Source of the DNA: a phage
Strand: one strand, 5' to 3'
Assembly (NCBI GenBank): GCA_022897995.1
Contig: GCA_022897995.1_4763.1
Length of the DNA stretch: 64,000 bases
The notes under the pieces: generated by a model
Database searches by the model: none
What the model saw: only the letters and a program-made list of their open reading frames with translations
Told to the model about the DNA's origin: nothing
Made by a program: the position numbers and the translations under genes
Part shown: one piece after another, positions 1-64,000 of the stretch
How the letters are laid out: each line of letters begins with the position of its first letter
Numbering within the stretch: the first letter of the stretch is position 1

Positions 1-959
1 AAAAAAACGTGTATGGTGAGGACCATGCTCAACCTGATTCGACTGGTGTTTACACTTGTCGCGTTTCGGTTGGTTTTGGTGATCATCGTGCGTCTCAAAT
101 GTCACATCCAGCAAGGGTATTAATTAGCGACAATGTTGAGATTGTGCCTAATGACTTACAGGTCACCGCACATCCTCATGATAATGACGTTAAGTATAAT
201 CAGCGTGTTATTTTAACAGCAAGATCTCAAAATAGCATTGGATTAAAACCACACATTCAATGGAAAAAAGATGGTGTGGCTATCCACGGTGCAAATTCAG
301 AGACTTTAGTAATTGAGCACGCAAAACCGTCAGATGCGGGAACTTATACGGCAGAGATCACCGCAGCAGAAAAAACGGTAACAACCAATCCAGCGGTCGT
401 TACTGTAGCAGAGCATAGCAATATCAATATCTTAAAACATCCGGTGGATGTGGTTGCAAAAGAAGGTCAAACCAATGATATTGTATTAGAAGCTCATGCA
501 GAACATGCAGACGGTGAAACCGAAGTTAATTATCAGTGGCATAAAATTAAAGATGGTGTAGACACTGAAATAAGAGATGCAACAAATAAAACTTTAGTTA
601 TCCCTCATGCACAGATCAGCAAGCAAGCTCATCAAGCGACCTATTACGCCGAGATAAAAGAAGAGAATGGACACGTTAAACATAGCGAAAAAGTTCGAGT
701 GGCGTTTACTACCGCGAAATTAAAACGCTATGTACACCCGATCCCGTGGCGTCGAACTTCCTTCCAATATCAGGGTTATTGGGTAATGGATGAAATTGAT
801 CGTTGTAACCGCGAAGGTCTTAACTGGCTTGAGGATTTTACCCACACCAAATACCCAGACGAGATCGAGACTATTGCAGCCTCGTTGCATCACTATTCTA
901 ATACTCATGTATTGGAATCTCGTAATGGTTATCTGGTTGACGGTACTCAACTATTTTAA
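1..959 (+). CDS. hoc: Hoc-like outer capsid decoration protein with Ig-like repeats (5' partial; frame open to window edge, first full codon at 3)
   Basis: No stop upstream in window; Ig-like repeats (DAGTYTAEIT); C-terminal RYVHPIPWRRTSF..WVMDEI..ESRNGY resembles the capsid-binding tail of T4 Hoc. Confidence 0.6.
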   Translation, partial: KNVYGEDHAQPDSTGVYTCRVSVGFGDHRASQMSHPARVLISDNVEIVPNDLQVTAHPHDNDVKYNQRVILTARSQNSIGLKPHIQWKKDGVAIHGANSETLVIEHAKPSDAGTYTAEITAAEKTVTTNPAVVTVAEHSNINILKHPVDVVAKEGQTNDIVLEAHAEHADGETEVNYQWHKIKDGVDTEIRDATNKTLVIPHAQISKQAHQATYYAEIKEENGHVKHSEKVRVAFTTAKLKRYVHPIPWRRTSFQYQGYWVMDEIDRCNREGLNWLEDFTHTKYPDEIETIAASLHHYSNTHVLESRNGYLVDGTQLF

Positions 960-969
960 TTAATTAAAT

Positions 970-993
970 GCCGATCTTCGGATCGGCTTTTCT
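970..993 (+). terminator. intrinsic terminator
   Basis: GCCGATC-TTCG-GATCGGC hairpin followed by TTTTCT. Confidence 0.65.
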
Positions 994-2235
994 ATGGAGT
1001 GGCTTTATATGGCTTTCACAGTATCAATTAAATCTAACAAAAGATGTTTTCTTGCTGGAGATGGTTTCACCTTAACAGCGACTGTAGCAGGTGACGAACC
1101 ATTACCCAGCAATTTGACCTATACATGGACAAAAGACAACAAACCACACGAAAATAACACCGCTACGCTAACCGTAGCAGGTGCAACAAGTGAAAATGCG
1201 GGCAACTATAAAGTCACTGTACAAGATACCGATAGCGGGGAATCGGTAGAATCTGACGTTTTCCGTATGGAAGAAGCTGAATTAATCGTTAAGATCACCG
1301 AACCGCCGCAATTCTACGTACCAACACAAACAGACGTAGAATTACATGCAACAGTAAAATTTTCTGGTGGGAAGACTCCAGCAGACAACTATGAATTGCA
1401 CTATAGCTGGAGCAAGGGCGAAGAAGTTATAGACACAACACAGGATATCACGATCCAAGAATTTACAGCCGATAATAACGGCGTGTATACTGTCAAAGTA
1501 TGGGGCGAATCGGAAGATTCAGCCGATAGCGCATCCACTAAAATTATGCTGGCTACAATGAGCGTAGATCAGGATGTGGTAGAGTCAAAGACCGTAGCAC
1601 TAGGTAAGGAGATCTTACTTAATTATGTTGTGTCAGAGGACATTGTAGGCGATTCTAGCGGTATGCCTAAATTGACTATCAAACATAATTGGTATTTGCA
1701 ACGTGAAGGACAGCCGTCACCGACTCTGATCGGTAGTGAGGTCGGCGAAGCACTGGAAGGATTTTCTATCATGCCAGACGGTCATCTGTTCAAAGAGCGT
1801 GCGACTTACGATGATACAGCCAAATTCTGGTGTGTTGCTAAACTATATCAACAGATCGAAGGCGCAACAGTAGAACTTGCAGCACGTACAAGCAGAAAAT
1901 GTTCAATGGAAGTTGTTGAGTCTCTTCATAAAATGTTTCGTTACGTGCACCCGATCCCGTGGCGCAAAACTTCATTCATCTATATTGGATGGTGGGTATT
2001 TGACGAGATTGTTAAATTCAATGAGGCTGGCTTAGAGTGGCGTCACCGAGAAGTTTATTCAACCAGCAAGTACGCCAAAGATCTGGAGACAATCGCGGCA
2101 GCGGAAGAAAAATATAGTGATTGCACTTGCATGGAATCTCGCAATGGTTTCATGTATCAGTCCAAAGAGTTCCATAAACTGGACCGAGAGACGTTAGAGC
2201 GAGTTCTACACATTCGTGAAACGCCTCCTGCTTAA
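994..2235 (+). CDS. hoc: Hoc-like outer capsid decoration protein, second tandem paralog (alternative start ATG 1009 after GGAG)
   Basis: 413 aa; Ig-like repeats (NAGNYKVTV, NNGVYTVKV); C-terminal RYVHPIPWRKTSF..WVFDEI..ESRNGF shared with the preceding ORF. Confidence 0.6.
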   Translation: MEWLYMAFTVSIKSNKRCFLAGDGFTLTATVAGDEPLPSNLTYTWTKDNKPHENNTATLTVAGATSENAGNYKVTVQDTDSGESVESDVFRMEEAELIVKITEPPQFYVPTQTDVELHATVKFSGGKTPADNYELHYSWSKGEEVIDTTQDITIQEFTADNNGVYTVKVWGESEDSADSASTKIMLATMSVDQDVVESKTVALGKEILLNYVVSEDIVGDSSGMPKLTIKHNWYLQREGQPSPTLIGSEVGEALEGFSIMPDGHLFKERATYDDTAKFWCVAKLYQQIEGATVELAARTSRKCSMEVVESLHKMFRYVHPIPWRKTSFIYIGWWVFDEIVKFNEAGLEWRHREVYSTSKYAKDLETIAAAEEKYSDCTCMESRNGFMYQSKEFHKLDRETLERVLHIRETPPA

Positions 2236-2246
2236 TGAAATCTATC

Positions 2247-2278
2247 AGCCATCCTTCGGGGTGGCTTTTTTGTTTTTA
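2247..2278 (+). terminator. intrinsic terminator
   Basis: AGCCATCC-TTCG-GGGTGGCT hairpin plus T-run. Confidence 0.7.
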
Positions 2279-2282
2279 GTGC

Positions 2283-2310
2283 TTGACAGTGTGATTTAGT
2301 GGCTTATAAT
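2283..2310 (+). promoter_or_regulatory. sigma70-type early promoter
   Basis: TTGACA 2283-2288, 16-bp spacer, TATAAT 2305-2310. Confidence 0.55.
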
Positions 2311-2430
2311 GGCACACATCAACAGGGCGTTACCTTATGAGGAAAATATTATGAATATGGGGTTGAAAATGGCTTTAATAACTGTTACTGTCCTATTCGT
2401 TGTTGTGTTTATGAATGTATGAGGTGAAGT

Positions 2431-2628
2431 ATGAATGAGATTGTACGATTGATCAAAGAAGCACCAATCGAGATGTATTTTCTGGCTTTGGTTGCAACAA
2501 TGGTCTATCAGCTAGTCGCATGTCATGTGTGGAAGTCAGAAAATGCGTTTATCCGGTTTTTTGGTACTGTCATGATCCAGTTTCCGGTACTGATCACTAT
2601 CCTGTTAATCGTCAATGGGGCGAAGTGA
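2431..2628 (+). CDS. small hydrophobic protein (hypothetical)
   Basis: ORF-track ORF, 65 aa, mostly hydrophobic; GAGGTG RBS near 2421-2426; I could not reconcile the first codons with my reading of the sequence. Confidence 0.3.
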   Translation: MNEIVRLIKEAPIEMYFLALVATMVYQLVACHVWKSENAFIRFFGTVMIQFPVLITILLIVNGAK

Positions 2629-2903
2629 TGGACAAGAAAACAGCGTTAATGGTTTACATGCTACGTGAAGACCACGGTCTTAATTTTGTTGATATTGCTA
2701 AAAAGATTGGCGGGATCAGCGGACAAGATGCGGCTAAGGCATGGTTGATGGTAAAAGATGCACGCGAGGCTTACGCCAACCGTGAAAAGGTTGTTTATCG
2801 TAAACACCACATCAACAAAAAATTTAAAAATAAAGTTCAAAAACGTGTTGACAAGCCAAATAACACTGTTATAATGGACGCATTCAAACGGGCAATGTCC
2901 TAA
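2628..2903 (+). CDS. hypothetical basic protein (91 aa)
   Basis: ATG at 2628 overlapping upstream stop (TGATG); ORF track extends to 2520; lysine-rich C-terminus. Confidence 0.4.
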   Translation: MDKKTALMVYMLREDHGLNFVDIAKKIGGISGQDAAKAWLMVKDAREAYANREKVVYRKHHINKKFKNKVQKRVDKPNNTVIMDAFKRAMS

Positions 2904-2949
2904 TTTGTAATTAATATTCTGAATAACTAATCAATAGAGGTGACTAATT

Positions 2950-3387
2950 ATGAAATTCCGTAAAAACCACGTAGCAATGAAAAAAGCAATGTTCGAAGCA
3001 TTCAAAGCAGTTGATCAGGGCGGTGTTACTCTGATTGAGCAAATTAATGTTGATGTTTGGCAATCTCCGGCGATCACTTGCTCACGTCTGGCGACGGCTG
3101 GTCTTCTGAACGTTCACAGCTCTACAGCATACGACGAAGCATTGCAAGTTATTAAGGCTTTCGCTGGAGACGTTACCAGCAAGTGGGTCTATGAGAATAA
3201 AGGTGAAATTGCGGTTGCTCACGTAGGCAACAATATCCAGATGGAAATCAAGATTAAGGAAGGGTCTAAACGCAATCAGATGCTTGTTCGCTTCCAGCCA
3301 TACAAAACTAACGTAGTGCCGGATGATCTGATCATCTCTAAGAGTAATGTTACCATTCGCCGAAATCAGATCGTTATCAACAAATAA
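2950..3387 (+). CDS. hypothetical protein (145 aa)
   Basis: AGAGGTG RBS 8 nt upstream of ATG 2950; terminator follows. Confidence 0.55.
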   Translation: MKFRKNHVAMKKAMFEAFKAVDQGGVTLIEQINVDVWQSPAITCSRLATAGLLNVHSSTAYDEALQVIKAFAGDVTSKWVYENKGEIAVAHVGNNIQMEIKIKEGSKRNQMLVRFQPYKTNVVPDDLIISKSNVTIRRNQIVINK

Positions 3388-3395
3388 TTAACATT

Positions 3396-3422
3396 AGCCG
3401 TCCTTCGGGGCGGCTTTTTTGT
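3396..3422 (+). terminator. intrinsic terminator
   Basis: AGCCGTCC-TTCG-GGGCGGCT hairpin plus T6. Confidence 0.7.
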
Positions 3423-3473
3423 ATCTATTATTGACATAATTTTAGTTTACATGTGCACAATATTAATACTGTT

Positions 3474-3514
3474 TGATTAAATTATGATCAAAACGAAGAA
3501 AGATCTTTAGAACA
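3474..3514 (+). repeat. intergenic repeat copy A (TGATTAAATTATGATCAAAACGAAGAAAGATCTTTAGAA)
   Basis: Near-identical to 3622-3660; AAAACGAAGAAAGATCTTTAGAA also at 43137-43159. Confidence 0.6.
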
Positions 3515-3621
3515 TAGAAAATGTATCTTTGATTAATTATTAATCAATACATATTGTAACACAAATGTTATACTCCGTAGGAGTTCGCGAAGCGATATCC
3601 TTTTGTGTAGTTTTACATGTA

Positions 3622-3683
3622 TGATTAAATTATGATCAAAACGAAGACTTATCTTATAGAATAATAAAAATTTGTTTCGAACA
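3622..3683 (+). repeat. intergenic repeat copy B (extends through TAATAAAAATTTGTTTCG)
   Basis: Shares TGATTAAATTATGATCAAAACGAAG with 3474-3497 and GAATAATAAAAATTTGTTTCG with 43158-43178. Confidence 0.6.
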
Positions 3684-3799
3684 TTTATTAATCAATTACT
3701 GGAAGTGTTTTATTGCTCGCTGTGCTCGCTTCCGCTACGCGGATACTTGTGTTTGTTATTAACTTGTAGTATGATATTGCTTTCTATGGAGGAAATATT

Positions 3800-4387
3800 A
3801 TGTTTGACCAGTTACAAGATCTATTTGGAGTAAAACCACTTCGTAGATGTGCTTTAATCGGCTCTAGAAAAGCGCCTAGCGACATTTTGATAATGGCTAG
3901 TACCATTGGGAGGGTATTGTCAGAAAATCGCGTTGTAGCGCATTCTGGAGGGGCTTACGGTATGGACAATGCTTTCATGAAGTATTACGATCCAGATTAT
4001 AGAAAAATTTTCATTCCAAATTGGAAGTTTTATGACCATAAGCATAACGGTCATGATGTGATTGCATGGCAAACCTTAGAACAAAAGAATCTGGCGATGG
4101 ATGAATTAGAACACGTTTATGATAATCCTCGTTCTATACCGTTATACATGCAAAATTTATTTTCTAGAAATGTTGCTCAAGTCTTAGGTGAGACACTTGA
4201 TGACCCTGTAGATTGTGTGATATTCTGGGCGCAAGAAGTTAATGGTATTGTTTCTGGAGGAACTAGAATTGCTGTCTATGTTGCTCGTAGACATGGGATA
4301 CCATGTTTTAACTTATATCATCAAGAAAATAGATCCGCCGTCGAAAAAATCTTGGGCGGATCTGATTTGTCCTGGTTAGATATTTAG
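3800..4387 (+). CDS. DprA/Smf-like Rossmann-fold (SLOG superfamily) protein
   Basis: GGAGG RBS then ATG 3800; motifs ALIGSRKAP and RVVAHSGGAYGMD match the DprA/Smf-LOG pattern; assignment from motifs only. Confidence 0.45.
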   Translation: MFDQLQDLFGVKPLRRCALIGSRKAPSDILIMASTIGRVLSENRVVAHSGGAYGMDNAFMKYYDPDYRKIFIPNWKFYDHKHNGHDVIAWQTLEQKNLAMDELEHVYDNPRSIPLYMQNLFSRNVAQVLGETLDDPVDCVIFWAQEVNGIVSGGTRIAVYVARRHGIPCFNLYHQENRSAVEKILGGSDLSWLDI

Positions 4388-5629
4388 TTAAGCGTTGTCA
4401 ATCTCAAGCGGTGGCAGTTCGATTCCTAAAATGTAGGACATTTCTGAACGTCCAGCCATTTTACCCCAATCGTCACCCTTAATGACCTGGTGTTCTTCCT
4501 GATCAACTTTTGATGTATATGGGTTGACAGAGAGTGAATAACGATTCATAATAGCTACATGATGCTGGAAACTATTAGGGTCAATTACGCTCTTATACGC
4601 GCCAGCGCCATCGGCTTCTGTGTATGGGGAGTAGAACAGAGAACCTACACTCTCCATATCACCGATCATGTGCTTACAACCAACGAGCATATAATCGAAA
4701 GGTGTTGTCGTGTCTGCGTACACTTCCAGACCGCAACGTAGACGACCTTCGCTTAGAGCGTTGTCGGTTTCTTCCATCCATCCGGTGGATTGCAGGAGGC
4801 CAACCACGCGAGAAGACGCCAAAACGTATGTACCAGCAAAGGAGGAAGTACGCAACATTTGATTGCTCATTTCGCACGCGTAGCGGTAAAGTTCGCGAGC
4901 TTGTTTTGGTGCATCCTGAACGCTAACGAGAGAAAGTACGCCATCAGGGGTGATCCCTTTAATTTTATAGCGAGATGATACAGTGATCAACTTCTGAATA
5001 ATATCTTTGTTGATCTCTTCGGAAGCGACAGTAGCCAGAAGATCAATTACAGAGTTTTCCGAGTTGATTTGGCTTGCTTCAAGATCCTGCATTAATTCAG
5101 TGGTGAACGAGGTTTTCAGTTTACGAGAACCTACATTAACTTGCCACTTGTCAAACTGCATAGAGGTAGACGCAATTTCGGTGTTTTTATCTTCAAAGTA
5201 TTCTACCGATGCACAATCGCTATAGAAACGAATTTTGTTTGTCATTACGCCTTTAAAGATCGCAGCTTCTGGAGTTGCTGCATCTTCACCGACTGTACCA
5301 GCGGTCACAACTTCATATACAACATCGCCAGATTTGAACAATGCGCCTTCATCATAAGATTTTTCTTTTGAAAACTCTTCAATCTCTGTGCGATCACCAG
5401 CCGCGCCACCGTATGTTGCAGCAGTTCGGAAAGTCATCTGACCATCACGATTAAGATAACGTAGGCCGTACAATGCAGATACTGGTTGATCCGTTGGCTG
5501 AATTGCTACCAGATCAGAGAAAATCAGGTTGTTTACCGCGCGAGTTAATGATAATAGTTGCGGTCGCGCTGTCTGGTTAGCTACTGAGGAAGTAGATTCC
5601 CGCAACAGTTCAGTAAAAATATGAGTCAT
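4388..5629 (-). CDS. 24: capsid vertex protein gp24
   Basis: gp23 paralog by similarity, T4 position after gene 23; ATG at 5629 (MTHIFTELL..) chosen over the upstream ORF-track start; late promoter upstream. Confidence 0.85.
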   Translation of the reverse strand: MTHIFTELLRESTSSVANQTARPQLLSLTRAVNNLIFSDLVAIQPTDQPVSALYGLRYLNRDGQMTFRTAATYGGAAGDRTEIEEFSKEKSYDEGALFKSGDVVYEVVTAGTVGEDAATPEAAIFKGVMTNKIRFYSDCASVEYFEDKNTEIASTSMQFDKWQVNVGSRKLKTSFTTELMQDLEASQINSENSVIDLLATVASEEINKDIIQKLITVSSRYKIKGITPDGVLSLVSVQDAPKQARELYRYACEMSNQMLRTSSFAGTYVLASSRVVGLLQSTGWMEETDNALSEGRLRCGLEVYADTTTPFDYMLVGCKHMIGDMESVGSLFYSPYTEADGAGAYKSVIDPNSFQHHVAIMNRYSLSVNPYTSKVDQEEHQVIKGDDWGKMAGRSEMSYILGIELPPLEIDNA

Positions 5630-5666
5630 GTTTATGAATCCTGTATTTGCCTTAATGGATATATCA

Positions 5667-5674
5667 TATTTATA
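5667..5674 (-). promoter_or_regulatory. T4-type late promoter (TATAAATA) for gene 24
   Basis: Plus-strand TATTTATA at 5667-5674, 38 nt upstream of start 5629. Confidence 0.6.
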
Positions 5675-5675
5675 C

Positions 5676-5705
5676 AAAAAGAAAAGGGAATCCCGAAGGA
5701 TTCCC
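5676..5705 (-). terminator. intrinsic terminator (minus strand)
   Basis: GGGAATCC-TTCG-GGATTCCC hairpin followed on the minus strand by TTTTCTTTTT. Confidence 0.65.
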
Positions 5706-5877
5706 AAATAAAAATTACTTCTTCCTAGAAACATTATCAACGCTACGGTTAACTTTGTTTACCAGATTAATTGCATGATCAGAACGAATAATTGCATAAG
5801 CTAATGCTAACATCAATTCGTCGTATTCCTTACGAGTCATAACATAGCTGTTTTCTTTCTTACTCATGCATTCCTCC

Positions 5878-6810
5878 TTATGGAGAATTTGGGGTTAATT
5901 CAGGGAACAGCGTACCAAAACCAAAATTACCGCTAGCGTCACGCTGGAATGTCATAACAAGGTCGACATAAACCGGATCTGTAAATCTATCAAATCTATC
6001 CGACCCAATATCAACCATGAACGCTAATTTAATCTCATTAGAATTTGAGATCGCAGCGTCAGCACATGCACCAAAAATTACCTGAGTATCTTTTGCCGTA
6101 TATGCATTGACCTGTATGTTGGTTGGTTTCATTACATCGTTAGACAAACCAGATAGTTCTACTCGTCCATTAAACGACGCCAGACTTTGACCACCGCCTA
6201 GATAATGAATATGACCACCTTGTGAAGATTGTGTCCAGTCCATTAGCATAACCTTAAATCTAGCCTCAAAACGCCCTTCCACGTAATATCGACCAGTTTC
6301 AAAGTTTTGTCTAATTGGTGTCCATGTGATGTGTGGTTTTCCGCTTACAGGATCGACAAGAGTCACACCTACGGCTGGCTTAATACTGACACTATCAAAT
6401 GAACGTGATAGCCAATTCCATGTTTGATTGTCTAGGTTTGGTAATTGTGGAATATTCAATCCATCTAATCGGCTGTGTGCTCGTGCTGCTTCCGATTCTG
6501 CGGTAGTCGCTTTAGTCAGTGCATCAGTTGCTTTGCTCATGGATTGCCCTGCCGTTCGATCAGCAACGTCCGCAGTTGATTTTGCAATCTCTGCCGTTCG
6601 ATGTGCTGAACTTGCTGTTTCTGTTATTACGTCATCGCACGCAATAACAAAATCAATTACAGGATCGATCAATTGAGTGTTGATTGAGTTGGAAATTCGT
6701 TCAACATCACTTTCCATTAGAGCATTAGATTCATTTCCTGTGAAATGAGTAATTTCACCTTGAACAAAATCATTTTGCAACTTGCTGATCTTTGCTTTAA
6801 TATCGGACAT
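5878..6810 (-). CDS. hypothetical late protein, coiled-coil N-terminus plus globular C-terminus (310 aa)
   Basis: GGGGTG RBS then ATG 6810; Ala/Thr-rich helical N-terminal third; part of the insertion between genes 23 and 24. Confidence 0.6.
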   Translation of the reverse strand: MSDIKAKISKLQNDFVQGEITHFTGNESNALMESDVERISNSINTQLIDPVIDFVIACDDVITETASSAHRTAEIAKSTADVADRTAGQSMSKATDALTKATTAESEAARAHSRLDGLNIPQLPNLDNQTWNWLSRSFDSVSIKPAVGVTLVDPVSGKPHITWTPIRQNFETGRYYVEGRFEARFKVMLMDWTQSSQGGHIHYLGGGQSLASFNGRVELSGLSNDVMKPTNIQVNAYTAKDTQVIFGACADAAISNSNEIKLAFMVDIGSDRFDRFTDPVYVDLVMTFQRDASGNFGFGTLFPELTPNSP

Positions 6811-6825
6811 GAATCACCCCGCTAA

Positions 6826-8544
6826 TTATTGTGCTTGCTCTGGAAGTGCTTGTATATTTTCTATAGTAGCACCCCATTTAACGGCATTTAAACGAGCTTT
6901 GTGCATATCGTCTTCTCCGACTATTGCCGCAAAACCCTTTTTAGCGTGGAAATTCGCCCATGTGTTATATGCTAGTGCACCTACGCGTTTTGCTGTGTCG
7001 TGTTCAACTTCATCAACCATCAGCATTGTGCGGAAAGGTGCAAATGCTACATCTGGGTTATCGTCTTGTGTCCATGAACCACCATTAAACGACACCTGCC
7101 ACCTGAACATCTCACCAGACGGAATTTGATTAATTCTCAACTTTAGAGATCTTGTTTTCTGGTTTTTCTGAGTTACGTCTAGTGGAACCTGATATCTAGC
7201 CGCTTGTCGTTCTCTACCATCATTCATCCTATGCCATGCGGTAACAACAAGCATAACCGGAATTGTGTTTGATGTTTTAATAAAACTAACATCAACTAAA
7301 AGTTCCATATCATAGCTACCAGATTTAGGCGCAACCCACCAATGGTCGGCATCAGCTTGTCGATCTGGCTCTTTAATCTGTGGTGTGCATCCATAGTTAT
7401 CATGAATGACATACTTCCACGGAATGTAAAAAGCACCACCGCCAGTTCCTGGATTTGTAACTTCGAGTAGATTTTGTGCAGTGGTAAACACGCTGGACAC
7501 GCGAGGGAAAGCATAAATGGTAGCACCACCAGTGTGATCGCTGATCTGTAACCATTCGGTCCATCGATCAGTTCTCTTTGTATAGGAACGGTGATACATT
7601 ACGCCATCAATGCTTGTTGCGATCTGCAATACATGATCTTTACATGCATGAACATCTACAGAACCATGCGTTTGTGTTCCATTTGGGCGGTTTGCGGACC
7701 CCTCAAAATAACAGAAACGACCCTGTTTCGTCAAGGAATTTAGGTCTAGCGTTTCTGGCGAAATTTCCGGTAGACGTTTACCCAGACTGGTTAACATCGC
7801 CTCCTGATCACCATTTAAACCACCGCCACCGCTTCCTTCCCCGCTTTGAGAGTTCCACTCACGCCATGCACCATTGTGTCGGATACGAGAGTAAACACCA
7901 CCATCAATAGAACGGACCACTTGAAGAATGCTACCATCGACGACATATACATCTGCGGACCCCTTATTCGCCATCATTGGAGGTTTGCCATAGGTTGCAT
8001 CACCTACCGGATAGCGTCCGGGTGATGTTGTTACATCCAGATTATTAATCGGATTCGTCGTAGTCCATTTTACTTCAATTGCAGATAGACGCTGCGCAAC
8101 GTTCGCTAATACTTCTGGCACTGGAAACACTAACGATTCTTGAGTTTCATCTGAATACGTGATCTCTAGAGTCCAGTTGCGATCGTCCTCGGACAAGTTC
8201 GCTTCGATTCTAGCAATACCACGACCATTTTCGCCCTTCTCACCAGGAATACCCTGTTCGCCCTGAATAACCCAGGTCATATCGACCCATTTGGAATTAT
8301 CGTATGGAGATTGCGACGTTTTACCCGTCCATAATTGGAGTTTAGCACCACAAACAATAATTGTTTTTAGTCGCTCCAATTCTGGAAAATGGGTGTTGAA
8401 ATATGCGTCTCGTTCCCCTTCATTTTCGAAACGGTGAGTATTTTTAATTCCGCTAGGTACGTTAGTTCCGATCTGAATACCGCCACCAGAACAACCACCA
8501 CTCACGGAACCAGCATTAATGATAGCTTGTGGATTTAGCTTCAT
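6826..8544 (-). CDS. collagen-like repeat containing protein, possible fibre or decoration protein (~572 aa)
   Basis: ATG 8544 after GGGGG RBS (ORF track starts at TTG 8568); Gly-X-Y run GEQGIPGEKGENGRG; repeated motif (ILQVVRSIDGGVYSRIRHNGAWREW / VLQIATSIDGVMYHRSYTKRTDRWTEW); Gly-rich linkers. Confidence 0.6.
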   Translation of the reverse strand: MKLNPQAIINAGSVSGGCSGGGIQIGTNVPSGIKNTHRFENEGERDAYFNTHFPELERLKTIIVCGAKLQLWTGKTSQSPYDNSKWVDMTWVIQGEQGIPGEKGENGRGIARIEANLSEDDRNWTLEITYSDETQESLVFPVPEVLANVAQRLSAIEVKWTTTNPINNLDVTTSPGRYPVGDATYGKPPMMANKGSADVYVVDGSILQVVRSIDGGVYSRIRHNGAWREWNSQSGEGSGGGGLNGDQEAMLTSLGKRLPEISPETLDLNSLTKQGRFCYFEGSANRPNGTQTHGSVDVHACKDHVLQIATSIDGVMYHRSYTKRTDRWTEWLQISDHTGGATIYAFPRVSSVFTTAQNLLEVTNPGTGGGAFYIPWKYVIHDNYGCTPQIKEPDRQADADHWWVAPKSGSYDMELLVDVSFIKTSNTIPVMLVVTAWHRMNDGRERQAARYQVPLDVTQKNQKTRSLKLRINQIPSGEMFRWQVSFNGGSWTQDDNPDVAFAPFRTMLMVDEVEHDTAKRVGALAYNTWANFHAKKGFAAIVGEDDMHKARLNAVKWGATIENIQALPEQAQ

Positions 8545-8551
8545 ATAATAA

Positions 8552-8860
8552 TTACCCCCGTTTAGCAAGATACACGGTTACAGTAGAATCATTGGAAACA
8601 GATTTTACTTTTGCCCTAATAAATGACCATAATGTTTCAAACGCTCCACCATCAGTTGCATATTCATTACCATCAGCTTTCAATTCTGAAATAGTGAACC
8701 AACCTTTGCCATCTAAGGAACCTTCTAACGAGGCTTCCGCAATGACTTTTTGCCCTTCCCTTGCACCTTCTACGGTCATTTGTACTGTCATATGCGTACT
8801 ATGAACGCAGTTTACCGACGCGGAAACGGCTGGAGTTTTGGTCTTTATAAGTGTGTGCAT
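8552..8860 (-). CDS. hypothetical late protein (102 aa)
   Basis: AAGGGGAG RBS then ATG 8860; TATAAATA late promoter ~39 nt upstream. Confidence 0.55.
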   Translation of the reverse strand: MHTLIKTKTPAVSASVNCVHSTHMTVQMTVEGAREGQKVIAEASLEGSLDGKGWFTISELKADGNEYATDGGAFETLWSFIRAKVKSVSNDSTVTVYLAKRG

Positions 8861-8898
8861 CTAATTTTCGCTCCCCTTAGAATATAGGCTTGCAACCT

Positions 8899-8906
8899 TA
8901 TTTATA
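8899..8906 (-). promoter_or_regulatory. T4-type late promoter (TATAAATA)
   Basis: Plus-strand TATTTATA 8899-8906 upstream of ORF starting 8860. Confidence 0.55.
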
Positions 8907-8922
8907 ACGGGATATAATACGC

Positions 8923-8951
8923 AAAAAGGGAAGACCCTTTCGAGTCTTCCC
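8923..8951 (-). terminator. intrinsic terminator downstream of gene 23 (minus strand)
   Basis: GGGAAGAC..GTCTTCCC stem followed on the minus strand by T5. Confidence 0.65.
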
Positions 8952-9021
8952 TTTGGAATTAACACTTTACACTGTCATAAGGTTTATGATAAGTCTGGTA
9001 TTGCACCCGACCGGAGTTTAA

Positions 9022-10605
9022 TTAGCAACCTTTAACCCATACACGGCGGAAGTATGCGTTTTTACCTACGCTGTCTTTGCTCAACATACCGGAGGTGATG
9101 CGAGCGGAAGGTGCCTGGGATTTGCTGTCTGCAAACGGGTTAATACCGATGCCATAGCGAGTCTTGAAGCCCAGAACCGGATGGAAAGACTGCGGATCAG
9201 TTGCACGCAGCGGAGTCAGAGCAACATACGGTGCATAGTAGATACCAGCATCCATTTCGTTGTCGCCTTTGTAACCTACAGTGAAGTAGTCCTGACGAGC
9301 ATACTGGTCGATGAATACTTTATACTTACCAGCCAGAACACCAGCGAAAACTGCTTTAGTGGTGTCGGTGTTCAGACCCTGTGCAGCACCCTGCATAGCA
9401 ACACTGATACCCTGATCAGCAGAAGCCAGAATGTTTACAACGTTACGGGAAGCGATAACAAAGTTACCAGCACCGCGACCAGTCTGACGAGCGATTTCAG
9501 CAGCTTCTTTGTCGATCTGGTAGATCAGAGATTTGAAGGATTCACCAGCCCAACGAGCACCGCGAGTATCGATCGGGTCTTGCAGGTCAAATACACCAGC
9601 TTTAGAACCAACGGTCTGAGTCATGCCAGTCTTACCAACCTGAGCGGTAAAGTTAATTACGTCAACGATTTCACGGTTGATTTCCAGCAGAACTTCGTTA
9701 GCCAGAATAGCATTCAGTTCAGCGTCAGCATCCATACCGTGTACAGCACGCAGATCCTGCGCAACTTCGATAGAATAACGAGCTTTCAGTTGGCGAGATT
9801 TCGCTTCAACTACCTGTTTGTCAATACGCATTGACATTTCGTTCCACGGGTTACGCTGAGAACCGTTAAAGCCTTCTTGCAGTTCCGCGATGGAAGTAGC
9901 CATACCAGCAGCAATTTCAGCCAGTTCTCCTTTTTCGATCAGCTTCATTACGCATTCATCGAGGGTATCGCCGGAAATAGTTGGGGTTACGGTAGAACCT
10001 TTAACGTTTTGCAGATATGCAATACCAGTTTCTTCGAATACATGATACACGATATCACCAGCATTAATACCAGTGCTTGCCGTCAGTTTCTGGAATGCAG
10101 TACCAGTCGGAGAGCTTGCTGTTGCATCTTTAGCTGCCAGAGAGCTATGATAAACATCAGGCGCAAACATTGGGTGGAATGCTTCGCGAGCATTACTTGC
10201 CAGAGGGTCGCCGCCGTATACAGAACGGATTGCGAAGATCTGGCTAGTCGGGGTGCTCATCGGCTGAACGCCACAGATATCAAATGCGATCAGGTTAGGA
10301 ATAGCACGGCGAACCATACCAATAACAGCCGGACCTACGTTGGTGATTGCACCAGTAGTTTGACCTGCGGCGATTTTATTTGCATCGTAACCGTGGTCGC
10401 CAGCAACTTCGGCTTCTGCGATAAAGCCACCGAATGCTTCAACAACTTTTTCATCCTTATAGATCGGGTCTACAGCAAAGTCCGCTTCCTGAGATTCCAG
10501 AATTTTAGCAACCAGTTTCTGCTTAGACGCAGTTGCGATTTCCGGCAGTTTTTCATTTTCCAGCAGCGGGGACCATTTTTCCATCAGTTCTTTGGTAGTT
10601 TTCAT
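9022..10605 (-). CDS. 23: major capsid protein gp23
   Basis: 527 aa; length, composition and position (after 22, before 24) match T4 gp23; classic late promoter upstream. Confidence 0.9.
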   Translation of the reverse strand: MKTTKELMEKWSPLLENEKLPEIATASKQKLVAKILESQEADFAVDPIYKDEKVVEAFGGFIAEAEVAGDHGYDANKIAAGQTTGAITNVGPAVIGMVRRAIPNLIAFDICGVQPMSTPTSQIFAIRSVYGGDPLASNAREAFHPMFAPDVYHSSLAAKDATASSPTGTAFQKLTASTGINAGDIVYHVFEETGIAYLQNVKGSTVTPTISGDTLDECVMKLIEKGELAEIAAGMATSIAELQEGFNGSQRNPWNEMSMRIDKQVVEAKSRQLKARYSIEVAQDLRAVHGMDADAELNAILANEVLLEINREIVDVINFTAQVGKTGMTQTVGSKAGVFDLQDPIDTRGARWAGESFKSLIYQIDKEAAEIARQTGRGAGNFVIASRNVVNILASADQGISVAMQGAAQGLNTDTTKAVFAGVLAGKYKVFIDQYARQDYFTVGYKGDNEMDAGIYYAPYVALTPLRATDPQSFHPVLGFKTRYGIGINPFADSKSQAPSARITSGMLSKDSVGKNAYFRRVWVKGC

Positions 10606-10638
10606 GTTCTTTAAACCTTGTTTGTTGTTAACCTAAAG

Positions 10639-10646
10639 TATTTATA
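10639..10646 (-). promoter_or_regulatory. T4-type late promoter (TATAAATA) for gene 23
   Basis: Plus-strand TATTTATA 10639-10646, 34 nt upstream of ATG 10605. Confidence 0.7.
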
Positions 10647-10664
10647 AAGTAGATTTGAATTACA

Positions 10665-11459
10665 TTAGATGAAATTCAGGTAGCGGGATACGCCGGAATC
10701 TACAGTTGCCTTTTTCTCTGATTCTTCGACAGTTTCTGCAATAACATTCAGCTTGTCGGCATCAGTATTTAGTGATTCTTCAATCTTCGCTGGTTTGTCT
10801 TCTTTCTTAGCAACCATTTCGACAATTGCAGTTAATTTCTTATCGAAAGTTTCGCTATATTCCAGACCTTCAATCAGCGCGGTTACTTTTTCTTTCTGGG
10901 TATCGGAAAGATCACGAGTGCTTTCATTGATCGCTTGTTCGCGCTTCATGCCGCGAATTTCGCTTTCAAGTTGCAGTTTGGCATCAAAGAGTTCGGAGGT
11001 TTTTTCTTTTTCTTCTTTGAGTGCTTCGTCCAGTTCAGCAACAACGTCTACAGATTCTTCCGGTACTACAACATTGTGAGTAACGAAAACATCTTTCAGA
11101 GAACCAATCAGGGATTCGCACAGATCCGCTTTAATATTACGGGTAACGGCTTCTTTATTTTCTGCCAGCCATTTAGCGCCTAAGTGATTCAGGAATTTAT
11201 CTGCATCTTCGTACAGTTTGGTTTCAATCTCGGTGCGTGCTTCTTCGACCTTTGATTCTACCAGTTCATCGGCTTTAGCGGCGATTTTTTCAATGTGGCT
11301 TTCTGCCAGTGCAACAGCATTAGCCTTTACCGCCTGAGCGTAGATAGTACCAAAATTTTCTTTTACTTCCGGCGACAGTTCGACGGATTCAAACAGGTCA
11401 TCTAGAGCAACGTCTACGGTGATCTGTTTTGCTTCTTCGAGCAGCATTTCTTTAAGCAT
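10665..11459 (-). CDS. 22: prohead core scaffold protein gp22
   Basis: 264 aa, acidic coiled-coil rich in E/K/A; synteny 21-22-23. Confidence 0.85.
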   Translation of the reverse strand: MLKEMLLEEAKQITVDVALDDLFESVELSPEVKENFGTIYAQAVKANAVALAESHIEKIAAKADELVESKVEEARTEIETKLYEDADKFLNHLGAKWLAENKEAVTRNIKADLCESLIGSLKDVFVTHNVVVPEESVDVVAELDEALKEEKEKTSELFDAKLQLESEIRGMKREQAINESTRDLSDTQKEKVTALIEGLEYSETFDKKLTAIVEMVAKKEDKPAKIEESLNTDADKLNVIAETVEESEKKATVDSGVSRYLNFI

Positions 11460-11490
11460 GGTTATAACCTTCTTGTTGATAACGACGTTA

Positions 11491-12186
11491 TTATTTATAG
11501 CGTTTGGATAACGCTTCTGCGAGCGCCATAAACGCGCTATTATTCGATTCTACGATGTTTTGTTGTGAGGCTGTAGGGTTAGTCACTTTTTTGGTTTTAT
11601 CGCTTTCTGGTGCGTCTGACGCGCTAGAATCGCTATCCGTTGACTCGACCACAGGAGTTACCCACGCATCTGGTGCGCTCGGACCCCATACAACATCAAC
11701 ACCAACCGTCAACACAAAACCTTCCTGTACAATATTGTATCCGCGACCAGAGTCTTTTAAACGACCCAACCCACGGGATGAAACGCCAGGAATCCAGCCA
11801 GCGCGAATCAGTGCAGCAAGTTTATCACCTGCGCCTTTATCCCCTTCAATAACACGGGCTTTACCCATCACGTTATTACCTTCCCACCACAATTTTTCAA
11901 TTATGATGCAAGCATTAGATGGATCTGGCATTGCTCTTGCTGGGTGATTAAGTTCGCCTAGAGCTTGATGTGTCTCAACTTGTTCATGTATGTATTTAGT
12001 AACCGCATTTTCTAGAACGCTGCGAGGATACCAGCGTTTATTACGGTTTACTGTTTCGGCTTGCAGGAAAATCCCTTGAATATAGAGATTTCCTGTAGCC
12101 TTATCATCAAATGATTCAAGCAATGACGAACTACCGCGAGCACAAGGAACGCCCCATTGTTCGATCAGTAATTCGTTCTTTTCCAT
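11491..12186 (-). CDS. 21: prohead core protease gp21
   Basis: 231 aa; GELNHP region typical of T4-type prohead protease; synteny. Confidence 0.85.
   Translation of the reverse strand: MEKNELLIEQWGVPCARGSSSLLESFDDKATGNLYIQGIFLQAETVNRNKRWYPRSVLENAVTKYIHEQVETHQALGELNHPARAMPDPSNACIIIEKLWWEGNNVMGKARVIEGDKGAGDKLAALIRAGWIPGVSSRGLGRLKDSGRGYNIVQEGFVLTVGVDVVWGPSAPDAWVTPVVESTDSDSSASDAPESDKTKKVTNPTASQQNIVESNNSAFMALAEALSKRYK
11492..11499 (-). promoter_or_regulatory. T4-type late promoter (TATAAATA) for gene 22
   Basis: Plus-strand TATTTATA 11492-11499 at the 3' end of gene 21, 33 nt upstream of ATG 11459. Confidence 0.55.
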
Positions 12187-12197
12187 GTTGTTTCCTG

Positions 12198-12605
12198 TTA
12201 TAATCCTAACGCCTTACGTTTACGCATTGCTTTTTTGCGCTTACGTTCCGCATGACGTTCGATAGATGGATTTGCACGTTTGGTTTTTGCAGCACGACGG
12301 GCAATTTGACGGCGTTTAGCTTTGCTTAGGCCAGTAGTCATGTAAGCATTACGCTCACGGGTTTTGCGATCTTTCTTACGTGCAACTTCCCCGCGTGCGT
12401 TTACATGTTTAACCATTGCTTCGTTTACAGTAATTCCGTCGATAATAGACAACATTGCTACAGCCAATTCTGGCTCATCTTCGGCGATACCTTCAACGAT
12501 TTTCAATAGTTCTTCTGACTCAAACATAGCCAACATGTCCAATTTTTCCTGTGCTTCCGGCAGAAAAGTTTCTAAGTCAGCTTTAGGAGTAAAATCTTTA
12601 ATCAT
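12198..12605 (-). CDS. 68: prohead core protein gp68
   Basis: 135 aa, basic C-terminus; position between 67 and 21. Confidence 0.7.
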   Translation of the reverse strand: MIKDFTPKADLETFLPEAQEKLDMLAMFESEELLKIVEGIAEDEPELAVAMLSIIDGITVNEAMVKHVNARGEVARKKDRKTRERNAYMTTGLSKAKRRQIARRAAKTKRANPSIERHAERKRKKAMRKRKALGL

Positions 12606-12617
12606 GTTGGCTTCCTA

Positions 12618-12842
12618 TTATTCGTCGTCTTCTTTGTCTTTTTTATCGTCTTTGCGATCTTCGTCTTCGTCGTCCTCATCATCGCGGTCTTTTTCTTCTT
12701 CACCTTCGATCATGACACTGGATGCGATTTCGACACGCTGGGATTCGATGATCTGGGCTTTTTTAGCCTCCATGATCTTATCAAATTCTTTTTCGATCAG
12801 CGTTAGATCGCGAGTTTTAATTGCTTCGATAAATTGTTTCAT
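12618..12842 (-). CDS. 67: prohead core protein gp67
   Basis: 74 aa with highly acidic D/E-rich C-terminus; position after 20. Confidence 0.7.
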   Translation of the reverse strand: MKQFIEAIKTRDLTLIEKEFDKIMEAKKAQIIESQRVEIASSVMIEGEEEKDRDDEDDEDEDRKDDKKDKEDDE

Positions 12843-14408
12843 TTAAAAATCCTCTATTTCATCGGGAGTTTGTTTAAAGCGCGGATCGTTCGCTTCTTCT
12901 TCGATCTGTTTCTTCTCGGTGTCCATCTGGTCATCGGTATATTTCAGAATGTCACGCATCACTGTCTGGTTAGAGAAATACTTACCAATGTAAGGGGCGA
13001 TACGTTCGATTAGACCGATTCGACGTTCTAAAATTTCCGCGTCTTTAACTTCTGTATAATAAGAGTCCCGATGGAAAACCACCTTGATATTATTTATTTC
13101 ACGATCCCAATCGTCTTCCGTAATTACATTTTTGAGAATCAGATTATATTTAAGCGGATCGCGCAATACTTCCGAAAACTGTGATTGCAGAGTTCTAATG
13201 AATTTCGAAAATTCCAACTCATCGCGAGTAATTTCTGAACCGTCACCACCGATCACCATATTAGCATCGGAGAGATTGCTACGTGACAATGGCACACGCA
13301 ACGCTTCATACAATTTACGGTTAAAGTAGCGAATATCATCGATATCACTCATCCCAGATGCGCCTGGTAAAGTGGTAACATCGGTGATTGCTTTACCATC
13401 TCGACGCTGTAACCAGTAGTCCTCTGTCATTGATAGGTTTGCTTGCTGGTTTTTAAGTTTACCAGTCGATGCATCATAAACAACGCGGTTTTTAAAAGAC
13501 TGTGCCACTGAGTTCATGTGCTGTGCAGCCTTGCGGTTGTTCATGTTTCCGGTATCAATAAAGAATACTCGGCGTTCCGGTGCACGCGTGATACGATAAA
13601 CGACCATTGCGTCTTCCAACAATTTAAGCTGGTTTGCTGGCTTAACAGCCCGATGCAAATAACCAATGATATATTTATCATCGCAATCCATCAAGCCGCT
13701 GTGAGCGTATGTAATAGCACTACGCGGGATTTTAACGCGACTATTGGGAGAGAATACTTGACCACCCGCGCAATAAGAACTATTGCCTACGGTGTAAATG
13801 AAATATTCTTTCGTTGCTTTATAAATTTTACCTTCCGGTGTGTCTTCTGTAATGATCTCGCGAACATATTCAAGATTTCGTGGATCAAGCTGGCGTAATT
13901 CTACGATACCATCTTTTGGATTTTTACCGATGATCTTATGGAAGAAAATACGCGAATCGACATACCAGCGACGGAACATATCCTGACCGCGCTTATCAAA
14001 CTGGATAGTGTTTAAAAGATCTTTAAATTCTTCATGAATGCGCTCTTTTACAGATTCACTAAAGCCAGTCGCCTCAAGATTTAATGAAACAACGTCGTGA
14101 CCTTCTTCAAATACAATCGCATCATTAACGATATTCTGTACAGCGTTTTCGACTTCATGGTTATTCATCAAACCGCGATATGTGTTAACTAATTGCTTAG
14201 TTGTACTGATTTTCTGGTCGGTGCTGTAAAATTGCTGGGTAAGAGAGTTCCACGCGCTAGCAGGTGAATTATCATTAATTTCTACTTCCGTAGCACCATC
14301 ATTGTTTTTAGGTGCGGCGATAGACTCTGCTTTATCTTTAATTTGTTCTTCGTATTTGTCGTTGTCAAAATCAGCCCAACGCGCAAGCATTTTTAATCTA
14401 CTAAACAT
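12843..14408 (-). CDS. 20: portal vertex protein gp20
   Basis: 521 aa; internal conserved stretch GYLHRAVKPANQLKLLEDA..YRITRAPERRV typical of T4 portal; GAGGTG RBS. Confidence 0.9.
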   Translation of the reverse strand: MFSRLKMLARWADFDNDKYEEQIKDKAESIAAPKNNDGATEVEINDNSPASAWNSLTQQFYSTDQKISTTKQLVNTYRGLMNNHEVENAVQNIVNDAIVFEEGHDVVSLNLEATGFSESVKERIHEEFKDLLNTIQFDKRGQDMFRRWYVDSRIFFHKIIGKNPKDGIVELRQLDPRNLEYVREIITEDTPEGKIYKATKEYFIYTVGNSSYCAGGQVFSPNSRVKIPRSAITYAHSGLMDCDDKYIIGYLHRAVKPANQLKLLEDAMVVYRITRAPERRVFFIDTGNMNNRKAAQHMNSVAQSFKNRVVYDASTGKLKNQQANLSMTEDYWLQRRDGKAITDVTTLPGASGMSDIDDIRYFNRKLYEALRVPLSRSNLSDANMVIGGDGSEITRDELEFSKFIRTLQSQFSEVLRDPLKYNLILKNVITEDDWDREINNIKVVFHRDSYYTEVKDAEILERRIGLIERIAPYIGKYFSNQTVMRDILKYTDDQMDTEKKQIEEEANDPRFKQTPDEIEDF

Positions 14409-14466
14409 TATTCACCTCGAATTGGGAGAAATTAAGCGGGGAACTTCTCCCCGCATGATAATATAT

Positions 14467-14961
14467 TTATTCTACCCAATCTATAGCAAAAGTAACTTCA
14501 AACGTTTCAACTTCGTTGTTTTGTTCCCAATCGAGGGTTACTTCACCAACGTTGGTCGGGAAAATACCGTACAATGTTTTTTCGCTAGTTGATTCGGTGT
14601 TACGGTTAAGTTGACGAACAATAGCTTGTTTCTTATATTGTGCAGGAGTTGCACCCGTGATCGCCGAACCAGTGCCATGTGTCTGATCGCTCCATGCAAC
14701 GATAGCATCACGGATCTTGTGTGCGTCATCGTTGAATACAGTGATGGTCCAGTCGTCATATACACGGTCGCCAGCGATGTTAATTTTACGGTTTTGATAG
14801 CCTACAGCAATTTTTTCTACGGTAGCAGCCGGGACAGTAGCAGCCTTACACATCAGCTTGAAGTTTTGCCCCAGATACGGGATCTCAACTTCAAACAGGT
14901 TAGGACGAGCAAAATCGCCAGACTCGAAACCGCGTGTAATATCATTCAAATCGAGTGCCAT
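14467..14961 (-). CDS. 19: tail tube protein gp19
   Basis: 164 aa; ..FESGDFARPNLFEVEIPYLGQNF.. and C-terminal ..NNEVETFEVTFAIDW.. match T4 gp19. Confidence 0.9.
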   Translation of the reverse strand: MALDLNDITRGFESGDFARPNLFEVEIPYLGQNFKLMCKAATVPAATVEKIAVGYQNRKINIAGDRVYDDWTITVFNDDAHKIRDAIVAWSDQTHGTGSAITGATPAQYKKQAIVRQLNRNTESTSEKTLYGIFPTNVGEVTLDWEQNNEVETFEVTFAIDWVE

Positions 14962-15033
14962 AATTGATATTCCTTAATAGAGCGGGGAGAACTCCCCGCT
15001 TGATTTAACTTTTAATCTATGCTAATTTACTGA

Positions 15034-17034
15034 TTATGCCTGGTTAGCTGGACCGATAATTTCGTCAAAATCAGCACCAGTTGCAACAGCAGTGAAATTG
15101 AGCATGATATAGTTGATCGATTTTGCTGGTTTGATGAACATGCTAGCAACAAATTCGTTACGATCAATTACATCCGGCGTGTTGTTCGTGGTGTCGCATT
15201 GTACTCGGAAGTCATAAATGCCACCCAGAGAGCGAATCGTGCTGAGATATTGCGATACCTCCATACGGAAGGAGGCGCGAGTAAAGTTATCGTTGTTTTC
15301 AAACAGTTTGTATTTGCTTGAATCACCGATATTCTTTTTCAGCATGTTAAACAGACGACGAACGTTAATGCGGTCAAACGGGCTAGGAACAGTCGTAGCG
15401 GTTTTATCACCCATCAGGATAAACCCTTCACCACCTGCACCGATTACCGGGTTAATTGCGGCTTGATACAGACGATCACGGTGTGCCTTGCGAGGCTCAA
15501 TAGCCAGCTTAACCACGTTCATGATCTGACCACGGTTATAACCTGCCGGACTCATCCACGGCTGGGATACAACATCAGTACGAGCACACAAGCCAGCAAT
15601 ATCAGCAGCCAACGGAACCCAACGGTTTACGTCGTTATATTTGTCATACTGATATTTGTAGTTACCATCAATAACCGCGTAAGTGGTATTAATGTTCATG
15701 TTGTTGTCTGAATAATTGCTCTTTCCTTCTCGCCATGCGATCAGATTATCGATTGCGGTAGTGACCGGAATATTAACAACAGTGCTACGCGGCGGAGAAA
15801 CCATCACTAAACAATCCTGACGCTCATCACCGATGGAAACAGCATGTTTCTGTACAGTGGAGAATGCATCACCTTCACCCGCACACGCACCAGCAATCAG
15901 CAGGTTTACATGAATAGATTCACGTTCAGCAAACAGATCCCAGCCTTTCATCATTGCGCCAATGAACGGATCATTACGATGGTCCTCGGTTGAGGCTTCG
16001 TTAGCAGACACACCACCGACCAAAGAGATGATACCACTGAAACCATTTACCCAACCCTGAGCGGTTGCATAGATGTACTGACTAGCACCACGAGCAAAGA
16101 AATCGTCCATATAGATAGAATTGCCATAAACGTCTTTATCCCCTTTCAGAGTAGACAGTACATAGGATTCTACCACAACACCACCTCGACGAACAATAAA
16201 CGCATACTGGTTATCATTCTGCGGTGCATATGGAATCAGGTTGCGTGCTGCGGTACGAGTTCCACCGAACGGATACATAGTTAATTCAGGTGCTGCCGCG
16301 CCACTGAACGCGCTACGTGCCAGAATTTCAACTTCCAGAGAGTTTCCGATCTCACCCGCATAGATTGCACTTACCGCTGGCATATCATACTTTTTGAGCT
16401 TAGTCAAAAATTCTTGATTGGTGATATTGGCGCGGGAAGTCTCCAGATCCGTTAAGAGAAGACCAGAATCGGTAACAATTTTAGAAATGGTAATTGCCGC
16501 ATTTGAGTTACCAGTACCGGAAGTGATTTCTACAGTGAAATTCCCAAGATTAGGATACACGCCAACGGATTTAGCCAGAGCAATGATTTTCCCGGTTGGG
16601 ATGAAAATACCTTTAATTTTACCTTCGGTATCAACTTTGGTTACTTTGCCAGCGGTTTCAACTTCCTGACGGTTGTATTTTACTTTAATCGAATCGCCTA
16701 CTTTGTAGTTAGAACCTTCGTTGGTAATATTAAATTCTACGTTACCAGCGAGTGTGGTAGAGTTTTTCGCTTTTTCTGTATTCAGTACGCGAACAACACG
16801 CAGGTCATTGCCATACTGGAGGAAGTTAGCCCCACTCATGAAATAGTCTGCGGTGTTATTATCCGGCTGACCAAATTTATTAACTAATTCAACTTCATTA
16901 GTTACTTGAACAATCTGGAAAGCTGGACCCCATTGGAATTTACCTACCAGTGCCGCGCGACCAGTCGCAGATTGCACAATGGTAGTGGAGAGAGTAGTTT
17001 CTTTCGTTTCGAAACCCGGTGATAATAGAGTCAT
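15034..17034 (-). CDS. 18: tail sheath protein gp18
   Basis: 666 aa; N-terminal MTLLSPGFETKETT and extended similarity to T4 gp18. Confidence 0.9.
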   Translation of the reverse strand: MTLLSPGFETKETTLSTTIVQSATGRAALVGKFQWGPAFQIVQVTNEVELVNKFGQPDNNTADYFMSGANFLQYGNDLRVVRVLNTEKAKNSTTLAGNVEFNITNEGSNYKVGDSIKVKYNRQEVETAGKVTKVDTEGKIKGIFIPTGKIIALAKSVGVYPNLGNFTVEITSGTGNSNAAITISKIVTDSGLLLTDLETSRANITNQEFLTKLKKYDMPAVSAIYAGEIGNSLEVEILARSAFSGAAAPELTMYPFGGTRTAARNLIPYAPQNDNQYAFIVRRGGVVVESYVLSTLKGDKDVYGNSIYMDDFFARGASQYIYATAQGWVNGFSGIISLVGGVSANEASTEDHRNDPFIGAMMKGWDLFAERESIHVNLLIAGACAGEGDAFSTVQKHAVSIGDERQDCLVMVSPPRSTVVNIPVTTAIDNLIAWREGKSNYSDNNMNINTTYAVIDGNYKYQYDKYNDVNRWVPLAADIAGLCARTDVVSQPWMSPAGYNRGQIMNVVKLAIEPRKAHRDRLYQAAINPVIGAGGEGFILMGDKTATTVPSPFDRINVRRLFNMLKKNIGDSSKYKLFENNDNFTRASFRMEVSQYLSTIRSLGGIYDFRVQCDTTNNTPDVIDRNEFVASMFIKPAKSINYIMLNFTAVATGADFDEIIGPANQA

Positions 17035-17065
17035 TAGAATTTCCTCATCTTTTTATGCATTATCG

Positions 17066-20379
<3,314 letters not shown>

Positions 20380-20392
20380 AATAAATTACCTC

Positions 20393-21256
20393 TTAAAATT
20401 CTCTTACAATACGTGGACCCGGTGGAATCGGTGCAACTGGTATTGGAATATCACTAGAATATGATTCTTTGATTGTTCCGTCCCATTCTTCTTGCTCAAC
20501 ATCACGTTTAACAACTTCATGATCCACTGATTCAAAATTACCGCTAGGATTTAATTCACGAGAATTGGCATGAAAATCAAGATAAATCGTTCTAATTTCC
20601 CCCTTAACGTCGGTAGCTGGAGGATAGATAAACCCGATAAATTCAAACATAATGGTCCATTCAAGACGGCGACGAGAAAACTTATCTTCGCCTACCTGTT
20701 CATCTGGGGTAATAGAACTAATTGTGACCTGAATATCTCGATCAATCCATACATCATTACCGTGTAGTTCTTTAATCTTACAGTTAAAATGAGGCTGGAA
20801 GTAAGGAAGAATCTGTTCAATTATCTGAAACATATCATCTTCGTTACGTGTATAAATCCCCAACTCGAAGGTAAACTTATATGGTACAGGGTTATATTGT
20901 GTCACACTCCTGATTCCATCAGCCGTATATTTTGGTACTGTCTTATTTGCAATATTGGTTTTAAAGTTCTGGGCGTATGTCATATCAATCAAAGAAAGAC
21001 ACATGCGCGGTAAAATAGTTTCTACCTTTGCTACGTCTTCCTCACTGGAGATATTGTTATATTTGTCCAGACTCATCATGAATTTTTCTTTCTTTGCGTA
21101 GGTGATAGGAACTTTAATAAAACGCTCACCGTCACTACGCACCCTTTTAATTTGTACGCCGGAGAATAAATTACCCAGCAATACAATATACCGTCTAATT
21201 GACGAATTATAGTGCCAACCGAACATTTGACCCCCTTGTTTATGAGTATTTATCAA
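20393..21256 (-). CDS. 15: tail sheath stabilizer and completion protein gp15
   Basis: 287 aa; ..[40 protein letters not shown].. matches T4 gp15. Confidence 0.85.
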
Positions 21257-21993
21257 AAATCGGCGAAAGGTGAACCCTTGCCATTAATAGGGTCAAACGG
21301 ATCAATAAAATCTTGTCCTTCGCTTTTAAATTGCTTATCTTCTTTGTATTGATCTAAGTTAATGTCTGTTAATCCATCAAGATTAGTGATCGGTGCAAGA
21401 TCCAGATCCGCGAACTCATCAACATTAATTCCCTCATTGCGTTGTAATTCTGGTCGCAATTCCTCGCCGCTATACACGAATTTCTCTGCAATAATTTTAC
21501 GCATGGCATTTTTGCCAGCCTGAAAAAACGGCTGATATGGCTCGACGTAATTGATTTCAAAGAGATCATTACTCATTGGAATATAAATCAAGTCACCTGA
21601 TTTTGGCTCTTGATCATCTACTTGATGCTTGAATAGGTTGGGGTTAACCGTAAAAGTTAGTTCATCATTGGCTTGATAACCGAAACTAGAGAAGAAGTTA
21701 CCAGCGCCTTCATACCCATCAAATGAGTTAATATAAGCCGCAAATTTCCATGCTTTAGTAAATTTGCTTTGAACATCCTCGCCAAAGATCATGTCTGGTT
21801 TGACAAATTCACGAGGGATGTAATATAATTCTACACCTCGCATCTGAATAGCTTCGGCGACCATAACGTCGGCTAACGTCTGAGTATTTGTATATTTGTG
21901 AAAATTCACATAAGGATTAAGAATCTCTGTTTGTCGTGTATTCTCATAATCCTTTTGCGATTCAAGGCGAGCAAAAAGAGTGTTGTTAAACAT
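21253..21993 (-). CDS. 14: neck protein gp14
   Basis: 246 aa; position between 13 and 15. Confidence 0.8.
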
Positions 21994-22029
21994 ATGTTAC
22001 TCCAAACGGGGGAATACTCCCCCAATAAA

Positions 22030-22962
22030 TCAAATCATGAGGATGCCGAACGGAGGATCTAATAATTCTAGTTCTTGTCGCAATTTCTCAATGTCGGCGC
22101 GTGCTTCTTCAATGATTCGGATACCATCAACAGTGACACCACCGGGCAATTGCAGACCTTGATGTTTAGCCATGATTGACCCCCAAACCTCCTTAGTGAA
22201 GGCGGTAGCCATATCTTTCACCCAACGGTTATTATATGCACCCTGTTTGTTTTCTCTAATTGGTCCCATTCCTGCCGAAATCCCGCTCAATCCTGCGGTT
22301 GGGTTATCATAAACGGCGCTAATCCCGCCAGCGGTAGAACATCCTCCCGCATGAGCATAGCCAGCAACCGCTCCCATCATATCAGGAACGTCTACATAGC
22401 TTTTAACATACAATTCAACTACAATGAGATCACCTTCTCGAAAATTACCAGTGATCTTAAGTTGTCCGTTTGCGCTATTATACCAATAATCTGGCAGCGG
22501 ATTGAGCATATTTTGCATAGTGGCTCGATAGCTCATAAGCTGTTCGAAATATCCTAGATCACCGCCCATTGCATTTGGACCATAAAATTTACTACAGCCA
22601 GATCCTAAACCGCCATTTACACCCGCTAAACCCAACAGAAAGTCAGTAAACCACGGATAAACGGCAGTACCATCCATCGTAGCCGCGCTACCTACGTTTG
22701 TTCGAATAATTTTAGTTACTGCGAATATCCCAGAGTCGCTTAAATCAAATACCCCGTGTTGCGCTTGCTCTGCACTAACACGAAATACTTTATATCCTTT
22801 ATTCACACCATCGAAATGATATTCCCCATAGAGTTCTAGTGCTCTCTGAATACAATCGTAAATCTGGTCTTCTGTGACTTCTACGTTAATTACTGGTGCG
22901 CCTAAACGACGTAGAATAGCGTCTTTTAGTTCTCTTGGGTTATTGGTTACATATCCTGACAT
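22030..22962 (-). CDS. 13: neck protein gp13
   Basis: 310 aa; position between wac and 14; length matches T4 gp13. Confidence 0.8.
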
Positions 22963-23008
22963 AATATCACCTATAAACGGAAAAGGGGCTTAACGCCCCT
23001 TTAATTTC

Positions 23009-24772
23009 TTATACCGGAGAAATTCCAAAGAGGAACTCTTTAATTTGTAGCGGTTGCGCTAATGCTTCTTCGGATACGCCCTTAATACGAATATCGATCC
23101 GGTCGCCCTTTTCAATATTTAGGAAAGCACTGGTAGAATAGCTAATTAATTCATCAGTTCCATAATGACCATTTCGTACCTCATGTACAATCTGACCATT
23201 TTTAGCAATACCGACTACGAAAGTAGCGTTATGTGTCGCATGTACAGAACAACGGAAAATACAACGGAATAAGCCTTTGTCGTTAACCGTAACAAGAGAT
23301 TCACTCTTAACCATTCCACGCACAGGAACTTCTGCGGTCATATCGTTTAGCGGGATTCCTTTGTATTGATCTTGTTCGTCGAGAGTAACATCAATCTGAG
23401 CGGTGTTTTTAAATGCACCAGCCGCCCACGCAACTTGGACCCATTCTCCGTGTTTGCGGAGATAGTGGAACCCATCATCAGGAACGTCTGTTACCTTGCT
23501 TGCATTTGACGTGCTCAATGCCTTAACAGTTTTCACGATCCCATCTTGTTCAAGCTGCGTGCTTCCTTCTGGATTGCCGTACATGTCGCTTGACAGCTTA
23601 ATAACCCCAGCGGTTAGACCAGAATCGCGATCGCCGATCATTTGCTCGATATCCTGTACGCTAGCTTCTAGTCGTCCCTGTGTATTTTCTACAATTTTTA
23701 GACGACCTGCGATAGTATGACGCTCACTATCAGTACCAACGGTGTTAGTTATTCGTGCAACCTCACCACGTAGGCCATCAGCACCACTAACACCGACAAT
23801 AGATTTAAGATCTACAAATTCCCGTTCTTGATTAGTCAATCGATAATCAATACTTCCAGCGGCTTGAGGATTGCCGATCTTATTTTCCAGAAGAGTTAAA
23901 CGAGGACGGATACCAGCGTCAACTCCGTTGACTTCATCATTAAGCTGTGTATAATCAGATTGTAGCTTAGTTACTTTAGTACCGATATCAGGAATTGATT
24001 CAAATAGAATCGCTTTCTTTACTTCCTGAACTTCGTTTGATATACTAGCGATATTGCGAGTGTTTGTGCGAAGACGAAGATAAACATTGTCATGTGTTGC
24101 TAGTGATGTGTCGCCTAGCTCGCTTCGCATTTTGTTAACTTGTTTTGTTAGCTCTCCAACGTCAGAATCTTGCCAGTCGTTTTCTAGTTGGTGGATTCGC
24201 TGACCGTGGTTGTTTAATGCTTCCGTATTCTGGATAACTCGATATTTGATACCGGAACCGGAACTACCTGGATCTGGGGAACCGTTGATATTGAAATTAG
24301 GGAAAGCGCCCAATTCTTGTTTGATGAAAGAAATATCATCATATATTGTTCGTGTGCTCGGATCTGCTGCCGGACGAACACCAATTTTCTTTCCTGTCTC
24401 CGCCAGTTCATCTACTGTGGTTTGTAATGTCCTTGAAGTTTCTCCTAAATTTTCAGACTCAACCTTTGCGATAGTCTGATTGACAATATCAATAATACTA
24501 CCATCAGCAACCGCGCCTAAAGTAGTTTTAATATCATTAACTGCTGTAACAACTTCGTTAACTTTTGTTACCGTTGTCTTAGAATTTTCATCCAGACGAA
24601 CAATATTTTCTTGAATCGCATAAGGGGCGCGGTTAAGCGTCCCCTCGTGTCCTGTTTCTGTGGTTGCTGCGCTTAGACATTCACCATTTTTAATCCAGCT
24701 AATAGAATGTTGTCCCTCTCCAGGGACACCATCGACGTTAGGGATCTTTCGAATGTTTAATTGTTCGATCAT
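23009..24772 (-). CDS. wac: fibritin (neck whiskers) with internal foldon-like motif and extra C-terminal domain
   Basis: 587 aa; long coiled-coil; foldon-like DGFHYLRKHGEWVQV about 140 aa before the C-terminus; T4 position between 12 and 13. Confidence 0.8.
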   Translation of the reverse strand: MIEQLNIRKIPNVDGVPGEGQHSISWIKNGECLSAATTETGHEGTLNRAPYAIQENIVRLDENSKTTVTKVNEVVTAVNDIKTTLGAVADGSIIDIVNQTIAKVESENLGETSRTLQTTVDELAETGKKIGVRPAADPSTRTIYDDISFIKQELGAFPNFNINGSPDPGSSGSGIKYRVIQNTEALNNHGQRIHQLENDWQDSDVGELTKQVNKMRSELGDTSLATHDNVYLRLRTNTRNIASISNEVQEVKKAILFESIPDIGTKVTKLQSDYTQLNDEVNGVDAGIRPRLTLLENKIGNPQAAGSIDYRLTNQEREFVDLKSIVGVSGADGLRGEVARITNTVGTDSERHTIAGRLKIVENTQGRLEASVQDIEQMIGDRDSGLTAGVIKLSSDMYGNPEGSTQLEQDGIVKTVKALSTSNASKVTDVPDDGFHYLRKHGEWVQVAWAAGAFKNTAQIDVTLDEQDQYKGIPLNDMTAEVPVRGMVKSESLVTVNDKGLFRCIFRCSVHATHNATFVVGIAKNGQIVHEVRNGHYGTDELISYSTSAFLNIEKGDRIDIRIKGVSEEALAQPLQIKEFLFGISPV

Positions 24773-26175
24773 TATTGTACCCTTATCATGTAGTTTAATG
24801 CAAGGCTTTTAACGCGAGTTTCGCCAGACGTTCTAACCTGTCTTGCGCTGTCAAAGTTAACAATACTACCCCAATCATCGCCGCCACCGTTTTTATAGTT
24901 CGTGCTCCATTGTCCTTGTGTAATTGTGAATGCCCCACCAGTCCATCCGCGCCAACGGTTAGCAACAGGAAAGTTACCTGTCATGTGTTGCATGGTGTCA
25001 TCTTGATATGTGCCATATCCACGGCCTGGGTCTAGTCCTCGACCGTGGTCGCATCCTCTAGCAACAAGCCCTCGCATATCGGGTAGAGCAAAGTTGTCTC
25101 CGCCGTCTCCGCCGTAAGTGAAACCGATTCGTGAAAATAATACTGGATATTGGTGTTTATTTAACCATTGACCGTTACAGATTTTGAATTGTGCGTGGTC
25201 GAAACTGTTAAATGCTGTAAGAATGATGCCACCAATAGGCATACAAAGACCATCCAGTTCATTTTTAATGATAAACTGGTTTCCGTCGCCTCCGCTATGA
25301 CGATAAACATCTCCGCTAACGACACCACCGCTTAGAGACAATACACGAGCATTTGCAGATAGCGCCGAGTTAGGCTCACCAGAACCTGGATTATCTGTTA
25401 GCTTAACAACACCGAATTGTCCAGTGGTTGCTTTAGTGTTTGCAAATTTTTGTGCTGATACTACTACTGTGTTGTCATTTCCGTCAATCATTTGTTGGGA
25501 TGACGCAATTTTAACAGTACCCGCCTGATTTTCATTTGCTCTTGCGTTGGAAAATGCATATGGGCTAACGGCAAATCCTTCTCTGATAGTCCCAGCAAGC
25601 GTTTGTTGGCTTGTCGCCAGTCTAACTAAACCCTCACGGGCTTCTGACGCGGTATTTTGCTCTGGAATCAATCCAGGAACAATCTGAGCAATAGCAGCGT
25701 GCATCTTTTTAGGCGTAACTGCCATAGTGTCGTCGCTACCGATTTTTGCCGCGTCCATAGAACAGATTTTAATTGTACCCTGTACGGTTTCCGTTGCCTT
25801 CTTCTTCGCGAATACGTGGGTTAATGTATCAGGACCAATTGCAATATTTGGAGTATCACCCATAGCTTCATCGTTATTAGCATAGCGAGTGATCCCTTTA
25901 ACAAATTTTGTTGCGTCCGGTCTTGACAGCTTAACAGCCAATGTTTTTGGGGTAACAATTTTAGTTCCATCCAACCCATCATCTACTTCTTTTTGAGTAG
26001 CAATTTCAGCAATACCCGCTGTTTCTTCGGTTGCCGTTGGAAGACCTGCAATAGCAAACCCCTGAATAGCGGCTAATGCCGCTTGTACATTTTTTATATT
26101 GCTAGGCCAATTTCCGGTAGGGTCAAACTTAACATACTGTGCATCGTCTTTTACGTGATTAATAGTGTTATTCAT
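24772..26175 (-). CDS. 12: short tail fiber protein gp12
   Basis: 467 aa; repeated ..TEETAGIAEIATQKE.. type N-terminal repeats; C-terminal collar-like ..FALPDMRGLVARG.. Confidence 0.85.
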   Translation of the reverse strand: MNNTINHVKDDAQYVKFDPTGNWPSNIKNVQAALAAIQGFAIAGLPTATEETAGIAEIATQKEVDDGLDGTKIVTPKTLAVKLSRPDATKFVKGITRYANNDEAMGDTPNIAIGPDTLTHVFAKKKATETVQGTIKICSMDAAKIGSDDTMAVTPKKMHAAIAQIVPGLIPEQNTASEAREGLVRLATSQQTLAGTIREGFAVSPYAFSNARANENQAGTVKIASSQQMIDGNDNTVVVSAQKFANTKATTGQFGVVKLTDNPGSGEPNSALSANARVLSLSGGVVSGDVYRHSGGDGNQFIIKNELDGLCMPIGGIILTAFNSFDHAQFKICNGQWLNKHQYPVLFSRIGFTYGGDGGDNFALPDMRGLVARGCDHGRGLDPGRGYGTYQDDTMQHMTGNFPVANRWRGWTGGAFTITQGQWSTNYKNGGGDDWGSIVNFDSARQVRTSGETRVKSLALNYMIRVQ

Positions 26176-26185
26176 AATTTACACC

Positions 26186-26830
26186 TTACGCAATACGCTT
26201 AAAATAAAATAGTGTTGAACCAAATTTTTCTTCCGTTCCCATTCTGGACCATGCACCATAACCATAACGAGCAGGGGAATTTATTTCCCCACGAACGCTA
26301 ATACCATATTTTTCTACGACCGTTGCTTCGTGTGCATTTGAATCAATATACTGAATCTCTATTTTATCATTACCAGTACCTTTCCGTTCAACTTTAGAGA
26401 ATAAGATACTTTTGTCTTTCAATTCAGTAAATTTTTCTGCAACTGCCTCACACAATGCAAGATTCGATGTTCCAACATTAACAACAAATGGATAACCCAA
26501 AACTTCAATTACAACTTTTTTCGCGGCTGGATCGTGTTTATTTGTTACCGTTCCAGTGAAGGACAGAGTTTCTATTTGTCCTGCCGCTTCCGGTGGAGTT
26601 GAATTTGTAGTTACCAATACATCACCAACATTAAGCATAGAAATGCTATACAAATCATCAATAGCTGATTGTACGTTATTAATAAAAGAACCTTTGCGAG
26701 ATTGGTCTACGTTTAATCCACCGATTGGGCGAATGTCACCAATAATGGGGTCTTTCGACCCCGGATCGTATGAAATGAATGCTGCGTCGCTAGAAAATAC
26801 GCTTGCTTTAGAACGTGTTTTAGAAATCAT
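26186..26830 (-). CDS. 11: baseplate wedge subunit and tail pin gp11
   Basis: 214 aa; synteny 10-11-12. Confidence 0.8.
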   Translation of the reverse strand: MISKTRSKASVFSSDAAFISYDPGSKDPIIGDIRPIGGLNVDQSRKGSFINNVQSAIDDLYSISMLNVGDVLVTTNSTPPEAAGQIETLSFTGTVTNKHDPAAKKVVIEVLGYPFVVNVGTSNLALCEAVAEKFTELKDKSILFSKVERKGTGNDKIEIQYIDSNAHEATVVEKYGISVRGEINSPARYGYGAWSRMGTEEKFGSTLFYFKRIA

Positions 26831-26831
26831 A

Positions 26832-28634
26832 TTAACCTACCCTTAACCAGCGATGAACGGTGCGATATGGAGGAAGAATACCCATCATTGATGGATCAGC
26901 ATTTCCAGAATTAACTTTTACGATATCCTCTCTATATTTCGTAAACGCTGGACCTGCCGCATCAGGATCAACTTGGCAGCCACCAATGATAATTGACCCT
27001 GTATCGTCTTTCACCAAAACACGATCGCTGGATTGTAATTCAGGAATCATATCTTTCTTGATTTGATAGGCAACTTCACCACCAGTACCACCAGCGGTGT
27101 GTGTAGGTTGTCCATGAATATCAAGATCGTTATTGTTTAATGCAAAATTCTGGTCGCTGGCATCGGAAGACCAACCAGCAAGAAATTCTCCTTCCGCATA
27201 CCGAACCCAGATACCAAACCCCATATAGGTCGCTGGGTTAGCTGGGTTATGTGCGTTTTCGTATATCGTGCCGACCGGATGGAAAATATCAAACAGTGAA
27301 TATATATCCATAATTCGACCTGAATACTCTTCTGCTGGACGAGTGTTTTTCTGGCTAGGATTCTGGAAGTCTGTATATTCAATTTGTTTTGTTAAATTAA
27401 CTTCGTCTTCATTATTGAGATAAATCTTGTCTGCTTTTTCTTTAATTCCGCCGACACCATCCCATTCTAATAGAGTTCCGATATCGTTATTAAACCAACG
27501 AATTGTTATAGTATCTCTATTGTCCAACGCTTTAGCTAATTTAATCCCTGTTACAATGCTATTCTCATCAAATACCAGTGAATAATCTTCTCCAGACTGT
27601 ACCCACTGACCGCCAGCAAGTGCGCAACTCTCTTCGGTTTCTCCGTCAGCACCTTCACAGACAAACGAAGGAAGATCAGCATCACCAGCTTTAATCATTT
27701 GAGTACCATTTATTAATAACTCAAATGAATTTGGGTTAATTATATCACGTTTACTAACGCCCAAATCAGCATTGGTAAATTCTTTTTTCTTCGATAAATC
27801 ACCCACCCACACTTCACCAGGAATAGTTTCGAGTGCTGTCATTCCGGTATCATATACTCTAATTGTGTGCGTGATATAACTAGATCGGAATGATGCAATC
27901 CCGTCCATATATGTAATAATTTGAACGGTGTCACCAGCCGAACAAGGAAAACGAAGTTTTATGCTTTTGCCATCAAGTTCAACAAGTGATCCATCCTCAC
28001 CGATTGAACCGTAGTTAGAGTCATTACTAAAAGACTTGCCATAATATAAAAGGTTTCCTCGATAATATACTTCAACATTTCGAGTGTTATATGTGTTAGA
28101 ACCAAATACATTAGGGAAATCTGTTTGCCCTTCTGTGGCAATATAAACTTCCTTAGCTACTGTGCTTAGATCAGACGTGGTGATCGTGTCAACTCGCTTG
28201 TTTTCGATATATTCCCAGCGTCCAGGCGCACAATAAACCAATTCAACATCCATGAAATCTTTATACAATTCTCGGTCGATTGGTGATCCTTTAATTGTAT
28301 CGCCTTGTGCTGGCTTAAGTGTTACGTTATGAGACGCCCAAGAGCGCCAAACATCACGAAGTTTAATTGTCTTGTTATAATCACCAACTCCACCTTTAGG
28401 AAGCTCTACCGACACCGCGTTGTTTGTTGTATTGATAGCCCACGCATCACCAAAATTAGGCTTTAATAATGGATCTGTGTGCGTTTTCCATGCACCGGAT
28501 GCGTGGGGGGTATCGCCATCCCCCAGCTTAGTATAAAGTTCAGAAAAGTTGTCGTTGATCTTTTGACCGCCTTTTCTTAGATAATCACCCGTACCGTCAT
28601 CTACAACGTTACCGATATTAATTAATTGTTTCAT
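26832..28634 (-). CDS. 10: baseplate wedge subunit and tail pin gp10
   Basis: 600 aa; N-terminus GNVVDDGTGDYLRKGGQKINDNF shared with gp9/gp12 N-termini as in T4. Confidence 0.85.
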   Translation of the reverse strand: MKQLINIGNVVDDGTGDYLRKGGQKINDNFSELYTKLGDGDTPHASGAWKTHTDPLLKPNFGDAWAINTTNNAVSVELPKGGVGDYNKTIKLRDVWRSWASHNVTLKPAQGDTIKGSPIDRELYKDFMDVELVYCAPGRWEYIENKRVDTITTSDLSTVAKEVYIATEGQTDFPNVFGSNTYNTRNVEVYYRGNLLYYGKSFSNDSNYGSIGEDGSLVELDGKSIKLRFPCSAGDTVQIITYMDGIASFRSSYITHTIRVYDTGMTALETIPGEVWVGDLSKKKEFTNADLGVSKRDIINPNSFELLINGTQMIKAGDADLPSFVCEGADGETEESCALAGGQWVQSGEDYSLVFDENSIVTGIKLAKALDNRDTITIRWFNNDIGTLLEWDGVGGIKEKADKIYLNNEDEVNLTKQIEYTDFQNPSQKNTRPAEEYSGRIMDIYSLFDIFHPVGTIYENAHNPANPATYMGFGIWVRYAEGEFLAGWSSDASDQNFALNNNDLDIHGQPTHTAGGTGGEVAYQIKKDMIPELQSSDRVLVKDDTGSIIIGGCQVDPDAAGPAFTKYREDIVKVNSGNADPSMMGILPPYRTVHRWLRVG

Positions 28635-29485
28635 GTAGCAACCCCGATTTTAATAGTGTCTGTGGCTTTAACTGCTAAACGAATATTTTCGCCAGTAGCC
28701 TTATACTCTGCATATACTTTATCGCCGGAACCAATGAAATAACGAACCGTGTATAATTCGTCTTCTGTTTTCTGTAAAACCGCATATTCTGTCGCGTAAA
28801 CTTTTCCGGCTCTGGCATCAATCATCAATAGAGTTTCGCTTGAGCGCATTTTTGAACCCGTCGTATTGCTAGCGGTTGTTAGTAGTTTAATTGATACATA
28901 TTCTGTTTTTGCTGCAATAGCAACGTTGGTTGCAACTCCAGTTACATTAACTGTCCTATCTAGTGGTGTGGTTGTGTCGGTAAACATACTTTCGATGCCC
29001 AGCCGCCAGGTAACTCTACTACCTTCGACGGCAGTACACCAGACGGTGACTTTTGAGAAAGGTTGAGTTATTACCGCGTCACCGGAATACCCGCTAATAG
29101 AATCTCCTGCTTGAGTTCTAATGTTTAGTGGTGTTGTTGCCGAAAAGCTACCGTTACTATTTATGAACACAACACCCTCACCAACTTTAGCTTTAGGAAG
29201 GATTGCTATTAATGCGCCTTGAGTTGTGTCAATATCATGCAGACTGCCAATCTCTACCGCCGTTCCTGCATAATTTTGTCGTGGGTGTTTCTGATAGTAT
29301 CCAGTGGCATGAATAACCATTCGACCAGCACCATGATCAATCTCTTTTAGACGTTGGTCCGCAAATGCGTCATAGATCGAATCAAAGTTATCATTAATTT
29401 TAACGCCACCGTCATATAAGATATCACCAGTCGATGGATTGCCGACTGTGCCAGTGTCTATTCTTTTCTTTGGAACTTGTGCCAT
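28631..29485 (-). CDS. 9: baseplate wedge tail fiber connector gp9
   Basis: 284 aa; ..KRIDTGTVGNPSTGDILYDGGVKINDNF.. matches T4 gp9. Confidence 0.85.
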   Translation of the reverse strand: MAQVPKKRIDTGTVGNPSTGDILYDGGVKINDNFDSIYDAFADQRLKEIDHGAGRMVIHATGYYQKHPRQNYAGTAVEIGSLHDIDTTQGALIAILPKAKVGEGVVFINSNGSFSATTPLNIRTQAGDSISGYSGDAVITQPFSKVTVWCTAVEGSRVTWRLGIESMFTDTTTPLDRTVNVTGVATNVAIAAKTEYVSIKLLTTASNTTGSKMRSSETLLMIDARAGKVYATEYAVLQKTEDELYTVRYFIGSGDKVYAEYKATGENIRLAVKATDTIKIGVAT

Positions 29486-29512
29486 TGTTTAATTCCTCAT
29501 GTTATGATGTAT

Positions 29513-29520
29513 TATTTATA
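29513..29520 (-). promoter_or_regulatory. T4-type late promoter (TATAAATA) for gene 9
   Basis: Plus-strand TATTTATA 29513-29520, 28 nt upstream of ATG 29485. Confidence 0.55.
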
Positions 29521-29530
29521 AAATACATAC

Positions 29531-29558
29531 AAAAAAGCCGCCCACGAGGACGGCTTAT
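29531..29558 (-). terminator. intrinsic terminator ending the methyltransferase cassette (minus strand)
   Basis: AAGCCGTCC-TCGT-GGGCGGCTT hairpin plus T6 on the minus strand, directly after stop 29561. Confidence 0.65.
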
Positions 29559-29560
29559 AA

Positions 29561-30400
29561 TTAAATGTCAAACAAGTCTGAGAGCGTCCCAGACGCTGTT
29601 TCCTGTTTCGGTAAGGTAATCTCCTTACTTTCTTCTATTTGTTCGTTAGGACGCGATTTAGGCGCTTCTACGGCTTCTTTCTCGTAATACCGAACCTCAA
29701 CCACTTCTGTTAAAACGTTGGTATTATGCCATTCATCGCGATAGACTGATGTATCGATCCCACATCCGGCATAAGTCACCAAACCAGTTTGTTTGCTCCA
29801 TTTTAGATATTTATTAGACTTCACTGATTCATCATAATAAGGTCTGCCGGAATAGGCAAAACCAGCGGAACTAGAAGGAACAATAAAGTAACCTACATCG
29901 GCAAACTTCTGGCCTAACGTCATAACCTTAAATTCAAACTCACCGCCAGTATATTCAAATACATCCTTTGTGTTGGTAGTATTGATTTTCCCGAAAGGTG
30001 GATTGCTAATTACAACATCGAATTTCTCGTTTGACTCAAATTCGAATACATCGCTGGTGATCCATTCTGCCTCCGGTAATAGTCGCTTGCCAATCCGCGC
30101 AAATTCTGGATTGAGTTCGACGCATACGATCTTTTCTGGCTTACAACGATGCAACATACAAAAAGATAAACGACCGATCCCAGCACAAAGGTCCAATACT
30201 TTTCCGGTGCAGTGTGCGTCAATGGTAAAATCCCAGGCAAGCCATTCTGGGGTAAAGAATGCACCGGAACCACCTAGCCCATCGCCATGATAGTTATTAT
30301 AGCAAAATTCTTTTTCTTCAAATGTCAATGGACGATCTGAATTAATCAACTCCATTGCTCGGTCGTGTAATTTTTGTTCTTGTTTAGAAAGTCGTGCCAT
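29561..30400 (-). CDS. putative gamma-class N6-adenine methyltransferase (TaqI-like motif order)
   Basis: 279 aa; GAFFTP (motif X), VLDLCAGIGRL (motif I, SAM binding), VISNPPFG (motif IV); start overlaps upstream stop (TAATG). Confidence 0.55.
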   Translation of the reverse strand: MARLSKQEQKLHDRAMELINSDRPLTFEEKEFCYNNYHGDGLGGSGAFFTPEWLAWDFTIDAHCTGKVLDLCAGIGRLSFCMLHRCKPEKIVCVELNPEFARIGKRLLPEAEWITSDVFEFESNEKFDVVISNPPFGKINTTNTKDVFEYTGGEFEFKVMTLGQKFADVGYFIVPSSSAGFAYSGRPYYDESVKSNKYLKWSKQTGLVTYAGCGIDTSVYRDEWHNTNVLTEVVEVRYYEKEAVEAPKSRPNEQIEESKEITLPKQETASGTLSDLFDI

Positions 30401-30732
30401 TATTTAACCTTTGCTGTGACGGTAACGCTATGCCCCAGATAAGTATGAGACATAAAGAATACATAGTCCTTAAATTGCTGATTCTTACGAATCCATCGCT
30501 TCAATTTTCGAATGCAAGTTATACGATGGTCATAATTAGAATAACTAAATTCAATACCCTGTTTCATCATCTCGTGCATTTCTTCGTATGTGTGCCATTG
30601 GTTATCATGTTTACAAAACCAATGAGTACCATAGAGTTTAGGATCTTGTGCACGTAGACCATAGTAATGCTTTTGCATTGGGAACTTAGCTTTATTCATT
30701 GTGTAATGCAGTTTAATATTTACGCGTGCCAT
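30400..30732 (-). CDS. hypothetical protein (110 aa), cassette gene 2
   Basis: GGAG RBS then ATG 30732; translationally coupled to the methyltransferase gene. Confidence 0.5.
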   Translation of the reverse strand: MARVNIKLHYTMNKAKFPMQKHYYGLRAQDPKLYGTHWFCKHDNQWHTYEEMHEMMKQGIEFSYSNYDHRITCIRKLKRWIRKNQQFKDYVFFMSHTYLGHSVTVTAKVK

Positions 30733-30977
30733 TTTCTATCACTCCACATACCGAAAGTTGGATTATATACAAAATGTATAGCTTCATCAATAGTCTTGAA
30801 TCGTTTAGTTACGTTAGCGCAATTAATACCCTCCCACAATTCATCGGTGTAATCGGCTAGTGATGAATGAGTATGATCGATAATCTCTCCGATCTTTTCA
30901 CCGTTCGCGATCACATCCCAACCGCAAGGGGATACCTGAATTGCTTCACAATTATCTGTAAATTTACGATGTGCCAT
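30720..30977 (-). CDS. hypothetical protein (85 aa), cassette gene 1
   Basis: GGAGG RBS 8 nt upstream of ATG 30977; sigma70-type promoter immediately upstream. Confidence 0.5.
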   Translation of the reverse strand: MAHRKFTDNCEAIQVSPCGWDVIANGEKIGEIIDHTHSSLADYTDELWEGINCANVTKRFKTIDEAIHFVYNPTFGMWSDRKWHA

Positions 30978-31006
30978 AATTTATCCTCCGTTGTTTAGAT
31001 GTGAGC

Positions 31007-31034
31007 ATTATACCTTACCAGACAAGATTGTCAA
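31007..31034 (-). promoter_or_regulatory. sigma70-type (early) promoter on the minus strand driving the methyltransferase cassette
   Basis: Minus strand reads TTGACA (plus 31029-31034), 16-bp spacer, TATAAT (plus 31007-31012). Confidence 0.6.
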
Positions 31035-31046
31035 CACCCAAAATGT

Positions 31047-31076
31047 AAAAAGCCAACTCTCTCGAATTGGCTTTTA
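31047..31076 (-). terminator. terminator-like hairpin downstream of gene 8 (minus strand)
   Basis: AAAAGCCAA-TTCGAGAGAG-TTGGCTTTT inverted repeat 12 nt after gp8 stop. Confidence 0.5.
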
Positions 31077-31087
31077 AAATCATACAC

Positions 31088-32083
31088 TTAGAACTCAAAC
31101 AATACAGAAACAAGTTCTGTTTGATCTAATGACCGAACGATAGGTTGTCGGTTTTCCATGTAGATCATTTCTCCTGAGTGTGGCTCTAAGTCTTGCGGAC
31201 GGTACTTATCTTTAACCGCTTTAACGTCTGGATCGCTAGGGCGTGCTTTCTTTTCCAATGGGTTAAGGATAATGCTTAACTGACGGAAACCAGTATTACC
31301 CACTAACGCGGTAGTTGGGAATTGCGCAGAGTCCATATAAGCCTGAAAACGCAAAGTTACTACTTTCAGCCGATAAAGCAGATTATAGTCATTATACCAG
31401 GTGATCACATTGTCATAGCCCCAACGCGCCGGATCTTGTCTCAATTCATCCGGGAATGGAACAACAATATGTTCATTGGTGCAACGGTTGATCGCCGCAT
31501 CAGGCGGAATTGTGTACAAATATTCCCAACGATAACCGTCACCCATATCAATAGAATCGCCTTTCCCTACTGGTGGCGCTATTGATTCATGAGTAGGGGT
31601 CCATTTTCCACCCAATTTCAAACACTCTACTTTTGCGTCAATGCTTGAAATAGAACAATAACCGCGATCAGGAACATCTGTCACTCGATATACCATCCAA
31701 CCACTACCAACATCTGTACGGTTATATGGTGCTGAGTTTACGACAACAATGTCATTGATAAAGAACGTGCGCGGGTTATCCTGTCCGGTATCACCCCAAT
31801 CTTTACGAGGGATAACCGCATCAAGAAGTGATTTGTTAATCTTAACCGCCCCCATCATATGGGTCCACATGTCAACAACACCAGCCGTTGAATCGGTCGG
31901 ATAAGGTGGGGCAAAGCCCACCTCTTTTTCGTTTTCTGACCACGGCTCCGAACGTCCAAACGTTCCATAAATTGTAATTTGATTTGCTCCATCGCCTACA
32001 GAATTATAGAAATTCAGAAGTTTCTCTGTCCTGAATTTGCTAGTAATGATTGAGCGATAGATCACACTATTTTCATTAGCCAT
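31088..32083 (-). CDS. 8: baseplate wedge subunit gp8
   Basis: 331 aa; ..SVIYRSIITSKFRTEKLLNFYNS..HSGEMIYMENR.. matches T4 gp8. Confidence 0.9.
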   Translation of the reverse strand: MANENSVIYRSIITSKFRTEKLLNFYNSVGDGANQITIYGTFGRSEPWSENEKEVGFAPPYPTDSTAGVVDMWTHMMGAVKINKSLLDAVIPRKDWGDTGQDNPRTFFINDIVVVNSAPYNRTDVGSGWMVYRVTDVPDRGYCSISSIDAKVECLKLGGKWTPTHESIAPPVGKGDSIDMGDGYRWEYLYTIPPDAAINRCTNEHIVVPFPDELRQDPARWGYDNVITWYNDYNLLYRLKVVTLRFQAYMDSAQFPTTALVGNTGFRQLSIILNPLEKKARPSDPDVKAVKDKYRPQDLEPHSGEMIYMENRQPIVRSLDQTELVSVLFEF

Positions 32084-35000
32084 TAATTTTCCTCTGTGTC
32101 GGATTCTTCGGATCTCGTGGATTTCCTATATTATCCTTCAACCGTTTATCCACGAGTTCACGGAACATAGAGAACGTTACCGCTGATTGGTCAAACAATG
32201 GACTCATATCAAACCGACGTTCGCTTGCTTTCAGACCGTGGAATAGTTCGCTATTTTCCTGATCGTAATCAGGCGGTACAGGGAACTCTTCGCCAATTGT
32301 CGGTGACGTTAAGTATAATGGTTTCCCTGTTAGCGGGTCAATCTTAATATTTCCATCAACATCAAGGTCAGCAACACGATCAGGATACACTCTAGGTAAT
32401 CCGCTGTCAAACTTATAGTTTTTAAGAGTTCTGATTATAGTTTCTACGTGTCTCATACTTAACCCGCTATTAATAAACATTGTAAGAAGAGTAACACCTA
32501 TGAAACCAAAACCTACAGGATGAACAAATCTCATAACGTCATTTGCATATCTGGAAGTAGGTAAAGCACTCTTAATCTTCATGGTGTATTGGCTGCGTGA
32601 GCGGTTGATATAGTCGATTGAACTACTTAACAACTCTTTACCACGTACACCAACAAGGATCATCCCCTCGAATGCAGTTTTCTCTGACTTGATCAATTGA
32701 CCTTCTTCGAACCTTCCGATCAGGTTATGAATGGTTATTCGCCAGCGTAGGCGACCTCCTTCATATTCCCTTTCAAGATACGTCACGTTAGCCCGTCCGG
32801 TTGGAGTATAGATCGTGCGTCCTACGATATCCTCATCAATATTCGTTGAACTAACTACAATATCATACTCTAGTCCGGCTTGTGATTCAACCTCAATTTC
32901 TACATCTTCGTTATACAGTAACTTAAACAGGAACTTATAAGAAGCCTCCACACCCTTAGTGGAATAAAAATCTGATTTACGGGATTCAAAGAATCTTATT
33001 ACCGCATCTCGCTTGTTTTTGTCTGCATAGATATTTCGTTTGTTCATCTCTGACCAAAGATACTCATATGCATCTTGTTCTCGTGGATATTTGTTTTTAA
33101 TCAGATTTTTTAGTTTGTTATAGTATGTTCCTGAACCATCACTTAAGAATTGCAGATAATATTCAGAAAATTTTCTGAAATTTTCATTCTCCAGCAAGAA
33201 ACTGTCTGGTGTCATCTTATTCAATAAAGGCCGTAAATCTGGATCTTGTTCTCTGTCATAGTGAACTGGAACCCAGGGCACTTCACGAACCTGATTCTGT
33301 AATTCTGCAACAAGTGCTACATTTGTAGGCTTCCAATATACACCGACCTGATCGCGAACACGATAATTAAATTGATAAAATCCTATGATCTCCCCTGTGT
33401 TTTTATGGAACATCACACCAGATGCATATTGTTTGAATCCTTCAAATTTAACGTTGTTCAGATAACAGGTTACGGTCCCTTTATCATATACTTCACGGTT
33501 AATTCTGTTTTTATCAAGAATGCCGGAAGTATCAACTTCCTGAGTATAGACAACTTCTGGATAAACAACCAACGGGCGATTATCGTTTGTGATCCATACA
33601 CGAACACCGTTTCGACGCATCCATGTATAATCAGCCTCATTATAATACGCTTGCGATCCTAATTCCCAAATACGCAAATCATCATAACTTGCTCTGAAAG
33701 TAGTTTGATGTATTTTCTTATCAGTTAGATAAGTTGGCTCCTGAGAATATTTTACAGCTTCGCTTAATTCATATTTCGCGGCAGTTTCTGGATCAGGTAA
33801 AATGCTTTCGAAATGATGATTATAATGGCTTATGAATGCCTCATCACCATTGGTTGACATATTACTGAACCCATGCTGAATATATTCCCTTTCCTGCGGA
33901 GTGTTGCCAAATACTCGCTGAAAAGATAATCCATCGCTTTCAATCAAGTATACCCCCGCATCTTCTGACGGGACAACGTTTCCAGGTTTAGTCGGATCTT
34001 GATAACGCTGTTTAACTTCACCCGTAACAAATACAAGTAATTTTCCGTCAACAACATCCATTTTCTGAATAACAGCTTTGTCATTTCCTGTTACTCGGAT
34101 AATGTCAGGGTCAAATATCTTTTCCCCAAATGTAGGCGAACCCTGAACGGTATCAACCGGAGTATTCTTAAGGCGAATCCGGCGAATAACATCCTTAGCA
34201 CCAACCCACAAATAGTCATCACTACACGCCATAGCTTCGGCGTATTTTGTAGTGTCTCCTGTCAGTCTAGCAAGTACACCAAATACTTCAACATCAAACC
34301 CTAAATCGTTTTCGTCACCAACTTTTGCGAATGTGATAGTATCATCACTAAAGCGAACATCGTCCGCGCTCCATCGGGTATCGCTGGCTTGTCGTCCGTA
34401 AAAGATACGGTCATATCCTAAAACGTAAGTAGTAGTCTTAGACTGATAAACGCATGTACGGGAAACCGGATTGCCTACACGGTCGTTAAACGCTTTATAT
34501 GCTTTCCATGATTGACCTTTATCGTTAGACACCTTCACAATTGGCTGGAATCGCTCAAAAAGATATAGCACACCGTTCATTTCCGCTAACATGGTGCGGT
34601 TTATGTCAGTACAGACTTTTTCTATATGATCTTGGATCTCGTGAAAGTTTTCATCAACAATAATTTTGTTAGAAATATTTGTGATGTTTGCATATTCAGG
34701 ACTGAAAACAAAATCTTCCTGCATCAATGATGCTTGAATTAAATCAGTATTGAATTTAATATAATCACGATTATCATATGTAAACTTTTGCTTAACAAAT
34801 TCATTCGCCAGATTAAATTCTCGCATCGTTGAGAAGTTATAAGCATTGGTCTTGAATGTCTGAAACTCTTCGGTCTCAATCCATTTACTTTGTTCAAACC
34901 CTTCTGCGGCTACTGCTACACGAAATTTGTAATAATATTCTGGAAAAAGGTTTTTGTCCTCAAACCAGTTTTGGTCGGCAGTATATCCCAGGTTTACCCA

Positions 35001-35162
35001 GCTTAACTCATCGACGGGGATGATCTCCCCGTCTCGTGTTCTGGTTTCGGCTAACTCCACAAAATAAAAGAAGTTTTCGCCTACGTCATCCCATGTGATA
35101 TACGCCTGATTAGCAGACAATTTTTCTATTGTCAAGCTAGTTACACTAGGCGCTTTAATCAT
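32076..35162 (-). CDS. 7: baseplate wedge initiator gp7
   Basis: 1028 aa (T4 gp7 ~1032 aa); synteny 6-7-8. Confidence 0.85.
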   Translation of the reverse strand: MIKAPSVTSLTIEKLSANQAYITWDDVGENFFYFVELAETRTRDGEIIPVDELSWVNLGYTADQNWFEDKNLFPEYYYKFRVAVAAEGFEQSKWIETEEFQTFKTNAYNFSTMREFNLANEFVKQKFTYDNRDYIKFNTDLIQASLMQEDFVFSPEYANITNISNKIIVDENFHEIQDHIEKVCTDINRTMLAEMNGVLYLFERFQPIVKVSNDKGQSWKAYKAFNDRVGNPVSRTCVYQSKTTTYVLGYDRIFYGRQASDTRWSADDVRFSDDTITFAKVGDENDLGFDVEVFGVLARLTGDTTKYAEAMACSDDYLWVGAKDVIRRIRLKNTPVDTVQGSPTFGEKIFDPDIIRVTGNDKAVIQKMDVVDGKLLVFVTGEVKQRYQDPTKPGNVVPSEDAGVYLIESDGLSFQRVFGNTPQEREYIQHGFSNMSTNGDEAFISHYNHHFESILPDPETAAKYELSEAVKYSQEPTYLTDKKIHQTTFRASYDDLRIWELGSQAYYNEADYTWMRRNGVRVWITNDNRPLVVYPEVVYTQEVDTSGILDKNRINREVYDKGTVTCYLNNVKFEGFKQYASGVMFHKNTGEIIGFYQFNYRVRDQVGVYWKPTNVALVAELQNQVREVPWVPVHYDREQDPDLRPLLNKMTPDSFLLENENFRKFSEYYLQFLSDGSGTYYNKLKNLIKNKYPREQDAYEYLWSEMNKRNIYADKNKRDAVIRFFESRKSDFYSTKGVEASYKFLFKLLYNEDVEIEVESQAGLEYDIVVSSTNIDEDIVGRTIYTPTGRANVTYLEREYEGGRLRWRITIHNLIGRFEEGQLIKSEKTAFEGMILVGVRGKELLSSSIDYINRSRSQYTMKIKSALPTSRYANDVMRFVHPVGFGFIGVTLLTMFINSGLSMRHVETIIRTLKNYKFDSGLPRVYPDRVADLDVDGNIKIDPLTGKPLYLTSPTIGEEFPVPPDYDQENSELFHGLKASERRFDMSPLFDQSAVTFSMFRELVDKRLKDNIGNPRDPKNPTQRKING

Positions 35163-37063
35163 TGAGCAATTGCCTCCAGACTAATAGTTGTGTACTGAGG
35201 ACGGAGATCGTTTTCAAACACGATCAAAGAACCGTCTTTAGTAAAAATGTTATCAGCAATCGGTTTAGCTGTCAACTCAATATATGAACCAGTAAAGCGA
35301 TCGCTATTGATATTCAGTTTACCCAGATCCCATGAAATAAGGTCTTCATAATGCTGAACCTCTCCAACCTCAAAGTATAGGTCCGCACCGTCGATAACCT
35401 CTTTATCAAAATCAGTACCGGAATAATGCGGTAAAGCGATTGTAGAACCAACGGGGAAAGGTCCAACCAGCAATTTAGCTAAACCGGATTCTTTGTTCAT
35501 TTCTGTACTTACATAATGGATCGGGTATTGTTTACCGTCCTTTTCGAAGTTGAACGAACTAGACTTGATTCCGCTCTTATACTGGTTTAAAAACTTGATT
35601 CCAGCCATCGGTGCTTTATAGAAGTTGTCGATCTCTCGCACCATCTCGATTTCTGCACTAGAACCTATCACAGACACGTCAGCTTTGTCAATACGCGCAA
35701 GCATTTTAGACTTACTAAAGGTCTGGTTAAAAATTTCCACTTCGTCGGTATAATATGCATCAATCTGATCAATAACCGCACCGCGCAGCCACTGCTCTGA
35801 TTCTGATAAGTCATTGATTGAATAGGAAACTTTAATATTCTGTTTAATATACAGATAGTTAGGGTCAATGATGCTCGGTGTGATAGGGGCAAGATTATAT
35901 TTTGCCAGATAATCCCGCATATCTTCTTTTTGAACAGTTGTCAAGCGCAAGCCAGATTTAGGCTTAACAGCAACAAAAGCATAACCTGGTTTTTCTCGAT
36001 CGGTGAAACATTGTACCGCCTGAACAATACTACCAAATCGGCTGGAAACAAAAGCCTCATAGTCGGAAGCAGTTACACAACGACGCTGAGATTCACGCAT
36101 TACCGGAGCAAGTTCACGAATACGTTCGATTGATTCAGGATCACCGCCACCATCTGCGCCGACATAATCACGATCATTTGTCGGATTCTCAATAATTTTA
36201 ACAATAGAGATAGATGCAAGGGTATCCGCGTATGTGAAATTGACAGATCCGTTAGCTTCCGCGCCTTTAGTGCTGATATATTCGATAACAATATTTGCGC
36301 CCGTTGATGGTTTAAGACCACCAATATAATTTGCTTCCAGTGCACCGCCAGCAGCCGATAAAGTTGATTCACCTTCGCCAAAGAAAATTTCTGTATGTCC
36401 GTCTACGGTTTCGCGCATATAGAAAATATTACTAGCGCCAGTTGCATTAACAATACTTTCTCGTGTCCAGTCTTTCCATTCAGCACCATCTACCCACAAC
36501 TTAACCTGAGCGCGGTCAATATCTGGATCGCGGATCAGAATTTGTTTCTTCGGATCAAATAACATTTCTGTACGAACAATACGACCTTGTGCGACTTTAA
36601 GCATAGGCGTATATAAACCATTTGAACCTAAAACGCTCACAACGTCTTCTGTAGTGACAAATGGGTAAGAAGTCTGGCGATCCACACTTGCAATAAATTT
36701 AGTTCCTCGTGGGATTCGAATACTTGCCGGATTTCGTGGATGTGATACATGCAACATAATTGTAGTCGATGCACTAGTTTTACTTGCTGGCAAATATCCT
36801 AAATCTTGCGCGGCTTGAACAACTGAACTACGCTTAATTGCCGTTCTGATAAAAGATTCATATAGCGCGGCGTTAGCGAATTGCTGAATATAAAGGGTAT
36901 TATATGCGAGCAAGTCCATCAATACGTTAATACCAGCACCATTAAAATCAAAATCTTTAAATTCTTCCTGGTTTCTCATCCAGTCTGTTAATGCGCTTTT
37001 AATTTCATCGAATGTAGCAGCATTAAAAATATCAGGAATTTGTGTAATCTTTTGCTTTGTCAT
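35159..37063 (-). CDS. 6: baseplate wedge subunit gp6
   Basis: 634 aa; synteny 5.4-6-7. Confidence 0.85.
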
Positions 37064-37353
37064 TTTATGAATACCTTCGGTGATGCCATAGCGACGGTAT
37101 CGCCACAGCTAATACGATCTGCCATTTGAATTGCTTTCTTTCCGGTAACAAATACTTTCGGGGTACTGGCGACCGTAGTTCCCCCGTGTGTATCATAAGG
37201 CTTTGTTGTTTTTGTGTGTGGTGTAATTGGGTCTCCTTCGACTAATACAGGGATACCCTCAACAAATACCTTAGATTGAGTTGCATTAATTACCGTAGGT
37301 GGGTAGTTTCCGTGCCCTGTAGTTTTAGCTTTATCGTAGGATAATCCAGCCAT
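37060..37353 (-). CDS. 5.4: PAAR-repeat spike tip protein gp5.4
   Basis: 97 aa, same length as T4 gp5.4; PAAR-like beta-rich sequence; directly upstream of gene 6. Confidence 0.75.
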
Positions 37354-37919
37354 TAAACACCCCTATGTACATAATCTCTTAGTTGCTGCGCCCACACATC
37401 CCAATTTCCAAAAACGGTTTGAGTATAAACTTTCTCTATTGTGTGTTCGGTTACTACCGGAGGCGGATTAGTTTCACCAGCACCCTCTCGGCTATTGGAA
37501 CCACCACTATTTCCTTCACCGGAACCACCAGAAGACTCTGAAACAGATTGGATATAGGTTAGGGTTACTTTATAAGTATAAACCTCCTGTAGACGTGTAG
37601 GAGCGTTAAAATAATATAGATCTGCGGTAGTTGGATCTGGTAAATCATCAAAACTTCCGGCAGATTTTTTAATTCTATCTTTCGTTATATATTTAAGAGA
37701 ATCCGCGCCAAGCGAAAAACTATCCCGATACTCACCAGATATTTTAGTTTCTTCAACGGTAACGCCCTTATTAGGGCGATACTCGCTGATCTTAAACTCT
37801 TTAATCGTGTATGTGATGTTTGCATCAGGTGGCGTTGCTTTATAAGAGAACACCACCTCAAAGAGTTCTCGCTCGCTGATATCCTCCAATTTTGAACTCA
37901 TCGGAAGAATTTCAACCAT
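37353..37919 (-). CDS. conserved protein in the gene 5.1 position (baseplate region)
   Basis: 188 aa; between gene 5 and gene 5.4; Gly/Ser-rich stretch [16 protein letters not shown]. Confidence 0.5.
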
Positions 37920-37927
37920 TAGTTACC

Positions 37928-39727
37928 TCACCCAAGATCAATACGGCTACCATCAATTTTAACTGTACCCGATGCGATATCTTTAACGCTTGCGCCACAA
38001 TTACGGGACCAGTCACCATTAACCTGATCTGATTTAGTGCCATTGACGGTCATATTAAAATTACCCTCAACGGTTAAATCATAGTTACCTTTAATTGTCT
38101 CGGTAGTGTTACCCTCGATCATTAATTCAGCATTACCCTTGACGTTAGCCGTCAAATTAGCGTCAAGCTGTGCGATAACATCACCGACAACATGCATATT
38201 TGCAGTACCCTCAACGGTCTGATTAACATTACCACGAACAAATTCAGTAACGTTTCCATCAACGGTTTGCATTACATTACCCATATAATAAACTTGCGCG
38301 TCACCTTCAACAACAACTTGCAGATTTCCTTTAACGTTGACTTTGCGGCCTTGCTTAACGATCAAATAGTCATCACCTTCAATCTTTTCTACCCTCGTTC
38401 CGTCCGGTCTGGTTTCTTCAAATGTACCAGAAGGATGTTTGCGGTGATAACGTTCGTGAGAAGGAGTATCATCAATCTCGATAATATGACCGCTCTCTGA
38501 CTCGTACACATGGTTATAAGGATACCTTGCAGAATACGAACTCTTAGGCTCTTTAAACATGATTCGTGTGTCTTGTGGGGTAAATGGTGCTTCTGGGTCT
38601 TCTTCTGCTCTCTGCGTCTTATAGGCAGCAATACGGGCATTTCTCAAACGTGCTCGCGGATCATCAGAAATTGATTCCTCTTTCTTTGGAGCAATTACGC
38701 CATATGATTCTAAGTTACCAGTTAAAATAATTTTAGATACACGGCTTGAACGTCCTGGAGTTTGGTTAGCCCATACCGATTGACGTAATCCATCATAGGC
38801 TTGTTTCCATTCTTCCGCTAACATCGCAGCAAGACTATTCTTAAATTTACCCAATCCACCAACACCCATTTGAAACGCCATATTTTCTAATGCCATACGA
38901 CGAGAAGCATTACACTTATTATAGACAGGTGCAATTCGTGGATGTTTGCGCATATCACGACGAGTCTTTTCTATATCGTCAGCAAATACTTTACTAACTT
39001 CTTCGGCTGTAAGTCTTCCGTTTGTAACTTCACGCCCTACCAGCTTAGAAAGTTCATTATTGATAATACCCAGATCACTGGTTTTCTTATAAATGATCAA
39101 ATGCCCGATGCCTATTGTCGGATATCCTTCTGAATCAAGATACCATTTCTCGCGATATCCCTCATCGCCCCGCAGCATTTTTTCTATTGTGTATTCTGGG
39201 TTATCGTCAACCGGAATTTGGTCTAATGGCTCGTCGTCTGGATTTACTGCAAATCCAGTGTTTTCATCTCGAATATAGACACTATCAGGTTTTGTTGTTT
39301 GTCCGGTTTCTGGGTTAATACCGCCACGAGCAAGAATATTAACATCATTACCAATATAACGAGGATATGCACCAGAAGGGTCGCAAAAACCTTCTGTAGT
39401 GAGTGGTTTCTCTGTATATTGTCCGGCAATAGTACCCAGAATAACGCAGTTTAAATAACGTTCATCTAAAGCCAAACCAAATACCATTGAACCTTCAACA
39501 ATACCAGTAGGACTTTGACCTATACCGGAGATCGCCGCGCTTGTAATATCTTGTACTGGCGTAATCCATAATAGATCTTCGGTTGGAAGACCTTGAATGT
39601 CACCGTGTGCGGATAGCGAAGGATGTATACCATGAATCCTAACCTGAACACGCCCCAGCATTAACGGGTCTTCCCTGTTTTCTACAATTCCGGTAAACCA
39701 TTTAACGGAGTTATTAAACATTAGCAT
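37928..39727 (-). CDS. 5: baseplate hub subunit and tail lysozyme gp5 (cell-puncturing device)
   Basis: 599 aa; lysozyme-domain motif ..SEGYPTIGIGHLI..; C-terminal beta-helix repeats (VNVKGNLQVVVEGDAQV..). Confidence 0.9.
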   Translation of the reverse strand: MLMFNNSVKWFTGIVENREDPLMLGRVQVRIHGIHPSLSAHGDIQGLPTEDLLWITPVQDITSAAISGIGQSPTGIVEGSMVFGLALDERYLNCVILGTIAGQYTEKPLTTEGFCDPSGAYPRYIGNDVNILARGGINPETGQTTKPDSVYIRDENTGFAVNPDDEPLDQIPVDDNPEYTIEKMLRGDEGYREKWYLDSEGYPTIGIGHLIIYKKTSDLGIINNELSKLVGREVTNGRLTAEEVSKVFADDIEKTRRDMRKHPRIAPVYNKCNASRRMALENMAFQMGVGGLGKFKNSLAAMLAEEWKQAYDGLRQSVWANQTPGRSSRVSKIILTGNLESYGVIAPKKEESISDDPRARLRNARIAAYKTQRAEEDPEAPFTPQDTRIMFKEPKSSYSARYPYNHVYESESGHIIEIDDTPSHERYHRKHPSGTFEETRPDGTRVEKIEGDDYLIVKQGRKVNVKGNLQVVVEGDAQVYYMGNVMQTVDGNVTEFVRGNVNQTVEGTANMHVVGDVIAQLDANLTANVKGNAELMIEGNTTETIKGNYDLTVEGNFNMTVNGTKSDQVNGDWSRNCGASVKDIASGTVKIDGSRIDLG

Positions 39728-39738
39728 AATTAATCACC

Positions 39739-40293
39739 TTACACATCAGCCTTTTCCATTTCTCGAATGAATGCGTTAATAAATTGTTTAATTTGTGTAG
39801 GATCTATGATCTTGATCTTGCGTCGTTCCTCATTGCGGAGAATCGCATCTTCCAGTGTGTCTACTGCCGATAATGCACCATGAAACTGCAAATGACGATG
39901 ATGAATATCTCCTTTATCATACCAATTGCTTGATCCTTTCGGATATTCGGCAAGATTCCAATACTTGTTTCCGTCAATATCAACGTGGTATAATACTTGA
40001 TTTCCTCCTACATTTGCATATCGCTGTTCGGCTGATTCATATGCTGTCTCTTGATCGGTGATCCAGTCATGGAATGGATCGTATACGTCATTAAGCATCA
40101 GCAAGATCCAGTAAAGTTGTTGGTTTCCGTATACTTCATATGCAACTTGTTCCGGTCGTGGACTACCTTGAATATAATATGTTTGTATGTTATAATCAGA
40201 AATTATTGCGTTGAAATATGCGCGGTAATTGCGCACAATGTCAGTAATCATCTTGCCGTTGTATTCAATGGCAGGGAAGAAAGAAAAGAGCAT
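39739..40293 (-). CDS. 53: baseplate wedge subunit gp53
   Basis: 184 aa; ..YYIQGSPRPEQVAYEVYGNQQLYWILLMLND.. matches T4 gp53; GAGGA RBS. Confidence 0.85.
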   Translation of the reverse strand: MLFSFFPAIEYNGKMITDIVRNYRAYFNAIISDYNIQTYYIQGSPRPEQVAYEVYGNQQLYWILLMLNDVYDPFHDWITDQETAYESAEQRYANVGGNQVLYHVDIDGNKYWNLAEYPKGSSNWYDKGDIHHRHLQFHGALSAVDTLEDAILRNEERRKIKIIDPTQIKQFINAFIREMEKADV

Positions 40294-40325
40294 TTTAGCA
40301 TCCTCGATTGATAAATAGTATTATG

Positions 40326-40333
40326 TATTTATA
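40326..40333 (-). promoter_or_regulatory. T4-type late promoter (TATAAATA) for gene 53
   Basis: Plus-strand TATTTATA 40326-40333, 33 nt upstream of ATG 40293. Confidence 0.55.
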
Positions 40334-40348
40334 ATAAAGGGTGCTAAA

Positions 40349-40822
40349 ATGGGAGGATCTAACACTTATAAGGGCAAATATGTTCCTGAGAATAAGGAAA
40401 AGTATAAAGGGGATATACGGAAAATCACATACCGTTCAAGCTGGGAATTGCATGTTTTTAAATGGTGTGACCGTAATCCTCATGTGGTTAAATGGGGATC
40501 TGAGACCGTTGTAATTCCTTACAATTCATCAACAGACGGTAAGCGTCACAGATATTTTGTTGATGTTTATGTTAAGTTTGATGATGGAAAAGAGCATTTA
40601 TGGGAAATTAAGCCAGCCAAAGAGACTAGACCACCAGAAAAGCCAAAGCGATTAACGACTAAAACAAAGCAGCGTTATATGATGGAGGCTTGGACGTGGA
40701 CGAAAAATACCGAAAAGTGGGCAGCGGCAGTAGCATTGTGTAAAAAACATAATATGGAATTTAAAATCATAACCGAACACACATTAAAAAAGGTGTTCGG
40801 TTTTAAAGGTTTAAATAAGTGA
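40349..40822 (+). CDS. 4: putative head completion protein gp4
   Basis: 157 aa; T4 position between 53 and 2; RBS AAAGGGTG; assignment by synteny and size. Confidence 0.55.
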   Translation: MGGSNTYKGKYVPENKEKYKGDIRKITYRSSWELHVFKWCDRNPHVVKWGSETVVIPYNSSTDGKRHRYFVDVYVKFDDGKEHLWEIKPAKETRPPEKPKRLTTKTKQRYMMEAWTWTKNTEKWAAAVALCKKHNMEFKIITEHTLKKVFGFKGLNK

Positions 40823-41833
40823 GTTCTTAAAGTCTTTTACTATAGTTTGATAGCATTGGTCGGGATACCCATTCTCGACCGCTATTTTTCTTGTTTTTCT
40901 ATCGCTAGGCATACCATTTTCTTTCCACAGCTTATATATTTCGTCATAATATACCCAGACACCAGAATTTTTTCTGGGATTTAATTTTATTATGTCGTTT
41001 CCATTCTCCTTTATGTACTTATTTTTCATTTCTTTAACGATGTAATCATATGACCTATCTGGGTATCCACGTTTAATGGCCTCGCGCTTGAATACATATT
41101 GACCCGGCATATTCAGATCAATCCATAATGCATATAACTCATCAAATTTTCCCCATGTTTCTTTCGGTTTTTGTGAATCTGAAAGTAGTTTGGCGATTCT
41201 TTGTTTTTCTTCGTCTGACTTTGAGTTTATAGTTTGTAGAAGCCTTTCTCTTCGTAATTTAAGTTTTTCCTCTGATCTATTACTTAACGCCTTTGATATT
41301 TTCTTGCCACGTTCTTTATACTTTCTTTCTCGTTCTTCATCGCTCAAGTTTCTAAAATGTTCTTTAACGGAATCAGTTCTTTTCTTATGGCGACGTTTTA
41401 ATTCTTCTTCATCAAGAGAAGCCATGAAACGTTTTTGTGATTCCGACATTTTCAGTCTAGATTCTTCCGTGTATACATGTTTTCGCTTTGCCTCTTCTGA
41501 TATACCAGCAAGTTTCAACACAATATCTTCTGGCAATTCCTTCATAATATCAATTCGGGTATTAAACATCATAACAACAGACTTCCAAATGGAATTTGTT
41601 GCTTTACTGAAATAGTAGTGTGCCATCATATGACGAACGGTGTTCAAGTGAACAGCATTAAAATCATGAATTTTAAGGTCTTCATATTCCTTCCAAATTG
41701 ATTTTGGTAGAATATGATGCCTCTCTAATTCCCCATCCTTATCTGGGTTTGCACAAATTTCTAGATACTTTTCTAAATACTTGATATCTGCATTCGGAAA
41801 CTGCATCAAAATTTTGTTCTTAATATCTTGCAT
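40811..41833 (-). CDS. free-standing HNH homing endonuclease (Mob-like)
   Basis: 340 aa; HNH motif ERHHILPKS..NAVHLNTVRHMMAH; repeated C-terminal DNA-binding-like modules (RGYPDRSYDYIVKEMKN / NGYPDQCYQTIVKDFKN); AGGAGG RBS; opposite strand between genes 4 and 2. Confidence 0.8.
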   Translation of the reverse strand: MQDIKNKILMQFPNADIKYLEKYLEICANPDKDGELERHHILPKSIWKEYEDLKIHDFNAVHLNTVRHMMAHYYFSKATNSIWKSVVMMFNTRIDIMKELPEDIVLKLAGISEEAKRKHVYTEESRLKMSESQKRFMASLDEEELKRRHKKRTDSVKEHFRNLSDEERERKYKERGKKISKALSNRSEEKLKLRRERLLQTINSKSDEEKQRIAKLLSDSQKPKETWGKFDELYALWIDLNMPGQYVFKREAIKRGYPDRSYDYIVKEMKNKYIKENGNDIIKLNPRKNSGVWVYYDEIYKLWKENGMPSDRKTRKIAVENGYPDQCYQTIVKDFKNSLI

Positions 41834-41959
41834 CTAAGGTTCCTCCTATGTTATAATGATATTTATCAACAAGTATCGCTGTTTATTTTCGTCTGCATTT
41901 TAGCAATAGCAAAGAGGATTGTCAAGTGTGTAACATACATAAACATAGAGGATAATATT

Positions 41960-42781
41960 ATGAGCGTATTTGAAATAATCACAGAAGACGAAAAGCCGTC
42001 TCCCCAAAAACGAAAGTCTAAACAGTGGGTTGAATTGGGTGTAGAATTTGCAAAAGCAAAAGCCAAAGGCATGACAGCTAAAGCATTTGCAGATTCTAAG
42101 GGAATAGCCTATGCGACTTTCACTAAAAGTATGTCTCGTTATGCCAGCGAAATTAAAACAGCAATAGAAGTTGAAAAACTAAAAGGGAAAGGCGCAAAGG
42201 GTCTCAATAAGCAGCAACGCGCAATGATGATGATTAATGATTTTCGTGCGTCTATGCGTGCTGTATCAAAGAGTCGTCCTAAAGAAAAATCACAGGAGTG
42301 GTTTACTAAAACAATAAAAGCGGGAATAAAGGGACACCAGATCGTAAAACCGCAAGTAGGGCGAATCTATACCTTTATGTATGATGCGAAGTATAAAGAC
42401 ACTTTGCCATATTGGGATGTTTTCCCGCTGATCATTTGTCTGGGTGATTCTAAGACAAAGGCGGGTAATACTGTAATGCTTGGTCTTAACTTACACTATG
42501 TAACGCCTAAAGCCCGTCAGCAGTTTCTGGAAGCACTTTTAAAGCAATATGCATCTACTCCAACATTAAGCAATAAAACACGCTTGAAGATTAAATGGAG
42601 CGATGTAAAAGGTATGCGTGGTAGTGATCACATGATCAAAGCATACTTGCCGGGACACATTAAAACAAAACTTGTTGAGATTAGCCCGAAAGACTGGAGC
42701 AATATTATCTATATGCCTACATATCAGTTTATGTCAAAAGGCAAGAAATACGATGCAAGGAAAGTTTGGAAGGATGCATAA
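41960..42781 (+). CDS. 2: DNA end protector protein gp2
   Basis: 273 aa from ATG 41960 after GAGG RBS (ORF track starts at 41828); T4 position and size (~274 aa). Confidence 0.65.
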   Translation: MSVFEIITEDEKPSPQKRKSKQWVELGVEFAKAKAKGMTAKAFADSKGIAYATFTKSMSRYASEIKTAIEVEKLKGKGAKGLNKQQRAMMMINDFRASMRAVSKSRPKEKSQEWFTKTIKAGIKGHQIVKPQVGRIYTFMYDAKYKDTLPYWDVFPLIICLGDSKTKAGNTVMLGLNLHYVTPKARQQFLEALLKQYASTPTLSNKTRLKIKWSDVKGMRGSDHMIKAYLPGHIKTKLVEISPKDWSNIIYMPTYQFMSKGKKYDARKVWKDA

Positions 42782-42784
42782 GAT

Positions 42785-42812
42785 TAAGCCCGTCATTGAC
42801 GGGCTTTTTTAT
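42785..42812 (+). terminator. intrinsic terminator
   Basis: AAGCCCGTC-ATTG-ACGGGCTT hairpin plus T6. Confidence 0.7.
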
Positions 42813-43066
42813 TATAGATCGATAGCATGAGCATAACCATGTAAGAAGTCTTTTAATTCTTCCTTATTGGTAACACGCTGTAAAATCTCTAATGCCTTGT
42901 CGCGATCACGTAATGCACCTGAAAGGGATTTTATTTGGTCATCCCTTTCTGCAATCTGCTTAAGCAGATCTGTATTGCATTTAGACAAATAGAGAACTTC
43001 ACCCCGCAATGTTGCCAATTCGTTGTCCAAACGATCATAGAGTTTTAACAAAATGTCTTCTGTCAT
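42812..43066 (-). CDS. hypothetical coiled-coil protein (84 aa)
   Basis: GAGGA RBS then ATG 43066; opposite strand between genes 2 and 3. Confidence 0.45.
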   Translation of the reverse strand: MTEDILLKLYDRLDNELATLRGEVLYLSKCNTDLLKQIAERDDQIKSLSGALRDRDKALEILQRVTNKEELKDFLHGYAHAIDL

Positions 43067-43136
43067 AAGAAGTCCTCGTATAGTACCCGTTTTATTTATT
43101 ACTGTATAAAAATATAGTTATTGGTTAAAACATAAC

Positions 43137-43179
43137 CAAAACGAAGAAAGATCTTTAGAATAATAAAAATTTGTTTCGG
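43137..43179 (+). repeat. intergenic repeat copy C (AAAACGAAGAAAGATCTTTAGAATAATAAAAATTTGTTTCGG)
   Basis: Matches repeat copies at 3489-3510 and 3641-3681. Confidence 0.6.
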
Positions 43180-43255
43180 TTAAAAAGTAGTCAGTGCCTA
43201 CGGCACGTCGCGAAGCGACAATTGTTAATAAATATTTTCATTTGAGGAATCAGTA

Positions 43256-43846
43256 ATGTCTAATCTCTTTAACTATGCTAACCCTAGCAACTGGCAGATC
43301 AATATTCCAGATGGTCAACTAACAAAAGGCTTTACTTTAAATGCTCAAGGTGTTACACTTCCTGCTATAACCATTCCACCGACTAAGCAAGTTGCTGGTC
43401 AATATGGTTTGGCGGTCGCTGATTATCCGTCTAGTCATGTAGAGTTTGACCCGTTGGTAGTCCGGTTTATTGTCGATGAGCATTTGGAAAGCTATCTAAA
43501 CCTTTACACATGGATGCTTTCTATAGTAGACTACAATAACGGTAACTCCACTGCGTGGAAGGATTCAATGCCGGAAGCCGTTCAAGTTCACATGATGGAC
43601 AATGAACGCCGTAACATTGTATGCACCTTTAACTTTTATGGTTGTTGGTGTTCACAATTGGGGGAACTTGAGTTAACATACACCGATGATATGCATGAAT
43701 CTCTGGTATGTACTGCAATTCTTCCATTTAAAACAATGAGCATTGAACGTGATGGTCAACTGATCGTTCCTCGCCCTGCAATTCAGGCGGCGGAACGTCA
43801 GCGAGTGGAAGGTATTAAAGCTATGCACCCTGCTTTTAGAAAGTAA
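43256..43846 (+). CDS. 3: putative tail completion / tail tube terminator protein gp3
   Basis: 196 aa; GAGGAA RBS; T4 position between genes 2 and 1; assignment by synteny. Confidence 0.55.
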   Translation: MSNLFNYANPSNWQINIPDGQLTKGFTLNAQGVTLPAITIPPTKQVAGQYGLAVADYPSSHVEFDPLVVRFIVDEHLESYLNLYTWMLSIVDYNNGNSTAWKDSMPEAVQVHMMDNERRNIVCTFNFYGCWCSQLGELELTYTDDMHESLVCTAILPFKTMSIERDGQLIVPRPAIQAAERQRVEGIKAMHPAFRK

Positions 43847-43861
43847 TAAGAGGCTTATATA

Positions 43862-44518
43862 ATGAAATTGATTGCACTTTGTGGTAAAAAGCGAGTAGGA
43901 AAAGACACTGCCGCGTTAATCATTGATGGACATAGTTATCAACTGGCAGCGCCTATCAAAGAAATCTTATGCGAATGTCAACCGGAATTAGGACTGACTT
44001 ATCTTGACTTTGACGGGTTAGGGCGTGACAGAGAAGCCGATCTAGGTATTGATACCTATACCGCGCATAAGTGGTTTATTCAGTGTCTGCTTATGTTAGA
44101 TTCGAAGTATGGCGGTAGTTCCTTTACTTGTGATCGTCTGGCTGAGATTTACAAGGTCGTTAATGAGATCGGCGAAAAACATAATAACGTCTGGTCTATT
44201 CGTCTCATGTTAACCACTCTCGGTACTGATATAATGGTTAACTTGATCAATCCGCTTTATTGGTGTAATCTCTTCGTGAATGAGTTTATGAAGCGCAAAA
44301 ATGAAGAAGGGTATTTTGTAGTGGTTGATGTGCGTCAGCCTATTGAAATTGCTCTCATGCGTTCTATGGGTGCTAAGGTGTTGCATATTCAGCGTGATAC
44401 TGGTATTGTATCGACTCACTCCACCGAAAAAGGAATTGTGCCTATTGACGGTGAAACAATTATCATAAATAATGGTACATTAGAAGAATTTGAAAGCGCG
44501 ATTCTCGCGAACATTTAA
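43862..44518 (+). CDS. 1: deoxynucleoside monophosphate kinase gp1
   Basis: 218 aa; P-loop MKLIALCGKKRVGKDT and ..QLAAPIKE.., ..LGTDIMVN.. match T4 gp1. Confidence 0.85.
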   Translation: MKLIALCGKKRVGKDTAALIIDGHSYQLAAPIKEILCECQPELGLTYLDFDGLGRDREADLGIDTYTAHKWFIQCLLMLDSKYGGSSFTCDRLAEIYKVVNEIGEKHNNVWSIRLMLTTLGTDIMVNLINPLYWCNLFVNEFMKRKNEEGYFVVVDVRQPIEIALMRSMGAKVLHIQRDTGIVSTHSTEKGIVPIDGETIIINNGTLEEFESAILANI

Positions 44519-44550
44519 TAAAAAGTTATCAACAAGTAGGAGATGTGAAT

Positions 44551-44811
44551 ATGTCCAATCAGCATGAACAAATGATTAATGTCCTGAAAGTACGTCTGTT
44601 TGACACTCAAGAAAAGGCCGCATTCTTAGAAGGCCAACTGAAAGATCGTGAGCGTGTATTAATGGAACTGGTACGCATTCTTGGTATTCAGCCAGACGAA
44701 AACGGCACTGTTTCCCTTGATGCTATTGTCGAAGAAGTAAAAGCACTTCTCCCTAAAGACGAAGCAGCGGAAGACGCTAAAGAGGAAGTAGAACTGATCA
44801 CGGAGGCTTGA
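44551..44811 (+). CDS. 57A: tail fiber assembly chaperone gp57A
   Basis: 86 aa coiled-coil; AGGAG RBS then ATG 44551 (ORF track starts GTG 44545); T4 position between 1 and 57B. Confidence 0.55.
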   Translation: MSNQHEQMINVLKVRLFDTQEKAAFLEGQLKDRERVLMELVRILGIQPDENGTVSLDAIVEEVKALLPKDEAAEDAKEEVELITEA

Positions 44812-44813
44812 TT

Positions 44814-45278
44814 ATGACCCCGTTTCGAGAATCCGTTAAAGGTACATATGCGGCGGTTAAATTCACTGAGGATACACTAGACCGCATTGAAAAATTGCAG
44901 GAGTTCTACGATCTGCCTAATGCCGTTCCTCGTGATAAACTGCATAGCACTATCTTATATTCTCGTGTTTATGTTCCGTTTATCCCAGAAGAAGGGGAGA
45001 AGTTCTTAGGCTCTCTATGCCATCTGAAAGTGTTTGAAACTCAATCCGGTACTAATGCGCTTGTGTTGGCATTTGAAAGCGACTACATGCAATTCAGACA
45101 CGATATCGGCACTGCTTTAGGTGCGACGTGGGATTATCCTGAATATGTACCGCATATCACGCTTTCTTATGATGTTGGTGCGCGTAAATTTGGCACTGAC
45201 CTAGAGTTCGATTTAGAGATTGTCCGATCTCATGAGTATGTCGAAGATCTAGACCTGGAGTGGACGACCAAACTGTAA
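44814..45278 (+). CDS. 57B: 2H phosphoesterase, 57B/Acb1-like (anti-CBASS nuclease candidate)
   Basis: 154 aa from ATG 44814 (GGAGG RBS); two H-x-T/S-x motifs (HSTILYS and HITLSY); T4 57B position. Confidence 0.6.
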   Translation: MTPFRESVKGTYAAVKFTEDTLDRIEKLQEFYDLPNAVPRDKLHSTILYSRVYVPFIPEEGEKFLGSLCHLKVFETQSGTNALVLAFESDYMQFRHDIGTALGATWDYPEYVPHITLSYDVGARKFGTDLEFDLEIVRSHEYVEDLDLEWTTKL

Positions 45279-45285
45279 TTTTATA

Positions 45286-45316
45286 CCCCGAAATTTTTTC
45301 GGGGTTTTTTGTTTTT
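45286..45316 (+). terminator. intrinsic terminator
   Basis: CCCCGAAA-TTT-TTTCGGGG hairpin plus T-run. Confidence 0.7.
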
Positions 45317-45321
45317 ATGTG

Positions 45322-45350
45322 TTGACAACCATAAACGACTATAGCATAAT
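45322..45350 (+). promoter_or_regulatory. sigma70-type early promoter (PeSL-like cassette)
   Basis: TTGACA 45322-45327, 17-bp spacer, CATAAT 45345-45350; conserved leader ..CATCGAAACGAAACAC..AGGAGAATCAAAATG. Confidence 0.65.
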
Positions 45351-45387
45351 GCACACATCGAAACGAAACACACTTAGGAGAATCAAA

Positions 45388-45765
45388 ATGATGATGATGT
45401 TTAAAGATAAATTCGAATGTCACTACACCCGTAACTTTGACTTAGTATCCCGCTACTACATTCATAAAGAAACTGGCACGCAAGTAGTTCTTGAATCTCA
45501 CAGCGAAGTAGGATTCGATTCAACAAAAGTAGCAATTAGTGCTCGCTTCTGGGATAACGGCAAATTTGCTTATGTTGCTTGGAACGACGACGAAAATGTA
45601 ATTACAGTAGCTTTCGGTGATGACTACTACACTAAAAAGACTTTCGATAGCAAGCCATCAAATGAATACCTGAAAGCGTATGTTCAGCACATGTTCCAAC
45701 GTGTTCTGACCGGAATGGAAATCAATGTCATGAAAGACATTGTAGACGAAGTAAAATATTCTTAA
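45388..45765 (+). CDS. hypothetical protein (125 aa)
   Basis: AGGAG RBS then ATG 45388 (ORF track starts 45319). Confidence 0.55.
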   Translation: MMMMFKDKFECHYTRNFDLVSRYYIHKETGTQVVLESHSEVGFDSTKVAISARFWDNGKFAYVAWNDDENVITVAFGDDYYTKKTFDSKPSNEYLKAYVQHMFQRVLTGMEINVMKDIVDEVKYS

Positions 45766-45772
45766 AAAATAG

Positions 45773-45801
45773 TTGACAACATGAAACGGGGGTAGTAAGA
45801 T
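45773..45801 (+). promoter_or_regulatory. sigma70-type early promoter with spacer hairpin (PeSL-like)
   Basis: TTGACA 45773-45778, TAAGAT 45796-45801; inverted repeat GGGGGTA..TACCCCC 45788-45807. Confidence 0.55.
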
Positions 45802-45832
45802 ACCCCCACAAACAGACGAAAGGAGAATCAAG

Positions 45833-45991
45833 ATGAAATTTATCGGTAAAACTTTTATGTTCGTAGCTGGTACTCTGTTTACTGCAACTCTGTTAGCTGG
45901 TGGCTTAGATATCTTTACTGCCTTTGAAACTTTCGGGTATACTGTAGCATCGGGTGCTCTCTTCGGATTGGGTTTAGCGATTAGCAAATAA
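45833..45991 (+). CDS. small membrane protein (52 aa)
   Basis: AGGAG RBS then ATG 45833; hydrophobic MKFIGKTFMFVAGTLFTATLLAGG..; below ORF-track size cutoff. Confidence 0.45.
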   Translation: MKFIGKTFMFVAGTLFTATLLAGGLDIFTAFETFGYTVASGALFGLGLAISK

Positions 45992-46000
45992 GGTGATAAT

Positions 46001-46204
46001 ATGGAATTGGATATGGTTAAAGCAAAATTTATGGGTAAGGATAAGAAAGGTAAAACATTTGTTATTAATAGAACATTGTTTCGATCTGACCTTAAGTGGG
46101 TAACACAACAATTTGCGGAAGTCAACGAGGCGGTAGTGACCTGCTTTGTTGGTGATAAGAAAGTTTTTGAAATTGACCGTCGTGGGGTGTCTAATGATCG
46201 CTAA
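46001..46204 (+). CDS. hypothetical protein (67 aa)
   Basis: AAGGTG RBS then ATG 46001. Confidence 0.5.
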   Translation: MELDMVKAKFMGKDKKGKTFVINRTLFRSDLKWVTQQFAEVNEAVVTCFVGDKKVFEIDRRGVSNDR

Positions 46205-46391
46205 ACTGTTTAGCAATACTTTGTTTCTGATTGCATTTGTTTTCTTTCTGTGTCTGATCATCGGTGTGATTGCAGTCGGTAGTTATTCCGGTATTACAAT
46301 AGATGATTTTTGTATGTTGGTTTTCTTTTCAAGTGTTCCTACACTCCTGATCGCTGTATGTGGTGCTTTTAGATGGATCTGTGATCTATGA
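46194..46391 (+). CDS. small membrane protein (65 aa)
   Basis: GTGGGGTG RBS then ATG 46194 overlapping upstream stop; two predicted TM helices. Confidence 0.45.
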   Translation: MIAKLFSNTLFLIAFVFFLCLIIGVIAVGSYSGITIDDFCMLVFFSSVPTLLIAVCGAFRWICDL

Positions 46392-46494
46392 CTGAACAGG
46401 AACGAATGATGTTGATAGGTGGACCGGAGTTCACTAAATTTGATGCAATTCTTATTGCGTTGGGGTTTCTTATGATCTGTTGTATGGTGGCGCT

Positions 46495-46719
46495 ATGAGT
46501 AGCATAAAATATTTTGCTTTCTTGTGTTTTATGATGTTCTTTACATTCCTTGCATGTGTTTTCTTTACATGGCTTGCTCATGTTGATAATGCAACCGGAC
46601 CGTTTTACTTCTTCTGTGTATTGTCTGTGTTGACTGGTGCTCTTGTTACGTGGATGATTCGAGATTGTTACGGAATGTATAAGTTTGAAAAGACTCGACC
46701 GAAATGGGGCAAACGATGA
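46495..46719 (+). CDS. small membrane protein (74 aa)
   Basis: ATG 46495 after GGTGG; hydrophobic; ORF track starts TTG 46480. Confidence 0.45.
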   Translation: MSSIKYFAFLCFMMFFTFLACVFFTWLAHVDNATGPFYFFCVLSVLTGALVTWMIRDCYGMYKFEKTRPKWGKR

Positions 46720-46898
46720 AATTATTTGCGTGGCTAATTATTTTAAATGTAATTATTAAGACTGTTCTCGCTGGTTTACTGATGATACATAGCACGGAAC
46801 CAGAAGAAGCATTAACGTATTGTGTTGCTTATGTGTTGGGATTCTTGCTTACTGCGTGGATGTGTGATGAATATCGAAGAATTGAGGTAAAACCATGA
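46716..46898 (+). CDS. small membrane protein (60 aa)
   Basis: ATG 46716 (ORF track starts 46704); hydrophobic. Confidence 0.4.
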   Translation: MKLFAWLIILNVIIKTVLAGLLMIHSTEPEEALTYCVAYVLGFLLTAWMCDEYRRIEVKP

Positions 46899-47113
46899 AA
46901 ATGACCTTTTATATCTTAGCAAGTATCATGCTTGTGATCTCTTCTGCCTTATTTGCATTTCTTACCGTTTGGGGGATCTGCACTGACGCGAAACCGTGGG
47001 ATATAGTAGAAAATACGGTTATGTTTATTATCAGTGTCATGTGTCTTTTTGATGCATTTAACTCTATCAAGGAAGAAGATCAAAAACGTCGCGAGAGAAA
47101 GCGATATAAATAA
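46895..47113 (+). CDS. small membrane protein (72 aa)
   Basis: GAGGT RBS then ATG 46895; hydrophobic N-terminal two thirds. Confidence 0.5.
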   Translation: MKMTFYILASIMLVISSALFAFLTVWGICTDAKPWDIVENTVMFIISVMCLFDAFNSIKEEDQKRRERKRYK

Positions 47114-47261
47114 TAGTGAACTAAAGACAGCGCGGTTAGAATGATTTGGACGTCACCTAGCCGCATTTATTACAGCGTATGGGGTGATCCGGTACGCTAA
47201 AGCATTCACTTGCTAGGCCGCTAGCAGGTTGGAGACAAGGAAGATTCGCTACCTTCCCTAT

Positions 47262-47288
47262 AAGCCACTCTTCGGAGTGGCTTTTTTA
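47262..47288 (+). terminator. intrinsic terminator
   Basis: AAGCCACTC-TTCG-GAGTGGCTT hairpin plus T6. Confidence 0.7.
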
Positions 47289-47313
47289 TTGCCTAAATTT
47301 TTTAAAAAAGTTG

Positions 47314-47342
47314 TTGACACCAGATCACGCCTATAGCATAAT
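47314..47342 (+). promoter_or_regulatory. sigma70-type early promoter (PeSL-like)
   Basis: TTGACA 47314-47319, 17-bp spacer, CATAAT 47337-47342; conserved leader CCATCGAAACGAAACACAC. Confidence 0.65.
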
Positions 47343-47388
47343 ACACCCATCGAAACGAAACACACTTTCTAACTAGGAGAATCAAATT

Positions 47389-47574
47389 ATGGCACGTCGC
47401 ATCACTAAAGCACTGAAAGCAGTAAGCAAAGAAAACGTAGTAGCTATTCTGGTCATCTGGGGTTATAACGAAGAATCCGCTAAACAGAAAGTTGAAGCAG
47501 GGTTTGAACTGGCAGTAAAAGCAATGCCGAATGATGACTCTGTAGGACTGGCAAACTATATTGCATATTTCTGA
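47389..47574 (+). CDS. hypothetical protein (61 aa)
   Basis: AGGAG RBS then ATG 47389. Confidence 0.5.
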   Translation: MARRITKALKAVSKENVVAILVIWGYNEESAKQKVEAGFELAVKAMPNDDSVGLANYIAYF

Positions 47575-47582
47575 TAAAAGTG

Positions 47583-47611
47583 TTGACAGGGGAGGATAAC
47601 TCCCCTACAAT
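47583..47611 (+). promoter_or_regulatory. sigma70-type early promoter with spacer hairpin (PeSL-like)
   Basis: TTGACA 47583-47588, TACAAT 47606-47611; spacer inverted repeat GGGGAGGATAACTCCCC. Confidence 0.6.
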
Positions 47612-47640
47612 ATAACCATCAACGAAACGGGAGGACCAAA

Positions 47641-47862
47641 ATGATTAACTTTAAAGACGCAGCAAAAGAAATTATCGACTTTGAGCGTGAACTGTTTGAG
47701 ATGGAACCAAATATGAGTAAACTGGAATTGGCTAACCAGATCTGGTGCTCTAAGATGAATCCATCCGACCGCTTAGAAGTTATGAACATCGTCGGAGAAG
47801 TGAAAGGTAGTGCATTAATGAAACTCCGCGCTTGTCACGCTTACATCGCTGATCAACTATAA
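47641..47862 (+). CDS. hypothetical protein (73 aa)
   Basis: GGGAGG RBS then ATG 47641. Confidence 0.5.
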   Translation: MINFKDAAKEIIDFERELFEMEPNMSKLELANQIWCSKMNPSDRLEVMNIVGEVKGSALMKLRACHAYIADQL

Positions 47863-47871
47863 GGGGGTAAT

Positions 47872-48066
47872 ATGGGGGATAAACCATTAGTACAACTAAG
47901 AGTACGCTATAACCAGATTTTAGCATTACTTAAAGCTGAGGGTGTAGATCCATCGGACCGCGAGGCTGTAAAAGCGTGTCTATCTGATACGGTACAACCA
48001 AAACAGAACTATGCTTGCTATATGTACTTTTACAATAGGTTTAATAGACCGTTTGAGTTTGAATAA
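47872..48066 (+). CDS. hypothetical protein (64 aa)
   Basis: AAGGGGG RBS then ATG 47872. Confidence 0.5.
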   Translation: MGDKPLVQLRVRYNQILALLKAEGVDPSDREAVKACLSDTVQPKQNYACYMYFYNRFNRPFEFE

Positions 48067-48088
48067 CGTTAAATGCTGAGGTGAGAAC

Positions 48089-48289
48089 ATGGATATTAAA
48101 GAGCAACTTGTATTAGTTCGAGAGTCTGCGAAAGAGCATGGCATGAGCGAAGAATTTGTTGAATGGTTTATCGATAACAAATTTAATCCAAGCCCAAATT
48201 CGACTTTTAACTATTTGGCTATGTCGATCATGTGGGAAGGTTGGAAAGGCGCGGTAGAAACTGTCCTAGAAATTATGAAAAAAGATTAA
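48089..48289 (+). CDS. hypothetical protein (66 aa)
   Basis: GAGGTGAG RBS then ATG 48089. Confidence 0.5.
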   Translation: MDIKEQLVLVRESAKEHGMSEEFVEWFIDNKFNPSPNSTFNYLAMSIMWEGWKGAVETVLEIMKKD

Positions 48290-48297
48290 AAAAGTTG

Positions 48298-48326
48298 TTG
48301 ACACACGAGAGGGTGTATAGCATAAT
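48298..48326 (+). promoter_or_regulatory. sigma70-type early promoter (PeSL-like)
   Basis: TTGACA 48298-48303, 17-bp spacer, CATAAT 48321-48326. Confidence 0.65.
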
Positions 48327-48360
48327 GCACCCATCGAAACGAGAAGATATGGGAGTCAAA

Positions 48361-48504
48361 ATGCCAATTTTTAAATTACAAGCAATGGGTTGTATTGTTG
48401 GTTTGTTCAAAACAAGAGAGAAGCTAAACAATGCCATTGATAAAATCCTTAAAGATAACCCAGATGCAAAGTCTTCTATACAGGTTTGGATTGTCTGGGA
48501 TTGA
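48361..48504 (+). CDS. hypothetical small protein (47 aa)
   Basis: GGGAG RBS then ATG 48361 (ORF track starts 48232). Confidence 0.4.
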   Translation: MPIFKLQAMGCIVGLFKTREKLNNAIDKILKDNPDAKSSIQVWIVWD

Positions 48505-48606
48505 TACATTAAACTAGAAAATAGCACTTTTTGTTAAAACTTAATGAGGTGGCTAGAGTATAGTTACCTCATCGAAACGAAACACGAACTACTAAGGAGT
48601 ATCAAA

Positions 48607-48933
48607 ATGAAACCAGTATCTGTTAAAGTTATCTTCTCTGAATCTTCTGTATTCGCTAACGCAAACGAAGTATTCCACTTCGAAGACTTCGAGCGTAAAG
48701 CACAGGACGCGGCAGCAAAAGCCTATGAAAGCGAATATGACAAAACTCAAATCGAGGTTACTTTCGAAAACGGCACTACTTACGCTTGCCGCCTTGACTT
48801 GGGTGATCGTCTGTCTGGCTTCCGTCACCATGTAGAGAAGACAATCGCTTTCTCTAAAACCGAAAAAGGAAAACACTACTTTTCTGTATTCGGTACTGAA
48901 AATCTGGATTTCTTGAAAACGGTTTCTTTCTAA
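48607..48933 (+). CDS. hypothetical protein (108 aa)
   Basis: AAGGAG RBS then ATG 48607 (ORF track starts 48544); conserved leader CATCGAAACGAAACAC upstream. Confidence 0.55.
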   Translation: MKPVSVKVIFSESSVFANANEVFHFEDFERKAQDAAAKAYESEYDKTQIEVTFENGTTYACRLDLGDRLSGFRHHVEKTIAFSKTEKGKHYFSVFGTENLDFLKTVSF

Positions 48934-48941
48934 GGTATATT

Positions 48942-49124
48942 ATGAAAAAGATTAATTGGTTAGCGAACATAGGCGCGGTATGCGCCTTTAACATCCTCGG
49001 ATGGATAATGTTACATTTTGATGAGCGAGTTTCAAAATGTGACGGTGTATTGATTCTCGGATCGGCTAGCATATTCATTATGCTGTATGCAATTGCTGTT
49101 GACTTAAGCCGCGAGGATTGTTAA
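48942..49124 (+). CDS. small membrane protein (60 aa)
   Basis: AAGG RBS then ATG 48942; hydrophobic. Confidence 0.45.
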   Translation: MKKINWLANIGAVCAFNILGWIMLHFDERVSKCDGVLILGSASIFIMLYAIAVDLSREDC

Positions 49125-49125
49125 T

Positions 49126-49323
49126 ATGACGCTCAAGAGTATGTTTTTCAACTTCATAGGTGCTTCCATTCTTTCAATGCTATATCTTGTGACTGTATGG
49201 ATGGGCGACTATGAATTAACTAACGATGAAAATCTGACCGTGTTTACTGTCTTGACGATGATCATTTACACTGTCTTTCTTGTCTTGGATTTTATTGTGT
49301 TTCTTTACAAAACGGTGACTTGA
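49126..49323 (+). CDS. small membrane protein (65 aa)
   Basis: GAGGA RBS then ATG 49126; two predicted TM helices. Confidence 0.45.
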   Translation: MTLKSMFFNFIGASILSMLYLVTVWMGDYELTNDENLTVFTVLTMIIYTVFLVLDFIVFLYKTVT

Positions 49324-49520
49324 TGACGATTAGGAAAAATGATATTGGTTTTGTTGCGGGTATCGCTAGCGTCTTTACTGTTGTTATTTTGCTAATGCTT
49401 TTACCCGGTGTATTCTCTGACCAGATTGAATTGTATGTAGCTTTTATCTGTTGCATTTATACTTGGCTTGCAATGTTTGTGATTAGTCTAATTATGCAAT
49501 TCGTCGTTAACAAATTTTAG
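49323..49520 (+). CDS. small membrane protein (65 aa)
   Basis: ATG 49323 after GGTGA (ORF track starts TTG 49320); hydrophobic. Confidence 0.45.
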   Translation: MTIRKNDIGFVAGIASVFTVVILLMLLPGVFSDQIELYVAFICCIYTWLAMFVISLIMQFVVNKF

Positions 49521-49541
49521 ATTTAATGTGAGGATTATATT

Positions 49542-49862
49542 ATGAGCAAACTGTTTGAAACTCCGCGTGAAATTCTGATTGATAAGCTGAAAGAACGTGG
49601 TTTTAAAATTAAAGATGCAACCAAATACAGCCGAATTGATGAAATTAAGTTGCATTCTCTTGATGAACTAGTAGAATATGTTGCGGCAGTGGCTGATCCG
49701 CAGTTTGATGTGATTGTAGGTGACGTTGAATATCTCGATAATGTATATTCATTCTTCACTTATGGTAAAATTGTGTCTGTGAAAATTTCATTCTGTGAAA
49801 ATGTGGAGGTGCTTGCTAGTGAACCAGAAAAACCAACTGACAACGGTCCTACGGCAGCGTAA
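49542..49862 (+). CDS. hypothetical protein (106 aa)
   Basis: GTGAGGA RBS then ATG 49542. Confidence 0.55.
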   Translation: MSKLFETPREILIDKLKERGFKIKDATKYSRIDEIKLHSLDELVEYVAAVADPQFDVIVGDVEYLDNVYSFFTYGKIVSVKISFCENVEVLASEPEKPTDNGPTAA

Positions 49863-50133
49863 CAAGGAAGACCGTCTGATTTATGCGCTGGCGGTTATCC
49901 TTGAAAAAGAATTACCGGATCTTGAGGTAGTTTTTACTGACAGACCAGTAGGCCAACGTTACGGAGGATATGATAGCCTAGTTTATCCATCCTATAGCCT
50001 TGAAATGTGGGTAGAAGATTTTAAAAACTTGGCTGATGCATCTAAACCGCTTTATTTGTGGGATGTTGAGTATAATTGCGATCCCACTTGGCCTGGTATT
50101 AATGTTTATGCGTCTATGACTTTAAAGGTGTGA
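49801..50133 (+). CDS. hypothetical protein (start uncertain)
   Basis: ORF-track ORF overlapping the upstream gene by ~60 nt; no clear RBS; true start may be downstream. Confidence 0.3.
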   Translation: MWRCLLVNQKNQLTTVLRQRNKEDRLIYALAVILEKELPDLEVVFTDRPVGQRYGGYDSLVYPSYSLEMWVEDFKNLADASKPLYLWDVEYNCDPTWPGINVYASMTLKV

Positions 50134-50135
50134 TA

Positions 50136-50294
50136 ATGGTTGAACAAATGTTAACTTCACTGGTAATGGCTTTCTGTATGGTTGTTGTTATGATTGCTGT
50201 GATCCCTAAAGAGAGAATGAATCTGCTTGTCGCTGTCTGTGTGGGCGTTGTTTGTGGATGGTTTGGGATCGCGCTAGAACAAGCTCTGCGTTGA
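50136..50294 (+). CDS. small membrane protein (52 aa)
   Basis: AAGGTG RBS then ATG 50136; hydrophobic MVEQMLTSLVMAFCMVVVMIAV..; below ORF-track cutoff. Confidence 0.4.
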   Translation: MVEQMLTSLVMAFCMVVVMIAVIPKERMNLLVAVCVGVVCGWFGIALEQALR

Positions 50295-50356
50295 TTAACA
50301 AAGCGGGTAGGGGTAATTTACTACCCGCATTAAATTAGCTCACTGGAGGGCTTTCT

Positions 50357-50545
50357 GTGGCGTTTTATCTATGGTTGCTTATAGTATGCTTTGTAATGGG
50401 GTTATGCTTCTATACTGGCGTATTCTGTTTGATCGACTGGATAAACGGTGGATTCTCTAATATCATTTTGCTAGCCGGATCAATCGCCTCGTTTCTGTTG
50501 ATATGGCTTTTTTCTTATTTGTTTGGTGAATGGGGTTTATTATGA
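50357..50545 (+). CDS. small membrane protein (62 aa)
   Basis: GGAGGG RBS 6 nt before GTG 50357; hydrophobic. Confidence 0.45.
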   Translation: MAFYLWLLIVCFVMGLCFYTGVFCLIDWINGGFSNIILLAGSIASFLLIWLFSYLFGEWGLL

Positions 50546-50721
50546 ACAAATATATGTTTTGGGCGACCCTTGCCTATGTTGTGATTGCGGTAGTCTGGGG
50601 ATTCTGTGTTATTGTCGCTTCCCTGATCTGGTGGGAATCGCTTGGCGCGGGTTGTCTGATTAGCGGTGCATCCTCTCTTATCATGGGTGTGATTGTTGGT
50701 TTTCTTATTTGGGAGGATTGA
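50530..50721 (+). CDS. small membrane protein (63 aa; alternative start ATG 50542)
   Basis: Overlaps the upstream gene; two predicted TM helices. Confidence 0.4.
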   Translation: MGFIMNKYMFWATLAYVVIAVVWGFCVIVASLIWWESLGAGCLISGASSLIMGVIVGFLIWED

Positions 50722-50723
50722 CA

Positions 50724-50939
50724 ATGGTTTTCTTCGGTCTTATTATAATGGTGCTTAATGTCATTTGTGGTGTTGCTATGTTAGCTATGGCCTTTACTGT
50801 TCCTATGTCTGTTGACAGCGCCGCATCCGTAGGTGTGTTGGGAATTGTAAACCTGTTTACTGCCATAGCATGTTGGATCACCGGACGCGATGAGGTAATG
50901 TATTACTTTTATAAACGTAAACAGAGAAAAGGAAAATAA
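50724..50939 (+). CDS. small membrane protein (71 aa)
   Basis: GGGAGGA RBS then ATG 50724 (ORF track starts TTG 50709); two TM helices. Confidence 0.5.
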   Translation: MVFFGLIIMVLNVICGVAMLAMAFTVPMSVDSAASVGVLGIVNLFTAIACWITGRDEVMYYFYKRKQRKGK

Positions 50940-50940
50940 T

Positions 50941-51132
50941 ATGAGATTTGCATTTGGTTTTACCGTGATGTTGATTATTGCTCTGAGTATGTGTACCGGA
51001 ATGCTTGTATTTGGTCTTGCAAACGGGTTTAGCATTTATAATAATCAGTGGGTTGATTGGGGAATGGTTGCTGTTAATGCGATCCTGATTGGTGCTAATA
51101 CAAGAACTCTATGCAGGATCACAGGAATCTAA
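50941..51132 (+). CDS. small membrane protein (63 aa)
   Basis: AAAGGAAA RBS then ATG 50941; hydrophobic. Confidence 0.45.
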   Translation: MRFAFGFTVMLIIALSMCTGMLVFGLANGFSIYNNQWVDWGMVAVNAILIGANTRTLCRITGI

Positions 51133-51160
51133 ATATTATCACTCACAAAGGGGGTGAATA

Positions 51161-51550
51161 ATGTTTAAATTATCTCAAAGAAGCAAAGATCGGCTTGTTG
51201 GTGTACATCCAGACCTGGTAAAAGTCGTTCATCGTGCATTAGAACTGACTCCGGTCGATTTTGGTATTACGGAAGGTGTGCGTAGTCTCGCAACGCAAAA
51301 GAAATATGTTGCGGAAGGTAAATCTAAGACTATGAAATCTCGTCATCTTCATGGTTTCGCGGTTGACGTTGTAGCGTATCCGAAAGATAAGGATACATGG
51401 AACATGAAATATTACCGCATGATCGCTGATGCATTTAAACAAGCTGGTCGAGAATTGGGTGTTCCTGTTGAATGGGGCGGGGATTGGACCAGTTTCAAAG
51501 ATGGTCCTCATCTACAATTGCCTCACAGCAAATACCCAGATCCACAATAA
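51161..51550 (+). CDS. peptidase M15 family peptidoglycan hydrolase (L-alanyl-D-glutamate peptidase-like, putative endolysin)
   Basis: 129 aa; zinc-ligand motifs SRHLHGFAVDV and DGPHLQL; N-terminal GVHPDLVKVVHRA..VDFGITEGVRS resembles T5-type endolysins; GGGGG RBS. Confidence 0.65.
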   Translation: MFKLSQRSKDRLVGVHPDLVKVVHRALELTPVDFGITEGVRSLATQKKYVAEGKSKTMKSRHLHGFAVDVVAYPKDKDTWNMKYYRMIADAFKQAGRELGVPVEWGGDWTSFKDGPHLQLPHSKYPDPQ

Positions 51551-51611
51551 TTATTAACCATCAACGGGGAGACAATCTAAGGATCTCTCCCCGTTCACTG
51601 GAGACTTGACA

Positions 51612-52097
51612 ATGAATATTGATGTAAAATTAGAAAGTAAAGATTTGATTTATGCTGCGTGTGTTTCTGCCGTAGATGGCATCATAGAACGCCGTAAGCG
51701 ACGCAATTTTGCTGATGACCTAGATTCCATCGTCTCAATCAATTTAGGCCGTCAGACAGGGCATACAGACGCTACAATCAAGTTATATGACCATTATACG
51801 CGAAAAGGCTATAGTGTCTTTATCGTCTCAACGACGCGGGAACATGTCAAAACGATCCGAGATCGCGGTCGCGGTGAAAATGTAAATATTTCAAATGTAG
51901 ATTGCACGTCGATCCGAACTTTCCTGAATCCGATCACATGGCGAGGTCGTAGTCTTGACAGAACAATTTTTATCCTAGATACTACCATGCGCGGATTTAC
52001 TGACAGCGTATTGCAGTTTTTAGAGTTAAATCGACGTAGTGTTGGGGTGGGTAATGTAGAAGACCAACCTATTTTCATTGGCTTAGGTATCAACTAA
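51612..52097 (+). CDS. hypothetical protein (161 aa)
   Basis: GGAGA RBS then ATG 51612 (ORF track starts TTG 51606). Confidence 0.5.
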   Translation: MNIDVKLESKDLIYAACVSAVDGIIERRKRRNFADDLDSIVSINLGRQTGHTDATIKLYDHYTRKGYSVFIVSTTREHVKTIRDRGRGENVNISNVDCTSIRTFLNPITWRGRSLDRTIFILDTTMRGFTDSVLQFLELNRRSVGVGNVEDQPIFIGLGIN

Positions 52098-52232
52098 TGA
52101 AAAATAAAGATAGCGTAGCTCGTCGATTTCGTGCTACAATTAAAAAGAATCGTAAAGTCCAACCTGATAAACTCTATGGTGTTTTGGTTGGAAAAGTTAA
52201 TGACGAACGTCCTGATCTATAAGAGGTGAATT

Positions 52233-52649
52233 ATGGAATTTAAAGCAATTCAAATCATGAAAGGTGAGCATAAAGGTACTATTATCGGTGGATATTTCGC
52301 CCCTATGATTCTGGTATCCGAACCTAAAGCACTGATCGGCGCTAAAGTAATTGTTAGTAAAACTTTCGCAGAAGACCATGTGATCACCGCAGAAGACGTC
52401 GATTCGCTGGCACTGCACACAACTAGCTTCCGTCCTGTTATTGTAGATAATGGTGCTCCTGTTGTCGAGGGAGGCCAGCATTTGAATGTTAACGTATTGT
52501 TACGAGAAATGTTGCTGGACGCGGTTGAACATCCTGAGAAGTACCCGCAGCTTACAATTCGCGTTTCTGGTTACGCAGTGCGCTTCAATAGTCTGACTCC
52601 AGACCAGCAGCGTGACGTTATCGCGCGTACCTTTACCGAATCTCTCTAA
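52233..52649 (+). CDS. grcA: autonomous glycyl radical cofactor (GrcA/YfiD-like; T4 Y06I-like)
   Basis: 138 aa; C-terminal glycyl-radical signature ..[33 protein letters not shown]; AGAGGTG RBS. Confidence 0.75.
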
Positions 52650-52659
52650 TTTTTCATCA

Positions 52660-52688
52660 AGCCAATCCGAAAAGGGTTGGCTTTTTCG
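52660..52688 (+). terminator. intrinsic terminator
   Basis: AGCCAATCC-GAAAA-GGGTTGGCT hairpin plus T5. Confidence 0.65.
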
Positions 52689-52735
52689 TTTTATGATGAT
52701 ATGATGCAATCTCTTAATCAACTGAGGGTTTAATT

Positions 52736-53434
52736 ATGCATACAATGGTTAAAATGGTCTTCGGATCTCACTTATACGGCCTTGATACTGAAAATTCCGA
52801 TAAAGATTATCGAGGTATCTTTGTTCCGACTGCGAAAGAAATTATTTTAGGATCGATGAAAGAACACTATGACCAAAGCACTAGCGGTCAAGGTATCAAG
52901 AACACCAAAGACGATATTGATGTTAATATGTTCAGTCTAAAAAGGTTTATCAATCTGGCATGTAAAGGTGATATTGGCGCTATTGACATGGTGCACGCGC
53001 CTAGTAACATGTTGATTGAATCCTCCAGAGAATGGGAATACATCCGAACACATCGCGATAAATTCTATCATGTTGGTATGTGGGGTTGTTCTGGCTATCT
53101 CAAAAAGCAGGTAGCCAAATCTGAAAAGTATTTCAGTAACTGGAAAGATCTTTCTCATGCTCTGCGTGTTGGTTATCAGCTACTTGAAATCTATCAGACA
53201 GGTGATCTACAATTCCCGCTCGCGCGACGTTCTTCTATTTTAGCGTGTAAGTTAGGAGAAAGAACCTTTGATAATGTGCGGGAAGAATTGAAAGATCTCT
53301 ACGAGCGTGTTAAACTCGCGCGTGAAGAGGCAAAGAAAAACGGTATGCCGGAAGAACCAGATGTTGACTTTTGGAAAGATTTATTAGAATATATTCATCT
53401 GACCGTTGTTCTGGAACACTATACCCGTGGTTAG
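52736..53434 (+). CDS. predicted nucleotidyltransferase (Pol-beta superfamily)
   Basis: 232 aa; N-terminal NTase signature FGSHLYGLDTENSDKDYRG; GAGGG RBS. Confidence 0.55.
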   Translation: MHTMVKMVFGSHLYGLDTENSDKDYRGIFVPTAKEIILGSMKEHYDQSTSGQGIKNTKDDIDVNMFSLKRFINLACKGDIGAIDMVHAPSNMLIESSREWEYIRTHRDKFYHVGMWGCSGYLKKQVAKSEKYFSNWKDLSHALRVGYQLLEIYQTGDLQFPLARRSSILACKLGERTFDNVREELKDLYERVKLAREEAKKNGMPEEPDVDFWKDLLEYIHLTVVLEHYTRG

Positions 53435-53455
53435 TTAATATAGGAGATTAAGAAA

Positions 53456-53650
53456 ATGCAAGTTTATACCAATAGCAATAAAGGCAATGATATCACACCG
53501 GGAAAGATGTATGATTTTACCCCGGCACGAGACGACGAACATCCACCGACTATCGGGTATATTGAAGATGATGCGGGGTTTCGTATTACGATCCTTCTTG
53601 ATGGTGGATGTTCTCATCTTCGCGGTGATCGTTGGGAGTTAGTACCATGA
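53456..53650 (+). CDS. small protein, CSHL-motif paralog 1 (64 aa)
   Basis: AGGAG RBS; motif GYIEDDAGFRITILLDGGCSHLRGDRWELV shared with the next two ORFs. Confidence 0.5.
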   Translation: MQVYTNSNKGNDITPGKMYDFTPARDDEHPPTIGYIEDDAGFRITILLDGGCSHLRGDRWELVP

Positions 53651-53892
53651 TGTATGTGATGACACCTTATAGTAACCGCAAGTATATTACACCAAATGCA
53701 CTGTATGAATATACACCACATGAAAGATTTGCGAATAGTGGTTATATCCGTGATGATAAGGGACACCAGATTTTTATTTGTCTTAAAAATTGTGCACACT
53801 TAGACGGTCGAACATGGACACTGGTCGAAGAACCAAAACAACCTGAGAATAAAGGTCTTTGGAATGTGCTAAAAAAATTCTTGAAAAAGTAG
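53647..53892 (+). CDS. small protein, CSHL-motif paralog 2 (81 aa)
   Basis: ATG 53647 overlapping upstream stop (ATGA); motif GYIRDDKGHQIFICLKNCAHLDGRTWTLV. Confidence 0.5.
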   Translation: MMYVMTPYSNRKYITPNALYEYTPHERFANSGYIRDDKGHQIFICLKNCAHLDGRTWTLVEEPKQPENKGLWNVLKKFLKK

Positions 53893-53921
53893 TTGACAGC
53901 ATGAAACGGGGGTAGTAATAT
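53893..53921 (+). promoter_or_regulatory. sigma70-type early promoter with spacer hairpin (PeSL-like)
   Basis: TTGACA 53893-53898, TAATAT 53916-53921; inverted repeat GGGGGTAGTAATATACCCCC. Confidence 0.6.
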
Positions 53922-53949
53922 ACCCCCATCGAAACAAAGGAGTATTAAA

Positions 53950-54288
53950 ATGAGTGTTAAAGAAGTATTTGTTTATACTGACTATGACAGGTGCGCCTAT
54001 CTCACTGCTGGAAAACTTTACCGTTGTGAGATTATTCATGGTACGCTAGGTCGAATTATGTGCGATCCGATTACAAAATTGTGGAAAAACAATCCTAGTG
54101 AGCGAGAAACTATTATTAACCTAGATTCAGACGGTTGTTCACATTTGGACTATAGAAAATGGCATATCGTGACACATGATGCTTATGGTATTCATCTTGC
54201 TACTAAAGAATTGACTATTGACAAGTTCAAGTTTAAAGAAATCCCGTTTGTATACTGGCTTCGCAATTTGTTTAAGAAAGGAGAATAA
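53950..54288 (+). CDS. CSHL-motif paralog 3 with N-terminal extension (112 aa)
   Basis: AAGGAG RBS; motif ..IINLDSDGCSHLDYRKWHIV. Confidence 0.5.
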   Translation: MSVKEVFVYTDYDRCAYLTAGKLYRCEIIHGTLGRIMCDPITKLWKNNPSERETIINLDSDGCSHLDYRKWHIVTHDAYGIHLATKELTIDKFKFKEIPFVYWLRNLFKKGE

Positions 54289-54289
54289 A

Positions 54290-54712
54290 ATGGAAACAAT
54301 TAATGTACACGTTCGCCGTAGCAAGCTGCGCAGATTCTTCGAAGCTGAAATGCGTAAGACTAACGCACAAATCAAAGAAAAGTGCTTGAATAATGGTTAC
54401 GGTGAGTATATTTTCATTCGCTTTAGTCCGCATATGATCGACCGTCTAACCGACCGCCATATCGATGAACATAAGACAATGGAACTATTCAATAAGGTAG
54501 AAACTCGTTTGCCGGAGATATTCGACTTCCTGAAAATGGAAGACCGACCTAATCGATTAGAAATTACTGACGGTAACATGTGGATCGGGATGACAGTAGA
54601 TCTAATCGAAGACGGTAAACCGTATCACGGTCTATGCTGCCGAATGATTATAGAGAATCCAAAACGACTGGCGGGTAAAATGTCGGCTGTTGTTTTGAAA
54701 GTGGACCAATAA
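54290..54712 (+). CDS. hypothetical protein (140 aa)
   Basis: AGGAGAA RBS then ATG 54290 (ORF track starts 54218). Confidence 0.5.
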   Translation: METINVHVRRSKLRRFFEAEMRKTNAQIKEKCLNNGYGEYIFIRFSPHMIDRLTDRHIDEHKTMELFNKVETRLPEIFDFLKMEDRPNRLEITDGNMWIGMTVDLIEDGKPYHGLCCRMIIENPKRLAGKMSAVVLKVDQ

Positions 54713-54734
54713 TGGAGATTGGTTAAAATAATGC

Positions 54735-54763
54735 TTGACTTTCTGGTGATAGGGCTATATTAT
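54735..54763 (+). promoter_or_regulatory. sigma70-type promoter (possible MotA-box TGCTT at 54732-54736)
   Basis: TTGACT 54735-54740, 17-bp spacer, TATTAT 54758-54763. Confidence 0.5.
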
Positions 54764-54797
54764 GGAATCAGAAAGTTAAGCCAAACAGGAGAAATTA

Positions 54798-55388
54798 ATG
54801 TTAAAAGTTCTAAAAGCGATAGTATTGAGTCTGTCACTAGCCGTTGGTGCTACACACGCATCGACTAGCGCACCGATCAAAAAAGCGCCGATAGACAACT
54901 TTACAGCACACCAACTAGATAATTTACATTTCGCCTATCAATACGGCGAGCAATTCGAGAAAAGCGGTAAGTTGAAAAAGGACCATCCGAATATTCGCTA
55001 TAACGGAAAGGGTTTAGGTCACATCCTGGCGGGTATCGCATGGCAAGAATCAAGCGCGGGTGCAAACTTAGCACCAAAGAAAAATCATCATGCTTATGGA
55101 TTATTTCAAAATTACCTTAAAACGGTGAAAGCGAAAAATGCAAAGCGCGGTGTTAAAATGAGTGATCGCCAGACTATCAACTTTATCATGAATCGCGAGG
55201 TTTCTGCATTCTACGCGATGGATGAGTTAGCATACTGGCTGGATGTTCGAAACGGTAATATCCGACTCGCGCTGGCTTCTTACAATGCTGGATGGAACTA
55301 TAAAGCCGGTTTAGGTTATGCTGATGACGTATTAAAAAAAGCTAACCATCTAAAGAGTAAAGGCATTCTTAAAACTAAACGCTATTGA
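54798..55388 (+). CDS. secreted lytic transglycosylase-like (SLT/lysozyme-like) protein
   Basis: 196 aa; N-terminal signal peptide MLKVLKAIVLSLSLAVGATHA; catalytic-region motif GIAWQESS and ..SYNAGW..; AGGAG RBS. Confidence 0.55.
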   Translation: MLKVLKAIVLSLSLAVGATHASTSAPIKKAPIDNFTAHQLDNLHFAYQYGEQFEKSGKLKKDHPNIRYNGKGLGHILAGIAWQESSAGANLAPKKNHHAYGLFQNYLKTVKAKNAKRGVKMSDRQTINFIMNREVSAFYAMDELAYWLDVRNGNIRLALASYNAGWNYKAGLGYADDVLKKANHLKSKGILKTKRY

Positions 55389-55395
55389 GGAATAT

Positions 55396-55755
55396 ATGAA
55401 AAAGTTGACAATAATTGCTATGATTGCTATGATGTTCTCTGCTGGTGCGCTTGCTAGTAATGAGCGCCCTTATCCAAAGTTCGAATACAAAGGATTTGAG
55501 ATCAACAAAAAGATCATTAAAACCTTCTGTGATGATGATAACATGTGTAGCGATTTTATCGCACTTGAACTCGACGAAGCCTATAAACAAGGCCGAGATG
55601 AAAAACGAAAAAATCGAGCATGGGATCTGAGTATTGCCAGCTTTGCTAAAACAAAACGCAACCTGTGTGATACTGCCCCTGATAAGCAATTATGCTTTGC
55701 TTATCGCGACACACTGTTAAGCCGTTTTATGGCTGGGTTGTCTTCCCGTGACTAA
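55396..55755 (+). CDS. secreted hypothetical protein with signal peptide (119 aa)
   Basis: GAGGAA RBS; signal peptide MKKLTIIAMIAMMFSAGALA; four Cys. Confidence 0.5.
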   Translation: MKKLTIIAMIAMMFSAGALASNERPYPKFEYKGFEINKKIIKTFCDDDNMCSDFIALELDEAYKQGRDEKRKNRAWDLSIASFAKTKRNLCDTAPDKQLCFAYRDTLLSRFMAGLSSRD

Positions 55756-55770
55756 TGAGAGGTTTATATT

Positions 55771-56226
55771 ATGATTATTGATACTGTAAAGGGCGATCTC
55801 ATCGCCCTGTTTAAACAAGGAAACGGTCATTTAATTCATGGTTGTAATTGTTTTCATACTATGGGCGCTGGTATTGCTGCGAAGATCGCGAAAGAGTTCC
55901 CGCAAGCATTGGCTACTGACAAAAAGACACCGAGAGGAACGGCTAGTAAGCTAGGCGAGTTCAATGTTTGGCATCATACCGTTAATGGTTATAACTGGAT
56001 GGGTATTAATCTTTATACGCAATTCCGCCCAGGACCAAATGCTGAATATTCCGCTATCATCCGTGGATTCGAACAACTTAACTTCGCATTTGAAGGTACT
56101 GTTAAGCCGTTCTATATTCCTAAAATTGGTTGTGGGATTGGTGGCCTAGAATGGGAATGCGTAGAAGAAATCATTAATGATTTTACGCCGGATATCAATA
56201 TTGTGGTGGTGGAATATGACAAATAA
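55771..56226 (+). CDS. macro domain protein (ADP-ribose binding/processing)
   Basis: 151 aa; macro-like motifs LIHGCNCFHTMGAGIAAKI and IPKIGCGIGGLEWE; GAGAGG RBS. Confidence 0.55.
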   Translation: MIIDTVKGDLIALFKQGNGHLIHGCNCFHTMGAGIAAKIAKEFPQALATDKKTPRGTASKLGEFNVWHHTVNGYNWMGINLYTQFRPGPNAEYSAIIRGFEQLNFAFEGTVKPFYIPKIGCGIGGLEWECVEEIINDFTPDINIVVVEYDK

Positions 56227-56410
56227 AAATGATCTCTATTCCGGTGATTGGGTGAAACGTCAATCTGTAGAAAACGTAACTTGTTTTCGTTGTTTCACTG
56301 AATACAATATAAAAACCGCTCCTGTTAGTGTTCCAAAGACAGACGGGTATTATATTAAAGAACCGCATTGCCCTAAATGTAAATGTCGATTATATTGGAG
56401 TCATCTATGA
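56216..56410 (+). CDS. zinc-ribbon protein (64 aa)
   Basis: ATG 56216; CxxC..CPKC pairs (CFRCF.., CPKCKC). Confidence 0.45.
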   Translation: MTNKNDLYSGDWVKRQSVENVTCFRCFTEYNIKTAPVSVPKTDGYYIKEPHCPKCKCRLYWSHL

Positions 56411-56625
56411 AGAAGCCTAATACCGCTCACATGAAAGAAAACTGCCGATGTGTTAGATGTGGTTGGCCTATTATCTTCACTTGCTGTAACGACGACATGC
56501 AGCGTTTACCGTGGGGAATGTGGGATTGGTGGATGTATTGTAGCAATAAAGGATGCATCCACCACGAAGGCGAAGGAGTATTTCAGGAAACGCCTGATTG
56601 GGTGGAGGTGATAGAAAATGCTTGA
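56407..56625 (+). CDS. cysteine-rich protein (72 aa)
   Basis: GGAG RBS then ATG 56407; CRCVRCGW..CC..C..C. Confidence 0.45.
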   Translation: MKKPNTAHMKENCRCVRCGWPIIFTCCNDDMQRLPWGMWDWWMYCSNKGCIHHEGEGVFQETPDWVEVIENA

Positions 56626-56911
56626 GACTATCATTAACCTTGTTATGTGGACTTTTAATTTCGTTATTGTTATTGTGGCGGGTATTGAGATTGTCAAGCA
56701 ATATCTGATACAATCCAGAAATAAACATGTTGTAATTGATATGGACTCTCAAGGAAATAAGCTGATCCTGCTAGAAGACGGTCGGGAATATTGGGTAGGT
56801 TATCCAAAGACACTACGCGGATTTATCTTTGCTATGGGTGTTTGCTTCTTTTTCCTTTGTATCTGGGTTTATGTTGGTTTAGGTCTTGCTGGATTTTTGG
56901 AGATTAATTAA
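56618..56911 (+). CDS. small membrane protein (97 aa)
   Basis: GGAGGTG RBS; two hydrophobic segments. Confidence 0.5.
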   Translation: MLETIINLVMWTFNFVIVIVAGIEIVKQYLIQSRNKHVVIDMDSQGNKLILLEDGREYWVGYPKTLRGFIFAMGVCFFFLCIWVYVGLGLAGFLEIN

Positions 56912-57507
56912 TGGCACAACTATACTTCTACTATGCATCTATGAACGCTGGTAAGTCTACTTCCTTATTACAAAGTGCTTATAACTATACAGAACGTGAT
57001 ATGCGAGTATTAATTCTTAAACCAGCGATTGACAATCGAGATTCAGAAAGTGAAGTTGTTTCCCGAATTGGTCTAAGTGCTCCAGCGATCACATTCACTA
57101 AATCGGATGATCTTTTCGATTTGGTTTATCGTGAATCACTAGGTAAGCGTAGACCGGATCGCTGGCGTCCAGATGCTGTATTTGTAGATGAAGCCCAATT
57201 TATGACTAAAGAGCATGTTTTAGGCTTGTGTGCGCTTGTTGATGATGCAAATATCCCTGTACTGTGCTATGGCCTTCGCACCGACTTTCAGGGCAATCTA
57301 TTTGAAGGATCTGCGGCATTAATGGCATTTGCTGATAAACTGGTCGAAATGAAGGGTATTTGTCATTGTGGCAAGAAAGCGACTATGGTCCTTCGCGTAG
57401 ATAAAGATGGTAATGTTATTCGCGATGGTGCTCAAATAGAAGTTGGTGCAGAGGATAAATATGTTTCTGTGTGCCGTAAACATTTTATTGACGGTACTAC
57501 CAACTAA
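56911..57507 (+). CDS. tk: thymidine kinase
   Basis: 198 aa; P-loop SMNAGKSTSLL, ..VFVDEAQF.., zinc-binding CHCGKKAT..VCRKH; matches T4 tk. Confidence 0.9.
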   Translation: MAQLYFYYASMNAGKSTSLLQSAYNYTERDMRVLILKPAIDNRDSESEVVSRIGLSAPAITFTKSDDLFDLVYRESLGKRRPDRWRPDAVFVDEAQFMTKEHVLGLCALVDDANIPVLCYGLRTDFQGNLFEGSAALMAFADKLVEMKGICHCGKKATMVLRVDKDGNVIRDGAQIEVGAEDKYVSVCRKHFIDGTTN

Positions 57508-57534
57508 GAGTTAATCATAAATAAAGCCCCAGAT

Positions 57535-57542
57535 TATAAATA
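57535..57542 (+). promoter_or_regulatory. T4-type late promoter (TATAAATA) on the plus strand
   Basis: TATAAATA 57535-57542, 34 nt upstream of ATG 57576; inside the loop of inverted repeat CCCCAGAT..ATCTGGGG. Confidence 0.55.
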
Positions 57543-57575
57543 TAACTGAATATTTTCAATCTGGGGGAATGACTT

Positions 57576-57878
57576 ATGTCATTTATTCGTAAAACTCTAA
57601 CAGCGGCAATATGCTTGACTGCGGTCGGAAGCGTCAGTGCTGATCAATATGATCCAACTGGTGACTTTACTGATTATTTCGACGGTGCAATGATAGTATA
57701 TGTAAACAAAATATCTCCTTCCATTGAAACCAGCCAGAAATTTCATGCCCATATTATGAAGATGTATGCTCGTAGTAAATGTATGGATTCTAAGCAGTGT
57801 TTTATTATGGGGGAATATGCCGCACAACAATTTGTTATGTTGCATAATGTGGAGAATCGAGAACATGAAATTCAGTGA
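57576..57878 (+). CDS. secreted hypothetical protein with signal peptide (100 aa)
   Basis: GGGGGA RBS; signal peptide MSFIRKTLTAAICLTAVGSVSA. Confidence 0.5.
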   Translation: MSFIRKTLTAAICLTAVGSVSADQYDPTGDFTDYFDGAMIVYVNKISPSIETSQKFHAHIMKMYARSKCMDSKQCFIMGEYAAQQFVMLHNVENREHEIQ

Positions 57879-58263
57879 TTTTCGAAAGACTTCCGAAGAG
57901 GGAAAAGCTAATAAAGTTGACCGCTTTATCGGTGAATGTCTGATGAGTGTTACTTATATGCATTCTGCGCATTTTGGGGTAACTGGTCCTGGATCTTATG
58001 CAAAACATAAGGCTCTAGAAGAGTTCTATCTTGAAATGCAAGAATTGGTTGATAATTTCACTGAAACCAATATTGGGATCACTGGTCGTTATCAGCCAAC
58101 GTTGGTCGTCCGCAAGGAGATTAGCGAAATTGCCTATTTGCAAGAGTTAACGCAAATGGCTAGTGAGATTTATAATGATGTTGATAGCTCGTTACAGAGC
58201 GTTTTAGACGATATCAAAGTTCTATGCTTTAAAACCATTTATAAACTCACTCGACTGGCTTAA
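57865..58263 (+). CDS. hypothetical protein (132 aa)
   Basis: ATG 57865 after GGAGA (ORF track starts 57766). Confidence 0.45.
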   Translation: MKFSDFRKTSEEGKANKVDRFIGECLMSVTYMHSAHFGVTGPGSYAKHKALEEFYLEMQELVDNFTETNIGITGRYQPTLVVRKEISEIAYLQELTQMASEIYNDVDSSLQSVLDDIKVLCFKTIYKLTRLA

Positions 58264-58284
58264 TGCCAGTCACAAGGGGGATAC

Positions 58285-60429
58285 ATGCCAGAAGTAAAAG
58301 AAACTAGCATTAACACAACCATTTGGCTTCCTCATACTTTCGCGTGTTCAATTACTGCCGAATCGGAAGACCCATCTAAGACGAGGAAGGGTTATCATTG
58401 GAAAAAGGATGGTAAATTGGTCACTATGACCGATGCTCCGTCTTTTCCATTGAAGACAGTAAAGGAAGAGGACAAAACAGGCTGGTCTGTTAATGTTCGT
58501 GGGTATGCTCAAGATGACAATGAGTTTACTGGTGATTCTGTTGATATCGGTACGGAAAATTTCACCTTTGAATTGTTTGATAATCCATATGTAGAACATG
58601 TATACCCGCCACGGTCATTTATTGTTGGTGATGAAATAAAGGCAAAGATTGTTTTTCGTAGTCATATCCAGAATAATATTTCTGTAGACCTTTATTACAA
58701 CGATGGTTTGGTTGATTCCATTGATGGTGATCTAGGTTTAGACCATCGTGAATTTAAAATTGCAAAATTTGCGTGGCCTGAATTTTCCGGCACATATCGA
58801 ATGGAATTGAGCGATGAACATGATGATGTAAAATTTGTATATCCTTTCTTTGCTAGTATTGTCGAAAGTAAGGAAGTGTTTAACGTTCAAAAATACGCAC
58901 CTGCTTATTTTACCGTAGAAGATGATGCGCCGAATCAGGCCGAATATACTATTGTCCGCTACCGATTAGAGCGTGGTGATGGTACTTTGGTATATGAATC
59001 TAAAGATAAGACCTTGTATGTAACAAAACATGCTCAAGAGTCTGACGCCGGAGAATATGTTGCTTTTGTGCGTGCATATAAAGTTGTTAATGGTCCTGGG
59101 TCTGGTGAGCAATTCATCGATGGCGATAAACATCGCTTTACGGTAAATGTTAAGGAAAATGAGTTTTTCAGCCATGATTTTAGTGCTGTTGATTTTCGTT
59201 ATCCTTCTGGATCTACTGTAAACCTTGATATGCCAGTGATGCAAGCCGATAGCTCGTGGAACCGCCATTACGGTATGCTTAGTAACAACGTTTACTTTAC
59301 GTGGATGCTTGGCGGTAAGAAACTTCAAAGTAAAAAATATGGTGATGAAGGATACGACCGAATCACCCTATCTGGATTGCAATATGATAACAGCGTTGCG
59401 CTTCAATTGTTGGTTGCTCCTGCCAATCCAGCGGGTGAGCAGGTGATTCCTAACGGTCGTCCACTGTTTTATGACCGTCGTATGCTTGAGATTTATGATA
59501 AAGAGTATGATTATCGTAATATTGAAGTGGGTGAACCGATTGTTCTCAAGATCGTAGATCCTGAACCGCCAGCTAGTGATGATCCTGAACAAACACGAAC
59601 TTTGGTTATCACCAAAAACGACGTTAAAGTAACGGAACTACCGCTAGGCACTAAGGAATATAAGATCACTGACTCCGCTGACCGAGACCATAACGGAATC
59701 TGGGCGCATGAGTATCGTGATAGTCCGAGTAAAGATCCATTTAGTGCACATACCGATTTTGATATTGCTGGTCGCGCAACTTATCATGTTGAAGTTGTGC
59801 CAAATATGGAATTTGATGGTCCTCATCCGGTACAGGTGACGGAAGGGGATACGTTGACTATTGAAGCAACCATGCTTAAACCGCCAGCCTCATATGTTCC
59901 GACTTATGAGTTTAGCAAGAGTGGAGTTAAATTGCCAATTGCTGATGCAAGGACGCCGATTTATCGTAAGGCAAATGTTACCTTAGATGATGCTGGTGTT
60001 TATCGATTTGTTGCATTTGCTGATAAAAACAACAACGAAACTCTAGACCCAGGTGAGATCATCGGCTATACAAAATATGTTCAAGTTGTGGTTAATAAAC
60101 GTCCTGTTCGACCAGATGAACCTAAACCGGAAGTTAAAATTGTTACTCTGTTTAATGATTTTAGTAAAGGCCGATTTAGTCCGTGTCCGTATTGGGTAAT
60201 TGATGAACTTGTCGAACTGATGGAAGATCCGCATGGCTGGATGGGTAAACTTGAAGATGCTGTCTACTATGACTGGCAGATCACTATCTTTAATGAGTTC
60301 TTAAAAGGTAAAGATCTGTATCTTCAAGACTCCTGTAATGGTTATTGGGCTATTGTTCGTCAGAAAGACATGACAATCGAAACTGGTTACGGTCGATTTA
60401 AACACTATCACACAAATGGATTAGAGTAA
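58285..60429 (+). CDS. large Ig-like domain protein with Hoc-like C-terminus (candidate virion surface/decoration protein)
   Basis: 714 aa; AAGGGGG RBS; Ig-like signature DDAGVYRFVAF; C-terminal ..CPYWVIDEL..DSCNGYW.. weakly resembles the Hoc capsid-binding domain. Confidence 0.55.
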   Translation: MPEVKETSINTTIWLPHTFACSITAESEDPSKTRKGYHWKKDGKLVTMTDAPSFPLKTVKEEDKTGWSVNVRGYAQDDNEFTGDSVDIGTENFTFELFDNPYVEHVYPPRSFIVGDEIKAKIVFRSHIQNNISVDLYYNDGLVDSIDGDLGLDHREFKIAKFAWPEFSGTYRMELSDEHDDVKFVYPFFASIVESKEVFNVQKYAPAYFTVEDDAPNQAEYTIVRYRLERGDGTLVYESKDKTLYVTKHAQESDAGEYVAFVRAYKVVNGPGSGEQFIDGDKHRFTVNVKENEFFSHDFSAVDFRYPSGSTVNLDMPVMQADSSWNRHYGMLSNNVYFTWMLGGKKLQSKKYGDEGYDRITLSGLQYDNSVALQLLVAPANPAGEQVIPNGRPLFYDRRMLEIYDKEYDYRNIEVGEPIVLKIVDPEPPASDDPEQTRTLVITKNDVKVTELPLGTKEYKITDSADRDHNGIWAHEYRDSPSKDPFSAHTDFDIAGRATYHVEVVPNMEFDGPHPVQVTEGDTLTIEATMLKPPASYVPTYEFSKSGVKLPIADARTPIYRKANVTLDDAGVYRFVAFADKNNNETLDPGEIIGYTKYVQVVVNKRPVRPDEPKPEVKIVTLFNDFSKGRFSPCPYWVIDELVELMEDPHGWMGKLEDAVYYDWQITIFNEFLKGKDLYLQDSCNGYWAIVRQKDMTIETGYGRFKHYHTNGLE

Positions 60430-60439
60430 AATGTAGTCA

Positions 60440-60466
60440 AAGCCATCCGAAAGGGTGGCTTTTTTA
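60440..60466 (+). terminator. intrinsic terminator
   Basis: AAGCCATCC-GAAA-GGGTGGCTT hairpin plus T6. Confidence 0.7.
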
Positions 60467-60476
60467 TTTTTAGGTG

Positions 60477-60505
60477 TTGACAACCGGACCGTGGTATAGC
60501 ATAAT
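60477..60505 (+). promoter_or_regulatory. sigma70-type early promoter (PeSL-like)
   Basis: TTGACA 60477-60482, 17-bp spacer, CATAAT 60500-60505. Confidence 0.65.
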
Positions 60506-60534
60506 GCACACATCGACAACAAAGGAGAACCAAA

Positions 60535-60744
60535 ATGATTAATCCAGTAGCCGCAGCACTTGCTTCCGAAGAAACTTTGAAGTATATGGTAGAACATGCA
60601 GCAAAGAAAGGAGAAATTGTTACTGCCGATGAGATCGTAGAAACCATGCTCCGCGATCCGAAGGGTAACACGGCAAAGTTTTTCGGTGATCATCTTAAGC
60701 TGGCTTACAAAACAATTATGGAGACTGTAAAGAATGCAAAATGA
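60535..60744 (+). CDS. hypothetical protein (69 aa)
   Basis: AAAGGAG RBS then ATG 60535. Confidence 0.5.
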   Translation: MINPVAAALASEETLKYMVEHAAKKGEIVTADEIVETMLRDPKGNTAKFFGDHLKLAYKTIMETVKNAK

Positions 60745-61072
60745 TGTGATTGAAGTTATTATGAATCAATACCGAAACCGGATTTGGTCTGGACGTATCA
60801 AAGAAGAAAAGGCAAAACGGATCATCGAAAAATATGCTGAAAAGACTAAGCAAGCGCCAACGGCTAACAGAGTTATGATTCTTAAATGTCTGGTGCTTTC
60901 CGGTGACGATATGCCGATTGATGCAGAGACAGCCACCGATTTTCATAAGACCTATCGCCAGTGTGATGTAATTTTTACTTCTGGCTTCGGTAGTTATGAC
61001 TCTATTATGTGGAATTTAATGCACCTTGACGAAACGATCTGGGATGTACTTTCAGAGGAGGGCTACAATTGA
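60734..61072 (+). CDS. hypothetical protein (112 aa)
   Basis: ATG 60734 overlapping upstream gene end. Confidence 0.5.
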   Translation: MQNDVIEVIMNQYRNRIWSGRIKEEKAKRIIEKYAEKTKQAPTANRVMILKCLVLSGDDMPIDAETATDFHKTYRQCDVIFTSGFGSYDSIMWNLMHLDETIWDVLSEEGYN

Positions 61073-61419
61073 ACATTGATATTCAGCGATTAATTGATCA
61101 TCTTCACGCTGGAATACCTTATCATGGCGACGTTACCCGCGATATTCTTGATGTGTTGGAATATACCCAGCAAGTGATCAACGAAAAGCAAGCATTAGAA
61201 TCACGGATCGACGAGGCAATAGGAAACATTGCAACCGAGGATGAATTAGATAATCACTTTGGACCTGTTCTCGATGCTCTTATGGCTGCGCGTGATACTA
61301 AGCTAAAACAGGATAAACAAGAATTTATCCTTGATGGTTTAGCTCGTTATCACAATGCAATTGATATTATGAATAACCAGCATGATTATGCTATTAGTGT
61401 TTTAAGGGGTATGGCATGA
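61069..61419 (+). CDS. hypothetical protein (116 aa), TTG start
   Basis: GAGGAGGG RBS 8 nt before TTG 61069 overlapping upstream stop. Confidence 0.45.
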   Translation: MNIDIQRLIDHLHAGIPYHGDVTRDILDVLEYTQQVINEKQALESRIDEAIGNIATEDELDNHFGPVLDALMAARDTKLKQDKQEFILDGLARYHNAIDIMNNQHDYAISVLRGMA

Positions 61420-61700
61420 AAGACACAAACGAATTTAACGGCATTCAAGTAAGCCCAAATTTTATTGTTCCATCACTGGTGACTAAATTGAATGGTCATA
61501 TGGTCGCTTTGTCTTCCACACCGCCAGAATCAGGAAAGTTTATTACTATCGTAGTTTATGCGGGGCAAATTTTCTCTCATGATTGCTGCATGAAAAACGG
61601 TGAACTGATGGTTGCAAATTATGACTACGGCGACCTTGAGTGGGAAGTTTTAGGACTGGCTAAAGGTGCTGAAATTCTGGGCTATATTCGATTAATTTAA
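61416..61700 (+). CDS. hypothetical protein (94 aa)
   Basis: AAGGGG RBS then ATG 61416 overlapping upstream stop. Confidence 0.5.
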   Translation: MKDTNEFNGIQVSPNFIVPSLVTKLNGHMVALSSTPPESGKFITIVVYAGQIFSHDCCMKNGELMVANYDYGDLEWEVLGLAKGAEILGYIRLI

Positions 61701-61718
61701 AATTTTTCTTAGAAAGTG

Positions 61719-61747
61719 TTGACAGCGATCCGGTGTTATTGCATAAT
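61719..61747 (+). promoter_or_regulatory. sigma70-type early promoter (PeSL-like)
   Basis: TTGACA 61719-61724, 17-bp spacer, CATAAT 61742-61747. Confidence 0.65.
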
Positions 61748-61787
61748 ACACCCATCGAAACGAGATGCACTTTCTAGGAGAATCAAA

Positions 61788-62009
61788 ATGGCAACTGTTA
61801 AAATTATCAAATCTTCCGCTGGCTTCGGTTTCATGCGTGGCGCTAAGTACCCGATGATTATTGAAAACGTTGCCATCGAAGATGGTATGGCTAAAGTGAC
61901 CAGCCGTCAATTGTTCGAAGCTGGTGTTAAAACTGCCGAATCATGGGCGCTTCGCTATCCTAACAAAACTTGGTCCTTCTTCCTGAATGGTGAGGCTGAG
62001 ATCATTTAA
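61788..62009 (+). CDS. hypothetical protein (73 aa)
   Basis: AGGAG RBS then ATG 61788 (ORF track starts 61716). Confidence 0.5.
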   Translation: MATVKIIKSSAGFGFMRGAKYPMIIENVAIEDGMAKVTSRQLFEAGVKTAESWALRYPNKTWSFFLNGEAEII

Positions 62010-62012
62010 TTG

Positions 62013-62040
62013 TTGACACGGGGAGAGATCCCCGTATAAT
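62013..62040 (+). promoter_or_regulatory. sigma70-type early promoter with spacer hairpin (PeSL-like)
   Basis: TTGACA 62013-62018, TATAAT 62035-62040; spacer inverted repeat CGGGGAGAGATCCCCG. Confidence 0.65.
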
Positions 62041-62070
62041 GATAGCCATACCAACTAAGGAGAATCAAAG

Positions 62071-62361
62071 ATGATCACTGAACAATTAATCAAGCATATC
62101 AGAAACATCATCTGGGATCTGTCTGGCGATAAAGAGGAACAAGCTGAACGCATTTTAGCTAAACTCTATAAACGCCGTGACCGTGGAGTATCAGCAAAGA
62201 AAGTAGAAACTTTCAAAGAATTGTCTTTCATCGAAGCTAAAAAGGATGGATTAATTTATCAGTTGACAGATGGTTACTGGTGCTATGATAATACTCGCTA
62301 TGACACCGCGACTGATGCATTAAAAGCATGTAATGACCATCTTCGCAAAACTACCATTTGA
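62071..62361 (+). CDS. hypothetical protein (96 aa)
   Basis: AAGGAG RBS then ATG 62071. Confidence 0.5.
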   Translation: MITEQLIKHIRNIIWDLSGDKEEQAERILAKLYKRRDRGVSAKKVETFKELSFIEAKKDGLIYQLTDGYWCYDNTRYDTATDALKACNDHLRKTTI

Positions 62362-62371
62362 GGATTATATT

Positions 62372-62569
62372 ATGAAGGTTAAAACATTAGCTGATATGGA
62401 TGAGATTGAGACTCAAGTACATGCGGCGTTAGTCGGTTATGAGTTTGGTCGATTCCTTAATAAGTTCCATGACTATAAATGCTTAAATTGTGGTGCTCAT
62501 AACGTAATTGGTGCTTGTTGTCTTAATCCTGTTATAGTACCATATAAAAGAAATGAAACAGAAGAGTGA
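62372..62569 (+). CDS. hypothetical protein with CxxC (65 aa)
   Basis: GAGGA RBS then ATG 62372 (ORF track starts 62333); ..CLNCGAHNVIGACC.. Confidence 0.45.
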   Translation: MKVKTLADMDEIETQVHAALVGYEFGRFLNKFHDYKCLNCGAHNVIGACCLNPVIVPYKRNETEE

Positions 62570-62579
62570 GGAATATAGA

Positions 62580-62798
62580 ATGAAGGCCAACGAATCAGTA
62601 ATACCGCCACCTTTCGGTCGCATTCCTATAGTTATCACAAAGTCAAATACTTCTTTCGTGAAAGTTGGAGAGAAAACGCATATTTCAACCATGCAAGACG
62701 GTACACAATACCTATGGTCTGATTTCTGCCAGCGTTATGAGCGTTTATCATGGGCTACCCGCTTATGGTGTGTTGAGTATAAGGAGATCACAAAATGA
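62580..62798 (+). CDS. hypothetical protein (72 aa)
   Basis: GAGTGAGGA RBS then ATG 62580 (ORF track starts 62553). Confidence 0.45.
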   Translation: MKANESVIPPPFGRIPIVITKSNTSFVKVGEKTHISTMQDGTQYLWSDFCQRYERLSWATRLWCVEYKEITK

Positions 62799-63049
62799 TC
62801 ATCGGATACATCCCATATTCAACAACAAAACATATTGTCGGATTCGAAGACATAGAAAAGTCTTGCTTTCCTCTCAAGGTTGAAGTAGACTTTATTACAG
62901 CGAACGGATGGGCTTACGTCACTGTTTCAGAAATGAAGCGCGTAGGCTGGGAAAATTGCATACACCTACCGCATCTTATCCTAGATGTTCGCGCTGGTGA
63001 AATTGATATTGATGGAAAGATCTATGGAGACAATGTAAATGAAAATTGA
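62795..63049 (+). CDS. hypothetical protein (84 aa)
   Basis: AAGGAG RBS then ATG 62795. Confidence 0.5.
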   Translation: MIIGYIPYSTTKHIVGFEDIEKSCFPLKVEVDFITANGWAYVTVSEMKRVGWENCIHLPHLILDVRAGEIDIDGKIYGDNVNEN

Positions 63050-63296
63050 AATTATTGACCGTGCTGGGTATACTTTCATGGAAAAAGTTAAACTTCCTAT
63101 CATTGTTGAAGGTCGCCCCTTATGTCAAGGATTCATGATAACGACCAGAGAACTACGAAATGCTGGTGTTCCCGTTGAACCATGTTTCGGTGATGATTAT
63201 GAATGGTGTTTCAGTGGTTTTCGTGCACATAAAGCAAAAGAAGCACGAAAAGCATCATGGTTTGCTCGCTTTAATAACTGGTTGAGGAAACTGTGA
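63039..63296 (+). CDS. hypothetical protein (85 aa)
   Basis: GGAGA RBS then ATG 63039. Confidence 0.5.
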   Translation: MKIEIIDRAGYTFMEKVKLPIIVEGRPLCQGFMITTRELRNAGVPVEPCFGDDYEWCFSGFRAHKAKEARKASWFARFNNWLRKL

Positions 63297-63634
63297 TGTG
63301 TGAAATGAAAATGTATATGATTCTAAGTGATTCAGGATACACCTTCTTACAAGGTATTGATAGTGACTCGCGTCCTATTGTTTATGGCAAGGAACATCCG
63401 ACCATTCCTGGGATCATTCTTGTTACGACAACATCACTTCGTAGAGTGTCAGAAAGTCCATACCTACAAAACGTAAAGCAAGACCGAGAATGGGCTTTCG
63501 AGTTAGGTAAAGACCTTGTTGAGTGGGTAAACTGTGAAGACAAGAACCAACGAAATCATGAAAAGAAGATTGCACGACTTGAACATAGAAGAAAACTTGA
63601 TGAAATCAAAAACAGGATTCTACAATCAATGTAA
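63293..63634 (+). CDS. hypothetical protein (113 aa; start GTG 63293 or ATG 63296)
   Basis: GAGGAAA RBS upstream. Confidence 0.5.
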   Translation: MMCEMKMYMILSDSGYTFLQGIDSDSRPIVYGKEHPTIPGIILVTTTSLRRVSESPYLQNVKQDREWAFELGKDLVEWVNCEDKNQRNHEKKIARLEHRRKLDEIKNRILQSM

Positions 63635-63863
63635 CAGGGTATTCATTGTCCTGATGGATTCAGAAAACTATCCCGAACTCGCTAAAACGCGTTTTCCGTG
63701 CGTTGTTGAAGCATATAAGGCAAATGCACCGGATAAACGGTTTATCGTGTTAGCGAGCGAAATAGAGCGATTAGGGGCTATTCCTAAACATGATGAATAT
63801 GTGTTTCGTAAGGTGTACTCTGTACATAATTTTGATGTAGTAGTTAATTCACTAAAATCATAA
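63600..63863 (+). CDS. hypothetical protein (start uncertain)
   Basis: ORF-track ORF 63534-63863 overlaps the upstream gene; ATG 63600 is the first start that limits the overlap. Confidence 0.3.
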   Translation: MKSKTGFYNQCNRVFIVLMDSENYPELAKTRFPCVVEAYKANAPDKRFIVLASEIERLGAIPKHDEYVFRKVYSVHNFDVVVNSLKS

Positions 63864-63871
63864 AAAAGTTG

Positions 63872-63900
63872 TTGACAGGGGATCAGTGATCCCCTATACT
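63872..63900 (+). promoter_or_regulatory. sigma70-type early promoter with spacer hairpin (PeSL-like)
   Basis: TTGACA 63872-63877, TATACT 63895-63900; spacer inverted repeat GGGGATCAGTGATCCCC. Confidence 0.6.
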
Positions 63901-63942
63901 ACACACATCAAAACGAAACACACTTTCTTAAGGAGAATCAAA

Positions 63943-64000
63943 ATGAGCAACCTGTCTTTCGCTAAAGTAGAAATTTCTAAAACTCGCGGTGGCTTTAAAA
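63943..64000 (+). CDS. hypothetical protein (3' partial, runs off window end)
   Basis: AAGGAG RBS then ATG 63943; MSNLSFAKVEISKTRGGFK.. resembles the N-terminus of the ORF at 61788. Confidence 0.4.
   Translation, partial: MSNLSFAKVEISKTRGGFK

Follow-up and report, generated by a model that had tools for sequence, protein, structure and literature searches.

An M15C zinc peptidase nearly identical to EndoRB49 as the probable endolysin at the gene e position of an RB49-like phage

In phage T4, as established by genetics, the enzyme for lysis from within is the lysozyme encoded by gene e. The DNA analysed here, a stretch of 64,000 nucleotides from a phage (hereafter, the window), encodes a 129-aa protein of a different kind, in which the initial annotation had recognised signatures of M15 zinc peptidases, leaving two readings side by side: the phage's endolysin, or an extra wall hydrolase. 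The questions raised by this locus are therefore which of the two roles the protein has, and how its gene relates to T4 gene e.

The M15 protein and its orthologue EndoRB49

The gene is located as follows.

51161-51550, plus strand: very probable endolysin gene, Zn2+ L-alanoyl-D-glutamate peptidase of the M15C type (Peptidase_M15_4), assigned from Pfam, PHROG and PDB matches and from the EndoRB49 orthologue

The ORF begins with an ATG, preceded at a distance of 7 bases by the strong ribosome binding site AAGGGGGTG. Within its product, the motifs SRHLHGFAVDV and DGPHLQL, already pointed out in the initial annotation, occupy residues 60-70 and 114-120, respectively. Searched against Pfam, the protein matched PF13539 (Peptidase_M15_4) over residues 55-119 with 46.8 bits (E=4.4e-12; curated cut-off, 25 bits), and against the PHROGs it matched PHROG 465, 'endolysin' (E=1.7e-68), with a weaker match to phrog_1768, a profile of 1577 positions. 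The same search in the PDB returned 23ri (E=1.4e-86) and 8q2g (E=5.6e-82), the latter deposited as 'Peptidoglycan L-alanyl-D-glutamate endopeptidase', as well as Serratia ChiX (E=1.7e-37) and EndoT5 of phage T5 (E=8.8e-22), with LysB4 and Listeria Ply500 also matching. Matches so far beyond chance, together with the ORF and both motifs, establish the M15-type assignment, and the suggested likeness to the N-terminus of T5-type enzymes is likewise borne out, residues 2-114 aligning with T5 residues 3-119.

Specifically, the M15 zinc triad H-x6-D...H is present as H62, D69 and H117, the catalytic D114 lies three residues before the last His, and the conserved active-site-proximal tryptophan, W109, is intact. 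The zinc and catalytic motifs align with those of ChiX and LysB4. In addition, no transmembrane domain, SAR domain or signal sequence was found in the 129-aa protein, whose maximum Kyte-Doolittle average over 19 residues is 0.81, with no segment reaching 1.6.

At this point a different substrate has to be considered, namely that the protein is a D-Ala-D-Ala carboxypeptidase or dipeptidase of the VanY/VanX kind, remodelling the wall rather than lysing it. The description line of PF13539 indeed reads 'D-alanyl-D-alanine carboxypeptidase', and the record of phage W115 annotates the orthologue under the same name; the nearest solved relatives (8q2g, ChiX, T5 and Ply500), however, are deposited or known as L-Ala-D-Glu peptidases, and we regard the carboxypeptidase reading as extremely unlikely.

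The specificity for L-Ala-D-Glu bonds can be approached more closely through the orthologue of the gene. The DNA around it is ~96% identical to RB49 and to 58 other Krischvirus records, and the window is for the most part collinear with RB49 in reverse complement, at ~42.9-100.4 kb; judged by its sequence, the source is an RB49-like phage (Krischvirus). The gene, kept in 59 Krischvirus genomes at 95-99% nucleotide identity, has as its RB49 orthologue RB49p102, annotated 'endolysin' (NP_891673.1), which encodes EndoRB49, and dozens of genome records annotate the orthologue as endolysin. The window protein is identical to NP_891673.1 at 127 of 129 residues (98.4%), the differences being E44A and K129Q. 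Since ChiX, T5 and LysB4 also carry Ala at the position equivalent to 44, E44A looks neutral and a functional change is not expected. The sequence of NP_891673.1 is that of PDB 23ri, so that solved structures are available for near-identical full-length sequences, 23ri at 98.4% identity and 8q2g at ~95%.

EndoRB49 has been cloned, purified and characterised as a Zn2+ L-alanoyl-D-glutamate peptidase (PMC10487532, PMC8140593). Its bond specificity was established by NMR (PMC8140593) and its lytic activity amounts to 3205 U/mg (PMC10487532). The Zn2+ ligands include H62 and H117; full activity requires W109, which lies close to the active site, the W109A variant retaining 5%, and the enzyme has no Ca2+ regulation, unlike EndoT5 (PMC10487532). 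Thermal resistance is also attributed to EndoRB49, in the part of a review that cites Mikoulinskaia 2018 (PMC8532960). With only two of 129 residues changed, we infer the same L-Ala-D-Glu specificity for the window variant, in agreement with the proposal of an M15 L-Ala-D-Glu peptidase in the initial annotation, which the published specificity and lytic activity of the 98.4% identical EndoRB49 support. In conclusion, the enzyme is already known: its near-identical orthologue is an endolysin characterised in both biochemistry and structure.

Elsewhere, the window departs from RB49. The large terminase subunit gp17 (17069-19885, minus strand) is 938 aa long against ~607 aa in RB49, and its extra ~330 aa (insert at ~18403-19394) split the Walker A motif between SRQLGK and TTAVAIF, the insert running from ALDVN to IPTHN; it begins with Ala, ends with His-Asn followed by Thr, and carries a LAGLIDADG_3 domain. 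By these sequence traits it resembles an intein carrying a homing endonuclease. The insert DNA occurs in only 12 Krischvirus records, four of which (FL15, PTE-Eco09, FL04) label the gene as a helicase, three as DnaB and one as replicative DNA helicase. A 340-aa ORF for an HNH-type homing endonuclease (40811-41833, minus strand; phrog_655, E=6e-15), close to genes 4 and 53, sits in a 1.1-kb segment without an RB49 counterpart. Three ORFs, of 310, 580 and 102 aa (5878-8860, minus strand), separate the major capsid gene 23 from gene 24, in a segment of which ~2.8 kb is without a nucleotide match in RB49; a short collagen-like G-x-x stretch is found in the 580-aa product and an alanine-zipper-like coiled coil in that of 310 aa. 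A 714-aa ORF (58285-60429, plus strand), largely absent from RB49, is found between rI.-1 and the next conserved ORF, and shows weak similarity to Hoc-like/Ig-domain proteins (phrog_1149, E=2e-9; Pfam Ig_3 below threshold). Apart from these differences, three tandem paralogous ORFs of 64, 86 and 112 aa (53456-54288, plus strand; phrog_6261 and phrog_15978) have in common, close to the C-terminus, a C-x-H-L-x(2-3)-R/K-W motif.

Genomic position and the T4-type lysis genes

The order of genes around the M15 gene was compared with that of T4, using the following two anchors downstream.

51606-52097, plus strand: vs.8 homologue, serving as downstream anchor of synteny; the T4 protein and that of the window share phrog_1488
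52233-52649, plus strand: vs.6, autonomous glycyl-radical cofactor (GrcA-like), second synteny anchor; 59% identity to T4 vs.6, E=1.8e-47

Along transcription, T4 has the order 3, 1, 57A, 57B ... e, ipIII, ipII, denV, vs.8, vs.7, vs.6 ... regB, vs.1, vs, tk.4 ... tk, rI.1, rI, and the window, like RB49, has 3, 1, 57A, 57B ... small ORFs, the M15 gene, vs.8, vs.6, nrdC.11 ... regB, vs.1, vs, tk.4, tk, rI. The vs.8 anchor relies on the shared phrog_1488, the direct BLASTP comparison of the window and T4 proteins being not significant (E=0.042). Because the flanking order matches that of T4, the peptidase holds the place of gene e, and we therefore interpret the locus as a non-orthologous displacement.

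As regards the surroundings, vs.6 is a free-standing glycyl-radical domain (PF01228, E=1.5e-16), T4 vs.6 being annotated as autonomous glycyl radical cofactor GrcA. Neither tRNA genes (ARAGORN) nor Rfam matches at gathering thresholds were found in the whole window (1-64000), and the cluster of tRNA genes that lies between e.8 and ipI in T4 is missing here from the corresponding region.

Among the small ORFs preceding the M15 gene, membrane proteins are numerous.

48942-51132, plus strand: eight small ORFs (54-76 aa), seven with two predicted transmembrane domains and one with one, interrupted by two non-membrane ORFs at 49542-50133

The initial annotation had placed such a run after the gene; it is in fact upstream, on the same strand, and the downstream genes vs.8 and vs.6 encode non-membrane proteins. 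Each of the eight ORFs is placed in a separate PHROG of unknown function, and no paralogy among them was detected by BLASTP (best E=0.015). As holin candidates they were rejected, Pfam holin matches staying at E=0.04-0.4 and 11-14 bits, far under the cut-offs of 27-29 bits; both the PHROG and the Pfam searches thus agree with the earlier statement that no holin can be assigned among the neighbouring small membrane proteins.

To look for the remaining lysis functions, the complete RB49 genome was used as a proxy, the window itself spanning only the equivalent of its ~42.9-100.4 kb. The relevant genes within the window are listed here.

37928-39727, minus strand: gp5 baseplate hub, with a lysozyme domain at residues ~189-320 (tblastn match at 38702-39187); Pfam Gp5_OB, Phage_lysozyme and Gp5_C
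54798-55388, plus strand: vs.1, whose N-terminus resembles a signal peptide, with an SLT lytic-transglycosylase domain (PF01464, 26.1 bits)
57576-57878, plus strand: rI antiholin, the lysis-inhibition partner of holin T (PF24205, E=1e-23)

The authentic T4 e protein, used as tblastn query, matched RB49 once and the window once, each time inside gene 5; hence, apart from the gp5 domain, no free e-type lysozyme was detected by this search in the complete RB49 genome or in the window. Queries representing lambda R, T7 amidase and P22 gp19 returned nothing beyond gp5 in either DNA by tblastn. This is in line with a review of T4-related phages, which lists RB49, phi-1 and RB43 among those 'with no apparent gene e' (PMC3014915). 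RB49 does encode a T-type holin (PF11031, E=4.5e-61; RB49 154972-155628, outside the span covered by the window), and its spanins are annotated as pseT.3 and pseT.2. The antiholin gene rI lies in the window itself, ~6 kb downstream of the endolysin gene, with an exact late-promoter motif TATAAATA at 57535-57542, 34 nt 5' of rI. The initial annotation had proposed to search the rest of the genome for an e-type lysozyme and holin t, and a canonical e lysozyme with a holin elsewhere, joined to a lack of lytic activity of the protein, would have spoken against the endolysin role; what RB49 offers is a T-type holin and no free e.

The spanin annotations of RB49 deserve a comment of their own. The RefSeq i-spanin pseT.3 (88 aa; positions 28606-29430, minus strand, of the segment L004, RB49 100001-150000) has no transmembrane domain as annotated, and a start 19 codons further upstream adds MSKLIYIVIISVLLGVGG, a plausible N-terminal transmembrane domain; the annotated start codon is thus probably wrong. 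Within pseT.2 (150 aa as annotated) lies an internal signal-like segment that terminates in the lipobox LSSC, suggesting an internal Met as the start of the true o-spanin.

The presence of two further wall-active domains brings up the possibility that the M15 protein is an accessory hydrolase and that the true endolysin is to be sought in the SLT-like vs.1, in the lysozyme domain of gp5 or in some protein not recognised as such. Vs.1 combines a signal-peptide-like N-terminus with an SLT domain above the Pfam threshold (cut-off for PF01464, 21.3 bits), and gp5 carries its lysozyme domain. Moreover, the searchable literature yielded no knockout data for the M15 gene, neither a knockout nor an amber mutant in an RB49-like phage, and no genetic proof that lysis requires it. 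Both vs.1 and gp5, however, are present in T4 too, where gene e does lysis from within according to the annotation of the T4 record. Indeed, T4 vs.1 likewise passes the SLT threshold (25.1 bits), and the SLT domain of vs.1 was noted earlier (PMC1524935); since vs.1 coexists with e in T4, we consider vs.1 a conserved accessory protein, not a replacement of e, and a candidate for a conserved periplasmic wall enzyme of T4-like phages. Further points against an accessory role are that RB49 has no free e (PMC3014915), that the M15 gene holds the e position, and that close relatives of the enzyme are the endolysins of canonical lysis cassettes. Taken together, these elements make an accessory role very unlikely.

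A role in the virion, as a lysin for DNA injection instead of lysis from within, can be weighed on the same genes. M15 domains do occur within large virion-associated proteins, as exemplified by the 1577 positions of phrog_1768. The window protein, in contrast, is a free protein of 129 aa with no structural-protein fusion, the virion already has the gp5 lysozyme, and the gene lies among non-structural genes, oriented as the early/non-structural cluster; the probability of this role is, in our judgement, close to nil.

Therefore, of the two roles between which the initial annotation had left the choice, that of endolysin is the one that stands. The 'extra wall hydrolase' is disfavoured because no free e-type lysozyme is found in RB49 or in the window, in accord with the published survey (PMC3014915), and the gene occupies the T4 e position. 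We conclude with high confidence that the gene encodes the phage's endolysin, a small, soluble single-domain Zn2+ metallopeptidase of the M15C type (LAS/VanY-like) which cuts the L-alanyl-D-glutamate bond and replaces T4 gene e. As read from the sequences, with holin and spanins seen in the RB49 proxy, the whole T4-type lysis apparatus appears to be present and the muralytic enzyme alone to have been exchanged.

These data depict the following scenario for the enzyme in lysis. H62, D69 and H117 hold the zinc, with D114 as catalytic residue and W109 beside the active site, as indicated by the sequence, and the enzyme would hydrolyse the L-alanyl-D-glutamate bond of the peptidoglycan stem peptide. 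Lacking a signal or membrane segment, the protein is expected, under the standard holin-endolysin-spanin model, to accumulate in the cytoplasm. As it has no hydrophobic segment, a holin is needed to reach the wall, which would become accessible only after the inner membrane has been opened by the T-type holin, whose gene lies elsewhere in the genome. The rI antiholin would hold back the timing of the holin, and the spanins would then disrupt the outer membrane. In RB49-like phages, the enzyme stands in for the T4 lysozyme at the equivalent locus.

Candidate control elements flanking the gene

With the enzyme itself already described, the sole addition to published knowledge concerns a possible leader control resembling that of gene e. 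The elements upstream of the gene are the following.

51123-51175, plus strand: predicted leader hairpin in which an arm located upstream pairs with the AUG (51161) and the Shine-Dalgarno run (GGGGG, 51150-51154) (-13.1 kcal/mol, z=-2.7)
51128-51135, plus strand: TCTAAATA, hypothetical late promoter with one mismatch to the T4-type TATAAATA, at -33 to -26 from the ATG, inside the 5' arm of the leader hairpin

The predicted leader fold, in which the AUG and part of the Shine-Dalgarno run are paired, is moderately unusual (z=-2.7). Among the 94 gene starts, the endolysin ranks second for pairing of the AUG and tenth for the initiation region as a whole. The leader sequence is identical in RB49, with one extra G in L006. 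The 59 Krischvirus genomes compared, to which IMG/VR added one Krischvirus, are 95-99% identical over a 360-nt query that includes the leader and thus too similar for an analysis of covariation.

As for the promoter motif, no exact TATAAATA is present within 4 kb upstream of the endolysin gene. An exact late promoter before the gene was therefore discarded, the nearest plus-strand TATAAATA motifs being at 47105 and 57535; the latter, before rI, is one of just two exact plus-strand matches in the window. Late motifs with one mismatch are not enriched in the window (95 observed, against 133 expected by chance), and TCTAAATA is the only position-2 variant near any gene start there. Exact late motifs in the window are found 28-39 nt before gene starts and position-1 variants 21-56 nt before them, and the 26-nt distance of TCTAAATA from the start codon fits that range of spacing. 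Position -13 varies among the late promoters of RB49, and in phage Aeh1 the sequence used is CTAAATA (PMC1524935), a core which TCTAAATA contains.

A comparable arrangement is known from T4 gene e, the leader of which contains exact TATAAATA motifs at -34 and -21. These motifs lie in the 5' strand of a hairpin masking the ribosome site; because of this masking, translation is poor on early read-through transcripts of e, but good on the late ones, in which the 5' strand is missing (PMC3014915). A late-promoter motif at -33/-34 inside a hairpin masking the ribosome binding site is thus a feature possibly common to both leaders, which differ in that T4 has two exact TATAAATA motifs, whereas the window leader has one motif with a mismatch. 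By analogy, on early read-through transcripts, entering for example from a sigma-70-like site at 50718-50746, the leader hairpin would mask the AUG and the Shine-Dalgarno run, and the late promoter-like TCTAAATA in the 5' arm would yield shorter late transcripts, free of that arm and translatable. That the endolysin gene acquired or kept such e-like leader control upon the swap to a zinc peptidase is a tentative proposal, which we think somewhat doubtful. If true, it would represent a convergent regulatory logic imposed by the toxicity of a premature endolysin, and a small addition to what is known of how T4-like phages avoid premature lysis.

A parallel arrangement, which speaks in favour of the proposal, is found in an RB43-like or KP15-like phage, the Klebsiella phage RCIP0020 (L086, 1440-1500): just upstream of its M15 endolysin gene, a terminator-like hairpin, formed by ATACCCTG ... 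CAGGGTAT and followed by TTTTT, has a 5' arm with which CATAAATA overlaps; late transcripts starting inside this arm could bypass the terminator.

A second hairpin was predicted on the 3' side of the gene.

51563-51595, plus strand: strong GC-rich hairpin just past the endolysin stop codon, without a U tract (-21 kcal/mol, z=-3.8), followed by the GGAG ribosome site of vs.8

It is conserved in RB49, and, as a modelled fold, it could possibly act as a terminator or as an mRNA-stabilising element. A 'terminator' feature is annotated in the GEC-3S record, and two in that of G2494, somewhere within the 3-kb matched segment.

Comparison with known endolysins

By comparing the window enzyme with characterised systems, the closest counterpart is EndoRB49, which has the same length, catalytic residues, genomic position and neighbours, and differs in E44A and K129Q only. 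Outside Krischvirus, the closest relatives are 62-66% identical and come from small phages (P2-like, Certrevirus); relatives at 63-66% identity belong to a holin-endolysin-spanin cassette, that of the P2-like phage Chuche.

The M15 endolysins of RB43-like and KP15-like phages, for example the lys product of Klebsiella phage RCIP0020, resemble the window enzyme in belonging to PHROG 465 and in replacing gene e in a T4-like genome, RB43 being listed as lacking that gene (PMC3014915). They differ in sharing only ~46% identity with it, below the P2-like and Certrevirus endolysins, and this suggests, as far as sequence distances can tell, separate acquisitions or a long divergence.

EndoT5 (PDB 2mxz, 8p3a) has in common with the window enzyme the M15C fold family, a single globular domain, the same bond and a similar N-terminal helix region, in keeping with the match over residues 2-114 at E=8.8e-22. 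It is only ~40% identical, and its longer loop after the conserved Trp binds a regulatory Ca2+. The spacing between W109 and D114 is ~11 residues shorter than that between W114 and D130 of T5, the T5 alignment ending at that point; this shorter loop is consistent with a lack of the T5 Ca2+ loop and with the reported independence of EndoRB49 from Ca2+ regulation.

ChiX of Serratia marcescens (PDB 5opz) is similar over its full length (E=1.7e-37) and shares the SRHLxGxAVDV and KDGPHxQL motifs, but is a bacterial protein, which acts with a holin-like protein in chitinase secretion, not in phage lysis.

Finally, the T4 lysozyme, a GH24 muramidase, has the same role and locus as the window enzyme, within the block from 57B to vs.8/vs.6/regB/tk/rI, and is likewise soluble, cytoplasmic and dependent on holin T. 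In contrast, the two are unrelated in sequence and fold, and T4 lysozyme cuts the glycan strand, whereas the target of the window enzyme, which needs zinc, is the stem peptide. The locus offers a clean textbook case of non-orthologous gene displacement in a conserved T4-type lysis system, in which holin T, antiholin RI and spanins were retained and the wall enzyme was switched, at the same locus, from a glycosidase to a peptidase, an exchange that fits the view that holin T is not tied to one particular endolysin.

Follow-up and report, generated by a model that had tools for sequence, protein, structure and literature searches.

The window analysed here, a stretch of phage DNA of 64,000 nucleotides, comes from a Krischvirus, an RB49-like, T4-like coliphage. 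The 3 kb around the gene under study are 96-97% identical to 59 Krischvirus records, JSE among them, with 97% identity to RB49, Phi1 and GEC-3S; these phages are T4-like Straboviridae that infect E. coli and Shigella. At 52233-52649 the plus strand carries an intact open reading frame (ORF) of 138 codons plus stop, running from ATG to TAA (ORF list, sequence), which coincides with the annotated RB49 gene vs.6 (RB49p099) and equals it in length; the two proteins are 99% identical. A strong Shine-Dalgarno sequence precedes the gene. An intrinsic terminator begins 10 nt past the stop codon, and the GEC-3S annotation has a terminator at the equivalent place. The features of the locus, with the evidence for each in brackets, are as follows.

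51612-52097, plus strand: vs.8 homolog, co-oriented with and upstream of vs.6 (RB49 annotation; phrog_1488)
52097-52222, plus strand: 41-aa ORF between vs.8 and vs.6, homolog of RB49p100 (ORF list, RB49, phrog_13848)
52221-52229, plus strand: Shine-Dalgarno sequence AAGAGGTGA, 3 nt 5' of the vs.6 ATG (direct sequence reading)
52233-52649, plus strand: CDS of the vs.6 ortholog, a GrcA/YfiD-like autonomous glycyl radical cofactor (ORF list, Pfam PF01228, PDB 6owr, phrog_1209, RB49 vs.6)
52233-52460, plus strand: N-terminal half of Vs.6, residues 1-76 (alignments, AF2 model)
52284-52337, plus strand: lineage-specific insertion, about residues 18-35 (alignments)
52461-52646, plus strand: glycyl radical domain, residues 77-138, equivalent to PflB 698-759 and GrcA 66-127 (pairwise alignments)
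52560-52580, plus strand: RVSGYAV radical loop (sequence; alignments)
52659-52693, plus strand: intrinsic terminator with a 10-bp stem, AAGCCAATCC/GGGTTGGCTT, followed by a T-rich tail (terminator scan)
about 52400-52712, no strand assigned: divergent-allele tract with 48-84% nucleotide identity (sliding-window identity against FL04 and pEJ01; codon comparison; survey of the 59 records)

Two minus-strand ORFs, at 52197-52481 and 52500-52721, overlap the conserved gene without homology support and were set aside as spurious.

In RB49 the genes follow one another as vs.8, the 41-aa ORF, vs.6, nrdC.11, regB, vs.1, vs, tk.4 and tk, and Pfam searches of the window recovered RegB, Tk.4 (a macro-domain protein) and Tk. 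According to the RB49 and T4 annotations, vs.6 of the window keeps its T4-type position in the early region, with vs.8 upstream and regB, vs and tk downstream. The T4 order is vs.8-vs.7-vs.6 ... regB-vs-tk, whereas in the window the unrelated 41-aa ORF takes the place of vs.7. The stop codon of the vs.8 homolog, for which no Pfam match was obtained, overlaps the start of this short ORF.

Several neighbouring features were recorded in passing. The gene nrdC.11 (52736-53434, plus strand), downstream of vs.6, encodes an RlaP-type nucleotidyltransferase (PF10127, RNA repair pathway DNA polymerase beta family), and is preceded by a promoter-like element, TTGGCT-17-TATGAT (52677-52705), overlapping with the terminator of vs.6. 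Upstream of vs.8, in the region of T4 gene e, a plus-strand gene at 51161-51550 encodes an endolysin of the Peptidase_M15_4 family, an L-alanyl-D-glutamate peptidase type as in T5 and not a lysozyme of the T4 gp e type. The gap between this gene and vs.8 (~51550-51612) contains a GC-rich hairpin, GGGGAGA...TCTCTCCCC (~51566-51593), with no T tract after it. At 44808-45278 (plus strand), adjoining a dNMP kinase gene, lies a homolog of the anti-CBASS phosphodiesterase Acb1 (PF23474, E=1.5e-51). Downstream of tk, Pfam finds no domain in a plus-strand ORF of 714 aa (58285-60429), whose C-terminus matches Hoc-like head decoration proteins only weakly (phrog_1149, E=2.4e-9). Six of the 59 Krischvirus records have this ORF, at no more than 90% identity; RB49 lacks it, and it looks like an accessory gene in a hyperplastic region.

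A stand-alone glycyl radical domain

The sole Pfam domain of the 138-aa protein is Gly_radical (PF01228; residues 78-119; E=1.5e-16, 61.3 bits against a cutoff of 22.2), and there is no catalytic barrel. Its best match in the PDB is E. coli GrcA (6owr, E=5.3e-33), followed by the C-terminus of PflB (1h16, 1cm5; E ~5e-27). The phage profile phrog_1209 (E=1.6e-50) is matched over its full length, with protein residues 3-138 aligned to profile positions 1-121 of 121. Among NCBIfam models the best is TIGR04365, the GrcA family (E=3.7e-39), where the alignment starts at residue 37. The score of 133.9 bits lies under the equivalog cutoff of that model (170 bits), a shortfall that carries little weight, since the experimentally validated Vs.6 of T4 also falls under it, with 151.1 bits. 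E. coli GrcA scores 233.9 bits and homologs from T5-like and jumbo phages 118-136 bits; these controls indicate that the cutoff divides bacterial from phage versions and says nothing on function.

Pyruvate formate-lyase (PFL) is an enzyme of ~760 aa built on a ten-stranded barrel, with Cys418/Cys419 as catalytic residues. The barrel, ~700 residues that include both cysteines, is absent from the window protein, and only the last 62 residues align, so that the label "pyruvate formate-lyase" is strictly wrong; the PFL model TIGR01255, at 88.6 bits against a cutoff of 994, likewise marks this label as overstated. The E. coli protein GrcA, or YfiD (P68066, 6OWR, TIGR04365), has the same architecture: it is small and stands alone, and its C-terminal ~62 residues copy the radical domain of PflB.

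Within the 62-residue radical domain the window protein shares 56 residues with GrcA, 54 with T4 Vs.6 (Y06I; NP_049730, named "autonomous glycyl radical cofactor GrcA" in RefSeq) and 50 with PflB 698-759, the whole radical loop being among the identical positions. Over the full length, identity to GrcA is 63%, with an identical C-terminal ending and an N-terminal half that can be aligned only loosely. Identity to T4 Vs.6 is 68%, and here the common features extend to the motifs KA.QI..G.HKGTI and (I/V)IVSKTF.ED as well as the identical loop. T4 Vs.6 has 120 aa; the window protein is longer because of an insertion of ~17 residues (18-35) and a few extra residues at ~55-65. The helix before the radical loop also differs, reading REMLLDAVE in the window, PflB-like at M93 and L95, and HETLEDAVK in T4.

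The radical glycine of the window protein is G113 (codon 52569-52571), which corresponds to GrcA G102 and PflB G734 (PMC12338860). It is invariant in 25 diverse phage and bacterial homologs and again in 83 aligned homologs, across which the entire RVSGYAV loop is also invariant. Loss of this glycine in an ortholog, the outcome that would have told most directly against a radical cofactor, was not found among them.

At the DNA level the relationship to the host gene is distant. Over the radical domain the window and E. coli grcA agree at 90% of protein positions and 73% of nucleotides, with a third-position identity of 0.44, and their codons differ by 34 synonymous and 6 non-synonymous changes; BLASTN finds 75.7% identity over 177 nt. 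Comparisons with RB49, kaaroe and GEC-3S gave 10-13 synonymous and 1-2 non-synonymous codon differences. This synonymous excess points to long-term, strong purifying selection on an old phage gene. The idea that host grcA was captured recently, or that pflB took part in gene conversion, was rejected on the DNA identity of 73-76% to grcA and the third-position value of 0.44. With DNA identity to grcA this low, the PflB-like residues M93 and L95, together with E99 in place of a lysine in GrcA, are best taken as point similarities and not as a transferred tract.

These analyses bear out the original prediction, which had called the gene a phage-encoded GrcA/YfiD-like autonomous glycyl radical cofactor from its C-terminus and had quoted a C-terminal translation that matches the ORF exactly. 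The family assignment is supported by Pfam, 6owr, phrog_1209 and synteny with T4 vs.6. The glycyl-radical signature of PFL and GrcA is confirmed by the exact RVSGYAV and by the counts of 56/62 to GrcA and 50/62 to PflB. The proposed likeness to T4 Y06I can be put more precisely, as syntenic orthology.

The N-terminal half

Residues 1-76 are far less conserved in the alignments than the radical domain. They keep the phage-protein motif KAIQI..GEHKGTI, and fainter sharing with GrcA is seen at IQI and IVAKAGFAEDEV. The ~17-residue insertion marks a subgroup of proteins of 134-143 aa (P0001-P0023; in the alignments, P0004-P0023) and is absent from the 120-aa T4-type Vs.6 (T4, P0025, P0038, P0043).

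An AF2 model of the window protein, built on 83 sequences, reached a mean pLDDT of 78 and a pTM of 0.45. From residue 91 on, ten-residue blocks have mean pLDDT values of 79-93, with ~90 in the C-terminal ~40 residues; residues 71-90, which include the first part of the radical domain, have values of 58-64. In the N-terminal half, beta strands are predicted at residues 4-8, 17-20, 38-41 and 66-69, at a pLDDT of 57-84. Foldseek placed the model on 6owr (TMt 0.74), with further matches to 2pfl and 1cm5, so that it superposes on YfiD and on the C-terminus of PFL. Against the PDB, nothing significant turned up for the N-terminal half; hits other than those to the radical domain were low-probability ones of KOW/ribosomal L14e-like type.

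In E. coli YfiD, residues 1-60 are disordered by NMR (PMC8683613), and for this reason we make no claim that the N-terminal half of the window protein is folded. By analogy with these YfiD residues, it probably mediates recognition of damaged PflB. Given its weak similarity to YfiD and the ~17-residue insertion, the way in which the target is recognised could differ.

A homing endonuclease site and a second radical-domain allele

The divergent tract, which in the comparison with FL04 and pEJ01 extends from about 52400 to about 52702, covers vs.6 codons ~62-138 and the terminator. Its flanks, 51539-52400 and 52712-53500, are 93-100% identical to FL04 and pEJ01. At the end of the tract (~52702-52712), between vs.6 and nrdC.11, these two phages carry an insert with a ~0.6 kb gene for a NUMOD4 + HNH_3 endonuclease (ORFs at L005 1963-2556 and L009 1966-2559), and the window has the endonuclease-free allele. 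A further homing endonuclease gene of FL04 (HNH_3 + AP2; L009 241-816) lies between the endolysin gene and vs.8 and is absent from the window.

Among the 59 Krischvirus records, ~45 have the contiguous allele of the window at no less than 92% identity. An alternative arrangement occurs in 13: JSE, Whisky, 011D4, pEJ01, AV108, MIZ4, MIZ5, LF73P4, FL20, G37-3, JK32, FL04 and phiS. Eleven of these were recognised by an endonuclease annotated under the match or by a split match spanning the insertion, and FL04 and phiS were added to them. Where such records align across the tract, the 3' half of vs.6 has 77-84% identity to the window; for FL04, G37-3, JK32, phiS and 011D4 the divergence exceeds what megablast can align, and the nrdC.11 end alone matches. 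KFS-EC and FL15 are intermediate, with 86% identity and no insertion. At least two different endonuclease insertions occupy the site between vs.6 and nrdC.11, one of the JSE type and one of the pEJ01/FL04 type. The radical glycine and the other invariant residues are kept in both vs.6 alleles. Co-conversion by a freestanding homing endonuclease would produce this allele pattern, as would divergence of the target site.

A more elaborate reading, which we think unlikely, would treat vs.6 as two separately evolving modules: a phage-specific, possibly folded N-terminal targeting module, which in this lineage bears the ~17-residue insertion, and a radical cassette shuttled among Krischviruses by homing endonucleases. 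Alternative cassettes could then suit different host formate-lyases (PflB or TdcE), or undamaged enzyme. If this were true, vs.6 would be a variable tool of host metabolism, beyond a simple copy of GrcA.

A putative spare part for pyruvate formate-lyase

The function of this family is known from two proteins. YfiD and T4 Y06I are described as the only two validated PFL spare parts, both activated by PFL-AE (PMC8683613, citing Wagner et al. 2001; PMC13450708; PMC12338860). Once activated, either protein is reported to form a complex with oxygen-cleaved PFL and to restore its activity, according to PMC8683613, which cites Wagner et al. 2001, and the original prediction had named the restoring effect of Y06I in agreement with that account. 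With its C-terminal half YfiD stands in for the damaged radical domain of PFL; its disordered N-terminal half is needed for binding of cleaved PFL and for efficient activation, not for catalysis (PMC8683613, PMC13450708). In vivo, GrcA rescues the PflB variant G734A (PMC12338860).

Taken together, synteny, profile matches and alignments make it very probable that the window gene is the Krischvirus ortholog of T4 Vs.6 (Y06I), a phage autonomous glycyl radical cofactor of the GrcA/YfiD type. We attribute the same spare-part mechanism to it because of its orthology to T4 Vs.6 and its almost identical radical domain. The experiments cover the 120-aa T4 protein and E. coli YfiD only, and it is from these that we infer, by homology, activation by PflA, docking onto cleaved PflB and a fitness benefit for the 138-aa form.

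In the proposed mechanism, vs.6 would be expressed by read-through transcription across the vs.8-orf41-vs.6 block. Host PflA, the radical SAM PFL-activating enzyme, would abstract a hydrogen from G113 in RVSGYAV, a step for which the full conservation of this loop speaks, and the C-terminal 62 residues would stand in for the radical domain of host PflB that oxygen has cut at G734, the radical then passing to PflB Cys419. The likely benefit would be a continued fermentative supply of acetyl-CoA and ATP under fluctuating oxygen, in a host whose synthesis of new PflB has ceased with shut-off. The corresponding ecological rationale, infection under micro-aerobic, gut-like conditions with traces of oxygen, is plausible. 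The searchable literature holds no fitness effect of vs.6 in any phage, and nothing specific on GrcA as an auxiliary metabolic gene.

As in PFL, the radical glycine of the phage's anaerobic ribonucleotide reductase NrdD is oxygen-labile. It is distinctly unlikely, in our judgement, that Vs.6 serves as a spare part for another glycyl radical enzyme, be it host TdcE (2-ketobutyrate formate-lyase) or phage NrdD. The Serratia jumbo phage BF does have a GrcA-like gene between nrdD and nrdG (L007 1-2787), the radical site of RB49 NrdD has the identical pentapeptide RVSGY, and a 2026 review treats spare parts for glycyl radical enzymes other than PFL as a question still open (PMC13450708). However, beyond this pentapeptide no similarity to RB49 NrdD was detected (best BLASTP E=1.1), against a 50/62 match to the PflB C-terminus, and an NrdD spare part as the main function was rejected on this BLASTP result of RVSGY only (E>1). 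Nor does vs.6 of the window adjoin nrdD and nrdG. In RB49 the two genes lie ~17-20 kb downstream of vs.6, outside the window, and Pfam scans of the large plus-strand ORFs found neither of them within it. TdcE as an additional target would amount to the same mechanism as the repair of PFL.

Vs.6 might instead act as a decoy, a mimic of the PflB radical domain that soaks up PflA or occupies PflB and alters host fermentation or formate flux in favour of the phage, with catalysis not being restored. Such a role would be suited by the N-terminal half, which is unlike that of YfiD and in the AF2 model partly ordered. Nevertheless, we consider it highly improbable: all residues of the radical chemistry and the full RVSGYAV loop are under strong purifying selection, and the related T4 protein is reported to restore PFL activity and not to inhibit it (PMC8683613).

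Finally, since the 3' half of the gene is exchanged along with a homing endonuclease gene in ~13 of the 59 related genomes, vs.6 could be taken for a functionless passenger, retained as the flank of the insertion site in a hyperplastic region. This is almost certainly wrong. The ORF is intact in every record examined, and neither allele has lost the radical glycine or the other invariant residues. Synonymous differences outnumber non-synonymous ones by far, and the gene has homologs in phage families as distant as the T5-like, jumbo and Vibrio phages.

Distribution and significance

The reading that best accounts for the locus, a GrcA/YfiD-type cofactor for the repair of PFL, can be set against the distribution of the gene. 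A tblastn search found vs.6 homologs in 1,581 phage records. The T4-like carriers infect Escherichia, Shigella, Klebsiella, Enterobacter, Citrobacter, Yersinia and Aeromonas; other carriers are T5-like phages (Epseptimavirus and Tequintavirus, on Salmonella and E. coli), jumbo phages such as Serratia phage BF, and Vibrio phages. Almost all of the records are from phages of facultative anaerobes that contain PFL (Escherichia, Salmonella, Klebsiella, Shigella, Yersinia, Aeromonas, Vibrio), a host range in keeping with a role linked to PFL.

The gene is already known, having been characterised in T4 (2001) and annotated in many phage genomes, Krischvirus included. Several Krischvirus records (kaaroe, Ec_Makalu_003, PHB13, Skers, W115 and kvi) name it "autonomous glycyl radical cofactor". 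Elsewhere it appears as "hypothetical protein", "pyruvate formate-lyase", "acetyltransferase-related" or "ribonucleotide reductase subunit", and many records could be relabelled uniformly as "autonomous glycyl radical cofactor (Vs.6)".

Beyond correct annotation the finding has little significance: RB49-type coliphages very probably carry, like T4, a PFL repair part. Two modest additions, the longer N-terminal variant and the allele exchange, might interest those who work on spare-part proteins or homing endonucleases, and the N-terminal length variants, together with the two radical-domain alleles, offer natural material on the role of the N-terminal half of a spare part. For the phages themselves, a PFL repair part fits replication in facultative anaerobes at fluctuating oxygen, and fits with the presence of nrdD and nrdG elsewhere in such genomes.

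Follow-up and report, generated by a model that had tools for sequence, protein, structure and literature searches.

The Pnkp/Rnl1 pathway of phage T4 was the earliest RNA repair system to be described, and RloC-type nucleases have been proposed to defeat this repair through nucleotide excision. Untemplated addition of nucleotides to RNA 3'-OH ends is also known from CCA-adding enzymes and poly(A) polymerases, class II nucleotidyltransferases (NTases) that work with a Pol-beta-fold active site. The RlaP family (Pfam PF10127, in full "RNA repair pathway DNA polymerase beta family") owes its name to a genomic association with RNA ligases and was predicted to restore lost RNA-end nucleotides before ligation (PMC7824862). 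RlaP and RNA ligases reportedly follow matching distributions among jumbo phages (PMC7824862).

Two RlaPs, those of P. fluorescens and P. aeruginosa, were characterised in a preprint (PMC12776372; Carruthers, Fatma & Huang, bioRxiv, December 2025). They add one or two NMPs onto RNA 3'-OH ends, use neither DNA nor E. coli proteins as substrates, work better with Mn2+ and Co2+ than with Mg2+, and choose nucleotides almost at random, with little NTP specificity (PMC12776372). Given a mimic of a cleaved tRNA, they prefer the broken end of the anticodon loop over the acceptor end, and given total E. coli RNA, they label rRNA-sized, tRNA-sized and fragment-sized molecules (PMC12776372). Pre-treatment with RlaP followed by ligation partly restored the aminoacylation of a tRNA that was short of one nucleotide (PMC12776372). 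The crystal structure of the P. fluorescens enzyme (PfRlaP) consists of an N-terminal NTase domain, on which a terminal helix packs, and a C-terminal helical domain; RlaPs have three Asp residues in common that are strictly conserved (PMC12776372).

The same study assigned the T4 protein NrdC.11 to the RlaP family, placing it in SSN cluster 5, and the tested enzymes in cluster 1a (PMC12776372). As T4 stays viable in the laboratory when the block from nrdC.11 to mobD.3 is removed (PMC9825161), any role of NrdC.11 would be conditional.

The nrdC.11 gene and its family

The window, i.e., the whole stretch of 64,000 nucleotides of phage DNA that was analysed, was compared by megablast over positions 52000–54000. 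This retrieved 59 phage records of 90–97% identity, all of them Krischvirus (RB49, Phi1 and GEC-3S among them), which identifies the window as DNA of a Krischvirus and thus of an RB49-like T4 relative. Krischviruses are T4-like lytic myoviruses that infect E. coli and Shigella. The gene under study and its putative ribosome-binding site are as follows:

52736..53434, + strand: nrdC.11 coding sequence, RlaP-family (PF10127) Pol-beta nucleotidyltransferase (ORF, Pfam, PHROGs, RB49 annotation, hhalign)
52724..52728, + strand: Shine-Dalgarno sequence GAGGG, 7 nt before the nrdC.11 ATG (read from the sequence)

The ORF is intact, with an ATG start, 232 codons and a stop, and encodes a protein of 27 kDa. 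Its RB49 counterpart is RB49p098, gene nrdC.11, whose RefSeq product is "nucleotidyltransferase", and the protein is present at full length and at least 95% identity in 59 of the 59 Krischvirus records. The codon differences from RB49 nrdC.11 are synonymous in 17 of 19 cases and non-synonymous in two, a ratio by which the gene is under purifying selection. When representatives of 50%-identity clusters were searched exhaustively with HMMER, 3564 of them were relatives at E ≤ 1e-3. Since it has that many relatives, occurs in every Krischvirus record, differs from RB49 mostly by synonymous codons and carries a conserved motif, nrdC.11 is a real gene and not a chance ORF.

The family assignment rests on several profile comparisons. 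The protein matched PF10127, the family of the Pseudomonas enzymes, with 53.1 bits against a gathering cutoff of 23 (E = 4.7e-14), in one collinear stretch in which residues 7–191 align to profile positions 24–198 of 249. RlaP was the sole significant Pfam family, with no match to MNT, AbiEii, CD-NTase, ANT or PolyA_pol, and among PHROGs the protein matched phrog_388, "nucleotidyltransferase" (E = 4.9e-80). NCBIfam returned zero matches, and PADLOC no NTase model at E ≤ 1. In support of the Pfam result, an hhalign comparison of a 67-homolog NrdC.11 profile with a 255-aa RlaP of Bacillus tequilensis, which itself scores 74.6 bits to PF10127, gave 99.8% probability and E = 4.7e-29 and covered both domains. 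From these comparisons the gene product is almost certainly an RlaP-family nucleotidyltransferase. The preliminary description of this DNA, made from its letters alone, had recognised the structural class correctly and missed the specific family, as well as the orthology to T4 nrdC.11.

Relatives detected by tblastn were found in 1584 phage records, mostly Straboviridae, where the gene is nrdC.11; farther ones occurred in Bacillus and mycobacterial phages. With the NrdC.11 proteins (336 aa) of T4, of Tequatrovirus and of further Straboviridae, the Krischvirus protein shares 41–48% identity over both halves and the motifs GSHLYG, NTKDDID and WKALSHALR, and in both groups it is the product of an accessory gene of the early region. 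By sequence, then, Krischvirus carries here its ortholog of T4 nrdC.11. Both the gene and its family were already known and annotated, so the present finding confirms rather than discovers them.

In GenBank and UniRef, many NrdC.11 orthologs are mis-named "thioredoxin", apparently via the nrdC-based locus name, and one public record of a homolog carries the name "HNH homing endonuclease".

Active site, predicted fold and structural neighbours

The catalytic residues and domains could be placed on the window as follows:

52763..52807, + strand: catalytic motif G10-S11 ... D22-x-D24, codons 10–24 (conservation in 67 homologs)
52913..52921, + strand: D60-I-D62 within the conserved NTKDDID motif (conservation; D62 opens AF2 strand 61–67)
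52736..53023, + strand: N-terminal alpha/beta NTase domain, residues 1–96 (AF2: strands 2–9, 23–30, 44–48, 61–67 and 93–96; helices 68–76 and 80–86)
53027..53431, + strand: C-terminal helical domain, residues 98–232, ending in a long helix, 210–231 (AF2)

Residues 9–27 read FGSHLYGLDTENSDKDYRG, which gives the spacing GS-x10-DxD. The 232-aa ORF and its NTase signature, Gly-Ser followed by D-x-D, were thus present exactly as quoted in the preliminary description, which had also made its interpretation depend on conservation of the motif in orthologs. Among 67 diverse homologs the catalytic residues were conserved at 97–100%: G10, S11 and D22 in all of them, D24 and D62 in 99% and D60 in 97%; D84 was conserved in 94%. 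D62 is likely the third metal-binding carboxylate, judging from its conservation and its place in the model, and the motif around it has a counterpart in the Bacillus RlaP (KNTKDDVDI). The G-S motif and three conserved Asp residues are features that the phage protein shares with the Pseudomonas RlaPs.

The AF2 model of the 232-aa protein had a pLDDT of 96.5 and a pTM of 0.91. Its helices between residues 98 and 231 bore out the earlier reading of a Pol-beta NTase with a helical C-terminal half. The order of elements in the model, an NTase domain, a helical domain and a terminal helix (210–231), is that described for PfRlaP; the comparison covered this order. Of the residues beyond the NTase domain, K137, R144 and P161 were invariant in the 67 homologs, H141 was conserved in 99% of them, and W136, K172 and G174 were conserved as well. 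Most of these residues are basic or aromatic (W136, K137, H141, R144, K172), a composition that would fit nucleic-acid binding.

A role of the helical domain as a HEPN RNase was considered and rejected. A conserved Rx4-6H motif was not found; R107-x4-H112 is present in this protein, and position 112 is variable among homologs.

The search of the AF2 model against the PDB with Foldseek gave the kanamycin NTase ANT(4') (E = 6.5e-5, TM about 0.4) and HalB (TM up to 0.46), and further neighbours were LinB, AadA, AAD(9), Tam41 and MNT/HEPN-type modules. This agrees with the earlier remark that the architecture is common to antibiotic NTases, MNT toxins and signalling NTases. The resemblance of the model to these proteins is at the level of the fold only, and searches of PDB sequences with the single sequence and with the 67-sequence profile returned nothing meaningful.

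One alternative reading makes the protein a nucleotidylyltransferase of a protein or a small molecule, which might, for instance, neutralise a HEPN toxin of the host through MNT-like AMPylation or modify a metabolite in the manner of an ANT. The antibiotic NTases ANT(4'), LinB, AadA and AAD(9), which act on small molecules, are only 10–12% identical to NrdC.11 at TM-scores of about 0.4, and neither an ANT HMM match nor a close fold match was obtained. Families of this kind were likewise absent from the Pfam and PADLOC results, the tested RlaPs did not modify proteins of E. coli (PMC12776372), and the predominantly basic and aromatic conserved residues of the helical domain would suit a nucleic acid better. 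We therefore regard this reading as extremely unlikely. The profiles of defence, signalling and toxin NTases (CD-NTase/SMODS, MNT, AbiEii/MenT) gave no match in Pfam or PADLOC either, and a role as a toxin found no support there.

The other reading starts from HalB (PDB 9dbh), the best solved structural neighbour. HalB, of the Hailong system, is an NTase of bacterial anti-phage defence whose partner is the HalA channel, and it builds oligodeoxyadenylate from dAMP. The phage NrdC.11 clade could accordingly comprise HalB-like synthases that make oligo- or polynucleotides without a template, being primer-independent or protein-primed, or RNA-tailing enzymes. Their purpose would be counter-defence: the product would serve as a signal or as a decoy or inhibitor of host sensors, for example by keeping oligonucleotide-gated defence effectors such as HalA of Hailong closed, or host RNAs would be disabled. 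If this were true, the Krischvirus protein would represent the minimal catalytic core of such an enzyme. HalB and NrdC.11 are, however, only 13% identical with no detectable sequence relationship, and the Pfam scan of the ORFs neighbouring nrdC.11 revealed no HalA-like partner, so that neither sequence nor gene context places it among HalB-type proteins. Both the synthase and the counter-defence function are, in our estimate, very improbable. As to the roles offered in the preliminary description, nucleotide modification of macromolecules fits the addition to RNA 3'-OH ends by RlaPs, while interference with nucleotide-based immunity was left unsupported by PADLOC and Pfam.

The comparison with CCA-adding enzymes and poly(A) polymerases is one of functional analogy only. 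In contrast to NrdC.11, which has no PolyA_pol match, those enzymes carry other accessory domains, act on a defined tRNA acceptor end and are sequence-specific.

A phage RlaP without the T4-type insert

The Krischvirus protein differs in length from most of its relatives at one site:

53117..53143, + strand: junction residues 128–136 (KSEKYFSNW), site of the T4-type insert that is absent here (alignments; AF2 of the T4-type relative P0036)

Nearly all close relatives are 303–359 aa long and have a segment of about 92–135 aa between the positions matching residues 128 and 136. In the AF2 model of P0036 this insert spans residues ~133–240 and is predicted to be an alpha/beta unit composed of a helix, a five-stranded sheet and a long helix. 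Among close relatives, it is missing only from the Krischvirus form, from P0002 (234 aa), and from P0146, P0153 and P0230. The bacterial RlaPs and the Pfam PF10127 model are likewise without it. Bacterial RlaPs are of similar length to the Krischvirus protein (about 250 aa, 255 aa in the Bacillus member, as compared with 232 aa).

In a rough neighbour-joining tree, which is poorly resolved, the short forms occupied three separate positions within the insert-bearing clade, which suggests that the insert was lost repeatedly. Going by these alignments, Krischvirus NrdC.11 is a stripped-down, minimal phage RlaP that has probably lost the accessory segment of about 100 aa found in most T4-like orthologs.

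Genomic setting and proposed role in RNA-end repair

The preliminary description had placed the gene "immediately after" a glycyl-radical cofactor gene. The features on this side of nrdC.11 are:

51161-51550: 129-aa ORF, counterpart of a gene that RB49 annotates as endolysin
52233..52649, + strand: glycyl-radical cofactor gene vs.6, 138 aa (Pfam Gly_radical, E = 1.5e-16; RB49 vs.6)
52659..52693, + strand: intrinsic-terminator-like hairpin (52659-52683, 10-bp stem with five G-C pairs) and T-run at the end of the vs.6 unit (scan)
52677..52705, + strand: sigma-70-like promoter candidate, TTGGCT, 17 nt, TATGAT, with an upstream TG (extended -10); consensus scan only, 9 of 12 matches

The position was correct, with 86 nt between the two genes, and the emphasis on it was unwarranted. 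The GEC-3S record has a terminator annotated at the matching place, and the promoter candidate before nrdC.11 overlaps the terminator-like hairpin. The adjacency of vs.6 and nrdC.11 is absent from T4-type phages, where nrdC.11 lies between the mobD region and nrdC.10. With a promoter-like site as well as a terminator in the gap, and with this arrangement lacking in T4-type phages, the association is positional only, and nrdC.11 appears to be transcribed separately from vs.6. A functional link between them was thus rejected, also in view of a homing endonuclease gene inserted between their counterparts in a relative. In that more distant relative, the Krischvirus-like metagenomic contig L005, an HNH/NUMOD4 homing endonuclease gene (3951–4547) sits exactly between the glycyl-radical and RlaP genes, whose order is kept.

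In RB49, nrdC.11 is followed on its 3' side by three small ORFs, regB, vs.1, vs, tk.4 (macro domain) and tk. The corresponding features of the window are:

53456-53650, 53632-53892 and 53950-54288, + strand: three tandem small ORFs just 3' of nrdC.11 (64, 86 and 112 aa)
54290-54712, + strand: RegB endoribonuclease gene, about 850 nt downstream of nrdC.11, same orientation (Pfam, E = 5.8e-48)
55771-56226: gene of the Tk.4 macro-domain protein (Pfam Macro)

The three small ORFs are paralogs of 33–43% identity with the common motif C-[SA]-H-L...W..V, and none of the three had a Pfam match. The search for tRNA genes found none in the whole 64-kb window, and Rfam gave zero matches in 50000–57000.

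By analogy with the Pseudomonas enzymes, we propose that NrdC.11 adds nucleotides to RNA ends. The cleft that separates the NTase and helical domains would bind an NTP and a divalent metal, probably Mn2+, through G10-S11, D22, D24 and D60/D62, and one or two nucleotides would then be added, untemplated, to an RNA 3'-OH end. Where host ribotoxins have cut tRNAs or other RNAs during infection, as RloC-type anticodon nucleases do with loss of the wobble base, the protein could refill the missing nucleotides, and the phage polynucleotide kinase/phosphatase (pseT) and RNA ligase 1 (rnlA) would reseal the functional RNA. We put the probability of this explanation as a whole, an RlaP-family NTase with RNA 3'-end addition by NrdC.11, at roughly 60%; the specific anti-ribotoxin repair role is less probable than that. 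The most likely role, on this analogy, would be to restore nucleotides to nuclease-damaged tRNA or RNA before sealing by Pnkp and Rnl1.

Partners for such a pathway exist in RB49, which encodes pseT (127.7–128.6 kb) and rnlA (129.4–130.6 kb) about 75 kb from nrdC.11. Additionally, RB49p229 (RB49 132333–132809), beside nrdB, is a stand-alone PNKP-type HAD phosphatase that is present besides the full-length pseT and could be a second RNA 3'-end-healing activity. With pseT, rnlA and the PNKP-type phosphatase all encoded, a complete repair pathway is available in RB49.

The gene context of the Pseudomonas RlaPs is different. An adjacent RNA ligase gene (RtcB or 5'-P ligase) is a contextual feature of RlaPs that does not define them by sequence, and no RNA ligase or kinase gene adjoins nrdC.11, whose neighbours are vs.6, the small ORFs and regB. 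In contrast to the Pseudomonas genes, the phage gene lies outside an rtcB-rtcA/ligase operon, belongs to a distant subfamily (cluster 5, that of T4 NrdC.11, versus 1a) and is carried by a lytic phage. Linkage of the RlaP-type gene to ligase genes was also not seen in T4-type, Bacillus or mycobacterial phage loci, where it sits among genes of the early region or of nucleotide metabolism. In the Bacillus phage 0524phi7-1 the RlaP gene is found three genes after nrdA-nrdB-nrdI-nrdH, and in T4-type phages (e.g., RB14) nrdC.11 adjoins nrdC.10, whose matches to AAA/STAND NTPases are sub-threshold.

The separation from ligase genes would suit a more general remodelling of RNA 3' ends, in which short untemplated tails on host or phage RNAs alter their decay or translation, in host shut-off or the turnover of phage mRNA. 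This relies on the chemistry common to RlaPs, the extension of RNA at its 3'-OH, and is in keeping with the several RNA size classes labelled by the Pseudomonas enzymes and their low NTP specificity (PMC12776372). The substrates could be, for example, fragments produced by the nearby RegB endoribonuclease after Pnkp strips their 3'-phosphate, as regB lies downstream in the same orientation. However, the proximity of regB is limited to Krischvirus and absent from T4-type genomes, an annotated promoter of GEC-3S stands between nrdC.11 and the regB unit, and for the characterised RlaPs the acceptor end is a poorer target than the broken end in the anticodon loop (PMC12776372). We consider RNA remodelling unlikely, both in general and with RegB fragments as substrates.

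Several points also count against repair itself. The SSN cluster of NrdC.11 is not that of the tested RlaPs, and HalB, which ranks first among the solved structural neighbours, synthesises DNA instead of RNA. Accurate repair in particular has against it that the characterised RlaPs are themselves nearly random in their choice of nucleotide.

In sum, the observation made in the preliminary description was confirmed, and its interpretation was partly supported. The idea of repair by phage RlaPs was already published as a prediction. The Krischvirus protein, at 27 kDa, without the insert and with a model of very high confidence, might lend itself to biochemical work as a convenient minimal phage RlaP, and it could help to reveal what the T4-type insert contributes. 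If it is true that NrdC.11 replaces a lost nucleotide, it would be a third component of the Pnkp/Rnl1 pathway and would act in counter-counter-defence.

Follow-up and report, generated by a model that had tools for sequence, protein, structure and literature searches.

Sequence comparison groups three small early-region genes of an RB49-like phage into one family with a predicted SH3-like fold

Sequence comparison confirmed that three consecutive small genes, here termed p1, p2, and p3, in the 64-kb stretch of phage DNA that we analyzed (the window) are true diverged paralogues of a single family. The family is phage-restricted and consists of a ~60-residue domain that falls into PHROGs 6261 and 15978, has no Pfam entry, and is predicted to fold as a small SH3-like β-barrel. 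Previously, the counterparts of all three genes were annotated as "hypothetical" throughout the databases; they now form one defined, ordinary, uncharacterized accessory gene family and no new kind of system. The best explanation as a whole, to which we assign a probability of about one half, is that p1, p2, and p3 are early, non-enzymatic SH3-like binding modules that play an accessory role and diverged by sub-functionalization.

Results

Organization of the p1–p2–p3 locus

The window derives from a Krischvirus, an RB49-like T-even coliphage; 59 Krischvirus genomes match the region at 95-96.5% identity. The trio lies in the hyperplastic early region, with nrdC.11 on one side and regB on the other (Table 1). 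A sequence-only reading of the window had described ORFs of 64, 81, and 112 aa in a phage early region. The ORFs were confirmed, as was the ATGA at 53647-53650 through which the start of p2 overlaps the stop of p1, and the early placement held, the region being hyperplastic and driven by sigma70 promoters in a T-even-type phage. Shine–Dalgarno (SD) sequences were found upstream of p1 (GGAG, 53443-53446), p2 (GGGAG, 53634-53638), and p3 (GGAG, 53939-53942). The p3 stop lies 1 nt upstream of the ATG of regB, a context gene outside the family that would follow p3 in a shared transcription unit. RNA-related genes nearby are the RlaP nucleotidyltransferase gene, regB, and vs (ValRS modifier). The same region also contains a GrcA-like glycyl-radical cofactor gene (52233-52649), and some database records carry glutaredoxin or thioredoxin labels for genes of the region.

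Table 1. Features of the p1–p2–p3 locus and its flanks (positions in the window)
Feature	Position	Strand	Description
Upstream unit probably driving p1 and p2	52659..53434	+	Terminator-like hairpin, promoter-like site, nrdC.11
Terminator-like hairpin	52659-52683	+	Part of the unit upstream of p1
Promoter-like site	52677-52705	+	Overlaps the terminator-like hairpin upstream of nrdC.11
nrdC.11	52736-53434	+	RlaP-type nucleotidyltransferase; upstream neighbor of p1
p1	53456..53650	+	64 aa, pI 4.6; equivalent of RB49 ORF097c
p2	53647..53892	+	81 aa, ATG start; equivalent of RB49 ORF096c
PeSL (promoter-early stem-loop) cassette	53893..53949	+	Promoter, hairpin, and SD upstream of p3
p3	53950..54288	+	112 aa; equivalent of RB49 ORF095c
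p3 3' end	54223..54289	+	Encodes the invariant tail KFKFKEIPFVYWLRNLFKKGE; doubles as the regB translation-initiation region (AAGGAGAATAAAATG)
regB	54290..54712	+	Endoribonuclease; PF10715 at 5.8e-48; annotations in relatives

The third gene had been proposed to possess its own hairpin-containing promoter, and such an element was indeed present. A -35 box (TTGACA, 53893-53898) and a -10 box (TAATAT, 53916-53921) are separated by a 17-nt spacer, and a GGGGGTA/TACCCCC hairpin (53908-53927) with a folding energy of -15.2 kcal/mol (z -2.5) overlaps the -10 box; AAAAAGTAG lies upstream of the promoter. The promoter pair, the AT-rich upstream sequence, the G-run/C-run stem-loop, and the SD followed by an ATG place the element in the PeSL class described for RB49 and phi1, where the hyperplastic region is reported as non-essential (Arbiol et al. 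2010, PMC2839356). The window holds a near-identical PeSL at 45773 and others at 47583, 62013, and 63872, and the site upstream of p3 is annotated as a promoter in phage GEC-3S.

Paralogy of the three proteins

The tandem, paralogous relationship claimed for the three ORFs withstood comparison with shuffled sequences. The Smith–Waterman score of p1 and p2 was 101, against 21.8+/-4.0 for the shuffles (z 19.9; 0/2000 as good), and phmmer detected the pair at E ~1e-8; p1 and p3 scored at z 7.9 (0/2000). The p2–p3 score (z 4.2, with 11/2000 shuffles as good) is weak alone, and the membership of p3 is settled by profile matches. p1 and p3 matched phrog_6261 (5e-29 and, over residues 3-76, 1e-36, respectively), p2 matched phrog_15978 (5e-58), and the cross-hits of the trio between these PHROGs were near 1e-6 (3e-7 and 2.5e-6). 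A family HMM built from 96 sequences recovered p2, p1, and p3 at E values of 1e-28, 2e-23, and 1e-18, respectively. No fourth copy was found, as nothing else in the window fell below E 0.03 with this HMM; a marginal 33-aa match at 48326-48424 (E 0.03), inside an unrelated ORF, was rejected. The motif ascribed to all three proteins stood in part: p3 contains C-S-H-L...W-x-(I/L)-V and also the N-terminal V-Y-T...T-x-G-K-x-Y part, but not G-Y-I-x-D-D-x-G.

A phage-restricted domain family

The C-S-H-L motif belongs to a wider family signature, T-x-G-K-x-Y ... DDxG ... C-[AS]-H-[LI] ... W-x-V. At E<=1e-3, an exhaustive profile search yielded 118 cluster representatives; removal of a single false positive left ~117 clusters. 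The rejected protein, P0020, was the top match (5033 aa, 42 matching stretches) because weak "TRTWHLVD" matches sum up across the repeats of this repetitive surface protein. Members are mostly 58-100 aa long and acidic (median pI 4.7) and come from phages or metagenomes. In p1 numbering, the conserved residues are T14, G16, K17, Y19, D38, D39, G41, C52, H54, L55, and W60. Among 96 diverse members, Y19 and W60 were invariant, T14, K17, and C52 were conserved in at least 90%, and C52 and H54 were present in 91% and 84%, respectively, several members having Ser instead of Cys; the alignment contained no conserved stretch of 7-10 columns. Distant members matched both PHROGs, which are filed without function. 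Two or three domains occur per polypeptide in P0027, P0030, and P0037, which fits a binding module.

The motif had also been said to correspond to no known domain, and the database searches bore this out. Neither p1–p3, nor 10 multidomain relatives, nor the 96 family members reached a cut-off in Pfam-A, NCBIfam, or PADLOC, the sole recurring sub-threshold match being DUF6501 (4/96 members, E 0.0017). A PDB sequence search with the family gave nothing above threshold, and matches to RNA polymerase subunit N and DPP4 (E 0.04-0.3) were dismissed as noise. Literature searches on PHROGs 6261 and 15978 found nothing, and a search on Krischvirus, anti-defense, and early genes yielded nothing on p1–p3.

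By tblastn, the only records that contained the family were those of Krischvirus (59) and Vibrio phages (15). A strict back-translated DNA pattern, too narrow for conclusions about prophages, located a single copy in the viral contig L041 and matched no bacterial genome. The L041 member lies near a probable terminase large subunit gene, as read from its translation, and that of Vibrio phage 355E48.1 adjoins rdgC and membrane genes.

Predicted fold and C-terminal tails

AlphaFold2 modeled p1 as a small β-barrel (pLDDT 87, pTM 0.73); the p3 model had a pLDDT of 77.5. The predicted structures of p1 and p3 show a small SH3-like fold, in which five strands form a barrel that can be superposed on SH3 domains and a 3-10 helix precedes the last of them; they place the C-x-H-L motif at the SH3 3-10 helix. 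Membership in a canonical SH3 family was not indicated, as no SH3 Pfam match was obtained at E<=1 for p1–p3 and none across the 96 members. The TxGKxY, DDxG, CAHL, and W elements of the family are not known as SH3 peptide-binding motifs.

The three proteins differ in what follows the barrel. p1 is a minimal stand-alone domain with no tail. In p2, residues 1-62 form the domain, which is followed by a linker and a C-terminal cationic amphipathic helix (LWNVLKKFLKK). In p3, the barrel domain (approximately residues 5-75) carries an 8-10 residue insertion and is followed by a helix (76-87) and a C-terminal amphipathic segment (FVYWLRNLFKK), which is predicted to be helical at residues 99-110. The hydrophobic moments (muH) of the p2 and p3 tails were 0.74 and 0.65, with net charges of +3 and +4, respectively; the FtsA membrane-targeting helix, computed in the same way, gave 0.78. 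Judged by sequence, both tails thus have the features of a putative membrane-targeting helix, being short, cationic, and C-terminal with a high muH. Orthologues have tails of the same type, as do unrelated members such as P0054 and P0084, and amphipathic tails can also mediate oligomerization or protein docking instead of membrane binding. The p3 3' end is nearly invariant in nucleotides, even across both p3 allele classes, and the near-invariance of the tail may partly reflect a nucleotide constraint from the regB leader rather than a protein constraint.

Selection, synteny, and allele classes

Gene-wide dN/dS values (~10 sequences) were 0.25 for p1, 0.22 for p2, and 0.13 for p3, compared with 0.03-0.10 for the neighbors. 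These values indicate that the genes are real and selectively maintained, being under purifying selection yet faster-evolving than their neighbors. Positive selection was rejected, and a sign of an arms race was absent, in that the gene-wide values were below 1. The N-domain of p3 occurs as two allele classes that are ~40% identical inside otherwise 90-100% identical DNA, and one class has C-V-Y-L or C-V-F-I instead of C-x-H-L. The trio had been called diversifying; this applies to its rate relative to the neighbors and to the two p3 allele classes, but not to the purifying dN/dS values or to the old gene order that has been kept.

All 59 Krischvirus records contained the trio, with the genes intact and their order unchanged. 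The order p1–p2–p3–regB was also kept in two more divergent relatives in which nrdC.11 is only 57% identical. Compared with the window, L022 and L008, which come from two runs of one study, showed identities of 59% for p1, 47% for p2, and 39% for p3. A further relative, L024, has a family member directly upstream of regB, and a more distant T4-like contig, L027, has one copy at this site, which points to expansion from one ancestral gene. Judged from these alignments, the triplication is old, and the comparisons point to a history in which a single copy upstream of regB was triplicated and tails were then acquired. A natural p1::p2 chimera in L010 shows that the copies still recombine. In T4, no family member was detected in the 138 kb scanned, which covered all early regions.

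Discussion

We propose that p1 and p2 are transcribed early together with nrdC.11, from the promoter-like site upstream of that gene, and that p3 is co-transcribed with regB from the PeSL. RegB has been described as cutting GGAG in T4 (PMC1702504). Since GGAG, the T4 target of RegB, is found in the SD sites of all three genes, their expression would probably be shut off through these sites after the early period. The proteins, which carry no catalytic signature, would act as non-enzymatic binding modules, their conserved residues (T14...W60) building the barrel core plus one conserved ligand face, to which a macromolecule of the host or the phage may bind in the course of takeover. By sub-functionalization, p1 would have become a free acidic domain, whereas in p2 and p3 the same domain would be tethered through the cationic amphipathic C-terminal helices, with the inner membrane or a partner protein as the simplest anchor. 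All three would have an accessory role, in host manipulation or counter-defense, and would serve neither essential replication nor structure.

A closer tie to RegB appears unlikely to us. In such a scheme, the p3-type or ancestral copy, co-transcribed and translationally coupled with regB, would be a cofactor, regulator, or neutralizer of RegB or an RNA binder acting on the same early mRNAs. The scheme draws on the family members that immediately precede regB in four lineages of decreasing relatedness, namely the window (1-nt gap), L024, L008/L009, and L027; on the PeSL promoter preceding the p3–regB pair in the first three of these; on the almost invariant p3 3' end, which is the regB leader; and on the RNA-related neighbors. 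The distribution argues against it, because regB occurs in 1137 phage records, a far larger set than the Krischvirus and Vibrio-phage records that contain the family. T4 has no family member in the 138 kb scanned, none adjoins regB in CC31, KP179, Pm5461, or Aeromonas phage 31, and the members in Vibrio phage 355E48.1 and L041 lie far from any regB, with no regB within ~4 kb of the Vibrio-phage members. On this distribution, an obligate linkage to regB or a toxin–antitoxin-like pair was rejected, and the adjacency to regB is explicable by inherited synteny of the vs.6–regB–vs.1–vs block.

Kinship with Gp54 of Escherichia phage Bas11 has a slim chance of being correct. This 66-aa, non-essential protein, whose own function is not established, directly activates the CapRel-SJ46 toxin–antitoxin defense as an alternative trigger (PDB 9AXB). 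As its distant relatives, p1–p3 would be small β-barrel early proteins acting on bacterial immunity or sensed by it, having diversified as effectors or decoys. They resemble Gp54 in size and context, and a local motif is matched (G-x-x-I-x-I-x-L...C-x-H-x-G-x-x-W-x-V). A profile–profile hhalign comparison gave P 0.0063 over 28 columns, and hmmsearch gave 4.1 bits with 76/5000 shuffles as good. However, the hhalign probability was 2.2% with the single sequence and 6.0% with profiles, global alignment failed, and the motif Cys is not conserved among Gp54 homologues. Homology was thus not established with a single sequence, shuffles (p ~0.015), and a profile from 8 homologues. We give equally little credence to the broader proposal of a much wider, hitherto unrecognized superfamily of ~60-residue phage β-barrel early proteins, with Gp54 as a member and the present family as its Straboviridae branch, that face immunity, either inhibiting defense sensors or being sensed by them. 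The trio would then comprise three sub-functionalized copies, one free and two helix-tethered, with the regB-adjacent copy in exchangeable allele classes; on this superfamily reading only, p3 would have such classes because host recognition pressure falls on the regB-adjacent copy.

In place of plain binding, the conserved Cys and His might indicate that a metal is bound or that the proteins act chemically, making these metal- or redox-dependent mini-proteins in which the C-x-H-L residues, possibly across a dimer, bind metal or react. The frequencies of C52 and H54, two residues apart, are unusual for purely structural positions, and the region contains redox-related genes (GrcA-like, glutaredoxin/thioredoxin labels). 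We nevertheless regard this as improbable, because a single Cys and a single His are insufficient alone for a site, conserved residues at the 3-10 helix, to which the models assign the motif, normally pack into the core, Ser replaces Cys in several members, and the whole p3 allele class with C-V-Y-L or C-V-F-I is maintained in otherwise identical phages. The view that the genes are functionless cargo, ORFans shuffled by PeSL-mediated recombination and persisting without useful function, would suit a hyperplastic region that is rich in PeSLs and ORFans and described as non-essential (PMC2839356) and the uniformly "hypothetical" annotation, but it is very improbable and already largely refuted by the dN/dS values, by the intact order in the Krischvirus records and the divergent relatives, and by a signature conserved across ~117 clusters.

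Most T-even-type early genes are still ORFans, and the present analysis places three "hypothetical proteins" of all sequenced Krischviruses in one domain family for which a signature, a fold class, and a history can now be given. Experiments can draw on the natural p1::p2 chimera, on both p3 allele classes, and on the tailed and tail-less versions of the same domain. If a binding partner is found, a function could be assigned to ~117 clusters of phage proteins, and the part that Gp54-like triggers play for the phage might be explained.

Comparison with known systems

The p3 promoter resembles the PeSLs of RB49 and phi1 in its strong sigma70 promoter, the GGGG...CCCC stem-loop over the -10 box, the AT-rich upstream sequence, and the SD, as well as in its intergenic position upstream of an ORFan in the hyperplastic region. 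It differs in the borders of the p3 allele exchange: the PeSL forms the left border, and the right one is tail-coding sequence conserved within the gene instead of another PeSL; ORF095-097 and regB are absent from the PeSL paper (PMC2839356).

T4 vs.3, vs.4, and vs.5 occupy the same slot (vs.6 to regB) as the trio and are likewise three genes of similar sizes (58, 88, and 92 aa). They were rejected as orthologues, having no similarity to the family HMM, and their translations, judged by eye, look helical or coiled-coil rather than β-barrel.

The p2 and p3 tails resemble the MinD and FtsA targeting helices in being C-terminal, 11-12 residues long, and cationic, with hydrophobic moments in the range computed for the FtsA helix; the likeness is one of analogy alone, not homology.

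Compared with SH3 and SH3-like barrels in general, the family is phage-restricted and stand-alone and has no SH3-type Pfam match. Gp54 of Bas11, which comes from the Drexlerviridae rather than the Straboviridae, has six strands, compared with the five strands plus a 3-10 helix predicted for the family; it is the sole studied structural look-alike of p1, p2, and p3.

Three tandem ORFs constitute one protein family

The three small ORFs, p1, p2 and p3, were found in the window at the lengths given by the sequence-only reading, together with the ATGA overlap of p1 and p2 and the hairpin-containing promoter ahead of p3. Their proposed paralogy also held: in Smith–Waterman comparisons, p1 and p2 scored 101 against 21.8 ± 4.0 for shuffled controls (z 19.9), far above chance, p1 and p3 were clearly related (z 7.9; 0 of 2000 shuffles), and the p2–p3 signal was weak (z 4.2; 11 of 2000). 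Moreover, phrog_6261 was matched by p1 (5e-29) and p3 (1e-36) and phrog_15978 by p2 (5e-58), with reciprocal cross-hits between the two PHROGs, and a 96-member family HMM run over the 64-kb window detected exactly these three ORFs (E 1e-28, 2e-23 and 1e-18; next match 0.03). The PHROG and HMM matches settle the paralogy. The motif described as common to all three is only partly so, since p3 lacks the G-Y-I-x-D-D-x-G segment of p1 and p2 and carries an insertion instead.

Features of the p1–p3 locus and PeSL-type elements (TTGACA, G-run/C-run hairpin, -10 box) in the window
Feature	Coordinates	Strand	Description
PeSL-type element	45773-45801	+	
PeSL-type element	47583-47611	+	
vs.6	52233-52649	+	GrcA-like glycyl-radical protein
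Terminator/promoter composite	52659-52705		ahead of nrdC.11
nrdC.11	52736-53434	+	RlaP-type nucleotidyltransferase
p1	53456-53650	+	64 aa
p1/p2 overlap	53647-53650	+	ATGA
p2	53647-53892	+	81 aa
PeSL-type element	53893-53921	+	ahead of p3
p3	53950-54288	+	112 aa
regB	54290-54712	+	
PeSL-type element	62013-62040	+	
PeSL-type element	63872-63900	+	

Genomic context and expression signals

Positions 53300-54400 of the window were 95–96.5% identical to 59 GenBank Krischvirus genomes (RB49, phi1, JSE, GEC-3S and others); PeSL copies probably account for the extra match places per record. Locally, the genes run on the + strand in the order vs.8, a 41-aa ORF, vs.6, nrdC.11, p1, p2, p3, regB, vs.1, vs and tk.4. 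The RB49 counterparts of p1, p2 and p3 are ORF097c, ORF096c and ORF095c, and the three genes are labelled "hypothetical" in nearly all Krischvirus records. Several records name the p3 orthologue "endoribonuclease" or "RegB" (MK962753, JK32; MW748999, Skers; MT478991, 011D4; MK327932, G2248). Since p3 showed no similarity to RegB and PF10715 matched the next gene only, this label is probably a spill-over of the neighbour's annotation. In several relatives, an HNH-type homing endonuclease gene lies between vs.6 and nrdC.11 (L004 4247-4774, L015 1-369 and L020 1-364); the same slot in the window (52650-52735), RB49 and GEC-3S holds a terminator/promoter spacer only, without an HNH gene.

The intergenic element ahead of p3 fitted the published promoter-early stem-loop (PeSL) of RB49/phi1, and the copy at 45773 was nearly identical to it. 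Such elements are reported to act both as strong early promoters and as terminators, and to bring about modular shuffling within hyperplastic regions (PMC2839356). p1 and p2, which lie behind nrdC.11, lack a dedicated promoter. Ahead of nrdC.11, a terminator-like hairpin (AAGCCAATCC...GGTTGGCTT) is followed by a T-run, and its 3' arm is shared with a promoter-like site (-35 TTGGCT, 17 nt, TATGAT, extended TG) at the -35. The two together form another PeSL-type composite of terminator and promoter. GEC-3S and G2494 annotate its counterpart as a terminator only.

GGAG, the tetranucleotide cut by T4 RegB in early mRNAs according to PMC1702504, was present in the Shine-Dalgarno region of all four of p1, p2, p3 and regB, which would be expressed early and then shut off by RegB. 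The regB Shine-Dalgarno (window 54270-54292) is polymorphic among Krischviruses, with GGAG or GGAT: it is AAGGAGAATAAAATG in the window, L004, L010, Brandy, SSG23 and JK32, and AAGGATAATAAAATG in RB49, GEC-3S, JSE, G2494 and kvi. With T in place of G, the regB leader loses the GGAG at which RegB would cut its own message, and p3 is 111 instead of 112 aa long.

Distribution and history of the family

The order p1–p2–p3 was unchanged in two more divergent relatives. In L024, protein identity to the window was 75% for p1, 56% for p2 and 41% for p3 (neighbours 79–93%); in L022 plus L008, where the full trio is pieced together from two contigs belonging to different runs of the same study, it was 59%, 47% and 39% (nrdC.11 57%, regB 87%). 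A distant 152.8-kb T4-like contig (L027) encoded two members: one of 61 aa immediately ahead of regB, and another, more divergent (5060-5392; E 7.5e-11), two genes downstream of it. This conserved adjacency would suit a RegB- or RNA-linked role for the family, a reading that the wider distribution contradicts: no member was found beside regB in CC31, KP179, Pm5461 or Aeromonas phage 31, nor in the 138 of 169 kb of T4 scanned, which covered all early regions, and single copies occurred in unrelated contexts in Vibrio phage 355E48.1 and one IMG/VR contig. The simplest history starts from one copy upstream of regB that gave rise to three in the Krischvirus lineage, tails being acquired by p2 and p3.

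Family signature and predicted fold

Word-indexed searches recovered close relatives only, and a profile search run exhaustively over 1.84 billion cluster representatives gave 118 matches at E<=1e-3. The top match, P0020 (E 2.5e-59), was rejected as a false positive: it is a 5033-aa repetitive surface-type protein whose score summed 42 weak matches to ~100-aa repeats with TRTWHLVDNC, a warning for profile searches using short beta-rich domains. The remaining matches were mostly stand-alone proteins of 58–100 aa (median pI of short members 4.7). Some were longer, with two or three domains per polypeptide (P0027, P0030, P0037) or an unrelated C-terminal region fused to the domain. In P0045, P0070, P0088 and P0125, the fused region carries a conserved TPKTWGEMTDAEKGALLLA...YRIKPEP and partially matches phrog_13152 (unknown function), another uncharacterised phage domain.

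The family consensus was M-K-V-K-T-D-Y-x-G-C-x-Y-I-T-A-G-K-x-Y-E-V ... G-x-I-x-D-D-x-G-x-x-x-x-I ... C-A-H-L-x-G-x-x-W-E-V-V-E. In a 96-sequence alignment (p1 numbering), Y19 and W60 were invariant, T14, K17 and C52 each occurred in 90% or more of the sequences, and D39 (88%), H54 (84%), G41 (84%) and L55 (79%) followed; C-x-H-[LIVM] was carried by 72 of the 96. This conservation makes the "C-S-H-L" first noticed in the window the family signature. It corresponds to no curated domain: sequence comparisons with Pfam, NCBIfam, PADLOC and PDB returned no relative of the family. Every matching PHROG is filed under unknown function, and a literature search on the PHROG ids found no paper mentioning them.

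AlphaFold2 modelled p1 confidently from the family alignment (pLDDT 87, pTM 0.73), and the p3 model comprised a confident barrel (residues 5–75) followed by helices 76–87 and 99–110 (mean pLDDT 77.5). Another reading is that the trio are true relatives of Gp54 of Bas11, a dispensable 66-aa protein without known function that directly activates CapRel-SJ46 defence (PMC11578894), and face bacterial immunity. Comparison by hhalign gave the family profile a probability of 2% against Gp54; against a profile built from 8 homologues of Gp54 the value was 6% (P 0.0063 across 28 columns). The 4.1 bits of the family HMM on Gp54 were equalled by 76 of 5000 shuffles. These results leave the likeness as a lead, not membership.

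Recombination and p3 alleles

A precise in-frame p1::p2 chimera of 83 aa (P0014) was found in a metagenome scaffold (ERZ16268176; L010 45-296), produced by a crossover in the shared G-Y-I-x-D-D codons that deleted what had separated the two copies of the motif; the DNA upstream of the chimera is unlike the window's nrdC.11 end. The p3 N-domain occurred as a second allele class, 39–41% identical to that of the window (L004 6001-6312, L024 4299-4601), and DNA identity fell to 38–60% only from the PeSL (~53898) to ~54247, with flanks at 90–100%. This class has C-V-Y-L or C-V-F-I in place of C-S-H-L. A Cys/His metal site is a further rival explanation of the proteins. The C-terminal 18–21 residues were unchanged between classes, the last 21 being KFKFKEIPFVYWLRNLFKKGE, and their coding DNA, which overlaps the regB translation-initiation region, was nearly invariant, including synonymous sites.

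Selection and proposed mechanism

Across 10–11 Krischvirus sequences, dN/dS (Nei–Gojobori) was 0.25 for p1, 0.22 for p2 and 0.13 for p3, and 0.03, 0.04, 0.10 and 0.03 for nrdC.11, regB, vs.1 and vs. p1, p2 and p3 are real genes under purifying, more relaxed selection, which contradicts their being functionless cargo.

Together, these results make it very probable that the trio is a paralogous, selected, SH3-like phage family. In the favoured mechanism, its members would be small non-enzymatic binding modules made early in infection and sharing a conserved ligand face. They would have sub-functionalised, one copy being free and acidic and the other two tethered, and their role would be accessory, in host manipulation or counter-defence. 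This adaptor-plus-tether mechanism is tentative, and we put the overall explanation at about 0.5. Already known were the genes as database hypothetical proteins, the family as two PHROGs without function, and the promoter element; new are the unity of the three genes, the signature and fold class of their family, the p2 and p3 tails, the p3 allele classes, the natural p1::p2 chimera and the history traced from one ancestor close to regB.

The tails of p2 (LWNVLKKFLKK) and p3 (FVYWLRNLFKK) are C-terminal cationic amphipathic helices that may tether these proteins to the membrane or a partner; equivalents occurred in the orthologues P0022, P0026 and P0025 and the unrelated members P0054 and P0084. 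In kind, the trio falls among the accessory ORFans with small beta-barrels that occur in the hyperplastic regions of phages. Its p2 and p3 tails have hydrophobic moments of 0.74 and 0.65 (p1 nowhere exceeds 0.47), against 0.78 for the membrane-targeting helix of FtsA computed likewise.
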